Shown piece by piece: positions 1 through 64,000 of a stretch of 64,000 nucleotides of DNA. The notes under the pieces are model-generated. The model did no database searches, was not told where the DNA came from, and saw only the letters and a program-made list of their open reading frames with translations. Made by a program: the position numbers and the translations under genes. Within the stretch, counting starts at the first letter, position 1. Each line of letters begins with the position of its first letter. The DNA comes from Raja brachyura (taxonomy: Eukaryota), in assembly GCA_963514005.1 (NCBI GenBank), contig OY740795.1, positions 46,252,001-46,316,000 of the forward strand. The letters run 5' to 3'.

Positions 1-559
1 AACTTGGAATCTCGTATATAACCACGAGTCTGTTTTTTTTCTTTCACTTGGGGTCACTCGTGGGTGGACTCGCACCGTGAGACAGGGCTTTTATCTGAAT
101 CACTTTACTCAGTTTTCTGAGGCTTTAATTATAGCCTTTAATTTACTCTGATTTAGGAAACTCAAGGGTATCTGCAGTTTAGTTTGGGGCTTAAAGTAAG
201 CATGATCTGCTGAACCTGTTTTGGTACCCTTGTGCATATCAATGGCATCCAGAGCATTTCAGGGTTCAAGGCTGATCCTGCTTGTCACTTCTCCACTAAG
301 TTTTCTCCGACAGATGAAAATTCCATTGGTTTCACTCTGTCCTCTTGATGCCTGTATTCTGTGGAAACAAATAACTGAGATCAAAACATTTGTAATGTGT
401 ATAATTTATTGGGCTGCGCTGTTGGTGTTTATGATCAATGTCTGGTTACCCTGTGGTAATAACTCACCATCTCTTTAGTTTGTTACAGCCCTTATGTTTC
501 CTGAATAGTAAATTTATATTATTATTTCCAATCTGATGTACTTGCTGGGCATCTCTGGG

Positions 560-807
560 CATCTGTTATCAAGCAAATGAAACGTCCTCTCATCAACTAG
601 AGAGTAGCCCGGACCTCATTGGAGACCTTTGAACGATCTTTAATCGGACTTTACTGGACTTTATCTTGGACTAAACGTTATGCCCTTATCATTTGACTCT
701 ACACTGTGGATGGCTTGATTATTATCATGTATGGCCTTTTTGCACGCAACAAAAGGTTTTTCACTGTACCTCGGTACACGTGACAATAATAAACTGAACT
801 AAACTAA
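560..807 (+). mobile_element. LINE (Rex-like) 3' UTR tail
   Basis: tttcactgtacctcggtacacgtgacaataataaactgaactaaac tail; related tails reversed near 17829 and 54962. Confidence 0.55.
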
Positions 808-922
808 GCATGCATGTCAAAGCTACCATGGAATGCCAGCATCCTTATCAAAACAAAAGCATTTGTGAAACATTTGGGATTTGTAAACAATATGGAGGCT
901 ATCCTGGATATTGTATATTGAG

Positions 923-1012
923 AGATAGACACAAAATGCTGGAGTAACTCAGCAGGACAGGCAGCATCTCAGGAGAGAAGGATGGCGTTTTGGATAGAGA
1001 CTCTTCTTCAGA
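923..1012 (-). mobile_element. Penelope-terminus-derived short element (degenerate)
   Basis: Reverse complement of the 8168-8320 family. Confidence 0.7.
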
Positions 1013-1672
1013 GAATACACTATGGGATCGATCAAGTATTGACAGACCAGTTCAAAATGATACTTCCAAAATCAGAAGCAAAGATAGAGGTATATTGTTG
1101 GCAGAATTATAAAATAGTGCAGATAAAGTTGGGGGGTTAACATTGTAAACAATTTAACATATAACTGAATTCTTATTAAAATTTGATGTGGAGAATTATT
1201 ATAAGCCTCTGCCAAATTCCCCCTTCTCCACTGCTGGAAACACCAGGAATCTATCAGTGAGCAAAATTACATTCTGCACCTATACCAAATCTTACTTTCC
1301 CCATCCATAGTTTATAGTGTTACAGTTTCCATTCCAAGGTGATGCAAGAACAAACTATCCTGAAGATATATCTAAGCACCCTGAAGATGTTACATGCTGC
1401 TAAGATATTCTAATGTGTGTTTTTTTAATGCTATGAAATCAGTGCAATGCTGGTCTTTGATGCATGCTTCTCATTTAAAATGTCCAGCACCCAGTCTATC
1501 ATTTTTTAAATTATTCTAGAGACACAAGGAACTGCAGATGTAGGAATCATGAGCAGCATATAAAGTGCTGGAGAACTCAGCTGGTCAGGCAGCATCAGGG
1601 GAGGGAATAAACAGGCCACATTTTGGTCATAAGTGAAGGGAGCAGAATTAGGCCATTCGGCCCATCAAGTGG

Positions 1673-1998
1673 AGGGGCAGCACGGTGGTGCAGCGGTAGA
1701 GTTGCTGCCTTACAGTGAATGCAGTGCCGGAGACCCAGGTTTGATCCCGACTACGGGAGCTGTCTGCACGGAGTTTGTATGTTCTCTCCGTGACCTGCGT
1801 GGGTTTTCTCTGAGATCTTCAGTTTCTTCCCACACTCGAAAAACGTACAGGTATGTAGGTAAATTGGCTTGGCAAATGTAAAAATTGTCCCTAGTGTGTG
1901 TAGGATAGTGTTAATATACATGAATCGCTGGTCGGTGCGGACCCGGTGGGCCGAAGGGCCTGTTTCTGCGCTGTATCTCTAAAACTAAAAATACTAAA
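1673..1998 (+). mobile_element. tRNA-derived V-SINE (HE1-like), full length
   Basis: A/B boxes (TGGTGCAGCGG, GGTTTGATCCC), V-domain GGAGTTTGTATGTTCTC..., CR1-type tail GGGCCGAAGGGCCTGTTTCTGCGCTGTAT. Confidence 0.85.
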
Positions 1999-2599
1999 AC
2001 TCTACTCCGCCATTCAATCATGGTTAATCTACCTCTCTCTCCTGCCTTCTCCCCATAACCACAGACACAGGTCGGAACCTTCCTTTGTGGACAAATTTGT
2101 TTCTTGGTTGGTTAAATAGAAGCTGAATGAAATTTTGAGTCTCACCAGACTCTGATCCATTTCATCTGTGTAGGACTATGAGAAGTATTTGTTGCTATCT
2201 GCTTTGGTGGCCTCACGAGGGGACAGGTGTACATTTGTCAGTGTGGAAAGAGGAATCGATGCTATAAATTGCCAATATGTTCTTCTTGACTTATTGCAGT
2301 GAGATTATCAATCCCTCGACGTGGCTTTCTCTCATGTAGAAGGTTTTTCAGCACTTTTGCATCATAGCTCTTTGCTGGTGTTCTTCCCATTGTTATTTGG
2401 GGAGAAGATATGTAGGAAAAATGTTGATGTAAACATGCAGCAACATGTGAGTCAACGTTAGAATCAGGCAAATCACATCTTGTTGAAGATGCTGATCTGT
2501 GGGAAACAAGTATACTCATTGGTGTAACATTGATGTCCAGAAAAGTCATAAGAAATCAATTCTATCCTGTCCAAAAACATAATTAGATAAAAAAACAAG

Positions 2600-3145
2600 T
2601 CCATCATCACGGAAGAGTTGAGCCATTGTGTTTCATTTTCAAGGAAGGATTAGGGTTGAGCAGATTGGTTCAAAAACCTGATAGTTGTAGGTAAGCAACT
2701 GTTTCTGCATCTTGTGGTGTGGGACTTCAGCCTTCTGTACCTCCTGCTCAATGGTAGCCTTGAGAAGAGGACGCGACCAGGATGATAGGGATCCTTGATG
2801 ATAGATGCCACCTTCTTGAGATAGCATCTCATATAGATGCTCTCAATGGAGGAGAGGCCTATGTCTGTAATGGTTTGGCCAGAGTCCACCACTTTCTGCA
2901 GCAGCTTGTGTTCCAGATTATAATTGCTATATCAGGCCATGATGCAACCAATCAGGATTGTACTGCACATCTGCAGAAGTTTGGTATAGTATTCGCCAAC
3001 ATCCTGAATCTCCTTAAACTTCTAAAAAAAGTAGAAGCACTTGTGCGCTTTCTTCATGTTTACATCTATGTTCTGGTTTGAGGATAGGTCATTCGAGATG
3101 TTAACTCCCTAGAATTACAGCCTGTTAATGCACTCCACTGCTGCA
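2600..3145 (-). mobile_element. Rex1/Babar-like LINE 3' remnant
   Basis: RCYLKKVASIIKDPYHPGRVLFSRLPLSRRYRRLKSHTTR. Confidence 0.75.
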
Positions 3146-3174
3146 TATCACTATAATATATCACTGTAATATAT

Positions 3175-3615
3175 AACCATATAACCATATAACAATTACA
3201 GCACGGAAACAGGCCCTCTCGGCCCTTCCAGTCCATGCCGACCATTCATTTTCCCCTAGTCCCATCTACCTGCACTCAGACCATACCCCTCCATTCCCTT
3301 CCCGTCCATATACCTATCCACTTTACTTTTAAATGTTAAAATCGATCCTGCCTCCACCACTTCTGCTGGAAGATCATTACACACAGCCACCACTCTCTGA
3401 GTAAAGAAGTTCCCCCTAATGTTACCCCTAAACTTCTGTCCCTTAATTCTCATGTCATGTCCTCTTGTTTGAATCTTCCCTACCCTCAATGGGAAAAGCT
3501 TATCCACGTCAACTCTGTCTATCCCTTTCATCATTTTAAAGACCTCAATCAAGTCCCCCCTTAACCTTCTGCGCTCCAAAGAATAAAGACCTAACTTGTT
3601 CAACCTTTCTATGCA
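3175..3615 (-). mobile_element. CR1 LINE 3' end
   Basis: LGLYSLERRRLRGDLIEVFK...TRGH...FFTQRVV ORF2 C-terminus plus tail. Confidence 0.9.
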
Positions 3616-4329
3616 ACATTTAACTATCAATGTAATAGTGTTGATCCATTTCTCATATACATTGCTTCTTCACAACAAGAGGCAATGCCAAGGTCAGATC
3701 TTAATTTTCTTGACTTTCTCACAGCAAGGATACCCCAACTTGGTGATGATATGTTTTTTTTTAATAACTTCTGATTTGCAGTTGCACTAACCTTAGTACG
3801 CATTTAATGCATAAAAGCAGGGGCAATTCAATATTGAAGCATACGTTTATGGTACTTCTTTGATGTACAGAAATAACATAAAAATGAGGGAAGAAAAACA
3901 TTACTAATAACTGGTAACTTTATGCAAGTTGTGGGATCTGTGGGTTTTGTTCAAAGCTCAATAAGTCTAACTCATGGAGATCCCTCACCTGCAACATATA
4001 TGTCTGGAAGCCACAACCATTATGAGTTGTACCATTCATGGGGCATTCATTCAGTAGCAGGCTTTCATCAAATAGTCAAGTCTCGCACCAAACATATTGC
4101 TCATTGATCAGCCTCAACTTCTGATTCTCCACCGCCATTACCTCCAGTACCACACCCACCTCCCATCCCACCATCACCACCACCCAGGAAACCTCTTCCC
4201 CAAATCTGTGGGTTCAGCCCTGGACCTGCCTGAATTTGTTATTTGTGGTGGCAAAGCCCAGGGAGGAAAAGCATTATGTGTTCAAGGCAGACTCAGGAGC
4301 CTATTTATTGAGTGAAAGATCCATCAATT

Positions 4330-4680
4330 GAAAGATACAGAATGGAAACAGGACCTTCATACCAACACGACCTTCAGCCCATTTCAAGTCCACGCCGACC
4401 ATCCATCACCCGTCCATACTAGTTCTATGTTATCTTACTTTCTCATCCACTCCCTACACACTAGGGGCAGTTTACAGAGACCAATTAAACTAGAAACAAT
4501 CTACTTTTAGAAAGAAAGCATGCCTTTGCGATGTGGGATAAAACTGGAGTACCCGGAGGAAAGCCATGTGGTCGGAAAGAGAACACATGAACTCCACACC
4601 GACAGCACCCAAGGTCATGATCAAACTAGGGTCTCTGGAGCTGTGAGGCAGTAGGTCTACCAGATTTACTACTGAGCTGT
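4330..4680 (-). mobile_element. V-SINE, diverged
   Basis: Reverse complement similar to 1673-1998. Confidence 0.7.
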
Positions 4681-7600
4681 ACAGGAGTATTGTCAAACAA
4701 AATATTCATTGACCCACCAAGATTAACTGAGTAATATGCTGACTGAGGCAAGTGGTGTATTATTTAATGCCTGGTAAATTGCTTTGTTCTGATATATCTA
4801 GGTTAGTCAGATCCTTATGATCTCTTTAGTTCAGTGCTGGTATTTCAGTAGGAAACACTGGAACTCAGCTTCTGCCCATACAAAGCTCACTCCATAGTTG
4901 AGGCGGGGTGTTATTGGAGGAAAACATAACTACTCTATTAGTTTAAATGCCAAAAAATGTAATAGCTGTTTACACTATGGATAGGCTGTCATCTTAATAA
5001 TGGTGCACATCACTTTGAAAGTAGTAAGTCATCTCAAGTATCACGTTCAATAATTCCAGCAGATTTTGCCCATTGTCTGGGATCAATGGCTGCTATAAAA
5101 CCTCATCCTGAGTGATGTTCTGCCTCACTGTAAGGAGGTTGGAGACTGATATCAATGTGGATCAAACATTTCAAGCAGATAAACATTGCTGAAAAATAGT
5201 TGCAGTTGTTAAGACAGTGATATCTTAATAACCCGTGATATGTTGCTAGGTCAGTAATAGGATAAAGGCCAGATTGAGGTCACGCTTGGTTGTGAGGCAA
5301 ATATGACCGTAAACATCCCTCTAAAATAGGAATACAAGTCTCAAAAATAAATTGCAGTGTGCACATCGACAAGGATGATTTTTCATAATATTTGCCATTT
5401 TTCAAAAACTATAAACTTTTTTTTAATTCCTGACAATCGATGAAATGTATCTTTCAATAAAATGTTTGAATTGTATTTTATTTCTGAATTTCATATAAAC
5501 TGTACGTGGTCACCGGGGAGTGAAGCCGGCAATATCTAATTGATTTTTTGTGTGATGCTATAAACAAAGTGAGTATAGCTCAAGATTTCATTACAACCAA
5601 GTCCGTCAGGCTACTATTATTTACAACCTAGATCAATTTCATATAAAACTTTTATTAAGATCATGCTCTTCTATTTGCTATCAATGTAGACAACAGCTGT
5701 GCCCTCAATATAAGAGATATGCCCTCAATATGAGATATGGTAACATTAATGTAAAATCTCCAGTAAATTTCAGAACTAATCTTCACACTTACTTGTTAAG
5801 GATACACTAAGTTTTTTCTTTCAAAGCTCCATCTCATCGATGAAAATAAGGAGCAGAGGTTACCATGCCCAATTTGTAGTGGCCAGTTTACACAGCACTG
5901 TAAAATTATTGAGCCAGGCCCATTAAGTATATTTTTATACAATATTTGAGCCTCTGAGTGACAAAATATTCGTTTTTATAAGGAATGTTATTTTACACTT
6001 CCTGGTTTTAATGGGGCAATTCAGTCTTAAACACAGTTGAAGTTTCTTATAAATATACAAGGCATTTTATGTTTGTACCTGAAACTGATTCAAAGCTTTT
6101 AACTTCACACACAAAATAATTATATCATTTAATTTAAATGATCCATAGACATTTTATGGGACAAATCTCCCAAAACTTTTAACTGATATACACAAAATGG
6201 TGGCAGCCCTGCCTTGATTTGTAGTGTTGGATGATACATTAATTATTCAAAATTTAAAAAGGACAAAAAAATCACCATGCAGTGTCTAAAACATGTGATA
6301 CAGATCACAAGGCAAAAATGTAGACTATCACATCTATACCAGAGAAACACATTTAGGTTGTATTTTTCCTATATGTATATGCCTTGAAAATAAATAATAA
6401 AAAAGTTTTGCTAAATAATTTTACCCAAGTATGAAAAAATATAATGTGAACTCTGTTAAAGCTGTACATTAATCATGTTAGCTAATATTAAATTTGTAAA
6501 TTAGCACAGCCTCTTTATTCTATTACATTGGATCAGTAACCTCCAGCTGTGAGCATGAGTTACCTGATTTACATGCCCAATAGAAGCACAGACATACAAA
6601 TTCAGACAGAAAATAGAACTGGTATTAAAACAATAAAGCTTTTGGGCATCGCTAATAAACTTGATGTTTAGTTTATTGTTAAAACATATCAATCTGAGAC
6701 ATGTTTACCTGGCCATTTACATTTTCATAGTTCTACTTCAAATTTTCTGAGCGGTATGTTATCTAAAAGAAAGATGTCTTATAAATTAACTGAAAATATT
6801 CCACGTGAGGCAAAAAGTGGAACGTTATAAAAGCAGTGAAACAGCAATATGAAGTGCACCACAGAGCAATATTTGAGATTTATTACCGCAAGAGTATAAA
6901 CATTGTTTATCTTTCAACTATACAGGAGGTTAATATCACAAATCAAAGGATGGGACGGAATAAAATGCCAGAGATATCATTCTACTCCAGAGCAAAATAG
7001 TGATTAAAAAATACTCAAACACATTATTTTATTGAGTAAGTCAGATGTTCACTGACCCATATCTAACAATGTGGAAAGTAATGCAATAAATGTTTTCAGA
7101 ATTTTGATTTTGAAAACAAAAGCAAAATTGCCATTAAGTATCTTATTTTATTAATACCATTTAGGTATTAATTTATTGTTTAGTGGTAGTTAGATGTTTA
7201 ACCTTTACAATGATCTTCTTGAGACAGTTGTCCACCACATTTTGTGTTGTGTGTTCTTTGGTAATAGCCACATTTAAAACCAACCTGTTCCAAAAGACGA
7301 GTCGTTTATTGTTTTTTATTAAATTCATATATCAGAGTAATAAAAATAACATTTCAATGTTCGCATTCAAATGATTGCTGTGTGAGTTTTATTAAAATGA
7401 GTATAAGGTCATTTAAGGTCATTTTGGAAGAAACAGAAAATGATCCCATTATTATGGTGGTGTTAAATTCTCCAACCATATGCCGGCAAGGCCTGCTGTA
7501 ACTCACAAGAGGGTTTGTTGAGTGGACAGATGGACCCTGATAGACAGCCTCTGTAAAGCCATCTGCTAGATCTAGATTGGGATTCTATTGACAATGCCTG

Positions 7601-8167
7601 ATGCATCAGCCATTAACTCCATTCTGGCATAGCAGCAAACTGGTGTGTAATGTGAAACCTAACCCCAGGACACACGTCAGTCTATCAATCTACTGTTACA
7701 GGTCATCCAGAGACAGTAGAAACATTGTGTGTCTGGTGCACCATGCATGCAAACCACTTGTCCAGACTGGTGGAGAAAACAATGCAAATGATAGGTACCC
7801 AAGCACCTTTTTAACTGCTTGCAAGATACTTAACAAATCTCCAAAATAATCCCATACATTCAGAATATCAACTGAAAGATCACAGATGGTGTTGTCTGCT
7901 TACTGTGTAGCATTTACAATTATCTGCTTACCCAAAGGCTATAAAGACAACATATTTGTTGACATTCTTAGATAAGCTTTATAATCAGAGAAGGAAGTTC
8001 AGGATGAGTTATTTTCTCCTGAAAAGGAAAGCTGAAGGTTGCCCAAATGGAGGTGTATAAACATTGTGAAAATGGGGAAGAGTTTCTTTGCATCAGGAAA
8101 GCCAGAACGATGAATGTCAAATAGTCACTAAGAGGTGAAATGGAAAAATTAGAAGCATTCTTTATCA

Positions 8168-8320
8168 CTCCCCCACTACCCTGACATCAGTCTGAGGAAG
8201 GGTCTCGACCCGAAACGTCACCCATTCCTTCTCTCCAGAGATGCTGCCTGTCCCGCTGAGTTACTCCAGCATTTTGTGTCTACCTTCGGTTTAAACCAGC
8301 ATCTGCAGTTCTTTCTTACA
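8168..8320 (+). mobile_element. Penelope-terminus-derived short element with hammerhead-like core
   Basis: CTGAGGA-AGGGTCTCGACCC-GAAAC-GTC at 8192-8219; TSD CATT(C/T)TTTATCA. Confidence 0.8.
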
Positions 8321-8858
8321 CATTTTTTATCAAGAAATTGATTTAAAAAAAATATGGAACTCATCACCACAGACATTGATATAAATAGTATTTTAATTTC
8401 ATACATAATAAATATGCACATGTAGGCAAGAGGATGTAAAGGTTAAATTGATAGCACTAGATGTAGAAGGAAGAGAGGTAACATGCGTAGAGGATGAATT
8501 CATTAGGCCATATGGTCTGTTTCTGTTTTGTACATTATGTTTAATTATTTCCATGCAATGAAGATCACCAGAAATTACTTTAAAAGACTTCAGCAGAAAC
8601 CATTAAAGCATTGCTTTTAAATAGCCAGCAGAGATTTGGAGTGTGTGGGAAGGAACTGCAGATGCTGGTTTACGTCGAAGATAGACAAAGAGATTTGGAG
8701 TGATTAGTTACTTCTGGGTAAGTGCCAGCACTTTTCTTCAGGAAGTTGTTAATATAAATCCTAGCAGAAGTCAAATTATAGAATAGATGTGAATTGCAAT
8801 TTGTCATTTTTTGCCCAATGGTTTGGGCGCACTTTCCAGTGTCTGTGTTTGAGGGATT

Positions 8859-9207
8859 TAGAAACATAGAAATTAGGTGCAGGAGTAGGCCATTCGACTC
8901 TTCGAGCCGCCATTCAATATGATCATGGCTGATCATCCAACTCAGTATCCCGTACCTGCCTTCTCTCCATACCCGCTGATCCCCTTAGCCACAAGGGCCA
9001 CATCTAACTCCCTCTTAAATATAGCCAATGAACTGGCCTCAACTACCCTCTGTGGCAGAGAGTTCCAGAGACCCACCACTCTCTGTGTGAAAAAAGTCCT
9101 TCTCATCTCGGTCCTAAAGGATTTCCCCCTTATCCTTAAGCTATGACCCCTTGTCCTGGACCTCCCCAACATCGGGAACAATCTTCCTGCATCTAGCCTG
9201 TCCAACC
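8859..9207 (-). mobile_element. CR1 LINE 3' end
   Basis: RTRGHSLRI...FFTQRVVGLWNSLP. Confidence 0.9.
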
Positions 9208-11088
9208 ATTTCAGTTCGAGATGAAAGAGTACATCAGTAAATCCTTGATAGCACTCAAACTATACAAAATCTTGACCAGAAGAATTATCAACTGTGAACT
9301 ACCAGCAAAGGAACGAGGGTGAAACACTAGCAAAGTGCACTGCTGTATACAAGATAATGAATATGGCAAAAGCTTTAAAATGTACCCAAGGCAATGTCTA
9401 CAATTAAAATATCTAAATCCAAATTAGCTGCAGAAAGCTATGGTCAGGGCTCTCGTCCTTACTATTGATTGTCCAGCTGCAATAAGTGTTACATTTCATT
9501 GGCTTACCAGCATCATTGTAGTACAATCATTTTTAATTTAAACAGATTTTTTATGTTACAATTTGAACTTCATTTAAGTATTTATACAGGATTAGTGAAT
9601 AAGAATGGTGGATTAACAGTTATCTAATTTATTAATCAAGGTAAGTTGTTGATTTTTTATATTAAGCAATCAAAATGAATGTTTTTTAATTGAGCCTTTA
9701 CTCCTTGCATTGCTGCACTAACTCCAATTAAAATGTTGCTTTTTCTGATCAGCCACTTGCAAATTCCTGATCTAAGTTCAGCTCTGTAATAATAATGTTT
9801 TGCCTGGCCCAATGTTGTTTACAAAAGAGACTCAGGCAGGAGGATGTGTTACGCACATATGGGATCCCTCTTGACCCTGATCACCAGTTCTGTGGGAAAG
9901 GGGTCAGTATATACGTCAATTGGATTCAGCTGATTCAAACAACCTGCATTTGTATGATACAAGCACTTGTGTATGACATGGCTAGACTAAGTGAAGGAAG
10001 AAACACAAAACGATCATCCAATTTAACCAATAAGTAGGTGGGAGAAACAAGGAATCAATAGAACTATAACTGATTAGATTTCCCAGGGTGTTCTTCAGTA
10101 GTTGGCTCATGGATATTTGCATCAAAGCTGCCAATTGCATGCTAGTGTTCTGGAATTAACTTCAGAAGAGCTCACTTCGTTCACCATTAATATGCAAAGT
10201 CAGGAGTGTGGAAGTGCCTTGAATTCAATCTCAGGAAAATACTACCCGTACCTCTGCTTTATGCAGTGGAGCCAAACGAGTAAAAATAAAACAAGGTCCT
10301 TGTGTGTGTACACTGAAAATTATTACCACTGGCTTTATGCAATATTGAGCTAATGAAGCAGTGATAACACTTCTGAGTTGCTGCAATCAATTTTTCGCTG
10401 TTACACTACTCTCATAGGTAACATTACTCAATGCAACATCAAGCCCAGTTTGAAACATGTTGTATTCTTGTTAAATTAAAGCAGCATTTTATTTACATGT
10501 TTTGGTTCTGCTCGAATTTGCAAAACATTGACATTTTATTGTCGAGCCTATGAAAGCCACACAACTTGTCATAGTTTTAAAGATTTGCAGCTCCCAATTT
10601 ATGTAATCTACTGCTTGTTGCAAACTGCTTTCTGTGGCTGGCACCCGAGTCCTGGAATAGAGTGGAACCCTAGTGTCAAACATGGTTGAGCAAAATCTCA
10701 TGCACGGTTGCTGATTTTGATTTACGTTCAATGACTTCTTGTTGAATATGCCTATATTACCATGTGCAGGGGACATATAGATACCAGCAATACCTCCAAA
10801 GGGCAGTAAACATGGCGAAAAAGCTACAACTTACTTTGGAAAGGAAATCAAAACAAAAATAGGCAGATACTGTAAATCTGAAATAAAAGCCTCCATCTTC
10901 AGTAGAGAAGGAAATATAAAATGTAGATTTGGGCAGGGTTCTAAATCTAACAGTCTGTCTTCAGAATAATGTAGTATGCTGGTAAGTGAGGTGAAGGTAT
11001 AGCAACAAACCAACAGAACTGCAGTTTAATTGTCTGGGCTAGATTCTGGGCATGGTTATGACAATGTAAAGTGGGAAGAGCAGAGAGA

Positions 11089-11210
11089 AGTCTGAATAAG
11101 GATCTCAACCGGAAACGTCACCCATTCCTTCTCTCCAGAGATGTTGCCTATCCGGCCGAGTTCCCCCAGCATTCTGTCTATCTTCGGTTTAAACCTGTTC
11201 TTTCCTACAT
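11089..11210 (+). mobile_element. Penelope-terminus-derived short element
   Basis: Same family; core mutated (CTGAATA). Confidence 0.75.
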
Positions 11211-11962
11211 GTTGTGATAGTGAGATTCTATGAGGGTATATTGGCTATGGCTGGCACCCGAGTTCTGGAATATTTGTTAAAAAAAGTTGTTGTTAAACTG
11301 TCCACAAAAATCCAGTTTTCATTGGTGGTCAGTGATGGGGAGATTAAAAGGAGGAGGGTCCACATATCTCACACATCAGGGAGCAGAGCGTCATGAGGCC
11401 TAGTTGGTTGGTGGTGGCAATGTGGTGTTGGGGGAAGGGGAGGCAGAATGAGAAACAGCCAGAAATATCACAAGATCAGATGGACATGTCACTGAAATAT
11501 GCAAGATTGCGGATGGAATGTGATGGCAGTGGCTTGTGGCAGTGGGGAAAGAGACATGCCCAAAGGATAAAACGCAAATACTTTTGTCCTACATAATCAT
11601 CAGTTTAGAGCATGATATTAAAACCATTGGCCCAAGAATTCCTAATGACTGTCACTATTGGGAAACTATGGGCCAATACGCTTTGCTATCCAAACAAATT
11701 GGGTCAGGCGTCCAATAGGGATTTGTACTGGGATGTACCCAGTCAAATTTCCGGAATAAAGCAAAATGACCCAGAAATGGGCATCATCACAGTTCTCCCT
11801 GGATAAGGTCAATAAGTCAATTTTCATTTACATGACATTGAAGAAAATAATGTTAAATTATTTAATTTGCTACAACAGTACCTACTTCACTGAGAGGATG
11901 GAAATCTTATTTCTATTATCTGCATAAGGAGAATTATATTAATCATAATGATATACATTATT

Positions 11963-12330
11963 AGGAAACAGAACAGTATGCGACAGGAACAGTCTCTATG
12001 GCCCACAATGTGCCCTCCGAACATAATGCCAGGTTAAACTAATCTCTGCCAGCAAGTGAACCTTATCCCTCCATTCCTTGTATATCAATTTGCCCATCTA
12101 AATGCCTCATAAATGCCATATCTATCATATCTGCTTCCATCACCACCTCTGGCAGCGCGTTCCAGACACCCGCCACTCTCTGTGTAAATGTTTTTTTTGC
12201 TGCACATCTTTAACCTTTGCGCCTTTCAGTTTAAAGCTATGCACTCTCGTCTTTGAAAAATCCCACCCTGGGAAAAAGATTGTGACTATCTTCCCTATCT
12301 TTGCCACTCAAAGTCTCATAGACTTCTATC
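11963..12330 (-). mobile_element. CR1 LINE 3' end, diverged
   Basis: Similar to the other CR1 tails. Confidence 0.65.
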
Positions 12331-13130
12331 TAACATACTTTGATGTGCTTGAAATAGGTATGTGTGGTCCTGAGGGTTGCGTTCAACTAATCCGTGTGGT
12401 AGAATTTTTAACAGGAATATTCTGGACAATTGCCTCAAGGAAACCAGCCAGGTCTGCTGCTTTAGATTCCAGACCAAACCTACACTGGTGCAAAGATGGT
12501 TTGGTACTGATATGAACAAACGGAACCCATCTCGAGTTTGTAACAGAAGATTTTATTGATGTGATTCCAAAATTTACGGATAACATCTTCTGGAGGAAGA
12601 TGAAAGTCATGTCAAAATCAGATCTCAATATTAAATTAAAACATTTGGCCAGAATTTCTCATTTCTATGTTCTGTGTGCTGCGATTATTCTCCAATCATG
12701 TTACAAGCCAGTTATATATAGTAAGCAAGTGGAAAATCAAAGCAATTTATTTTTTTGTTATAAAAGAAAAACATATATAAACCAATGATTTTACATTGTC
12801 TTATAGTTAAGAGTGGCCATGTTCAGAGATATGGGGCCATAATTTTGGTTAGTAGACTTAAAATAATAGTATCATGACAATCAGTTCAGTATCTATTTCA
12901 TATGTTTAATCTATGAATAGCTTTTTTGGGCTTTGCACTTAAATTTATGAATTACGGAATGAACTGTTGAAGAGTTCATGCAGCTTCATCAGTTGTTTTT
13001 TTAATACTCCATCAACTAAGTGAATTCCAATCTGTTTATTAGACTTGGTTTGACACCTATCTCTGGGTAATGTAGATTTGATCCACAGGTGTAGATCTTG
13101 CTACTGGTGAGCGAAGATTAGAAGGAAATT

Positions 13131-13330
13131 AAGACAAAAAAAGCTGTAGTAACTCAGCGGGACAGGCAGCATCTCTGGAGAGAAGGAATGGGAGACGTTT
13201 CGGGTCGAGACCCTTCTTCAAACGTCACCCATTCCTTCTCTCCAGAGATGCTGTCTGACTCGCTGAGTTACTCCAGCTTTTTGTGTCTATCTTTGGTTGA
13301 AACCAGCATCTGCAGTTCCTTCCTACACAC
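13131..13330. mobile_element. Fold-back (inverted dimer) of the Penelope-terminus element
   Basis: Reverse copy then forward copy; 12-bp TSD TAGAAGGAAATT (13119-13130/13331-13342). Confidence 0.85.
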
Positions 13331-13540
13331 TAGAAGGAAATTTGATCCACGTATGAATTTTGCTGCTGACAGGCACTTTAAGAGAGACCAGCATTGATCG
13401 GGGCAGATAATGCCAGCAATCAGCTCTTTTAATGCATTTCCATTTTATGTACGCTGTTATTTTAGAACATGCATTTCAGGTGATATGAACAGCCAAACAT
13501 ATTAATTTAGAGTAGGGATTGGACACAGGGATTTGCCAGA

Positions 13541-13852
13541 GGCACAGTGGCGCAGTGGTAGAGTTTCTGCCTTACAGCACTTGCAGTGCCAGAGACCGGG
13601 GTTTGATCCCGACTATGGGTGCTGTCTGTATGGAGTTTGTATGTTCTCCCCATGATTTGCGTAGATTTTCTCCGAGATCTTCGGTTTCCTCCCACACTCT
13701 GTAGATGTACAGGTTTGTTGGTTAATTGGTTTGGTTTGAATGTAAAATAGTCCCTAGTGTGTGTAGGATAGTGTTAGTGTGCAGGGAACGTTGGTCGGCG
13801 TGGACAAGGTGGGCAGAAGGGCCTGTTTCTGCACTGTATCTCTAAACTAAAC
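13541..13852 (+). mobile_element. V-SINE (HE1-like), full length
   Basis: Highly similar to 1673-1998. Confidence 0.85.
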
Positions 13853-13855
13853 TTA

Positions 13856-14187
13856 GCCCCTCACATCTGCATAGCCATTGATAAGATCATGGGTGACCTG
13901 AATAACCTCAACTCTGCAATCCTATCTTCCAGCAGTAACCTTTCATTCCTATTCCTTATCAAGAATCTATCTTCCTCTAACTTAACAATATTCAGCACCT
14001 CTGCTTCTATCACCCTTTGAGGAAGAGAATTCAAAAGACTCACTGTCCTTTGAGAGAGAGAATAAAAGGTCAATCTTCCCTGATGTCAGTGGTTGTAACC
14101 TTATTTTGAACCATTGACCGCTTGTTCGGGATTCTTCAACAAGAGAAAGCATCCTCCATATCAATCCTGGCAGGACCCATTCGGATG
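13856..14187 (-). mobile_element. CR1 LINE 3' end, old
   Basis: SQRTVSLLNSLPQRVIEA. Confidence 0.65.
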
Positions 14188-14188
14188 A

Positions 14189-14281
14189 TAGATAGACACA
14201 AGATGCTGGAGTAACTCAGCGGGACATGCAGCATCTCTGGAGAGAAGGAATGGGTAATGTTTCAGGTTGAGACCCTTCTTG
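14189..14281 (-). mobile_element. Penelope-terminus-derived short element
   Basis: Same family, reverse orientation. Confidence 0.75.
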
Positions 14282-14282
14282 A

Positions 14283-15392
14283 ATGAATTCATTAATGTTT
14301 ATTGGCCAAGTATGTACACATCCAAGGAATTTGCCTTGATGTTCCGCTCACAAGTAACAACATGACATACAGTAAACAATTAAAAATAAAACATAAAACA
14401 TTAAAACAGTAAGAATAAAAATTATAGTTTTCAACATGTGAATGAAATTAAATACCAGAGCAAAAGCAGGCTACAGACTTTTGGTTATTGAGTAGAGCTA
14501 CTACTCATATTTTATGTCTGTTTTTATGTCTGGCTATGGCGGCTTTGACAGTCTGGAGTCGCCTTCCAGAGGGAAGTGGTTCAAAGAGTTTGTGGCCAGG
14601 GTGAGAGGGGTCAGAGATGATCTTACCCGCTCGCTTCCTGGCCCTTGCAGTGTACAGTTCGTCAATGGGGGAAAAGCTGCAGCCAACAACCTTCTCAGCT
14701 GACCGAATGATTTGCTGCAGCCTCCAGATGTCGTGCTTGGTGGCTGAGCCAAACCAGACCATGATGGAGAAGGTGAGGACAGACTCTACGATGGCAGTAT
14801 AGAATTGGACCATCATTGCCGGTGGTAGATTGTGTTTCCTCAGCTGCCGCAGGATGTACATCCTCTGTTGGGCTTTTTGGTCTGCGGAATCGATGGTGGC
14901 CCCCCCCATTTAAGGTCCTTGGAGATGATGCTTCCAAGGAACTTAAAGGACTCCACAGATGTGACTGTGGAGTTGTTGATGGTGAGTGCGGGGAGAGGAT
15001 CGGGAGCTCTCCTAAAGTCTACAATCAATTCCACTGTCTAAGAGCATTGAGCTCCAGGTTGTTGCGATGGCACCAGGACACCAGCTGTGTCACTTCTTGT
15101 CTGTAGGCAGATTCCTCCCCATCCTGGATCAGTCCAATCAAGGTTGTGTCGTCCGTAAACTTGAGAAGCTTGACAGGAGTCTGTGGAGGTGTAGTCGTTG
15201 GTGTAGAGAGAGTAGAGGAGAGGGGAGAGTACGCAGCCTTGCGGTGCTCCTATGCTGAGGATCAGCGGGTCCGAGATGTGCCTTCCAAGCCTCACATTCT
15301 GCTTCCTGTCTGTCAGGAAGTTGGTGATCCACTGACAGAGGTGTTCAGGCACATTCAATTAGGAGAGTTTGAAGTGTAGTAGCTCTGGCCTT
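14283..15392 (-). mobile_element. Rex1/Babar-clade LINE, 5'-truncated, frameshifted RT
   Basis: WITNFLTDRKQ, GAPQGCVLSPLLYSLYTND, ELIVDFRR, FKFLG, KIISDPSHPGH..LPSGRR motifs. Confidence 0.9.
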
Positions 15393-16604
15393 CAGACCCT
15401 TTCAGATCTTGTATGTTTGATTAATGCTTTTTAACATACAATTACAAGAAAAGTATTGGCCAGAAATTTATGGACGATATTTCTCGTCTTCCTTGAAATG
15501 GAATTGGGTTGGGTTTTTTCTTGCATCCACCTAAGAGTGCGCGATGGAACCTGGTTTTAAACTGTCACCTGAAAGTTGGAACTTCCAGCATGCAGCACTC
15601 TTCTGGTTAATTGATTTTTTTTGCTCAAAATTCTGGTCGAGCAATTTCCCCATAGGTTTTGTATCCTGAGTGCTCTTGTGCACTACATTCTCAGAAAGAA
15701 ATAATTCCCTGGGGGTTTTCAATGCATATTTTCTCCCATGTGCAACCAAGTATCTCAAATAACTGTGTTATTGATAACGTTTGCCAGCAAGAATATTGGC
15801 AACTCATCTCACCGTTGACTCTCACATTTGAAATTAAAGATGATCATTGTAAAGATTGCTGCAGTCATGCTTGTCGAAAAAACGTGATCAGTGGTACGTA
15901 ACATTTGAAATAGGAAGGTTCTCTTCAGCCAAACATTGATTTTTTCGATGACAAGAGCAACGTGTATGTGTAAGCTGGATAAAGCTGGACAAAGAGCTGT
16001 AGGGGGAGGTCTGGGGTGGGGGTCTAACAACTCATGCTTTCAAGGACGGATGCAGGAGGCCCTCCCATAGGGCATGAATGTTGAAGGACCAGAGAGGAGA
16101 GGGCAGCTTACTGGTAGTGGTAATGGCACCTCTTCACACCAAACATTGATCTATTTGAGGACAGGACAATGTGTATGTGTAAGCTAAACAAAGTTTACCT
16201 ATGAATTCCTTCTTATTTCAGGATGAATTTCCCTTAAATACGGACAGAAACTGCTGGAATACTCATCATGTCAAGTAGCATCGGTGGAAACAAAAAACAG
16301 TAAGTGTTTTTGGCCTAAAACATCTGGCATTATCTGGCATTTTTTGTTTCACATTTTCAGCGTCCACGTTTTATTTGTTCATTGCCCTAAATATAGGTAT
16401 TTTTAGATAATATTATCTTACCGAAGTTTCTGAAGTGTTGATGAAGGGCTACACACAGTGGTGCTTATTATATATCACCTCTCAGCAAATATCTTGCACA
16501 TGGAATAAGAAATTAAGGAAACAAAAGTTGCATTTGTTTTTATTGCAGGGGAGGTGTGAACAAAAGTAGAGACCTCTTGCTTCAGTTACACAGGGTCCTG
16601 ATAA

Positions 16605-16945
16605 AGGGCCTGTCCCACTGGACGAGGTAAATCAAGAGTTCTCCCGCGTTTTCCCCTGATCCGAACTCGGAGAATGTCCGTAGCCGTAGGAGTTCGTGAA
16701 TGTCCCGTAGCGGCTCGTACGAGTAACGGTAGGTACTCGGAATATCAGTTAACGCGTGACGTTTTTTCAACTCTGTGAAAAATGTCCACGAGTAAAAAAA
16801 TACTCGTGATGAAAAAAATTGTTACTTTTTACTCGTACGAGCTGCTACGAGACATCCACAAACTCTTACGGACCCGCTACGGACATTCTCCGAGTTCAAA
16901 TCAGGGGAAAACTCGTGAAGTACCTCGTACAGTGGGACAGGCCCT
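16605..16945. mobile_element. PIF/Harbinger-like (Tourist-type) MITE
   Basis: TIR AGGGCCTGTCCCACTG, TAA on both flanks, long internal inverted repeats. Confidence 0.85.
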
Positions 16946-16987
16946 TAAGGCAGCATCTGAGTTATTGTTGCTGAACTTGTATTTTAA

Positions 16988-17110
16988 ACTGTAGGGAGAT
17001 GTTGGAGATGGTCCAAGTGAATTTGAGTGTAGGGTGGAAATTTGTAGTAAAGTCATTGAAGTCAGTGATTTCTGCATGGGAGCAGGAGGTCGCACCGTTG
17101 CAGTCATCTG
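16988..17110 (-). mobile_element. Penelope-like RT remnant (short)
   Basis: SCSHAEITDFNDFTTNFHPTLKFTWTISNISL. Confidence 0.7.
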
Positions 17111-17560
17111 GGTTATTGTCTAACCTCCCTGGTTTGGGGAGTATATTATTGCCAAAAGTGCAGTGAAGGTTCATCATCATTGATTCCTTTGATCATAGTG
17201 TTGGTGTGGGGGGTGGGGTGGGGGGGGTGGGGGGGGGGGGGGGCAAGAGTAGTTATATGACGTGAAATTACTTTAGAAGATTGAAGGGTGATCTCAACAT
17301 ATACAATTCCTATGGGGCTTGAGCAGACAAGGGTTGGTGTTTCTTCTGGCTGGATGTCTCGAAACAGGGGACACAGAATCACAATAACAGATTGAAATAA
17401 CCAGGACAGGGGTGAAAACAATCTCTCTGGAATTCTCTACTCAAGATGCTCAGGCTCAGTCACAGAGAATATCCAAGTCAGATTATTAGGTTTCCAAAGT
17501 TAAACATTATATGGGGTTACTGTATAAAACAGCACTACGGTAAAAGTTTGACCACAGTTT

Positions 17561-17660
17561 TTTTTAGTTTAGCTTAGTTTAGAGATACACCGCAGAAACA
17601 GGCACTTCGGCCCACTGGGTCCACGCCGACCAGCGATCGCTGGATTAACACTATCCGACA
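17561..17660 (-). mobile_element. V-SINE 3' fragment
   Basis: tttagtttagagataca...ccgaccagcgat tail. Confidence 0.7.
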
Positions 17661-17982
17661 TTATTATGATCCAATCCTTTATTTTGAAATCAAAACAAGA
17701 AAGCACATCTTTAAGTCTTACAGGTTAGAATTGTGTTTTTGATTGGCCTGTTTTTTAATCACTGGGCTGCAATACAAACATACATCGAGCAAAAAAGATA
17801 ATAGGCAGCCAACTGAGGACCATTTTGTAGTTCAGTTTAGTTTATTGTCACATGTACCGAGGTAGAGTGAAAAGCTTTTGTTGCGTGCTGATCAGTCAGC
17901 GGAAAGACAATACATGATTACAATCGAACCTTTCACCATGAACAGATTTTGTGTCACTAACCAAGATGAATTTCCACCTCAT

Positions 17983-18359
17983 CAATAGACAATAGACAAT
18001 AGACAATAGGTGCAGGAGTAGGCCATACGGCCCTTCGAGCCAGCACCGCCATTTAATGTGATCACGGCTGATCATCCCCAATCAGTATCCCGTTCCTGCC
18101 TTCTCCCCATATCCCCTGACTCTGCTATTTTTAAGAGCTCTATCTAGCTCTCTCTTGAAAGCATCCAGAGAACCTGCCTCCACCGCCCTCTGAGGCAGAG
18201 AATTCCACAGATTCACAACTCTCTGTGAGAAAAAGTGTTTCCTCGTCTCCGTTCTAAATGGCTTACTCCTTATTCTTAAACTGCGGCCCCTGGTTCTGGA
18301 CTCCCCCAACATTGGGAACATGTTTTCTTCCTCTAGCGTGTCCAAGCGCTTAACAATCT
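17983..18359 (-). mobile_element. CR1 LINE 3' end with (CAATAGA)n tail
   Basis: FFSQRVVNLWNSLPQRAVEA. Confidence 0.9.
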
Positions 18360-19873
18360 TAGTTTAAAGTTAAACAATTCTGCAATGTACAAGAACGAAA
18401 ATTAATGTCATTCTTGAAATATGAAGAAAAACCCATGATAATACAGTAATTTAGACAGATCTGAATGTATTTACATGATTACAAAAAACATAACTTTGTA
18501 ATATTTTTGCTAATTCACGGCATGTTGTTTATATTGGTAAGCGCATTCTGAACAAAGTATGACCAGGAAATAACAACGACGATGCAATGAAGTTCATCTC
18601 AATAATTTCTGAAAGTTAATATGTTTATAATAATCAAACAGTTAATTGATTTTCAATACTTGCTTGTATGTATTTTAAATGATCGTTTTAGTTTAAGTTT
18701 TAGTCTTAAAAAATTGATAAACTTCATTATGTTATTTGTTATTCTTTTTCAGCAGGAAGAGAATATATCGCTGTTTTCAGACTTATTTCTGAAGACACAC
18801 AAAAACAGTCAACCTGTATGAATCTATTATTACTAGAATGCAGAGGGGCAAGATCCAGGCCGCTATTTCTCAAGCCGTACTGACCTCTTACATTCCATAC
18901 AATTTCCCTGCTTCAAATTACTGTTATTTCCCTTGATATGCCTTTGCTGCACCAGGGTCCAATACATGCATGAACTGATCTGCCAACAAAGATATGTGCA
19001 TTCTTCCCGATGGATATCAGAAATATTCTAATTTTTATATTTAATCATTGCAAAGAAGCCACAAATTGCCATTAATTGTAAATTGAAAGACCACTATTAG
19101 GGAAAAAAAGAAAATCAGTACATTCTCATACGAATCACAGAAAAGATGCATATTATTGAAAAAGGGATGTGTAGTAGAATTTTTATATACTAAATAATGT
19201 CATAATTTTTGGTGTCTAAAATATTTCATCTCTTTTGTCAGTTGTTTACAAATGTCTAAAAATATATGGTTGTATGGTAGAAGAAACCAATGTAATGAAA
19301 GAGAGCGTTTGGCTATTAAATTCAGAAATTATAAGCAGCCATTTTGTTCAAATGCCTTGACTTAAAATGAGACCACAGAAAGAAAATGCAAAGGAAGACC
19401 ACTCCTCTGAAACCACACAGTTCATCAAGGCATTCTGTGTCGCCAATAAAATTGGATGACATTTGGATTATGTAAACAAACCACTGTGGATAAATCAGTG
19501 TGAAGCTGACTTGGTGAAAAGGTTTTATCAGGCCATGCTTATGCATGTTGTATATATGTGTGTGGCAGTTTGTCAGAGTAGTGACTTATGCAACAAAAAT
19601 GATAGCTGTTCACAATAGGAAAGTTTCGACAACAAATGTACAGGAGAAACCAATAGAGCATGAGATGGTTTTCAGTGATAGACAGATTTGAGTTTTTTTT
19701 TAATTATTTATCTGTACAAAAGCAAAATGTACTGTGTACAAAAAAAAGTGTAGTGGAATTCACTTTTAATACACTTTGTAAAGAATTGTCTGTCATTTTA
19801 TTGAGTTTTGTTTTCACCATTTGAATTGTCTAAACTAAACTCCATTTAAATTTTGATCCAAATTTCAAACTAT

Positions 19874-20271
19874 TGAAACGCAGGAGGATGACGGGAGATC
19901 ATATAGATGTGTATAAAATCATGGGAGGAATAGATGGGGTAGATGAACAGAGTCTCTTGACCAGAGTAGTTGCATCGAGGACCAGAGGACATAGGCTTAT
20001 GGTGAAGGGGAAAAGATTTAATAGGAATCTGTGGGGAAATCTTTTCACACAAAAGATAGTGGGTGTATTGAACAAGCTGCCAGATGAGGTAGTTGAGGCA
20101 GGGACTATCCCAACTTTTAAGAAACAGTTAGACAGGTACATGGATAGGACAGGTTTGGAGGGATATGGACCAAACGTGGGCAGGTGGGACTAGTGCAGCT
20201 GGGACATGTTGGCCTGTGTGGGCAAGTTGAGTCGAATGGCCTGTTTCCACACTGTATCACACTTTGACTCT
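19874..20271 (+). mobile_element. CR1 LINE 3' end
   Basis: RRRMTGDHIDVYKIM...TRGHRL. Confidence 0.85.
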
Positions 20272-21193
20272 ATTAATTGATACCCACTAAATGTTTTTCA
20301 CTAAACATGTGTTTGTTATATGGATTAAGCGATTAAAAGTTCATTCAAAATAAAGAAATATACCCAGTATTATGAAGCCTTCAGAGAACTCCAGAGTGCC
20401 TTACCTGGCTTGTTAACAAAAAAAATCAAGAACTTTTAAAGAGGTGCATTTTTAATTAAGCTTTTGCTGTGGTGTAACAAAGCGAGGCAAATGTAACATT
20501 TATTAGTTTGGGTATTTGAAAACCAATTAAGTCCAACACTTTAAAGATGTCAACATTAAAATATTGTTATGTTTAAGCACTATTTTTATTTGCATGATGA
20601 ATGGATTTAGTTTAGACTCAGGAAATCATGCTGTGAATATGTGTAATGAATCAGAAAACCTTGATTTCTTGTACATATTTATATTGTAACATTATTCAGA
20701 AATATGACTTATGAAGATAGTGCCACTTTTGGCCATTAGGCCATAGGTCTCCAATTCATGTGCTCAGTAAGGTATTCTCTGTATACTCGTATCTTAGATA
20801 TTTATTATTTTGTTTCTGTACTAAAACAGTAATTTGCTGTCCCAAAGTAAGCACTATATGTTGATCAGCTACAAATTTTACACATATTTTTGTATTGTGA
20901 TTCATGTATATTAGCAGATCTTTCTATCCATTTGTAAAATACATATATTATTGTAACTTTTTAAATAAAAAATATTGTTTTAAACCTTCATAAGTGGAAC
21001 AGAAATTGCATTTTTGTTTGGTTCCTTCCTTACTTATTTTTTACTTATTACTTATTACTTCCTTACTTATGATTCCTGTCGCACAATCCTGAATTTTCAC
21101 CAGTCTATGTATTTCAAATTATGTATTGAATTTGCTGATCTTGCACAGAACAGGACCCATTCCGATTATAGTTTGGTGCCAGTGCATCACCTG

Positions 21194-21372
21194 CAGGCCC
21201 TATCAGAGGGGGGGGGGGGGGGGGGGCATTTGGCATGGGCCTCATGCCTGTCTGCTTCAAAGGTATCTTGATCTGGGGGCCTCTAAAATTGATGGGCCTC
21301 TGCTTGATCTTGGTTTGTGGGCCTCTAATCTTGAAATTGGCCTGGGACTCAGTTCATCTATGAGAGGGCCTG
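21194..21372. mobile_element. hAT-like MITE
   Basis: TIR CAGGCCCT(A/C)TCA; perfect 8-bp TSD ATCACCTG; repeated internal GGGCCTC motifs. Confidence 0.85.
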
Positions 21373-21622
21373 ATCACCTGAAGGCAACTGCTCCAGATTA
21401 ATTCCATGTAAATAATGCAACAGTTGCTACTTCACCAGCTCTGTTATTTGTTATCTGCTCTAAATGAGAACACATTCATATGTTGCTACGGTCTTGCAAA
21501 TCATTTATTGTATAGAGATATCAAAAGGGAAAACCATAGCATTTGTCTCTACTGTTACCAGCACTTGTCCCATTCCCAAATTACAATTTTATAGGTGATT
21601 TTCAGTGTCCTAGTACAATGTT

Positions 21623-22654
21623 TAGCAATGTTACAAAATTTTGAGATTTTAAAAATCAAGTCTGCAATTTATCCCATCAGATAAAGCATAAAAAGAAGTT
21701 TAATTTGACACCTAATTCACTTTCATATCTTCAGTATTAAGATAGTTATGGCCATTTTCATACTCTGAAATTAGCATCTTGTTCCCGATTGCCTTATAAT
21801 TGACTTAACTCAAAAGCTGTGATCTAGAACAGTTAAAAGCCCATAACTTTCTTAAAAATTAAGAGAACTCAATGAAATTTTCAGTTATTATAGATTGAAG
21901 CATTCTGAAACAAATATGAAAGAATCTTACTTGGATGACCTGAAATTAAAGCATATAATTAGTTACTTATCTAATTGTAGCTAATTACAAAATTCAATGA
22001 GTAGATCTAAACATCTATCCATTTTTTAAGAAAAGATAAACTTTTTTTTAATTGCCTAAGTGTCCAAATAACATTCACACAATAATCCACAATGTAACAT
22101 AATTTTTAAATCTCATTTTCATGAATTCCTGGGCCAAATTTAAGGAATTTAGTGTTTAATGCATGTAAATTAATGGCCATTTAAATCAACTAGCGAGTGG
22201 GTTTTAGTGGAATGCGGTGGATTGGAACGTTACGGTTTGCAGTGAAGTTGGGAGGAAAAATACTGGCGGTTCATACATTTTTTTGGACCCCATTTCGCAA
22301 CATGAAAATATGATTAAAGCCTCCATAAAAACCAACTTTTAATGTAAAAATAAACTGTACCTTTTTTTCTCCCCTACGCAAAATCCTTCCCGTTGTCGGC
22401 TCTCACGGCTTTTGAAGGTGATTTTTAAATTACTCTAGTTAATAAATAATCTAGCGTAATTTAAAAATACCTTCATGAATGAAATGTCGGAGCGATTTTT
22501 CTTCCGCAACGAAATTGCCCGACATGGATCGATTTGCCCTGACTGCAGAAAAACGGCACTTTAAGCCCGCCCCCCTCTGAAAGGCGCCAAAGTCACGCAC
22601 ATGGGGAGCAGCAGAACTGCAGCGCTGCTCAAGGTAAGTTTTGTAACATACCTA
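21623..22654. mobile_element. Non-autonomous TIR DNA element (about 1.03 kb), superfamily unassigned
   Basis: Imperfect 19-bp TIR TAG(CA/GT)ATGTTACAAAA(T/C)TT; flanking duplication CAATGTT. Confidence 0.7.
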
Positions 22655-25600
22655 CAATGTTACAATGTCCTCTGTGCGATTGCAGTCTGGCTTCTGGAAA
22701 GTTGCTTATTTTCATTTGGAATCCCATAGATGTCCTGGATGACCTAAGAGAGGCCTTAGCCTCAGATAGGTTAACTTCAGATTGTTGCCTATGCTTGAGC
22801 TACACATTGGTCTGGGATGACAGATGAGTGAGTGTGTTGCCTGCAAAACGTGCCTGCTGTATACAATGACCTCTCAAGAGACTTCATAGACAATGGGGCA
22901 ACAATCTACTGTCACTCAGATTGCACAATTATCCTCTTAACCTGTAGACCTTCTGATAACCCAACTGACAGATGCCGAGCCCCTGATATAATGCCCACTA
23001 CACAACCTGAGTAGAATTACATTCACAATGGGGACATGCTTGAGTTGGAAGGAGCACACTACAGCTCCCACAGAAGAGAGCTAAGGTGAAATGTGCCACA
23101 ACTCCGCTCCCTGTTCATGGGTGTTCTCTGTCTCAACAAGGACATCAAACTGATCCCCGCTGACATAACAGTGTCCCTCAGGATCTCAGAACTGCTCCCT
23201 TGTGGCAGAGATCAGAACTGCAGCTGCATTAGGGTGGGACCAGGCAGCAGGAAAAAGATGGTGTGTGGCCACTCTCTGTCCCTCTTCAGCAGCTGTCTCT
23301 GAAACCAGTTGGCTGTGTGTGGCACAATTGTAGCCAAGCTCTTGCAAAGAATGTGCATGACCTCTGGGGTGGAAGTCATGGTCTCACCCTGGCTCCCACA
23401 CAACCTCCTGTCCTGTGAGGAGATGAAGAACAATTATTCCATGTTCATGTTCCATCCCATCTCCTCTATTCGATCGGGCATGTTTGATAATTCATTCACC
23501 AGCTTGCTATCCAACCACATTGGTTTTGTCGTGAAAGTACTGTGATTATGAACCTCACCTGTGTCCTCTGTGGCAAAGCAGATCGAGTGTCCAGTGTGCC
23601 TCATGCACCTTCCCCTGCACTGCATGCCATATTGCTGCCCTCCAGTGACTGGTGCATCTCCACTAGACGCACATCACTCCAACTTAATCTGTTCAGCACT
23701 CACAGCTCCAGTCTGTAAGTGGTGTTGTGGGGTGTCATGAAATGACACATTTGGGTCATATTCATAATCAACGCCTCCTCCTGCTCTCTATCGTCTCACC
23801 CCTCCATCTCTGTCATCTCCTCGATCACCTGACTCTCTTCCTGCTCTGCTTCATCATGTTCTAGTCAGAGGGAAACAGGAGCCACCCCCCAATAACCTGC
23901 AAAGACAATACAATGCATTTGCTTTTTAATCCCAGTCAGATCATGCAGCAACATTATTTGTTTTTGTTTAACAAACAGAACATTGTCAATAAATAGTGGA
24001 AGATCAATCATTCTTTGATTGAAACAAGAATGAAACATTCCACACGTTTCCCACACGCCTTATTTTGCAACTATTTCCTTCTGTAACATGTTAACACAAG
24101 TCTCTGAAAATACATTATACAGGTTCCATTATTTTCTATTTATCAGTGCACTCTTTAATATCTTCAAGATAAATCAATTAATCAAGACTAATTCATATCA
24201 CTGGACAAACATTAGTCATCATTCTGTCCCTTGTCTAACATTTGTTCAGATGCGTTCACCCTCTCTCCTCCAGCTGCTTCCACCATCCATCCACAAGGCA
24301 ATGCCCTCCAGATTCCAACCACCTTTTGCATGAAAGTGTATTCTATTCCATATCCCAAATATCTAGGTTGAGAATTGTGAATTCTGAAAGGGCAAATTCC
24401 CATAATCCAAATGACCGTATCATGGTGGTCACTAATAGAGTGGCCTACATGAAACCAATCATGTGAAATTTGTTTTGTTCCACATACTCACTGGTAATAG
24501 AAATTTTAGATTAAAGATCAACCATTAAGAAATAAACAGTCAAAAGCAAACAATTTGTTTTGTCTGTCATCAATATTGGTGCTGTGTATATATTCATATC
24601 ACTCAGGTTCAGTATTGGGACACAGATGGATAGAATTTGTGGAGCACCATGAATTTCTGGATGTTCCAGACACTCTGTGGTATACCTGGCATCCCATAAA
24701 AAACAGTAAAGATGTGATATAATTCAATAATAGAAACAGAATGTATTTTGAAAAGTTGCTGTGAATTATTTTTCATTTTGAGAAATAATACAATGGTGGT
24801 AAAAAAAATATCTGTTGAGATGTCAGAAGCTCCTTCTCTGTATTAATGCTCTCTGTCTATTTAGTTCCACTTTCTCGCCCACAACCTCCCCCTCCCAAAT
24901 GTACAGTGTGTTAATTGCTGCTTGATTTAGCTAGCTATCCACACTCACCTCTATGCCCTTTCCATTGCTTGTTCTAGACTAGTGCAGGTGCGTGCATCCA
25001 CTTGTGCCTAGCTTCCTGATGCAGAAGTTGATCAATATGATGTGGCAAATTACTGAGGCTCTGCCCAACTAATGCCTTTGATATCAGAGGCATTTAAAAA
25101 ACTATTCATATAAATTTAAATAAACAAAAGTTTTTTTAAAATTTCTTTTAAAAAACTGAACATTAATTAGATGTGGGAAACAGCAATAATTAAGTAAAAG
25201 CTTTAAAGTAATGCAAAGGGGATTAACTCATAAGGGTGAGCAAAATGGCATTATTCCTCATCTCCTGCTGGTCCTGGAGTAAATCTGAGGGTGCCAGCTG
25301 AACAATGCCATCACTATTGGTGCTCCATCCTCAACACAATGGTGCCCTGCATCCAATAGCTCCAGGTTGTCTCACCCACCTTTCCATGTAAGTCCTTGGA
25401 AGTTCAAGACCTACTGAATGTCGAATGTCGGATGGCTGGCAGGTCCCCACAGAACCGTGAGCATTGTTTGGTCATTCTGAATAATTGAGGGAATCACTGT
25501 CCACTGGTCTCAACAACACACAAAACACCAAGTCACCACCATTAGCAGCATCTAGTGCCCATCTCATGGCCTGTTATATTAAGGTAAGACTGGGGCCGCA

Positions 25601-25689
25601 TTAATCAGTGTTGAGTTATCAAGATGCACATTATAAGATGCTTCAGAAAACAAAATATGTGCCAGAATTTGGACAACATTTGGGCATAG

Positions 25690-26360
25690 AATGGTAGATG
25701 GAAAGTAACATTATTATTACATGTGTCTTACCTCCTGACACCTCAGAGCCTTTCCATTATCTAAAAGGTATAAGTCTGAGGTGCAATGGCATATTTTCCA
25801 TTTGTCCTGATGAGTACAGAACCAGCAACATTCAAGAAGGTTAACAGCATCTTAGATAAAGCACTCTGGTTAATTGATACCCTGTCTAATGTTCAAAACA
25901 TTCCTTCCTTCCTCCACCATCATCACACTTTGGCAGAGGTGCATGCCATGTACAAAACACTCTGCAGTTACTTGCCTAGAGATTGATAAATTCTTGATTA
26001 GTATGGGTGTCAGGGGTTGTGGAAAGAAGGCAGGAGAATGGGGTTGAGAGGGAAAGATAGACCAGTCATGATTGAATGATGGAGTAAACTTGATGGGTCA
26101 AATGGCCTGATTCTGCTCCTATAACCTATGAATGTATGTACTATTCTGAAAGTACTTTCTAAACCCATGGCATCCGTCACCAAGGAGGAAAATTGTATGG
26201 GAAAGTCATCAGGTGCAGGTTTCCATCTAGGTCATATATCATCCTGAACTCAATAATATTGTTGATCACCAGTGGTGTATAATTCATTGAACTCCTTAGC
26301 ACACAATACTGTGAAAGTACACTTACCAGAAGGTTTGCAACTCTTCACCAACGGTACCTG
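25690..26360 (+). mobile_element. Old LINE 3' region interrupted by a younger CR1 tail (about 25977-26135)
   Basis: Young tail matches 52915-53053 and 57836-57990; flanks read as one continuous degenerate LINE. Confidence 0.55.
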
Positions 26361-26615
26361 TAAAGAACAAATAGAAATGAATATAAATCACCGACAACAG
26401 TGGAAAGTGAATGAAAACACCACTCTCTCCAACCTGAGGTCTGATTAAAATCCAATCCTTTGATCAATTCTTTGTGACTCTTATGAATATTCTCTTTCTC
26501 TGTGTCTAATTTGATCTGATTATACTTGGCAAAATGCTGAAGAACATATTTTTTCTAAATTAAAGAAGTTATATTTATTGTTGAATACTGAGCTATTCAT
26601 TTGCTGGTATATTGA

Positions 26616-26839
26616 ATGGCCTGTCCCACTTGGGCGTCATTTGCGCGTCATTTACCCAATAGTATTTACGTGTCACGATGCACAATGCGTAAATGATGGC
26701 GTGCATTATGCGCGCATGGTGCATGGTGACGTAGGCAGTGACGCACGGTCGCATGTGGCGCTCCAGGACTTTGGGATTCACAAAATCTGTGCTCGCCACC
26801 TGCGTGACGCACAAATGGCGCCCACGTGGGGCAGGCCCT
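26616..26839. mobile_element. Second Harbinger-like MITE, same TIR with a different interior
   Basis: ATGGCCTGTCCCACT...GTGGGGCAGGCCCT, flanked by TGA/TAA. Confidence 0.75.
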
Positions 26840-27169
26840 TAAGTCCGAACTGTGGTTCAGAATAATGTTCATGTGTTTTGCTGTACCAAGATGCCAGGTT
26901 GATTTACAAATGATGTCACAGCTCCCCTTGTCTCATACATCTACATCGGTTGGGGGGCAGATCAACTGTAGATTGGTTGCAGTTCTGATGCCACCCAGCC
27001 AACTTTCAGGATTTGAAATGTGGACAGATGGATAGGAACATTAACAGATAAGGGAACTAAAAGATCTAGTGTCAGCTTCAATAGTTACTGTTACACAATT
27101 GTCCATTCTCATTCTGTAGAAAATAAATGAAAATGGTGAAATAGTGTAAGGAACAGTCCCGTTTTCATA

Positions 27170-27420
27170 CTTTGCAACTTTTCAATCCTTTTATCTTTTC
27201 ATCTCTGGCCTTTGTCTGTCTGTCTATCCAAGTCCCCACCATTTATAATCAACATGTTACCTGCCACACTTTGTCCTGTCCCTCCCCTCTTCCAGCTATC
27301 TCCCCTCTTCCCCTCCACACACACAAATCACCTAAAGAAGGGTCCTGACCTGAAAGATCCATTCATGTTTTCCAGAAATCCCGCCTGACCAGCTGAGTTA
27401 CTCCAGTACTCTCCATCTTT
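27170..27420 (+). mobile_element. Degenerate Penelope 3' UTR plus terminus
   Basis: aagaagggtcctgacctgaaa...gctgagttactccag. Confidence 0.55.
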
Positions 27421-27429
27421 TTTTTTTAA

Positions 27430-27912
27430 ATTAGGATGTTACCTGGACTTGTGCGATTTAGATATAGGGAGAGGTGGAATGGCCTGGGACTTTTTTCTTT
27501 GGAGCAGAGGAGACCAAGTGATGACCTCGTGGAGGTGTGCAAGATCGTGAGGAACATGGATATAGGGGGACGCTCATAGTCTTTTCCAGGGTAGAGGATT
27601 CTAAAACTAGAGGGCATAGACTCAAGGTAAGAGGGGTGAGATTTACGAGGGACCACTGGGGCAAATCCTTCTCTCAGATGGTAATCCATTTCTGGAATGT
27701 ACTGCCAAGTGAAGCTAGAGAAGAAGGTACAATCACAACCTTCAAAACTCATTTGGACAGACATATAGATAGGAAGGATTTGAAGGGATATGGGCCAAAT
27801 GTAGACCAATGGGTCTGCATGGACCAGCCCAACATGCTGACTCGGTCAGCATGGAGAAGGTGGACTGAAGGGCCTATTTGCATGCTGTCCAACATTATGG
27901 GTCCATGACTCT
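27430..27912 (+). mobile_element. CR1 LINE 3' end, diverged
   Basis: KTRGHRLKVRG...FWNVLP. Confidence 0.8.
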
Positions 27913-28829
27913 AAAAATGTTTCCAAACACACTTTAAAGAGGAAAAGAAGCAAGTGCTAAGCCTTTGTAAGGAAATCTAAGTAGCAACTGAAAATGCATT
28001 ATGAGAATATTTTCAAAGTTAAGGCAGAAAGGTTGAAAGGAAGTGGTCTGGGGAGAGCGTTTCAAAGAATAGTAACACCATCAAATAGGAAATAACTTGA
28101 AGCGAAGGTTCAATTATGCAAAGGTTCAATTATGTTTAAAAAAAATTATTAGAGATCCCAGAAATGAAGTTGGTACCAGTAGATATCAAATACTTTGATT
28201 TGTACAAAATGACTGAAACATTGCACAAAAAATCAACAGCCCTACGTGAAATTATAAAATGTGAAGATTATGAATATCAATTCAGTATATTCAGAACATA
28301 GTGGAAATCATTCTCCAAGGGGTAGTTATCTCCACTAGTGACATAATTAAGCAGCTATCTACAAAGTTGTCCTTGGAGATCATCACAGGAGTCTCAATGT
28401 TAACAAAATGCATCATTAAACACATTGCAGTTATTGCAAAGGAAGATGTCTGTTAAAGAAAGCACCATATCATGCTGAGGAGGAAATATCTCAAGGAAAC
28501 TAATAGAAAATAGTGTATTGTTCCTTCCTGAGATTAAGCAATATGCAAATTTTCAAATCCTCCTCTTTCATCTCCCTTTTGTTATCCAATTGATGAGAAC
28601 AAAATTACCTCATGCACCAAATAAGAATCTGTCTTTTACCTCTTTCATTTCCTTTTTGGCAGTCTGCTTCTTCATCGTCAATGGATGCAGGGTACATTTA
28701 TGTATTTTTACATTTAAAAATTTACATATAAAGATTTCACTTTCTTTTCGCACAGCTGATTTTGAATTACACAACTGTCAATGGCACCACCTTGAATGAG
28801 TCTTACATCTCCTGCAATTGGAAAGTGGG

Positions 28830-29415
28830 TGTTATGGGTGGGAAGTGAAGAGTGAACCAAGGAGTTGCAGAGGAAGCTGTCTCTGCAGAAGGTGGAAAGG
28901 GGTGATGATGGGAAGATGTGCTGGTGGTAGGATCACGTGGAAGGTGGAGTAAATGTTGGAGAATGATGTCTTGGATGGAGAGGCCAATGGGGGGTGAAAG
29001 GTAAGGACCAGGGAACTCTATCCTAGTTCCATTTGGGGGGAGGGGGGGAGTGATAGTAGAATTATGGAGACTTGGGTGAGGGATTCATCTATGACAGAAG
29101 GGAGGCAACCATGTTTACTAAAGAAAGAGGACATCTCATGCCCAACAATAGAAAGCCTCACCTGGGGACCAGGTGCGGTGGAGATGGACATTGAGAGTAG
29201 GGGATAGCATCTTTGCAAGAGGTAGAGTTGAATGCGGTGTTGTCCAAATATCTGCAGAAGTCGGTGGCTTTGCAGTAGACATCAGTTGATAGTCTATCTT
29301 CTGTGATGGAGACAGAGCAATCAAGGGAGGGAGGAAATATGTCAGAGATAGTCCAAGTGCATTTGAGGGCAGGGTGGAAGTTAATGGTAGAGTGAGTGAA
29401 ATCCACGTGTTCTTC
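28830..29415 (-). mobile_element. Penelope-like RT remnant
   Basis: NFHPALKCTWTISD..SLDCSVSITEDRLSTDVYCKATD..YLD...SCKDAIPYSQ, a typical PLE RT C-terminal region. Confidence 0.8.
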
Positions 29416-30999
29416 GGGGGACTTTAAAGAAAATCTGATTTTATGCAATCAATGACCGTATCAGAGCCGTTAGTAAGCAGACCGCACAGATTTATTATCC
29501 GCGAAAGGGTAGATGATAACATCAAGAAAAATAATATTGGCACAGATGTTGTTGTGATCTGGAACGCATTTCCTAGAGGGAGGTGGGAAAATCGTGGGGC
29601 AAGAGAGGGGAGCATTTGGAATGAGTGAATGGTTCTTTCAAAGAACCGTGATAATCATGATTGGATAATCTTTGTCCCTTTCCATGCTACCATGAGAAGC
29701 AAATAAACGCCAGAATTTCATAAAGTCTCTGGTTTATGGGAACAGCGTTGTTGTCACTGAGGCGAGACACTATTCAATGACAGTGAAAAAAAACCTTAGC
29801 ATTGTACAGAGGTGTGGTTGGTAAATGTACTGGTAAGAAATAGTGAGAACAGTGGTTGAAATTAACTGTACATTTTCTGAATGAGCTGGTACGGAACTAC
29901 GAAAGCGCGACGAGACACAATGGCAACGTTAAAAGGCAGAAGGGTGTATGTAAAATATGCGGCCATCAATATTCACTAGCAACTGGGGAGATCGGGCTGA
30001 AGCGTGCGGTTCTTATGAATCGATCAAGAATCACGGGACAGGATTCATCGACCACCGACCCGCTGTAAGAGTAAATGAGTGGAACTGAAGGTACCACTGA
30101 TCAAAGAATTCCTTGATGTAACTGGAGAATTCATTCCAACAAACCAAAACAACTAGTGCAAAACATTAAGAAAAATATTGTTGGCAGAGGCGATCCTAAG
30201 TAAAGTCAGTAAAAAATAATATTTTTGTTTTATGCTGGCGTTATTTTGATTTTTCTTCCAATTTCTCGATTATTGTTTGCTGCTCTTGTCTCGTAGGAGG
30301 CAGCGTTCAAACTGACTTTTATTTCCAGATGCCAACATGTTACAACTGCGGTGCAACATGTTCACTATCCGTAATGAGTTGTTGCATTCATTGTGAGCCA
30401 TAAGACCGTAAGACCAGTGCCCGAGCGGTAAAAAGTGATACAACCGGCTGGAAATAGATACATTACCACCAGGTTACGCACAGTTTTTGTTTCTACTGAT
30501 TCTTATAACAGCATGAATACGGAATGAGATTAACGTGCCCACACGCATTTTTTTGGTTACGTATCCGATAAGCACACAATTTAAAAACCCAATACTTTGT
30601 GGGCAGTGGCTTTCGAGATGTTTTTATATCTTTATATTCGAATCGGTTAACCGCTTGCCATTTATTAATTCGCCAGTCGGGCTAAAACCCAGAATAAACG
30701 GAGCCTTTAGACTTTAGGCTTTAGAGATCCCTGAATATATTGCTGGTTCAAATAGAAACAAGTGCATTTTTTGCAGTCACTCTTTTGGGGTAAGATACTT
30801 GACTGTGATTAAACCTTTAACTACGCTGAAGATGCTGTCGAATCTCCACGCAACACCAATAACGTTAAAGTGAACCACAGTCGGTTCTGATGCAATTCAC
30901 CAAAATAACTTTTTGAAGCAACTGCTGTTAGTTGGACAGTTTGGGTGCCATTATATTCATTGAGCGATTGTGATCACGCATTTGGGGGTTATGAATACA

Positions 31000-31197
31000 T
31001 TTCAAGAACAGTTCTGAAACAGGCAAGCCGTCATTTCCTGAACGCCTCCCATCAGCACCACCGCTCCTGAACAGCTCCTCTCTTTCTTTGGGGGTCGAGG
31101 CGTGTTCCTGGTTAAACGCACAAGGTTGGGACGAGGCACACACACACATGCGGTGGAGCTCGTCGCTTCCGGGTCAGCTCTGGTCAGATGTAACTGT

Positions 31198-31228
<31 letters not shown>

Positions 31229-31311
31229 GCCTTCCTTCCCTCCACAGTTCATCCCCCCGTCCACTCACTCATCTGCCTGCTCCGGCCCCTCTACTGCAGC
31301 TGCCACGGACT
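31000..31311 (+). promoter_or_regulatory. CpG-rich promoter/5' UTR of exon 1A
   Basis: Higher CpG and GC content than the flanks, directly upstream of ATG 31312; TSS not determinable. Confidence 0.6.
31198..31222. repeat. (AG)n microsatellite upstream of the exon 1A ATG
   Basis: About 12 perfect AG units. Confidence 0.95.
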
Positions 31312-31683
31312 ATGGCAGAACAGCAGCCCGGAGCAACCCAGGACGAACATCTACTACCAGTGTATTTAGCCAAGCCGGGCACCAGCAGTCCCAAGCCCCG
31401 CCAGAAGTATGGAGGCATGTTCTGCAACGTGGAGGGCGCTTATGAAAATAAAACCATCGACTTCGATTCCTTGAGTGTGGGCAGGCGCAGCGCTCGGAGT
31501 ATGGGGAGAAAGGACGGCAGCCAGGTTTCCATCGATTCCGACGGGTTGAGTGAGACTGGGAGTGATGTCAGTGAAATGTCCGGCTCCTGTGAGCCTGTGG
31601 ATCGGGGCGAGCCGGAGGCTGGGCAGCTGGATCAGTCCCCCTCGGCTCAGAGAGAAGACACTCTGCACACCTCTCACACTCAG
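31312..31683 (+). CDS. DPYSL4: CRMP3/DPYSL4 alternative first coding exon 1A (long N-terminal isoform), 124 codons
   Basis: ATG at 31312; MAEQQ...LPVYLAKPG..PRQKYGGMFCNVEGAYENKTIDFDSLSVGRR..SDVSE matches the CRMP long-isoform N-terminus; donor CAG|GTAAAA, phase 0 joins exon 2. Confidence 0.88.
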
Positions 31684-32959
31684 GTAAAAGTTAGCGCTCT
31701 CCTGTACGCGCCAGCATCTCGAATATCCGAGAGCGGCTTGGCATTCGTTTGAACTACTAAACTTGTTTTTTTTAAATGGACAGCTGGTGGGGGTTGCGGG
31801 GTGAAGCATTGTTCAATTGTGCATTAACACAGCAAGGTTCCCAATCCGGGAAGGAGTGTGGATATATCGCCCAGTGAGTGGGAACATGTGGCTTTGTATT
31901 AGTGATGCGTCGCTGCCTTAGAAAAGCTTTGCTCTCCCACGTGTCATAGCTTTATTTGTAACCAAAAAAAAAAAGTTTCTACGAGCACTTTTAGAGGAAT
32001 TGGACCTTTCCACGTCTCCGTGTTTTGATATTGTTGGATAAATGACTTGTTCCGATTGACCTGGTGAGTACAGGTTTATATGAGTACAGAGGGATGAGTT
32101 GGGACTGGCGTGGACCACTGCTCTGCTGGACAAGGTACTAGAACGAGGTACCATCCATCCATTTAAACTTTCCCTTAAACTTTGCTGCATTTACGAAGTC
32201 AGCTTCGGAACATTCGATGCTTCGACTGGCTGTTTCGAGTCAATTTTTCCACTAAATCACGTTATACAGTTTTCCGTGTGTGAACGCGTTAAGTTCCACG
32301 CCGCGCTGATGTGTTGTGGATATTCAAGACAATAGGAGAATATCTTCACGTGTTTGTTGGCCCGAGTCCCAGCCTGCCTTCCCTCTTAGACCAGCTAACA
32401 GACCAAGGTATTATCACAATGAACACCCAGGGGGATTTGATGGGGAACTCGTCGAGGATTATCTGATTAAATCAAACAAACACAAATAAACCAGGAGGCT
32501 AATCATATTTTTTTTTAAACGGCGGAAGGGTGTTTACTCAAAATAACACGGAATTTGCTTGCTGCTGCTTGATCATTCGAACGGATAGCCAGCAGTAGAG
32601 AATTTTCCGTCTGTGATTATACCGGGAACCTTGAACGTGCTAAACGTGATAGCAAAATCTCACTAAGCCATTGCTTAGTAAATCCTTCCCATCCCCTGCG
32701 CTGCCCATCCCTAGTGGTGCTCTGGAATTCAAACGCTAGAATTGCTTTTAGTTATTTATTTTAAAAAAAGGTCCCTACACTGAGAACGTAGCCGAGATAA
32801 TATGTTGAATAAATATCCATTCTGGAATTATTGTTTTAAATGGAAAAGATGTGTGATTTTTTTTTTTTGTTGTTCCCGGCGATAAAGGGCTCGTTTTAAA
32901 TGTAAGAAGCACCGGCGTCTATTTGCACAGTGGTCGGGATTGTCGGCGATCATTCTTTT

Positions 32960-33800
32960 TTAAAATGAGGGATGTGATCAATTAAACGCAGAGCTCGCGT
33001 ATGGAGAGAGGCCGCTAGCTTGGCCCTCGGTCCTGCCTTCTCTGTCCGGAGGTTGTGTAGTCCCGCTCGGGGCGGTGGCGCTGGTGAATACGGGGAGGAA
33101 GCAGGGAGCTGGAAAATGCTAATAAGGCAGATGGTCTGTTAGCTCGCTGGAGGGGGAGGGAATGGGAGAGAGGGAGAGAGAGAGGAAGTTGCAAGGAGGG
33201 AGGGAGGGGGGGGTGTCGAGGCGGTGCCAGTCTGCGTTGCGAACCTCGTCTAGTCTGCACAATCACCATTTTCAGCACCACCAAAGACGAGAGAGACCAG
33301 AAAGCCGCTCTGCAGAACAAAAAAAAACCCACCCGCACCGCGCAGAGTTTCCTCGTCTTCCGTTGCCTTGCATTATAGCAAAGGTCCGAGTCCAGAGACA
33401 TGCTCTCCTACCAAGGCAAGAAGAACATCCCGCGGATCACGGTAAGCGTTGAAAGCGTTTAGCAGGGTGACAGCCCTGGTCTGCAGCAGGCGGTGGCTGC
33501 ATTATAACGCTAGTCCCCCTGCACCTCTGCGGATTATGTGTGACCGAGGCGAGGTCTGCACTCCTCGCCCAGCCTCTCGGTGCTTGCTCGCCGATCTGGC
33601 TGCGGTCGGTGCACACACACACAAAAAAAATATATGTTGTTTTAAAACTCATTTGCCGGTCTGAAAATGGCGACGTTGCAACAACATACAGCGGGCTGGA
33701 GATGGAAAATGGGGATTGAAGGAGGACTGTGTTTCACTGCGGCGGAGGGGGTGGGAGCGCCGCTCGCTGCTTCTTATTGGGGAGGAAGCTGAGATTTGAA
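32960..33800 (+). promoter_or_regulatory. CpG island/promoter around exon 1B
   Basis: GC-rich, CpG-dense, GC box GGGGCGG near 33069, purine-rich tract. Confidence 0.65.
33400..33441 (+). CDS. DPYSL4: Alternative first coding exon 1B (short isoform) MLSYQGKKNIPRIT
   Basis: Matches the canonical CRMP start MSYQGKKNIPRIT with one extra Leu; donor ACG|GTAAGC, phase 0. Confidence 0.92.
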
Positions 33801-34530
33801 TGTATTCATGAAAGCGAATGCAGCATCAGGTCCCAGCCAAGGGCGACGGCTGTGATCCGGGGCATAGGCACGAAACAATGGCACCCGGAGCCTGCTTGGA
33901 ACTGGGTCATTTTTCTCCCAGGTTATCAAAGGATGGTGCACACACATTTACTGCAGAGATCTCTGCATTGAACAGAAATTAACCCCATCCCCACCCCGGT
34001 GTCGTTTTACCCTGCGCTATCCGCATCGACCGCATTTATTGTTAAGAAATAGATTGGCAAACGAGAACGAAACGCTCTTGTCAGATCTGGGCTCTATAAA
34101 AAACAGCCTTTTTAAAAAAAAAATATTGCATCTGAATGACATTTCCACGGTGGGGCGAGGAGGGAGCTGCAGGCATGCGCGCTCGCTAGCCATTCATCCT
34201 TGGCATTTCGCCCTTTGTGCTTTGGTGAGCTGGCTGCAAAACTGGGCGTAGTTGCTGCTGCTGCTTTAAAGAAAAGACAATCTGATTGACCGTGTTTGTC
34301 AGTTTCAGAGATGGAGCTGGCCAGGGATGATTGTCCGGTACTGCAACTGAGCAAAGCTCAAACCTGCGACAAAATATGTGTCTTTACTTACACCCCATCC
34401 TGCGCCGTCGCCTGGATATTCGTATCAACCGCATTTATGTTAAGAAATATACTGGGAAACGAGGGAGGGGGGGGGGGGGGGGGGGAGCGCCCTTGTCAGG
34501 TCTGGGCTCTGCAAAAAACAGTCTTGTTTT

Positions 34531-34616
34531 AAGATGGGTCTCGACCCGAAACGTCACCCATTCTCTCCAGAGATGCTGCTTGTCCCGCAGAGTTACTCCA
34601 GCTTTTTGTGTCCATC
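34531..34616 (+). mobile_element. Penelope-terminus element, 5'-clipped inside the core
   Basis: gggtctcgacccgaaacgtc...; CTGA missing. Confidence 0.75.
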
Positions 34617-35278
34617 CTGAATATTCCTGGTGGAAATGTTAAATAAATAGCATTATATGCGGGGGCGGGGGGGAGACCAAACCAGAGAATAACATTAACT
34701 ACGTCGTTCTCTTTTATTTTAATGGCCACTTTCCTCTTCTACAGGGTGGGTGGTGTAGGGTGGAGCTTTATGTTTAAAATGTGTGTGTTGGAAGCACTTG
34801 CATTCACACAATGACTTGCACAAAAGAAACATCAAACGATGCTGCGGGTAGGTGGGGTGATGAAGGACATTAGAGCGAGCAAGAGAATGAATGGGGATCT
34901 GATGCAAGACTGCAGGGTTTAGGTTTCCAACGTTTTGAGGCATGCGGAAAGATAAAACAAGGCAGAAAATGGGTGTGAATAGAATTGCAGGCGGCCAGGC
35001 TTTGATGTCTTTGCATTTGCATCATTGTTGCAAAGGGAGGCAGATTGTGGAAGGACAGAGGATGCGAACTGAACTGCAGGTTTGGAATGATTGGGGAGAC
35101 AATGCTAGGTAAAGCACAGGGGTGTATTAGTAAAATGAAATAACACCAACGTTATGGAAAGGGCCAGGCAGGAATTGATGCCAATGATCATATCCTGGAT
35201 GGCAGGGTGAACATTATGGCTCATTCCCATTCCTGTTCATTATATTCCTGTGAGACACCCAGTATCAGGGAGAGGGAT

Positions 35279-35571
35279 GTGTAGGAACCAACTACAGATG
35301 CTGGTTTAGGCCAAAGATAGACACAAAAAGCTGGAGTAACTCAGCAGGACAGGCAGCATCTCTGGAGAAAAGGAATAGGTGACGTTTCAGGTCAAGACCC
35401 TTTTTCAGAGTGAGAGTCCGTGAGATTAGGAATCTTAGAAGAACGGTTTTCTCTCCCAGACCTTTCCCCTGACTCAGTCTGAGGAAGGGTCTCGAACCAT
35501 AACGTCACCGGTTCCTTTTCTCCAGAGGTGCTTCCCTGACCCGCTGAATTACTCCAGCTTTTTGTGTCTAT
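35279..35571. mobile_element. Fold-back pair of Penelope-terminus elements with a short spacer
   Basis: Reverse copy 35279-35420, forward copy about 35465-35571. Confidence 0.8.
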
Positions 35572-35746
35572 ATTAGGGAGGGGAAGATGGGTTTACTCTG
35601 AAGTTGATGCAAAATTTTAAGCTCATCTGAGGTCCAAAACAATAAGTTAGTTCATCATGCATGGGCAGTGAGAACAGCGATGGGGGATATTGGTAAAGGA
35701 GACCGTTTGAAAGGGAAGGACAAATATAGCTCAGGAGATACACATG

Positions 35747-38068
35747 TTGAATGGAGAAGGTTCTGATTGTCATCACCTCTAATTTCAAGCAAAAGGTCAG
35801 GTATGGAGTTGAAGATGTTGGGGGAGAGATAAGGCTAGTGCCAGGTTTATATATGGAAACTGATCCCATGTAGGATATTAAGCAGAGAAATGTTTTAGAA
35901 GAGAAATGGGAAGGTGTTCGAGATGCAGCCTAGAACATGGTGATCTGTTGGGCGAGAGGGGCAGAGAACAATATTCAGAGACGGGAGAAGAAGCCAATGC
36001 AGCAGAATGTGAGCTAAGTTGCAAGAAATAGACCGGAAGCAAATGTGACCTCTTGAGAAAACCATAGATCAGCATGAACTGCTTAATCATTCTGAAGGCC
36101 TGAGAGACCTTGTGGAGAACACAAAGTGCAGTGGATTGCAGTTAAGTTACAGACACAGATCACAGATCTCACAGTAGTTTTGATGGTAGGCAAATAATAC
36201 CATTTGCCATACGTAGGTGAGGCTATTGCTGTCCAAAGGATGGGTGTACAGGGGCAATCATCAAAGTTCAAGACTACCAGCACTCGCTTTTTGAAATTGG
36301 AAGAGGGTGCGACAAGATCTCAACGCTGCGTCTCCAAATTCATTCACAACATGGCACATATTCATTACTATTCCTCCCCTCCTGTACCTGTGGCTGCAAA
36401 GTTGTGCAGGAGGAATTACAGACATCGAACCAACCACTGGAGGTGGCAGCAGTTCCACGATTCTGCTTCTGGGTTTCTGAAGAGATTCCACCCTGCCCCA
36501 CAATTATTTTGTTATATAATCCACCGCTGCAGACAGAGTTGATTGGACTTGCTGTCCCTTCCCCAACACCAACATCGTCCATTACTGATCGAAACACCAC
36601 ATAAACACTGAAAGGTTTGATTTTAACGTCCTAAAGTGACAGCTTCTATTTACATTAAAAACTAGGAATACAGTTGTTGTCCAGGTTTGCTATCATTGTA
36701 AATCCATGTGTTCACTGCAGAAAACAAATAAGCCATTACATTTCAGATTACGTGCAAAGCCAATGACAGAATTAAGCTCTGTGTTTTCCAGACAAAAAAA
36801 CAATTAACATACCTATGCTTAATTATGATAATAACAAATAGAACACAATAAAATTCCTTTGTTTCTTCAAACCATATGTGCTGAATAATATCTTAAATAC
36901 AGGGTTTAAATGCTCAACATTTAACTGAGCGAGTCACTGTTAGAGATCAGGAATCTTGGAGAAATGGGTTTCTTTCCCAGACTTTTCCGACTTTAATGAC
37001 AGGACAGGAGCATCCTTTATCATTTTGTTTTCATGTTGACAGAATCTAAAATCAATGCCTGCCAGATTGAGAGGTTGGTTGGCCAATGCTCAGGGAGGCA
37101 TTCAGCTCTGCTTACAGGTAAGGAACGGACAAGAGTGAGGGGAATGGAATAAAGATCTCATGAGGATAGGCACTGGAATTAGAAGGGACAGAGGTCCAGA
37201 AAGGTCAGCATGGTCTAAGAGGAGTAAGGAAGAAGAACAGACGAGTTAGATAGACACAACATGCTGGATTAGATAGTAGAGTCAACGGATTAGATAGTAG
37301 AGTCAGTCGTACAGAGTGGAAACAGGCCCGTTTGCCTAACTTACCCAACATGCTCCATTTATGCGAGTCCCACCTGCCTGCATTTGGCCCATATCCCAAT
37401 AAACCTATCCTAACCACGTACCTGCCTAAATGTTTCTTAAACCTTCTGATAGCAGATCAGAAGATTCAAGGAAGATCTTGGAAAACTCAGGGACACATCA
37501 GAAAAAGTAGGGGGAGTCATACGGATCTAGAAGTTGAAGAGAGAGGAGTTTGAATAGCTTGAAAGATAAAAACTGTTTTGAATAGAGAAGGTTCTGACTG
37601 TCATCACCTCTAATTTCAAGCAAAAAGTCAGGTATGGAGTTGAAGATGTTGGGGGAGAGATAAGGCTAGTGCCAGGTTTATGTATGGAAACTGATCCCAT
37701 CTAGGATATTGAGTAGAGAAATGTTTTAGAAGAGAAATGGAAAGAGAAGAGGAATGGCTGCAGCCTAGAACATGGTGAGCTGTTGGGCGAGAGGGGCAGA
37801 GAACAATATTCAGAGATGGGAGAAGAAGCCAATGCAGCAGAATGTGAGCTAAATTGCAAGAAATAGACCGGAAGCAAATGTGACCCTTTGAGAAAACCAT
37901 AGATCAGCATGAACTGCTTAATAATTCTGAAGGCCTGAGAGACCTTGTGGAGAACACAAAGGGTAGTGGATTGCAGTTAAGTTATAGACACAGATCACAT
38001 ATCTCACAGTAGTTTTGATGGTAGGCAAATAATACCGTCCGACATAAGTAGGTGAGGCCTTTGCTGTC
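35747..38068. repeat. Local direct duplication of about 490 bp (35747-36233 and 37578-38068)
   Basis: Copies align along their whole length at roughly 90% identity by eye. Confidence 0.92.
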
Positions 38069-39014
38069 AAGATTCACAGATTGACAAACCTGGGCAAGAT
38101 TGAAACAGTTTGAACAGCTTGAAAGATAAAAATTCCCATAGGAATAGGGAATTAGATCATTAGATTTGGGCTGTGAAGATTGAGGATGTGTCAGAAACAG
38201 AGGAGAGGGATCAGGATGGAACCAGGATCAAAGAGATGAGAGGTTTTGGGGAGGAATAGCAACAGTCAGGTCGCATCATCTCGTGGAGGCTTTGAAGCAG
38301 ATATAATGGATCCAGCAGGTAAGCAGAAAAATAACTACTTCCTTCAAAACACCAGCTTTTCAATTGGCACCAAAAACCTGGCACAAGTTAGAATTAATAA
38401 TTCTATTCCAGTTAGGATGGATAATTATATTCAAGTTAGAATGGATAATTCCTGGTCAGCTAAATGGTCAGTTTTCATGTTCTGTGACTATTAAATATGA
38501 GGCATGCATCTTCATTACAGTATTTAAATTGCCAACTTTCTTCCTGTGAACAGCTTGGTCCCTCAAACCTCACTTCTCTGAATGACTCATACATTTAACA
38601 TTTGATCATCTTTCCTGTCCCAGTAGTCCAACACATTCTAGCATGAAAATTTAATGCCTACTATGTTTTCAGTGTTTGCATTGTCTTATTTAAGACACAT
38701 TGAAATGTGTATTTTCTCCGTATATCAATGATTCAGCATCAAAGAAATCTGAACATAAAGCACAGAAAACCTGTAAACCAGGAAGAGAGAAAAAAAAAAG
38801 ACAAGGCTGGTAAAATTTTGATTAAATAACATTATCTAGGCCCCCTAAATGGATTCTGAATCAATTCAATTCCAAATATGGATTTTTTTTAAGTGCCTGA
38901 TTTGATCTATGGACAACAGTGAATTAACCAACCTTGACTTACAGATGTCCTGGCAAATATTTATCCATCAATAAATATTATTTTAACAACGGCAGGTTAT
39001 TTACTTCTTTTGTA

Positions 39015-39200
39015 AATCGAAGGTAGACACAAAGTTATGGAGTAACTCAGCGGGTGAGGCACCTATTCCTTCTCACTGGAGTGATGTTTTGGGTCTGGAC
39101 ACTTCTTCAGACTGATGTCAGGGGAGTAGTTGGGAGAGAGAAAGAATGTAGTCGGAGACAGTGTGACTAGTGCGAGAACTTGCAAGGGGGAGGGGATGAT
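39015..39200 (-). mobile_element. Penelope terminus plus part of the 3' UTR
   Basis: Same family, reverse orientation. Confidence 0.65.
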
Positions 39201-39486
39201 ATTAAAACATGGCTAGATTTTGAAAAAAAAGGCTTAGGCCGTGAAACATCTTGGACTTCCTGCATCAAAGGAAGCCATTATATAAGCTGAAATCCATTTT
39301 CTTATTTCCAGTGGTGCTGGGGCACAACATTGATATAGTTATTTTGAATGAGGGATAGATTTAGTGGGAGGAGAAAAGCAACTGCTTTTCCCATTTCTGA
39401 TTGGTATCTGATGATACTTGCTGCATTAGTAATTACACTAGGAAACCAAATGAGAGCCCTTTCTTGTGATGTCTTTTCTCCAACTA

Positions 39487-39860
39487 ACATAAGATCATGT
39501 AGAATTAGGCCATTCGGCCCATCAAGTCTACTCTGCCATTCAATCATGGCTGATCTATCTCTCCCTCCTAACCCAATTCTCCTGCCTTCACCCCATAACT
39601 CCTGACACCCGTACTAATTAAGAACCTATCTATCTCTGCCTTAAATATATCCACCGACTTTGCCTCCACAGCATTCTGTGGCAAAGAATTCCACAGATTC
39701 ACCACCCTCTAACTGAAGAAATTCCTCTTCATTTCCTTCCTAAAAGAGCGTCCTTCAATTCTGAGGCTGTGACCTCTAGTCCTAGACTCTCCCATTAGTG
39801 GAAACATCCTCTCCACGTCCACCCCATCCAAGCCTTTCATTATTCTGTACATTTCAATGA
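39487..39860 (-). mobile_element. CR1 LINE 3' end
   Basis: Tail and ORF2 end similar to the other copies. Confidence 0.85.
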
Positions 39861-40468
39861 GGTAGGTGAGGTTCAACGTTTACATGACACAGTATTTTTT
39901 TTTGGTAAGGAGACAGATTAGAAACTAGATTGCTGCTCCTATTGTGGGGCAGTACCGTTGTGGATCAGAGGTTGAAACTGATAAAGAAAAATAAAATAGT
40001 CCATGAGAAAAATAACGAGATGCTGAAATTGTGAAATGAGAACAGGGAAAATATGGAAACGCTTAGCAGGTCAGGCAACATTTGTAGAAATAAAAACAGT
40101 GTTAAGGTTTCAGGTCAACGACCTTTCATTGGAATTCTGAATTACTTCACTTTGTAATGGAAATCTCCACTCTCAAAGATTACACTAAATGCTTAATATT
40201 GCTATTCTGAGGAAAGAGCATCTGAATTTACCCACCTGTTTTTCTCCATAAGAAAGTTTTAGTTCATGCAGGACCTTTTATGCTCTCAGGAAGTCCTTCA
40301 TATCCAATTAAGTACTTCATTGCTACCAAGTGATAACATGCAGCTGCCAATATGGCAATACCAGACTTCAACAAACAACTTCAGTTGCAAGAAAACAGTG
40401 TCTCCTTCCTGCGCTAGCTGAAACATTAGGGTCTAGTTATGAGCATACATTAATATCTAGCTGATGTT

Positions 40469-40894
40469 ACATAGAAACATAGAAAATAGGTGCAGGGGTA
40501 GGCCATTCGGCCCTTCGCGTCTGCACCGCCATTCAATATAGCTAATCATCCAACTCAGTATCCTGTACTGCCTTCTCTCCATACCCCCTGATCCCTTTAG
40601 CCAACAGGGCCACAACTAACTCCCTCTTAAATATAGCCAATGAACTGGCCTCAACTACCTCCTGTGGCAGAGAATTCCACAGATTCACCACTCTCTGTGT
40701 GAAAAATGATTTTCTCATCTCGGTCCTAAAAGACTTCCCCCTTATCCTTAAACTGTGACCCCTTGTTCTGGAGTTCCCCAACATCAGGAACAATCTTCCT
40801 GCATCTAGCCTGTCCAACCCCTTAAGAATGTTGTAAGTCTCTATAAGATCCCCCCTCAATCTTCTAAATTTCAGCGAGTACAAGCCGAGTCTAT
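40469..40894 (-). mobile_element. CR1 LINE 3' end (same subfamily as 8859-9207)
   Basis: FRRLRGDLIETYNILKGLDRLDAGRLF. Confidence 0.9.
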
Positions 40895-43649
40895 CATTAC
40901 ATTAGGATCATCAAGCTGAACACACTCAGAAACTGGTCAAGACTAGCTTGATATTCCGTGCATCAACATGAGTTTTCTTTCATTCAGAACAGAGCAGCAT
41001 TGAAGTCTGCAAATAAAAGTCTGTCATTGTCACTCGATTTGAACCCATAACTCAATCTTTGAGGAAGTTATTAATTGAGAGCCCAAGTTCTACCTGAGGA
41101 AAATACAAACTATTGGATATAAAGTGGAGGAACCTGGTTGTAAATAAGAATGAACAGTAGATTCCCCCTTGATGCAGTTCCCTGTCTATGATTTGAAATG
41201 ATGCAAGACTATCTGGTGGAGGGATGCCATCCACCTTAACTACATCAGGGATAATTGCCATCCACATCCAGCACCCCTTTTACAGACAGGAGACACATGC
41301 TTCTTCTTTGAGGACCTGTGCTTATATAGGCTTCGATTCACAAATGAAGACATCAGAGCTGTGCAAGCTTTCAACATACAATACAATTTCACCATAAGCC
41401 ATGCACCTCTTCATCACTTTATGCGTTGAGGTGCAACGCTGAACAATGAGCAGTGCAGAGCTGAAAAATAAATGAAGCAACTTATAGGGGCTTTACTTGT
41501 TTGCTTATGGTGAATAATCCTATACATTGATTCAGATAACCAACAATGTGAAAGGCTCTTGGTACAGATACATTGTCCGATATGCACCATTACACAGTCT
41601 ACCACATGAAAGAATTATAGATAACTCCATTTGCTGATTGTACAGCACACCTGTGATCATCAATATCACAAAGTTTTTAAACATTTCCTTTCACACAAGT
41701 CATTCTCCCGTAACTTTACAGCTGTATCCTCCCATTAGGGGTAAAGCTGAAAATCACGTTTCTGAGTGCCAGCTGAGTAATTAAACATAATTTGAAACCA
41801 TAACTTATCACCATTCAATAGTTTCCTTATATTCCGCTAAATATTTACTTTGTATAAATATACTCTGCAAATGAAACAGGGTTATTGTTGAGTGCACTAT
41901 TGATGTGCAGAAGAAATATATTAGGCAGCTGGATGGACCTAACCATCTCTATAGTACATTCTGATCGTATTATTATGTGCTGTGCTAATATTCTCTCTGC
42001 CAAGAGTCACCATTACAGATATTTAAAGATGTACATCAAGAGGATCACTGCAAATCTTAGCGACATGGGGAGAGTACAAGAGTAAATCCTTTGCTGGCAA
42101 CTCCTTTCTGCTCATCTGCGAGAGATACCTCTTACAGACCTTTGTGGGTTAACTTTCCCAACCTGCATGGATCTTTTCAGCTTCAAATCCCTTCAGTCTT
42201 CAAAAAAACTCACAAAGCTGCTGCTGAAATTTGCTCCCATTTTTTGCCAAGAAAACAGAATTCAATAGGAAGAACTGTAGTGGTACCATATATTGCAGTA
42301 TCTAGCAGTTATGGATCTGTCGATGCGTCTGGAGTTTGGAATGGCAGCCAGGATGTACTTTTTGCAGCATTTCTGCTATTGCTTGGTATGCCACAGCTTG
42401 GATATTTTCTAGTATCCTTGTAGGCATTGCAGTGGGCTGGTGTTAGAGTCTGGAGGAGTTGCCATATTGAATAACAACTGTTTCATTCAGTGACACCAAT
42501 TATGTCACATTGCACCATCTTCCACGCAATCCGGGAAATAGATGAAGCATTTTCAAGGTGACACATCAACTGAGTCTTAACATTCACCGGGTGTTTCTAC
42601 ACTCCAGAACTGCTGTGTCAATTGCAGGAATCACGCATGCAGTTGGGTGGCTTTGTCCCATTGTCTGCCATGACTTCAGGTGGCAATTCCTGCAAACTGT
42701 ATTGGGCTACAAAAAGTATAGATTTCCATGTTATTCCACCTGCTCAACTGATGTTACGCAGAACAGTGAGAAAAATCCTCATTCATGCAGGGAGTTCAGT
42801 ATATGGCATGTAAAATGCATAAGGAACAGAAAAATAGTGGATGCGTGGTTGAAAGTCATTAGATCCCGACAACACTCAAAACAAAAATAGTGTGAATAAT
42901 TGTTCAGTTTTGTGTTTAATAATTTTCTAACTTTATGGATTCAGTTCTCCCAAACAATGATACACAAACATTTAAGGCAACAGCTCCGCTCATTTGGTCA
43001 TACACTCTCTGATTTACTACATTGCTGATAATTCAAAGGGTCACATCACAGTGATAGCAAGAAGGTACATTGTGAGTACTGTCATGTGTCTGATCTTGAA
43101 TCAAAGCCCCTTGTTTGCTTGGCTAGAACCCATGACAGAAATTTGAGGAAATCTAACAACTCTAGTGCACAATTCCTCTTTCAACAAAGACCATCAATAA
43201 TGGGTTATAGACTGTAATCAGTACTGCACTCAATGAATATTTACTGGGGAGCTTTTCTGTGGAACAGTTCAATTAGTCTTCAAGTACCTACCAAGTTTCC
43301 CCTTTGAAAGCTCAATTTAACTATGTCACCACTCTTTAGGCAGTGGTTCCGGACTCATCACTGCTCTGTTTGTGAAAAAAAAATCCAAACACCCCACCCT
43401 CTAACTTTTGCCCTTCACCATATTAATGTGCGCTGCCCTTGTCATCTCCTAGTGGGAACAACTTCCCTCAGCTTACCCCATCTAAACCAACATGCTTCTC
43501 TATACCTGTCAAATCTTATCTCAACCATCTTTGCTTCTCAGCAAAAAAAAATATTTTCTCCAATCTAGTGTTGACCCAAATAATCTGTTATACCTATTTC
43601 TCTTTATATTTTCAGAAATCTTACATTGTCCATGATAGCAAAATAGTAA

Positions 43650-43775
<126 letters not shown>

Positions 43776-44282
43776 TAAGTAAAATCAAATTTCCCCCACA
43801 TGGCATCTATTGATAGATTGTAACTAATTGGGTTGAAATACAGGCTGTGCTGTCCACTGACTTTTCTCAGTTTTGATGAAAGATCATTAACCTGAAATTT
43901 TTATTATACCTCTCTCCCCACAGAAGCTGTCTGTTGTACAGAGTATTTACAGAATTATCAGTTTTCTTTTATTTGGATTTCCAGCCTTTGAAGTTTTTGC
44001 TTCTTAATTAGGATAAATTATGACACTAATAGTGAAATCTATCTGCAGTGCATTTGAAACAATCATCAATCTACATTTTTGCTGAATTGAAATTAGTCAT
44101 GAAACTACCCAAGAAAACAGAGCTTTTCCTGCTGCCCAGCAAGAGATTTCATTTTCATACAAATGAAGTAGATGCTCATATTCTCAGATCAAAATGTGCC
44201 TATTAATCCATTGTAGACAACATGGGCATTTTAATTGCATAAGTACATGCAAATGAAGCATGGAAATCATGAAAACCAACAG

Positions 44283-44931
44283 CATAGAGTCATAGATTAA
44301 AACAGTCTGGAAAAATGCCCTCAGTCCAACTCGCCCGCACTGGCCAACAATGTCCCAGCTACCCCAGTCCCACTTGCCTGCACTTGGTCCATCCCCCTCC
44401 AAACCTGTCCTATCCATGTACCTGTCCAACTATTTCTTAAATGGTGGGATAGTCCCAGCCTCAACAACCTCCTCTGGCAGCTTGATCCATAAACCCACCA
44501 CCCTCTGTGTGAAAAAGTTACCTCTCGGATTCCTATTAACTCTTTTCCCCTTCACCTTAAACCTATGTCCTCTGGTCCTCAATTTCCCTACTCTGGGTAA
44601 AAGACTCTGTGCACCTACCCAATCTATTCCACTCATGATTTTGTATGCCACTATAACATCTCCCCTCATCCTCCTGCGCTCCATGGAATAGAGACACAGC
44701 CTACTCAACCTCTCCCTATAGCTCACACCCTCTGGTCCTGGCAACATCCTCGTAAATCTTTTCTGAACCCTTTCAAGCTTGACAATATCTTTCCTATAAC
44801 ATGGTGCCCAGAACTGAACACAATATTCTAAATGTGGTCTCACCAACGTCTAATACAACTGCAACATGACCTCCCAACTTCTATACTCAATACTCTGACT
44901 GATGAAGGCCAAAGTGCTAAAAGCCTTTTTG
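44283..44931 (-). mobile_element. CR1 LINE 3' end
   Basis: VRPHLEYCVQFWAP...LERVQKRFTRM. Confidence 0.9.
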
Positions 44932-46719
44932 AGCAGCTGTAAAGATTTAACCAGCAATGTTGGGTTTAACTTATCGGCAATTCATACCAATGCTGAAAGC
45001 ATTAACAAAATAATTTGTGTTCAGCACTGCCTCTCCCCCAGACTTGTCAATGCATGCTAGAGCTGCATTGCTGTGGGATAGCATAATGGGAGACAGGACA
45101 CTTCCTCAGAACGAACAGTATTTTTACTCTAACATTGCGACACAAGTCAGCTACAGATCATTGAAAGCAGAGTGATCAAAGTATGTCAAGAAGCCTGGAG
45201 ACAAATGACTAGCAGCAGTAGAAATGTCTTTGCTTGTATTATTAACTTTTTCTCAGTCTACTCAATTGTGGCATGATCTTCTGCATTACAAATATCCTTC
45301 CTACTCGATTATTTAATGGTACTCAACAAAACAGTTAGAGTTTTGGTTCTCTGCAGCTTATACCGGCAGTGGTTCAATTCACTTGTGTGCTCGAAGGATA
45401 AGGATCCTTTTCTTGAAGCTAACAGCGACAAAGGTTGAAGTGCTAAAATGTTTGCCAGTGTTGACGTTAACTTGAACTGGCGTCAGATCGGTCTGATGGT
45501 TTCCCTGATTTCAACAATGTTGTCATTTCCTCTGTTGTTTGCTTTTGGCACTGGATACCTTTGTGCCAGGAATTGCTTAGCTGTATTCCAGCAATGCACA
45601 ATGTACTCTTCTGTGTAAATTTAGATCTGCCCTGCAGCTCCAAATGGCAAAAAGTTTCTGATTTTTGCATTATCTGAGATAGCAGTGTGAGTGTTTTCTA
45701 TTTCAATTTCCTAAAACCTGGAAGCAATTTTCTTGAAATGTCACATTTCATAAACATTTGTTTCCAGCAATGCATTCTACTGCCAAAGTTCAATAACCTG
45801 GCATCTGATTATTTGGTAATCCTAATGCTTCGGCATCTAGCTCACTCATTATCCCAGATCGTGAACCAAAGTTCCAGAGTGCCAGCAGGATAAGTGGTCA
45901 GTACCAGGACTGTGGGTTCTAGAGCTGGGATCATCTCGTATCAGGGACATGAGTAGATTTGCAGCCAGCGCTGGGGTCTGGAGTGCTTGTAAATTTTGGT
46001 CTATTTTGACTGGTCAAAGCATGCAAGCTGAAAGGGCCTTTAAGGTTCATAGGGTTCTTTTTCCCTCTTCTTTTCAATAAATTCACCAATAAATTTATTA
46101 CCCTACTGTTTATCATGTAAGCGAGATTAAAGTGTATTTGGTTATTAAAAGAAGTATATGAAATTATGCAAAACCCGCTAGTCCAACACACACAAGAACC
46201 CGAGACCACCAGTTATCCGAGATTTATTGCAGGTACTTGTATCTATGATGTTCCTGACTTAGCTTGCTCATATTTGTTCTCCAACTATTTGCCATACGTA
46301 TCTCAGTACTTCAATAACAGGCTTGCAGCTGGGAGTGCTAATTTTTGGATTGTAAAAGATTCAATGTTTCCATGAAAATATTTCATCACTCAGGAAGGGT
46401 AAATAATGACCTTGGTCTGCAATGCTTTTCCTGAACAACAGCTGCACATAGTCTTTGAATTTTCCAATGTTAGATGCTTTTCCTCATCACTGCTGCAATG
46501 TTTTTGTACTCTGTCATTATTAACATTTTTACGTTATAATTAACATCCAGTAATGAACAAAATATAAATTTCTTATTTTCAAACAGATGTTGTAATTCCA
46601 CACTTTACCACTTTATATTTATTGATATTGGAATTGAAGTAACAGTAAAGTCACCTTGAAAATCTAGCCTGTAAAATGTTGTACTGAAAATGTCCAATGT
46701 CCTATGTTTACCAAAGTGA

Positions 46720-47660
46720 AGATTGTCACATTTAAGCACCTTACATTGTTCTGAATTAAGCTTCATCTGCTTTTGCTCAGCCCAATGGCCCATTTGATCA
46801 CAGTCCCATTGTAGTCTTGGAGTAACTTTCTTCACTATCCACTATATCACCAACTTTGGGCACACATGCAAAGTTAGTAAACAGATCATTTACATTCAAA
46901 TCTCAAGTGTCAATATAAATAACAAACAATCATGGACCCAGAGCTGATGTCTGCGGCATGCCGCTCATTACAGGCCACCAGTCTGAAAAACAACCCTCTA
47001 CCATCACGGATAGACACAAAATACTGGAACAACTCAGCGGGTCAGGCAACATCTCTGGAGAAAATGGATAGATGGTGTTTTGAGTTGGGTCCCATCTTCA
47101 AACTCTGATGTTTCTCAATACAAAATGTAATTGATCCATTTTCTCCAGAGAAGCTGCCCAACCAGTTGGAGTTACTCCAGCATTTTATGTCTACCTGTGG
47201 TATAAACCAGCATCTGCAGTTTATTTTTATTACCTCTCCCATCACAGTCTATCTTCTACTTTAAAGCCCATTTTGTAGCCAGTTGGCTAGCTCGCACTGG
47301 ATCTTATATAATCTCAACTTCCAGGCCCACCTATCATGTAGTGCCTTGTCAAAGGCCTTGCTAAAGTCCATGTAGACAATGTCTGCTACACTATTCTCAT
47401 CAATCTTCTTCTCATCTCTTCAAAAATGTTTTAAAACTTCCCATTTACAAGAAGTACCTTTATCTGCAAACCTCCTCACCCAATCAACTTCTGAAAAGTT
47501 TATGGCGAATACCATCAGAATTGGACTTGCCCAGTTTTGGGACCTCAACTTTTGGACCAGTCTTATCCATTCCACAATTATTTGAAAATTAAAGGAATTA
47601 TGGTTACCGATTCCAAAGTGCTCCCCTATTAACAGTTCAATCAGCCGGCCTCTTAATTTC
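46720..47660 (-). mobile_element. Old CR1 RT fragment
   Basis: LQWDCDQMGHWAEQKQMKLNSEQCKVL; VYMDFSKAFDK motif near 47340-47380. Confidence 0.65.
47008..47232. mobile_element. Fold-back Penelope-terminus element nested in an old CR1
   Basis: TSD CCTCT(A/C)CCATCAC (46995-47007/47233-47245). Confidence 0.75.
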
Positions 47661-47667
47661 CCAAGAG

Positions 47668-47958
47668 GTTGAAGAATAAGGGGTAAGCCATTTAGAACGG
47701 AGACAAGGACACACTTTTTCTCACAAAGAGTTGTGAGTGTGTGGAATTCTCTGTCTCAGAGGGCGGTGGAGGCAGGTTCGCTGGATGCTTTCAAGAGAGA
47801 GCTGGATAGGGCTCTTAAAGATAGCGGAGTCAGGGGATATGGGGAAAAGGCAGGAACGGGGTACTGATAGGGGATGATCAGCCATGGTCACATTGAATGG
47901 CGGTGCTGGCTCAAAGGGCCGAATGGCCTACTCCTGCACCTATTGTCTATTGTCTATT
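47668..47958 (+). mobile_element. CR1 LINE 3' end (same subfamily as 17983-18359)
   Basis: Near-identical to the reverse complement of 17983-18280. Confidence 0.88.
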
Positions 47959-48943
47959 GAACTTTGTCCCTTCTCTAATAAGGCAATAATTGAGAACCTT
48001 TGTCTGAATACACTTAACAAATTCCACCCAACCCAAGCCCTTAGCATTGCATGGTAGTCCTATATTTTCAATATTTGGAATAGCTTAAATTCCCCACTAT
48101 TACACCCCTTTTATTCTTGCAGCATCTGTGATTTCCCTACTCCTTATTGTTCTATCTGAGGGGTAATTTTTTACACGAACGTTAGGTGTTATTTAACATG
48201 AGCTATTGGAGGAGATGTTGGAGACAGGAATAGTCATGACATTTAGGAGGGAAGTACTTGCATAACTAAGGCATAGCGGGACATGGAATGAATGTGGACA
48301 GGCTGGATTAGCATAGATAGACATGATGGTCGTCATAGACACTGTAGACTGGAGGTACTGTTTTCATGCTGCACAACTGACTCCATGATTGTAACCTACT
48401 GTAATTGAAACATTTTTTACAACCATGAACAAATGCCAACTGGCTTCTGACTATGACATGTCGCATAAATTAATGATGGAAGGATTACATTATTACTAGG
48501 AAAACACTTAACTGGTTTCTATTTTTAGTTCCCTAATTTATACAGTCATAGTCTACTTCCACTGTGCAAGTGACAAGGTCAATATGCACAGAACTAATAA
48601 TTGTAAGAAGTCTTTCATGAGTTCATGCAAAACATAATATAAATTGCCACAATTTTCAACACTAAAGCTTTACAAAGAAAACATGCTAAACATTAGGAAA
48701 CAAAAGGATATCGCAGAGACCAAAACGGAAAACGAGAAAGAAGAATAGATAACTAAAAATTATCTTTAAATAATGGAGCAGAAATTTATATATTTAATTG
48801 AAAGAAACAGTCAAACTATAAAGACCTGTTTGTTGAAAAGGCAGTGTTATGTAACATATATGTACAATGCATGCTTTGTGTATATATTACTATTTCCAAT
48901 ATTACCTCACAACAGTCTAACATATCCTGTGATGTCTTCTCAG

Positions 48944-49128
48944 GCAACTTGGAGATAACCTCATTGTTCCTGGAGGTGTAAAGATAATTGAAGCCAATGG
49001 ACAGATGGTCATACCTGGTGGCATTGATGTCCACACTCATCTGCAGATGCCATGCATGGGCATGAACAGTGCTGATGACTTCTATCAAGGAACCAAAGCG
49101 GCACTGGCAGGAGGAACCACTATGATAA
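48944..49128 (+). CDS. DPYSL4: Exon 3 (185 nt) [11 protein letters not shown]...DVHTHLQMP...GGTTMI
   Basis: ttctcag acceptor, GTAAGA donor, amidohydrolase-fold motif PGGIDVHTH. Confidence 0.95.
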
Positions 49129-49331
49129 GTAAGAAATGCGTGTTCTGTTTCCCTTATTTCAGATCCAGAAATAAGTTAAAATGGCCAATTTATGTAAACT
49201 TATGGCACTTTAAATAATTCAATGTAAGGGTCATATTATTAAATTCACTGATGTGAATTCACTCAAGTGATATGAGAAATAACAGAAATACCCAGTAAAG
49301 ACAAATGATTCTGCATTTTATTTATATATAT

Positions 49332-49366
<35 letters not shown>

Positions 49367-50320
49367 CTAGACCAAGTGGGACCCGTTGGGTCCCGTCCCC
49401 TTAACGTGAAATTGCGGGGTGGGGGGGGGGGGGGGGGGGTGGTGGCCATTGGCGTCACACACACACACTAACCCACCCCTTGATATTATATTATTATTCA
49501 TTCGCTCCTTTTACTCCATCCCCCGCCCTATCCACTCATGCATAAACCCCAACTGCGCAGGCGCAGCTAGAGGGGGGGAGGGGGGTTAGAGAGGGAGAGA
49601 GAGGGGAGTAGTGATTGAGGGCTGTGCTGCATCACAGGGGAGGGCTGGTTCCCGAATGCAATCACCAGAGGGGGGGGGGAGCAGAGAGGGAGAGGGGCAG
49701 AGAGGGAGGGAGGGAAAAAAGGGAGGGGGGGCAGAAAGGGAGGGGGCAGAGAAGGAGGGGGTAGAGAGGGGGGGGGTAGAGAGGGAGTGTGACGGAGACG
49801 GGGTAGAGGGAGGGTGAGGGGGTAATGACCATTGAGAAAGTTCTGGAAAAGCAATCCAGGAAGTTTGGGAGTGCTCGTGACATCGGAAGCACTCGTGAGC
49901 CCTTGGAAGCGCTCGGGAGCTGCAGTACAAAGCCCACTTGCTCGTTCTTTCTGCATCTTTTGAAGAACAGGGGGGAGGGGAGGAGGGAGGGGGAGGGGGG
50001 TGACGTCCATCGCTGCGGGTGGAACATAGGGCAGCAGGCTGCGAGGAGCAGAGCCATTGTGACGTAATCAAAAAATTGAATTTTTTGAACATTTTCATAA
50101 TTAACTCGAGAAATAATGCATCAAATTCTCTGATAAGGCGATTTTTGACCATGGCATAAATCTCTATTGGAATATGTAAATAATTCACCATTAGCGTGTC
50201 GTGTTTTCGAGGAGATGTGAAACGCATACGAACATCACACACACACACACGCACGCATGCATGCACACACATACATGCACATAAATACACATCCAAGATC
50301 AGACTTTTAATATTATAAGA
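49367..50320 (-). mobile_element. Non-autonomous Helitron in intron 3
   Basis: Minus strand starts a|TCTTATAATATTAAAAG and ends CTAG|t; subterminal hairpin GGGACCC-AAC-GGGTCCC (49378-49394); inserted at AT within a (TA)n tract. Confidence 0.85.
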
Positions 50321-50969
50321 TATATATCAGCATTTAAGGATGGAATAGTTCAGTTATGATAAACTGATGAGCTACCTTCTGGCTGACATAGATACCCTTA
50401 AGTACATTGTTGAATTCTCTTGCTCACACATGTTTTCCTATTTCCAGACAAAAAAGCAATGTTATCCGCCATTAATAACCCAAGAGTGGGCAAGGTAGAT
50501 ATACTGTCAAATTAGCATTGTCACTCCAGCAGCTGTGATCATTACACTAAGTTGAGCACTTGCCTGTTTTTACGAGCTTTGCCTTTTCAATCTGATTGTC
50601 TGTGGAGCACAAAGCCACCTATTATTTCCAAACAGCCCCCTTTCAACATGCACATTAGGATCATTTTACAGGAGACCTGGTCACAGTGAGCGCTTGCATG
50701 CCAGTGATAAAATTCACAGAGAAGACTCACCCAAATATTAACTGCCTCTTTACACCACACATGGACTGGGTGGCCAAACATTAACCACAGTATGGATTTC
50801 CTTTTGGAGCAGACAATCCCAATTTCCATTACAAAATAGCTCTTACGTTGGAATGCTAGGCATTGAAAGGAAGAGGATAAAAAGGGAAAATTGCGAATGT
50901 GAAAGATTTTTTTAAAGCCGGAATGGACGTCTAACTGCATACATAATTTGTCTTTGTTGAACATCATAG

Positions 50970-51140
50970 TGGATCATGTCCTTTCCGAACCCGAACCTGG
51001 ATCCAGCCTTATCTCTGCCTATGAACAATGGAGAGAATGGGCTGACAGCAAGTCCTGTTGTGACTATTCTTTACATGTCGATATTACACGTTGGCATGAA
51101 GGCCTGCGCGAAGAGATGGAAACTTTGGTCAAAGACAAAG
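50970..51140 (+). CDS. DPYSL4: Exon 4 (171 nt) [43 protein letters not shown]...KDK
   Basis: catag acceptor, GTAAAT donor; AYEQWRE and DITRWHE are CRMP3-like. Confidence 0.93.
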
Positions 51141-51670
51141 GTAAATAGTAAAATTTTAAGTGGCTTCTAGGGTGGAGGTCGATCGATCTGTTGTTCATCA
51201 GATGTTCTCGACATTTGACTTCTTACAAGACACACCTCCAAGGTGAAGTTCACGATTTGATAGTGTTTGGAGCACTTACTATTTCCAAACAACCACTGTT
51301 ATTCTGGTAAATAAAAGCTAGATAATGACGTTTTAAATTGTTGTGGTGACAACTGTGTATCCCATGACAGATAATCTAGACTCTAATCCCTTTAGTGATA
51401 AACGTATGCAGGGAAGAAATATACCATGTGATTGCCTTGTGGTCTAGTTAGTTCTGAAAAGGACCAGCTCAATTTTCCATCCATCTCCACCCATTGGGGC
51501 TATTTTACCCCCCACCCATGTTTTGATATTTGTTTGAATTTAATAGATCATGTGGCAAAAAAAAGAAATATGTGCCCATTGACGCTGCATTGAAAATATG
51601 TAAATTAAATGACTGGAGGCAGAATTCTAAGAATATCTAAGCATGATTTAGCTTTCTTGACAAATGGTAC

Positions 51671-51746
51671 GTAGACACTAAATGCTGGAGTAACTCAGCG
51701 GGAGAGAAGGAATGGGTGACGTTTCGGGTCGACACCCTTCCTCAGA
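51671..51746 (-). mobile_element. Penelope-terminus element with intact hammerhead-like core (antisense to the gene)
   Basis: Minus strand CTGAGGA-AGGGTGTCGACCC-GAAAC-GTC (51718-51745). Confidence 0.75.
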
Positions 51747-52251
51747 AGGTACATTTGTTAGACCTGTTCCTTTAACGTTTGCAGAACTGTAACAGAAGCA
51801 TACAGCAACGTGATGGTGATGCTAGTAGCAGAGTGGGCCAGCAGATGCAGCAAGCTGCTGTCCCCCAGCTCATGTGTAGCACCACACATGTATCTTGCCA
51901 ATGATAAAAAAGGAAAATAACATGTGGTGGAAATTTTAATTATTCATGAACTGTTCCACGATTCTAAAGCATCAATATTTATCAAGGTTGTTTGTGGCAC
52001 TATGTTTGAGGGCACATCATTCCTTTGGGAGAAATGTTTCTTTAAAACTTTTGTTGATACTCTTTGGTGAATCCCAATACTTTGCTCCGTGGCCTGCACA
52101 CAATTTTTAAATGAAAGTAAACTGAATTAAATGAAGCACCGTTGTTAAACGTTTTAAGATACATTTTCGGTATGAACTGTTGCAGATGCGAAGTTTGAGC
52201 TTGCAGCACTCGGCACAATATGTATTTATTTTTTCTGTTTTGGTCAACTAG

Positions 52252-52313
52252 GTGTGAACTCCTTTCTTGTGTTCATGGCCTACAAGGACAAATATCAGTG
52301 CAGTGACGCACAG
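52252..52313 (+). CDS. DPYSL4: Exon 5 (62 nt) GVNSFLVFMAYKDKYQCSDAQ
   Basis: AG/GT boundaries in phase; VFMAYKD..QCSD is CRMP3-like. Confidence 0.95.
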
Positions 52314-52404
52314 GTAATAATCATGGATAATGGATTAACTATACTTGTTTGACTATACCTCCTGAAGCACAGATGTTAATAGTGTGCCCTTTTTCCACTG
52401 GCAG

Positions 52405-52485
52405 ATATATGACATCTTCAGCATCATCCGAGAACTGGGTGCTATAGCACAGGTGCATGCTGAGAATGGAGACATCATTCAGGAG
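52405..52485 (+). CDS. DPYSL4: Exon 6 (81 nt) [27 protein letters not shown]
   Basis: AG/GT boundaries; VHAENGD motif; preceded by a 91-nt intron. Confidence 0.95.
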
Positions 52486-52756
52486 GTAACATTTGGCTTT
52501 GATAATGTGTCTGAAGCTGAGCTATTTAAAGATGGTGAAAGTGGCACATGCAGTTTTCATAACTCAAGGAAATAAATGCTATTTCAATATACACCGTAAT
52601 ATAACTATGGCCTAATTTATTTTACCCCAACTTCCCAGCCCCAAACATACATTATTAGACAACAGTAAAACCACATGCTTTCATGGTTCGGTTTTAGTAT
52701 GTCACAGTATAGACTAGAAAAGGTCGAAATAGCTTCATATCACCGCACTAAGTCAC

Positions 52757-53053
52757 CATGTTTCCATTAGTGGGAGAGTCCAGGACTAGAGGTCATAGCC
52801 TCAGAATTAAAGGACATTCTTTTAGGAAGGAGATGAGGTGATTTTTTTTTTAGTCAGAGTGTGGTAATTCTTCACCACAAAAGGCTGTAGAGGCTAAGTC
52901 AATGGATATTTTTAAGGCAGAGGTAGATAGATTCTTGATTAGCACAGGTGTTAGCGGTTATATGGAGAAGGCAGGAGAATGGGGTTAGGAGGGAGAGATA
53001 GATCAGCTATGATTGAATGGCGGACCTGATGGGCCGAATAGCCTAATTCTACT
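52757..53053 (+). mobile_element. CR1 LINE 3' end
   Basis: Same subfamily as 39487-39860. Confidence 0.8.
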
Positions 53054-53306
53054 AAAGCCTAATTTTTCCAATGGGACACAGTAAGTGATCCCATTGGAAA
53101 AAGGAAATACCTACCTTGAAGATATGATCAGGAAAGCAACTTCTTCCTGCTGGTTTGCCTGAGTCACTGTCCAAAAATCTGTTCAAGGATAATTAGGAGC
53201 TGAAGAGTTAATGCTGATAATCTAAAGTCTGACGTGATTGTACTTGGTTTTAAACGGTGCCAGAACCACTGCTGTTTATATTATTAATGAGCCAATCTGT
53301 CCATAG

Positions 53307-53375
53307 GAGCAAAAGCGAATGTTGGAGCTCGGAATTACCGGACCAGAGGGACATGTTCTTAGTCGACCTGAAGAG
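53307..53375 (+). CDS. DPYSL4: Exon 7 (69 nt) EQKRMLELGITGPEGHVLSRPEE
   Basis: catag acceptor, GTAAAA donor; GITGPEGH motif. Confidence 0.95.
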
Positions 53376-53449
53376 GTAAAACAATGTTTAGCTTCATTTG
53401 AAAGAACGTGCATCAAGAAAATATCTTGTCCCACTAACATTTGACTAAA

Positions 53450-53785
53450 AAAGACACAAAGTGCTGGAGTAACTCAGCAGGTCAGGCAGCATCTCTGGAG
53501 AACATGAATTTAGTTTAGTTTAGTGATACAGCATTGAAATTAGGCCCGTCGCCCCTTTGAGTCCACACCCGCCATCATTTACCCGTTCACACTAGTTCTG
53601 TTAGCCCATAAAAGGACACAAAGTGCTGAACTAACGCAGGCAGCATCTCTGAAGAAAATGGATAGATGACACTTTATGTTGGCATGCATCTCCAGATTTG
53701 AAATGTCACAATGCTGCCTGACCTGCTGAGTTACTGCAGCACCTTTTGTCTTTTTTGGTAAACCAGCCTCTGCAGGTCTTTGTGT
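53450..53785. mobile_element. Cluster of Penelope-terminus fragments with a V-SINE tail
   Basis: Two reverse copies and one forward copy interrupted by a SINE 3' end (about 53507-53605). Confidence 0.65.
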
Positions 53786-53899
53786 TTAACCTTTCACTAA
53801 TACTGACAGTGTGTAAATCATAACCGAAAATTAATTGAACCTTAATTTCTGATTTTTCCTTTGTTCACATTTGATGGTTTACAAATGTATTTTAAAGTC

Positions 53900-54760
53900 A
53901 CCACCTCTAAAGTCTGTTTTGGAAAGGCGCGGTCGAGTGGTGACCATGTACTGTTGGACAGGACAACATGTGTAGTCAATGGCTCAGTGGCCCTAAGACA
54001 GATTGAGGAATATTAATTATCAATTGGGAGCACGTTACGTGTTGCCTTGGCAGGGGGTGTATGTAGAGAAAATTCAAAATGAGCCTGGAGGGGATGATTG
54101 AGTTGATGCTGAGCTGTAGTCGATGAACAGGAGCATGTTGTATGTGTTAAAGAAGGAACTGCAGATGCTGGAGAATCGAGGGTACACAAAAGGCTGGAGA
54201 AACTCAGTGGGTGCAGCAGCATCTAGGGAGTGAAGGAGATAGGCAACGTTTCGGGCCGAACCCCTTCTTCAGACTCAATGTTGTATGTGTTCCTGTTATC
54301 GAGAAGGTCCAGAGCAGTGTGGAGAGCCAGTGAGATAGCATCTGTTGTTGAACTGTTATGGCGAGAGACAAGTTGACCACCCAGGTAATTTCTAAAGCAG
54401 GAGTTGATTTGTTCCATAACCAACCCCTCAAAACAATTCCTTACAGTGGCTGCAAGAGCTGCTGGACAGTAGTCATTGAGACGGGTCACCATGCTTGCTT
54501 GCCTTGTGCACTGATATGAAGCAGATGAGGACCTCAGACGCTGGAGCATTTAAATACACCAGCCAGATGGTCCACAAGGGTCTTTAGCATTGGCCAGATA
54601 CACCACCATGTATGGACACTCTGCATGGATTCACCCTCTTGAAGGATGCTCTAAGATCAGCCTCGGAGACTAGATCACAACATCGTCAGGGGCTTTGGGG
54701 ATTTGTGTAGGTGTGCCATTGATCTGTCTTTCACAGTGTGTCTATAGTGCATTGACCTAT
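53900..54760 (-). mobile_element. Degenerate Rex1-like LINE RT fragment
   Basis: LNDYCPAALAATVRNCFEGLV...TTDAISLALHTALDLLD. Confidence 0.7.
54149..54277 (-). mobile_element. Penelope-terminus element (second subfamily) inserted in a Rex-like LINE
   Basis: 14-bp TSD ATGTTGTATGTGTT (54135-54148/54278-54291); minus-strand core CTGAAGA-AGGGGTTCGGCCC-GAAAC-GTT. Confidence 0.85.
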
Positions 54761-56399
54761 TATGCCCATGGCAGCTGTTTAAACAGCTCTTTGAAATTGC
54801 ACTAAGTGTCAACAAGACATCTGCCCCAAGGATCCAGGCCCAGCATAATGGGATTATTGTGGATTAATAAAAGTATACAGTGGTCCTCTCATCCTCACCT
54901 CGACTCCAGCTGCTATGATGCTCCTTTGTGTCGTCAGGGTAACTGGGTGATGGTGTCACTGTTCAGGTCAGTTTCATTTGTTACGTGTACCGAAGTACAG
55001 TAAAAAGCATTTGTTGTGTGCTAAACAGTCAGCGGAAAAACAATACATGAGTGTAATCAAGCCATTCATAGTGTGCAGATACATGATAAGGAAATAACAT
55101 TTAGTGCAAAATAAAGCCAGTAAAGTCCGATCAATGATAGCCGTGTTTAGGAACCATGTTTGTGGTTGCCTTGGAGATTTTCAGCCTCGCCCCACATCTG
55201 TTGGATTAATGGAATATATGTCGTCCCTTATTAATGTCACCGAGCACAGAGAGCTTCACTGTCAGATAATCGACATCTTGTACATTGTGGATGTTTTGCC
55301 AGTACTATCCCTACTGACATCATCAAGTTGGCTGAATACTTAACACGTTGAAGAACTCTCAAAAGCTGTAAATCTGGAAGGAATAAAGCACAGTGTTATT
55401 GGAAATATTTTGGCCATTTCGTAGAACATTGGATAAAGATTATAACGTCGACATTTTATAAAATTATGTAGCATTGCAGTGTTTTTTATTTGTACAACAT
55501 TAGTGCTTGTCGCTGCAAGCTTGCATACAAATTTTATATTACACATAGCACCGTTGTCTCCCTGAATTGTATCTCTTTTCCTTCCATACTAGCAAAGATC
55601 TGTGTTAGGTATTTGGCCTCCTCTAATCTGTTAACTTTCTATAATTCCACTCTGTTTTGCAGCAACAAGATGGTTTTCATCTTCACTTAGATGAACTGTA
55701 GACTTATGTGAGCTTGTGTACTGGCCTTGTCCCTTCACTAGTACTCCTCTGCCTGCTACTAGTCTTCCTCCCTCCACTCTGGGATGAAAAGCCCTTTTAT
55801 ATTAGTGGCATTCCTCTTGTAAACTTGGCATTTCTCCTGCCATTCATATTGTTTACCACAATATTTGCATATTTTACGCCATTATTGTTCTCTGTGCTGG
55901 GTTGACGGGCATGGACTAAATTGTGTTGTCTGTTCTCAACTCATCAACTCTGAATTTCGGCAGCTCGGTGCCAAATGTTACCAAAGCTAACACGACTTTT
56001 TTCAACCTCTGCTCATTAAAACCTTCATCTTGAATTCCTATCTCGGATCAATGACTCCGTCAAATCTTCCTCTTTGCATTGCAGGTTTTAATAATTCTCG
56101 GGAAGGTTTTGAAAACCTCTTCCACTGTCTCATTGACAGACTTAATTATTTGGCGCATCTCTCTTCCTTGGTGATAAACCAAATACAGGACCATCTTTGC
56201 ATTCGCCTTTTTAATGGCCGTTACCAACGCATTAAGAAAAGTCAGCATTGTGAACACCTGATGCTGCACGTCTGCTTACAAATGAGTCACAACTTCACCT
56301 AGAAAGAGTGTTTTAGTCCCAGGACAATAAGGAAAAAAGGAGTGAAGAAAGCCAGCATTGCTTCAGGTTCCTGAAAATGTGGTCTCTTTGAATTACCAA

Positions 56400-56930
56400 A
56401 CCTAGGTTGCATGATCACTTTTCAGAATGTCTTTCTTCAGTCTGCAAAGATAACCCTGAGATGCCAGTAGAATCACTTCCATTCTACTTCCCATTCACTC
56501 CGACTCCTTTATTTGGCCTCCTCCATTTATCCAGTTAAGGTCAATGACCATTTTCCGTTTAGTATGTTAAAGCCTGCAGGACGTAATGCAAACTTCAATC
56601 ATTTCAATTAATTTAGTCAACTGCTTCTCCTCTGTTTTTCATATTTCATATCGTTAGTTTTTATTTCTTCTCTTGATTTAATTTTTCTCTTCCTACTAAC
56701 ACCTCACCCAGACATTGCCATTGCATTGAGTTCTTTAACCCAACTCCGTCTCTTATCTTTGTGAGGAATCTTCCCTTTTTTTCTCTGCCACTTCCCTACT
56801 TTCTCTGCGAGCTAAAACTCTCATTTTTCCTGCAACATTAACGCAGTTTCTCTCTTCACAGACGCTATCTAAGCTGTTCAATGTATACAATATTTTCTGG
56901 CATTTTTCAGATTTGCATTGTATTTTATTT
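56400..56930 (+). mobile_element. Old degenerate Penelope-like 3' end
   Basis: Weak similarity to the 58555-58983 body and tail (tttctctcttcacagacgct). Confidence 0.4.
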
Positions 56931-57164
56931 TTGGGTGAATGGAAGGCATCTGTTTAGCTGTTCCATTCTGCTCTCTGTTGGCAGTAAGCTGGGCTCCATA
57001 GTGTTGTATCTCTATTATCTGGCCACATTATCATCAACACTCCAAAACCCATCTCTTTCCAGCCTCACCATACAATAACCTCCCGCAGCAATCTGCGCTG
57101 CTCTCGACAGCAAATCAGTGTTCCAAGGAAAACCACATCAAGTTGATATAACATGATCACACGA

Positions 57165-57613
57165 CGATGGCGTGTGGCAGAGGACTTCCCGAGGTGTCGC
57201 TGCCATGGAATGCGGGAACCAACCCTGAGGACCAGAAGACCGCAGAACCAGGAGGGAGCCACTGGTCACGGCAGATGCGAGGAGCACGAGCCAGTCAGAG
57301 GGTGAACCAGATTAATGCCTCCAGTGTCTTCAAGGTTGGCCTCAGGAGGTTTCCCCGTGGCACATAGATATCCGGGCGAGGGGAGGAATGCTGGTTCTCG
57401 GGCTGATCTGATTGAAAGCGACAGAGGAGGAGGCCCCGCAGGAGCCTGGGGCTTGCCTGGATCGGGAACTGCACCAGTAGACCGAGCGTGTGGGCGGATT
57501 GTATTTTGGGCTGTGGAGATGGCAGCAAGGCATGGCGACGCCTTCAAGTGTAAATATGCAAAAATAATTTCACTATGCAGTTACATATGTGACAGATAAA
57601 GCACCATTGAACC
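57165..57613 (+). repeat. GC-rich SINE-like element with a LINE-type 3' tail
   Basis: GC/CpG-rich body ending atttcactatgcagttacatatgtgacagataaagc, resembling the Rex-like tails. Confidence 0.4.
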
Positions 57614-57624
57614 AACCTGACAGC

Positions 57625-57995
57625 ACAACAGAATAGTGAAAGGCTTGGATAGACTGGATGTGGAGAGGCTTTCTCCACTTGTGAGTCTAGGACTAGAGGT
57701 CAGAGCCTCAGAATTAAAGAACGTACTTTTAGGAAGGATATTGAGGAGTCATTTCTTTGGTCAGAGGGTGGTGAATCCGTGAAATTCTTTGCCACAGAAG
57801 GGTGTGGAGGCCATGTCAGTGGATATTTTTTAAGGCAGAGATAGACAAATTCTTGATTAGTACGGGTGTCAGAGGTTATGGGGAGAAAGCAGGAGAATGG
57901 GGTTAGGAGGGAGACATAGATCAGCCATGATTGAGTGGCAGAGTAGACTTGATGGCACGAATGACCTAATTCTACTCCGCTCACATGATATTATG
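57625..57995 (+). mobile_element. CR1 LINE 3' end
   Basis: Same subfamily as 39487-39860. Confidence 0.8.
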
Positions 57996-58415
57996 ATTAC
58001 AATATGCTGTCTCCAGTGACTGTTTTTACTTTAAATGATGTATAATGTAATTCTTGTCAAACTCCATGGGTCCTGGTGAGTCATGCTGAATGTTTACTTC
58101 AGAGCTGTTTACTGCAAGGAAATGGCCGTCCTCTGCCTTAGCAACACTTCCTGACATGGAAACTGCCGAATGCTCACAATTACCATAAGTTGCCACTAGA
58201 TGGCGAACATTTCTTGCAAAGTAGAAACAGAGGCATTGCTGAAACAAAATGAAATCCATTGTATTGAAATATGTACCTGAAATTACAACCCACATATATA
58301 ACATCAGACTTCACAATTAAACTCTTTGCTAACATCAATTATGTTATAGTCCACAATTAAACTTCATGTACATTATAACAAGATCAGTTTATAAATGCCT
58401 GAGTTTTTCATAAAT

Positions 58416-58983
58416 GTGTAGGAAGGAACTGCAGATGCTGGTTTAAACCGAAGATGGACACAAAAAGCTGGAGTAATTCAGCGGGTCGGACAGAATCTCT
58501 GGAGAAAAGGGAATAGGTGACATTTTGGTGGGTCGTTGGGTGGCTCGGTCCACCTAGGCCCACCTGATATCCCAGTTGCCAAACACTTTAATTCCCTTTC
58601 CCATTCCCACACCGACCTTTCTGTCCGGAGCCTCCTCCGTTGTCAGTGCAAATTGGAGGAGCAGCCCTTCGATTTTGCTTGGGCAGCTTACAACCCAACA
58701 GATGAATATTGATTTCTCCAACTCCATCCCTCCACCACACAAGTTGTAGTAGCTTCAAAGTCGTCTTGTTGAGTCTCATTGTCTGTAACTCGTTTTCACC
58801 TAGCCCACAGCTAACAATGGCCTGTTTCCTTTACCATCGGTACTTTTTTTTGCATTAATGATTCTGTTCTATATCTCTCATTTCCCTTTCCCCTGGCTCT
58901 CAGTCTGAAGAAGGGTCTCGTCCCGAAATGTCACCTATTCCTTGCCTGACCCGCTGAGTTACTCCAGCTTTTTTGCGTCTATC
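58416..58983 (+). mobile_element. 5'-truncated Penelope-like element with an inverted 5' terminal copy
   Basis: Remnant PVAKHFNS.SHSHTDLSV...KLEEQ...LGSLQPN.MNIDFSN (GIY-YIG C-terminus), then terminal repeat; 12-bp TSD TTTTTCATAAAT (58404-58415/58984-58995). Confidence 0.85.
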
Positions 58984-59427
58984 TTTTTCATAAATACATT
59001 GATTCTGGTTGAGTTAAGTGAAGGAGGCTACGTCCTATTACAGATTCTGGAGGAGTGATAAATTACAGCAGCCATAGGATTTCTTTCTCAACCTATTCAT
59101 GAATGCAAGGCCCAGAGTTGCCAGTTTCATGGTGTTAAGATGAAGATAGATTTACTGTCATCATACCACAAAAGTCTGACTTGCCATATATAGTTTGGAA
59201 TCTAATCATTCATGTTACAAATATAATAGCTGTGCAATCACCAATGTTCTTATTATATATGTTATATATATCACAGTCATTACATTTAAATCAGTTTGGG
59301 AAATGTCCTTTTATTTTTCATGAGGAGGGAGCAATAGACAGAGGATAAAAATGGAATGTTGGGGCTTTTTATTCAGAGGGTATTTTTCATCACCAAAGTA
59401 AAACTATGATCAAAATGTTTCTTCCAG

Positions 59428-59548
59428 GTTGAAGCAGAAGCAGTGTATCGTGCAATCACTATCGCAAGCCAAGCCAACTGCCCCTTGTACGTCACCAAAG
59501 TCATGAGCAAAAGTGCTGCTGACGTAATTGCTCAAGCGCGCAAGAAAG
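59428..59548 (+). CDS. DPYSL4: Exon 8 (121 nt) [40 protein letters not shown]
   Basis: ttccag acceptor, GTAGGG donor; AVYRA and [10 protein letters not shown] are CRMP3-like. Confidence 0.95.
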
Positions 59549-59677
59549 GTAGGGAGACAATTTTGATCTGTTGCAGCTCATCTGAGTGTAGATGGTTTTT
59601 CTTTCTTGGTCAGTCAGACTGGTTCTTTCAGATTGTCTGGATCATATGCATCATGATCCTGATCATTTGTTTATTTT

Positions 59678-59963
59678 TTGTTTAGTGATACAGCGTGCTT
59701 AGGTGCTTAGGCCCACCGAGTCCGTACCGACCAGCGATCCCCGCACATTAATACTACCCTACACACCCTCAAGACAATTTTATATTTACACCTAGCCAAT
59801 CAACCTACAAACCTGTGCGTCTTTGGAGTGTGGGAGGGAACCGAAGATCTCGGAGAAAACCGACGCGGGTCATTGGGAGAACGTACAAACTCCGTACGGA
59901 CAGCACCCGTAGTCAGGATTGAACCCAATCTCTGGCGCTATAAGGTGGCCACTGTGCCACCGT
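59678..59963 (-). mobile_element. V-SINE (HE1-like) in intron 8
   Basis: Reverse complement of the same family. Confidence 0.8.
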
Positions 59964-60100
59964 TCTAATACTACTACGCTGTAGTTCCAAGCCTACAGTC
60001 ATATCTCATGAGTGGAGAGGTTTACAGATATTCTGGAGCTTTCAGAGTCAGAAATATTCGGAATTATTGAATTGTGTTTCAGCAAAGTGTCCCATAATAA

Positions 60101-60364
<264 letters not shown>

Positions 60365-60689
60365 TAAGTTGCCTCACTGCTTACTAATAATGCTATATAT
60401 TTATTTTTTTGATTTTTGCAATGTAATGGAAGATAATAGTGGCTCTAATGTGAACTAAAACCATAAGGTAAAATCAAACCATGAAATAGATCCATGCACT
60501 TATGGGATATGCGGTTAGCACAATGAAATGAATTGGATAATTATGTGGTTAAAGCCTGTAGCCGCTAGGCAGTTTGTATTCGTCTTAGCCAAATTGAAAT
60601 CCTAATCTTTATAAGTAATAGGAGTTAATTTGCGCAGAGTAGACAGAGAAAGCCTGTTCACTTAGAATAGTGGGAGTGAGAAGCCCATT

Positions 60690-61432
60690 ATTATCCGAAT
60701 GTTGTCAGATTAGGAAAAAAGGAGTTGCAACGAGACCTGGGTGTGCTTGTACATCAGTCACTGAAGGTAAGCATGCAGGTACAGCAGACAGTGATGAAAG
60801 CTAGTGGCATATTGGCCTTGATTGCGAGAGGATTTGAGTTTAGGAGCAAGGAGGTCCTACTGCAGTTGTGCGGGGCATTGGTGAGACCACATCTGGAGTA
60901 TTGTGTGCAATTTTGATCTCCTAATTTGAGGACGGATATTATTGCTGTTGAGCGAGTGCAGCATAGGTTCACCAGGTTAATTGCCGGGATGGCTGGACTG
61001 ACTTATGATGAAAGAATGGGTCATGTATTCACTGGAATAGGATGATAGGGGATCTTATAGAAACATATAACATTCCTAAAGGGCTGGACAGACTAGATGC
61101 AGGAAAAATGCTTCTGATGTTGGGGGAGTCCAGAACCAGGGGTCACCGTTTAAGAATAAGGGGTAGGCCATTTAGGACTGAGATGAGGAAAAACCTTTTC
61201 ACCCAGAGAGTTGTTATTCTGTGGAATTCTCTGCCACAGAGGCAGTGGAGGCCAATTCACTGGATGTTTTCAAGAGAGAGTTTGATTTAGCTCTTAGGGC
61301 TAACGGAATCAAGGTATATGGGGAAAAAGCAGGAACGGGGTACTGATTTTAGGTAATCAGCCATGATCATATTGAATGTCGGTGCTGGCTCGAAGGGCTG
61401 AATGGCCTACTCCTGCACCTATTTTTCTATGT
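60690..61432 (+). mobile_element. CR1 LINE 3' end in intron 9
   Basis: QRDLGVLVHQSLK...VRPHLEYCVQF; GDLIETY...TRGH. Confidence 0.9.
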
Positions 61433-61483
61433 TCAGATCTGACACACACGGTAACTTGCCTTTTAATTTGCCTCTGAACACAG

Positions 61484-61625
61484 TGGCGATTTGCAGGTTA
61501 CAGGCAGCGCTCACTGTGCTTTCACCACTGCCCAGAAAGCCATCGGGAAAGACGACTTCCGACTGATCCCAGAGGGAGTTAATGGTATTGAAGAGAGGAT
61601 GACCATTGTTTGGGATAAGGCTGTG
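61484..61625 (+). CDS. DPYSL4: Exon 10 (142 nt) [47 protein letters not shown]
   Basis: cacag acceptor, GTATGT donor; FTTAQKA is CRMP3-like. Confidence 0.95.
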
Positions 61626-62000
61626 GTATGTAAACACTATAAAATAAGCAGCATACACCTTTGTAATGAAAAGGAACTGCTTACCAAAGAAAGATACAAA
61701 GATACTCAGAGGGTCAGGCAGCATCTCTGGAGAACATGGATAGGCGACATTTCGAGTCGGGATCCTTTTTCACTCAAGTCTTCCGACTGAGAAGATATAC
61801 CATAGAATACATTTGTTGAATATTTCAGTGAGTAAGTGATTTCAGCTTAGCTGTAGCTGACCAGAAGTGTAACTAGATGCCAAAAGGCCTAAAATGGCGG
61901 ATATATTTTCCCGTGTCTGTGGTCAGTATAGTTCAGTTTATTATTGTCACGTGGACCAAGGTACAGTGATATTCCTCATCTTAGAGAAAGGCTGAAGAAG

Positions 62001-62190
62001 GTCGACACAAAAAGCTGGAGTAATTCAGCGGATCAGACAGCATCTCTGGAGAAAAGGAATAGGTGACGTTTTGGGTCGAGACCGTTCTTCAGACTGCAGT
62101 CCAGAGATGCTGCCTGACCCGCTGAATTACTCCAGCTTTTTGTGTCTATCTTCGGTTTAAACCAGTATCTGCAGTTCCTTTGTGCAGATC
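62001..62190. mobile_element. Fold-back Penelope-terminus element
   Basis: 13-bp TSD AAGGCTGAAGAAG (61988-62000/62191-62203). Confidence 0.8.
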
Positions 62191-62249
62191 AAGGCTGAAG
62201 AAGAGATGGAAAAAGAGAATGTTGGTGAAAGGAGCCATTTAAAGTGAAT

Positions 62250-62882
62250 TGTTCTCTGAAAGTGGAAACATGGGTAGAAAAGGTGGTGAAGAAGTCATTC
62301 TTAACACATGAATCGGAACGTCATGTTGCATCTGTACAAGACGTAGGTGAGAGCACACTTAACGTTTTGTGTACAGTTTGAGTCGCCTTGTTTCTGGAAG
62401 GATGCCATTAAGCTGGAAGGGGTGCAGAAAAGATACACACATATGGATGTTACTGAAACTGAAAACCTTGTGTTATAAAGAGAGTGGATAGCCTGGGCTT
62501 TTTTTTAACCTGGAATGTAGGAGGCTGAGTTAGGGCCTTACAGAAGAATGGGGGTCATAGATAAGGTGAATGGTCCCAATCATTCTGCCAGGTAGGGAAG
62601 TGTAAAACTAGAAGGCATAGATTTAAGGTGAGAGAGGAAAGATTTAAAGAGGAATCCAAGTGGCAACTTTTTCCACCCAGGATGGTGGGTATGTGGGATA
62701 AGCTGCCAGGTGGGTAACAGTACACCATTTAAAAGACATTTGGGCGGGTTCAAAGATTGGAATAGTTCAGAGGGATATGAACCAAGACACAGACTAATGG
62801 GACTAGCTCAGCTGGACAACTTGGTCAACATTGATGAGTTGAGCCGAAGGGCCTCTTTCCATGATGTATGTTCCTGTGACTC
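62250..62882 (+). mobile_element. Old CR1 LINE 3' end
   Basis: Degenerate ORF2 end and tail. Confidence 0.65.
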
Positions 62883-63270
62883 TGGATCCATCTGTCCAAT
62901 ATTCAGGCAGATTTTTGTTGTTGATTCAGTGCTGCAAAGAAAAGGAAATTCCCAGAGCTCGCTGTGGGGGACGGTTCTGACCATGCAATAGTGTTGGTCT
63001 TATTTTAACGGTGGACAGGCGGAGGATGATGGCTGCAGCAGAAAAGGGTCCCCGGTCTTCTTGGATTCCATGCCACTGGAATCTGACCCAGATTTGTCAA
63101 GGGTCGTGTGGTGGCTGTCTGTGCACCAGTCTCCCCGTGTTAAACAAAGTCATGCACAGGCGTCCTCCATGAGAGGACAGTCATACTTGTTTCGAGTGAC
63201 TGCCGATTATGATTTTAATAGGAAGTACAATATAACAGTTAATCATTGACTCTTTGTATGTTCCATGTAA

Positions 63271-63492
<222 letters not shown>

Positions 63493-64000
63493 TAAATAAT
63501 TTTATTGTTTTATTGCTCAGATAACTTGCTAAAGTTGTCTAATAGCTGGAAGTCCGAGTGGAGTTTTATTAGACTGTGATGGGGATTCTGTTCTTGAACA
63601 GATCTTATCTACAAAATCCAGCGTTACTTGGAGTACTCATTGACAAAGATCTGGAGGTCGAAATTCTTCCTCTCTTTTTCGAGGTGGGGCATATGCAGTA
63701 GTGTCAATACATTATAGTCCACTTCTGAGATTCTGCCGCATTCAGAACAACATTTTTGAATAAAACACACATAACATATAATCATACTTAGCACAATGAG
63801 AGGCACATGCAGGAATTTAAATTGGATCACTTTTGACGGGCCAAACCTATAACATGCTTGATTATTATTATGGGGTGAGCCAAAGCAAATGAGGCTGCAT
63901 TTCTACCCATGGCTTATAAAGTAAAGTCACATTTGATGAGGATGTTTACAATACATAAACATTTCTGTTGGAATAATAACGTCTCCGATCTAGATTTTGG

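What the first reader, a model, noticed from the sequence alone, without database searches (positions are those of the whole stretch)
8168..8320. Abundant short mobile elements carrying a minimal hammerhead-ribozyme-like core (retrozyme-like family)
Seen: about 20 copies of a ~130-150 bp unit across 64 kb begin with CTGANGA-A-GGGT(CTCG)ACCC-GAAAC-GTC (best + copy 8192-8219; intact minus-strand copies 51718-51745 and 54245-54272). Stem II varies while keeping its pairing across subfamilies (GGGT-CTCG-ACCC, GGGT-TCG-GCCC, and AGGTC-GTT-GACCT on the minus strand near 40108-40130). Established: Penelope-like elements carry minimal type I hammerheads with a palindromic ACGU helix III that cleave as dimers. 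Inference: this is a non-autonomous, ribozyme-bearing Penelope derivative. Caveat: stem I is only about 2 bp (GU/AC) in these copies and an extra A precedes stem II, so activity is uncertain.
Basis: partly seen in the sequence, partly recalled or inferred. Interest (0 to 1): 0.8.

Follow-up and report, generated by a model that had tools for sequence, protein, structure and literature searches.

The report
Penelope retrotransposon stubs with minimal hammerhead
These short repeats are stump-sized insertions of the ribozyme-bearing end of a protein-coding Penelope-like retrotransposon, a known kind of element that here has about a million copies, and many stumps seem to run from the element's internal copying start to the very first letter of its RNA.

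Summary
The repeat is real (28 profile hits in the window, about 1.2 million genome-wide, 4% of sampled bases), but only 2 window copies keep a fully intact core. It is not a free-standing retrozyme. It is the pseudo-LTR of an endonuclease-bearing Penelope-like element (RT, Cys-rich linker, GIY-YIG; Neptune type by the linker): it follows the ORF end in 27 of 30 loci picked by coding DNA, and also precedes the ORF start. Copies show the textbook signs: optional ~35-nt tail, head-to-head inversions with one tailed arm, 7-18 bp target duplications. The extra A and the 2-bp helix I have published precedents. Not found in the papers I read: 70 of 117 copies reaching the motif stop within 8 nt at its 5' edge, not at the cleavage site. 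An extra G before that edge is enriched and sometimes lies outside the duplication, as for a copied cap. I read most stubs as complete run-off products from the internal RT start to a transcription start just before the hammerhead (about 50%). A competing hairpin probably keeps the ribozyme off; cleavage is untested. The scan reported similar stubs in two other shark-like genomes.

The parts
8168..8325 (+). One insertion of the PLE pseudo-LTR: about 19 nt of pyrimidine-rich 3' UTR, the hammerhead unit and the tail
   Evidence: Homology boundaries; flanked by a duplication
8161..8167 (+). 5' copy of the target-site duplication TTTATCA
   Evidence: Sequence
8326..8332 (+). 3' copy of the target-site duplication TTTATCA
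   Evidence: Sequence
8187..8193 (+). Initiator-like TCAGTC (motif recalled); hot spot of 5' ends of family copies; proposed transcription start at about A8189/G8190 (inferred)
   Evidence: 5'-end hazard 0.108/nt here vs 0.003-0.04 elsewhere; extra-G counts
8192..8219 (+). Minimal type I hammerhead: CUGAGGA 8192-8198, extra A 8199, stem II 8200-8211, GAAA 8212-8215, palindrome ACGU 8215-8218, putative cut after C8219; helix I only G8190-C8221 and U8191-A8220
   Evidence: Sequence; pair counts; compare PMC4209133
8194..8230 (+). Predicted competing hairpin: 8194-8203 pairs with 8220-8230 and buries the core (-14 vs -3.9 kcal/mol for the hammerhead fold); z-score only -1.3
   Evidence: prediction only
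8283..8323 (+). Optional tail between the two 3'-end classes (about 8283-8293 and about 8320-8323), the inferred pair of internal RT start sites
   Evidence: Bimodal 3' ends; PMC11167929
13131..13330 (.). Head-to-head inverted pair centred near stem II, one arm tailed, 12-bp duplication TAGAAGGAAATT
35277..35576 (.). Head-to-head pair, tailed minus arm and tail-less plus arm
47003..47229 (.). Head-to-head pair, decayed
53602..53784 (.). Head-to-head pair, decayed
61997..62186 (.). Head-to-head pair with a 13-bp duplication AAGGCTGAAGAAG
51662..51746 (-). Solo copy with intact core and a 17-nt internal deletion
54142..54276 (-). Solo tailed copy that starts at the proposed start A with a G in front of it
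39012..39198 (-). Copy extending about 80 nt into the 3' UTR (upstream limit approximate)
40054..40131 (-). Old-subfamily copy: AGGTC/GACCT stem II, both core boxes broken
43874..43999 (+). Old-subfamily copy, decayed
921..1012 (-). Further solo copy; others at 1523-1626, 8645-8702, 11089-11208, 14188-14280, 16231-16317, 27332-27433, 34529-34624, 53445-53509, 58417-58528, 58900-58993, 61670-61773
28834..29421 (-). Decayed fragment of PLE RT-thumb/linker coding sequence
   Evidence: tblastn with P0017, E 8e-18
16986..17138 (-). Short fragment of PLE RT coding sequence
   Evidence: tblastn with P0017/P0002, E 4e-11

Best explanation
The units are insertion products of an autonomous-type, endonuclease-bearing Penelope-like retrotransposon (Neptune type by its Cys-rich linker). 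SHOWN: the unit is the element's pLTR. It lies about 105-135 nt (one subfamily 245-295 nt) after the end of an RT-linker-GIY-YIG ORF and again about 35 nt before the ORF's ATG. Copies have two fixed 3' ends, variable 5' ends, target duplications and head-to-head inversions with one tailed arm. FROM LITERATURE: PLE reverse transcription starts at two sites inside the RNA, which define the tail. INFERRED (about 50%): the element's capped RNA starts 2-3 nt before the hammerhead core. When RT starts at the tail sites of the first unit it runs only 100-135 nt to the cap and yields the commonest product, a hammerhead-to-tail stub, sometimes with a cap-derived G. Starting at the downstream unit copies into the 3' UTR and ORF and gives the rarer long copies. 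INFERRED: priming at both ends of the cut gives the inverted pairs. INFERRED: the ribozyme is off by default (2-bp helix I, competing hairpin) and at most cleaves as a dimer or with the protein's help; cleavage does not define the stubs. The confidence given is for the identity and origin of the units.
For: 27 of 30 loci picked by pre-endonuclease coding DNA have the unit 230-300 bp downstream. Loci picked by the unit extend 5' by variable lengths into GIY-YIG coding DNA. Pfam GIY-YIG E 4e-4 and RVT_1 E 0.04 on natural frames, both below curated cut-offs; 31 longer homologues, most with RT annotation, best E 1e-75. In loci picked by the ORF start, the unit and tail run into the ATG. 3' ends: 80 tailed, 86 tail-less, 32 other of 198. 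39 head-to-head pairs: 21 tail + no tail, 1 tail + tail, about 6 expected, P 0.008. Shared flank repeats of 8 nt or more in 10 of 39 pairs vs none in the swapped control. 5' ends: 70 of 117 at-risk copies end at model positions 0-7, only 5 of 198 at 32-36 around the cut site. About half of the ORF-linked 5' units that include stem II start at the same place (5 of 10 by eye). Base before the start A genome-wide: C 26,897, G 3,451, A 2,162, T 1,450; G/(A+T) 0.96 vs 0.56 background. A single base between duplication and start A: 5 of 40 G copies vs 0 of 40 A/T copies. Cap-G precedent: PMC3287187.
Against: No intact full-length ORF was found; the longest copies are broken. The cap signal is modest. 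About 30 of 100 listed G contexts are explained by microhomology with the partner arm (by eye). In one search G lay inside the duplication as often as alone outside it (5 and 5; Fisher P 0.09 vs A/T), 50 of 80 copies had no duplication of 7 nt or more, and the loci were hand-picked. In contigs of related organisms the first loose base at the proposed start was A, not G, by majority (table 7). No RNA 5'-end data. In D. virilis the start lies about 120 nt upstream of the hammerhead, across an intron (PMC2377424, PMC4209133). Two subfamilies (CCATGTT type and the old one) were not seen next to endonuclease-coding DNA. Unrecognised upstream subfamilies could inflate the hot spot.
Confidence: 0.85

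Rival explanations
1. Same element, but the stubs are ordinary 5' truncations. The pile-up at the hammerhead's 5' edge comes from the self-complementary TCAG-T-CTGA, from fold-back or microhomology joining, or from an intron end there, not from the RNA's start.
For: Many inverted pairs are joined at this palindrome or at stem II. 46 of 130 anchored copies have an inverted arm upstream. The upstream tract is pyrimidine-rich and ends in CAG like a splice acceptor, and in D. virilis the intron ends at helix I (PMC4209133). G often comes from the partner arm or the target.
Against: Solo copies and ORF-linked copies stop at the same place. No shared upstream exon among copies ending there. No CT..AC or GT..AG joint among the 15 of 101 joints shown. 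The predicted strong hairpin would stall RT near position 45, where the hazard is 0.0065/nt. The G excess remains after removing templated cases from both classes.
Confidence: 0.4
2. One reading: a self-standing non-autonomous family (retrozyme- or SINE-like) whose short RNA is transcribed from stubs and mobilised in trans by the PLE protein.
For: Only 8 of 130 anchored random copies have endonuclease-coding DNA within 700 nt upstream. Two subfamilies were not seen beside coding DNA. The D. virilis promoter is internal (PMC2377424), so a stub starting at the start site could carry its own promoter. Animal retrozymes derive from pLTRs (bioRxiv 10.64898/2026.07.22.740005).
Against: No tandem arrays of the unit in the window; 12 direct neighbours among 201 hits. 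No ends at the cleavage site. All six living-looking classes include copies with native pyrimidine-rich upstream sequence. In the anole PLE the RT needs RNA about 55 nt beyond the tail (PMC11167929), which stubs lack.
Confidence: 0.12
3. The hammerhead cleaves efficiently in vivo, and cleavage with circularisation defines the mobile unit, as proposed for retrozymes and for PLE circles.
For: All catalytic positions are intact in the majority sequence of every large subfamily. About 76,000 intact cores extrapolated from 11 in 390 kb. Core and stem II persist while the upstream 3' UTR has turned over into at least five unrelated types.
Against: Neither 5' nor 3' ends accumulate at the cut site. 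Helix I is 2 bp: the third pair forms in 9 of 180 copies. Stem II probability is below 0.5 in all 33 intact copies folded, and the competing hairpin is above 0.5 in 55%. In the anole PLE, ribozyme mutants insert normally and cleavage needs the protein. 8 of 9 Xenopus dimers did not cleave.
Confidence: 0.08

Closest known systems
Minimal hammerheads (min-HHR) in pLTRs of metazoan Penelope-like elements (Cervera and de la Pena 2014, PMC4209133)
   Same: Type I topology, no helix III beyond a palindrome, extra base between positions 9 and 10.1, G10.1-C11.1 pair, mostly single dispersed motifs from truncated PLEs; 2-bp helix I as in D. virilis.
   Different: Helix II is 4-5 bp rather than 6-8. Abundance is far higher (about 76,000 intact cores and 1.2 million pieces extrapolated, vs 4,000-9,000 motifs reported for coelacanth and Xenopus with another method). 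A competing hairpin covers the core.
EN+ Penelope-like elements, Neptune clade (Craig et al. 2021, PMC8557442)
   Same: Single RT + C-terminal GIY-YIG ORF, CX2-5CxxC linker, partial tandems, inverted 5' copies, 30-40 bp tail usually at one end, heavy 5' truncation.
   Different: Clade set by the linker only; no RT tree with named references was built. The stop of most copies at the hammerhead's 5' edge was not described in the passages read.
Poseidon of Anolis carolinensis, PAc (Frangieh et al. 2024, PMC11167929)
   Same: Two internal RT start sites bracketing the tail; hammerhead near the ORF start; no sign that cleaved RNA is the template.
   Different: In PAc the ORF begins in stem II and the tail lies inside the ORF. 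Here the ATG is about 35 nt after the tail, so hammerhead and tail are non-coding.
Animal non-LTR retrozymes (Cervera and de la Pena 2020, PMC7229834; Li et al. 2026, bioRxiv 10.64898/2026.07.22.740005)
   Same: Type I hammerhead, kinship with pLTRs, no coding capacity in the short copies.
   Different: Retrozymes are tandem 150-450 bp repeats with (mostly canonical) hammerheads that give circular RNAs. These units are 100-135 bp singles or inverted pairs with a minimal motif, linked to the coding element.
Cap-derived untemplated G at 5' junctions of full-length L1/SVA insertions (PMC3287187)
   Same: A G between the 5' duplication and the first templated base.
   Different: Here the signal is weaker and marks very short products.

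Membership tests
EN+ Penelope-like element | Telomerase-like RT followed by C-terminal GIY-YIG endonuclease in one ORF, linked to the repeat | tested here: met
   RT motif (YIDD) and GIY-YIG frames collinear with 750-900 aa homologues; Pfam scores on the broken genomic frames are below cut-off
EN+ Penelope-like element | pLTR present after the ORF and before it (partial tandem) | tested here: met
   27 of 30 downstream; unit + tail + ATG upstream; L128 holds ORF end, unit and ORF start in series
EN+ Penelope-like element | Optional 30-40 bp tail, usually at one end of inverted structures | tested here: met
   Bimodal ends; 21 of 39 pairs tail + no tail, 1 tail + tail
EN+ Penelope-like element | An intact, currently active master copy | tested here: inconclusive
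   None among the long copies fetched; the searches return only the best 40 candidates; main subfamily median 9% from its majority sequence
Neptune clade | CX2-5CxxC zinc-finger linker between RT and EN | tested here: met
   C-x4-C-x2-C before the GIY-YIG in many loci; criterion from PMC8557442; shared with Nematis
Neptune clade | RT phylogeny with named clade members | not testable with these tools
   No labelled Repbase/Dfam references on hand
Metazoan PLE min-HHR | Core boxes CUGANGA and GAAA, extra base after A9, G10.1-C11.1, palindromic helix III, NUH triplet | tested here: met
   Majority sequences of all large subfamilies; old subfamily has A-U at the first stem II pair
Metazoan PLE min-HHR | Helix I of 4-5 bp | tested here: not met
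   2 bp in young subfamilies; third pair in 9 of 180 copies. D. virilis precedent for 2 bp. The old subfamily may be longer (decayed copies)
Metazoan PLE min-HHR | Covariation of helices | tested here: inconclusive
   None above independence among copies. In 18 hand-picked copies G-C/U-A in helix I (9/6) and G-C/A-U in helix II (10/3); 14 of 500 shuffles reach the score, which relatedness alone can give
Metazoan PLE min-HHR | Self-cleavage as dimer or with protein | not testable with these tools
   Needs in vitro assay
Non-LTR retrozyme | Tandem 150-450 bp repeats, each with a hammerhead | tested here: not met
   No such array in the window; 12 direct neighbours among 201 hits; one 66-bp tandem of a fragment in L044
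Non-LTR retrozyme | Independent of a coding element | tested here: not met
   two subfamilies remain unlinked in the sample
Non-LTR retrozyme | Circular RNA of unit length | not testable with these tools
   Only assembled contigs were available

The most novel reading that the evidence does not exclude
A Penelope element whose capped RNA begins right at its hammerhead, so that internal initiation of reverse transcription makes a fixed 100-135 nt 'strong-stop-like' cDNA that is itself integrated. This would explain about a million SINE-like stubs without any non-autonomous partner, explain the eroded helix I (the RNA has only 2-3 nt before the core), and let transcription starts and both RT start sites of a PLE be read from genome junctions alone.
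Probability: 0.45. Interest if true: 0.62.

Novelty: new member of a known kind. Interest (0 to 1): 0.4.

Why it matters
The ribozyme-bearing repeat is of a known kind, so the finding as first stated is ordinary apart from its scale (about 4% of a 2.7-Gb genome). The usable part is mechanistic. How PLEs move, why they leave tails and inversions, and what the hammerhead does are open questions. This family offers hundreds of thousands of junctions that record both ends of each cDNA. They argue that cleaved RNA is not the template, agree with the two-start-site model shown in vitro for one lizard element, and suggest a testable origin for solo pLTRs as run-off products ending at the RNA cap.

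Tried and rejected
Rfam scan: no hammerhead family hit; it matched only the 13153-13268 palindrome to miRNA models, rejected as an inverted insertion. PDB search with an RT frame: 0 hits. RNA evidence: no RNA holder listed on record; 18 rows were guessed RNA. Contigs of 4 runs show the unit about 8-10 times deeper than endonuclease-coding DNA and loose ends at the same boundaries, but cannot show expression, strand or starts, and may be DNA. Splicing at the acceptor-like CAG before the core or the donor-like sequence at the ATG: no canonical joint among the 15 of 101 joints listed; not excluded. Folding z-scores of five copies were -0.1 to -2.4, mostly unremarkable. Core conservation above the rest among copies: not found. 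An early upstream-extension screen by BLAST missed short extensions and was replaced by anchored alignment with simulated truncations. A control count of extra G at a non-start position (before T7) was not obtained, so the G excess has only the trinucleotide background and the A/T junction sample as controls. Literature searches: 'hammerhead + Penelope', 'Penelope, skate, shark, hammerhead ribozyme' (28), 'Penelope, transcription start, pLTR' (59), 'Penelope, Neptune, cartilaginous' (60), 'Penelope, pLTR, solo, cap' (76), 'skate genome, Penelope, repeat' (89, 0 papers), 'Penelope, elasmobranch, transposable' (95) showed no description of this family or of cap-anchored stubs. Lunse et al. 2017 is not held, Dfam and Repbase could not be consulted, and the supplements of PMC4209133 and of the 2026 preprint (which reports chondrichthyan retrozyme families) were not seen and may cover this repeat.

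Full report
OBSERVATION. The sequence at 8192-8219 is CTGAGGA-A-GGGTCTCGACCC-GAAAC-GTC as stated. BLAST with the copy finds 26 pieces in the window, and a profile built from genomic copies finds 28 hits, with 0 on a reversed 390-kb control. 18 of the 28 span the core, but only 2 keep a strict core with paired stem II. The copy near 40108-40130 has the AGGTC/GACCT stem but broken core boxes. Rfam finds no hammerhead. The window lies in a 2.7-Gb genome; a cartilaginous fish is my inference, from a Chiloscyllium homologue at 59-70% identity and from recall. In 39 random 10-kb stretches there were 175 hits covering 4.1% of bases, about 1.2 million genome-wide (bootstrap 0.93-1.5 million; arms of inverted pairs count separately). 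One 29-mer of the motif occurs exactly 33,960 times (sum).

WHAT IT IS. Thirty genomic loci picked by the unit share a fixed 3' end and run 5' for variable lengths; the long ones enter a frame with a C-x4-C-x2-C linker and a GIY-YIG motif. In the reciprocal test, 27 of 30 loci picked only by coding DNA upstream of the endonuclease have the unit 230-300 bp downstream. Natural frames give Pfam GIY-YIG (E 4e-4) and RVT_1 (E 0.04), both under the curated cut-offs. A search among longer proteins gave 31 homologues of 647-1027 aa, most with RT annotation, best E 1e-75, and the long genomic copies are collinear with them. Walking upstream reached the ORF start: the unit and its tail run into an ATG about 35 nt later, and L128 holds ORF end, unit and ORF start in series. 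So the unit is the pseudo-LTR of an EN+ Penelope-like element. The linker points to the Neptune clade (PMC8557442, passages); no RT tree was possible. No intact ORF was seen. Two decayed coding fragments lie in the window.

PLE SIGNATURES. Of 198 hits in the random sample plus window, 80 end with a tail, 86 about 35 nt earlier, 32 elsewhere. 78 hits form 39 head-to-head pairs: 21 tail + no tail, 8 no tail on both, 1 tail on both (about 6 expected, P 0.008), 9 other. 10 of the 39 pairs share 8-16 nt in their flanks, none in a swapped control. The given copy spans 8168-8325 inside a 7-bp duplication. These are the features described for PLEs (PMC8557442 and PMC3846280, passages), and the tail matches the two internal RT start sites shown in vitro for the anole element (PMC11167929, parts 1-2 of 4). 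Only 8 of 130 anchored copies have endonuclease-coding DNA within 700 nt, so stubs dominate.

THE RIBOZYME. The majority sequence of every large subfamily has all catalytic positions. The extra A and a 2-bp helix I are both published for PLE hammerheads (PMC4209133, parts 1-2 of 4). Among copies the core decays like the rest (13/300 vs 58/981) and pairing is near the independent expectation. Between subfamilies there are compensatory changes in 18 hand-picked copies (G-C/U-A 9/6; G-C/A-U 10/3), with 14 of 500 shuffles reaching the score, which is weak. The unit is shared while the upstream 3' UTR falls into at least five unrelated types, which suggests constraint on master elements, though it could act on the RT-binding stems or promoter rather than on catalysis. 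Helix I stops at 2 bp (third pair 9 of 180). The bases after the cut site pair better with the core than with helix I: -14 vs -3.9 kcal/mol; stem II probability was under 0.5 in all 33 intact copies folded. Only 5 of 198 copies start at positions 32-36 and almost none end there, so cleaved RNA is not the template. This agrees with the anole data, where core mutants insert normally and cleavage needs the protein, and with 8 of 9 inactive Xenopus dimers (bioRxiv 10.64898/2026.07.22.740005, parts 1-3 of 5).

THE 5' HOT SPOT. Anchored extension against a library of upstream types put 66 of 130 5' ends at model positions 0-7 (8186-8193); simulated truncations drifted mostly 0-2 nt. The chance of ending per nucleotide is 0.108 there, 0.003-0.02 downstream and 0.01-0.04 upstream (70 of 117 at risk). 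About half of the ORF-linked 5' units that include stem II start there too (5 of 10 by eye). The site reads TCAGTC, like an initiator (motif recalled; an Inr-like TCACT is reported in a rotifer pLTR). Before the A at position 3 the genome has C 26,897, G 3,451, A 2,162, T 1,450 times; G/(A+T) is 0.96, or 0.83 with a shorter pattern, against 0.56 from trinucleotide background. By eye about 30 of 100 listed contexts in each class are templated by the partner arm or a micro-duplication, which leaves the ratio about unchanged. In unselected loci G preceded 10 of 16 starts at positions 3-4 and 2 of 15 at positions 1-2 (after dropping one duplicate locus and one mutated copy; Fisher P 0.009). In 80 hand-picked junctions (40 G, 40 A/T), 30 had a duplication of 7 nt or more (swapped control 7%). 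A lone base between duplication and start occurred in 5 G and 0 A/T copies, the base lay inside the duplication in 5 and 6, and outside with filler in 7 and 7 (P 0.09). An untemplated G there is the mark attributed to cap copying in L1/SVA insertions (PMC3287187, passages). Against this: contigs from related organisms showed A rather than G as the majority loose base at that place, and the D. virilis start lies further upstream (PMC2377424, parts 2-3 of 4). I put the start-site reading at about 50%.

MECHANISM. Shown: linkage to the ORF, two 3' ends, inversions, duplications, 5' hot spot, no ends at the cut site. From literature: internal initiation, cutting of both strands, pLTR promoter. Inferred: the RNA starts at the hammerhead; initiation at the first unit gives run-off stubs, initiation at the downstream unit gives long truncated copies; priming from both cut ends, one at each start site, gives the one-tailed inversions; the ribozyme is held off, which would also spare the cap.

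RIVALS. Ordinary truncation with a palindrome- or microhomology-driven hot spot (0.4, for the hot-spot question only). A self-propagating non-autonomous family (0.12): two subfamilies were not seen beside coding DNA, but there are no tandem arrays and retrozymes are defined by them (PMC7229834, passages). Cleavage-defined circles (0.08).

NOVELTY. The kind is known: solo min-HHRs from truncated PLEs were described in 2014. Seven literature searches showed no account of this family or of cap-anchored stubs, but Dfam, Repbase, Lunse et al. 2017 and relevant supplements were not seen. Other papers were seen only as passages and added little (PMC9004415, PMC6765202, PMC6155905, PMC6431247). Two earlier reports of this scan describe similar stubs in other shark-like genomes; they agree but are not independent evidence. 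Verdict: new member of a known kind, interest 0.4; the cap-anchored run-off model is the part worth testing.

Noticed in passing
window 31312-31700 (+), in a GC-rich stretch at 30-36 kb: A 126-aa methionine-started frame that looks like the first coding exon of a host gene; no Pfam hit and no usable Atlas hit.
   Followed up: partly
window 3256-3669, 27433-27908, 44284-44912 and about 20 other 300-500 bp stretches: Many 3' fragments of a CR1/L2-type LINE family (label recalled from the translated C-terminal motif), plus other mid-copy repeats at 8859-9211, 39498-39848, 40471-40897.
   Followed up: no
window 14505-14909 (-): LINE-like frame that hits Pfam ALKBH8_N at E 6e-11; most likely a retroelement fragment matched by that model rather than an ALKBH8 exon.
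   Followed up: no
window 16604-16946: A repeat with terminal inverted ends (AAGGGCCTGTCCCACT... ...AGTGGGACAGGCCCTT), MITE-like; seen also in L074 and L100.
   Followed up: no
L044, about 610-1165 nt upstream of the coding match: A 66-bp fragment of the unit (positions 33-99, starting at the putative cut site) repeated about 8 times in tandem; a possible satellite birth from a pLTR.
   Followed up: no
L109, L118, L121, L128, L132, L133, L247 at the ORF start: The ATG sits inside a perfect-looking splice donor (AAG/GTATG); PLEs are known for 5' introns, but no spliced joint was seen.
   Followed up: partly
L146 and L171 (random stretches of contigs C3 and C23): Two random 10-kb samples share the same insertions and flanks, pointing to a segmental duplication or large repeat.
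   Followed up: no
L099 3040-4156 (oriented): A 27-bp-period tandem expansion inside the N-terminal coding part of a long PLE copy.
   Followed up: no
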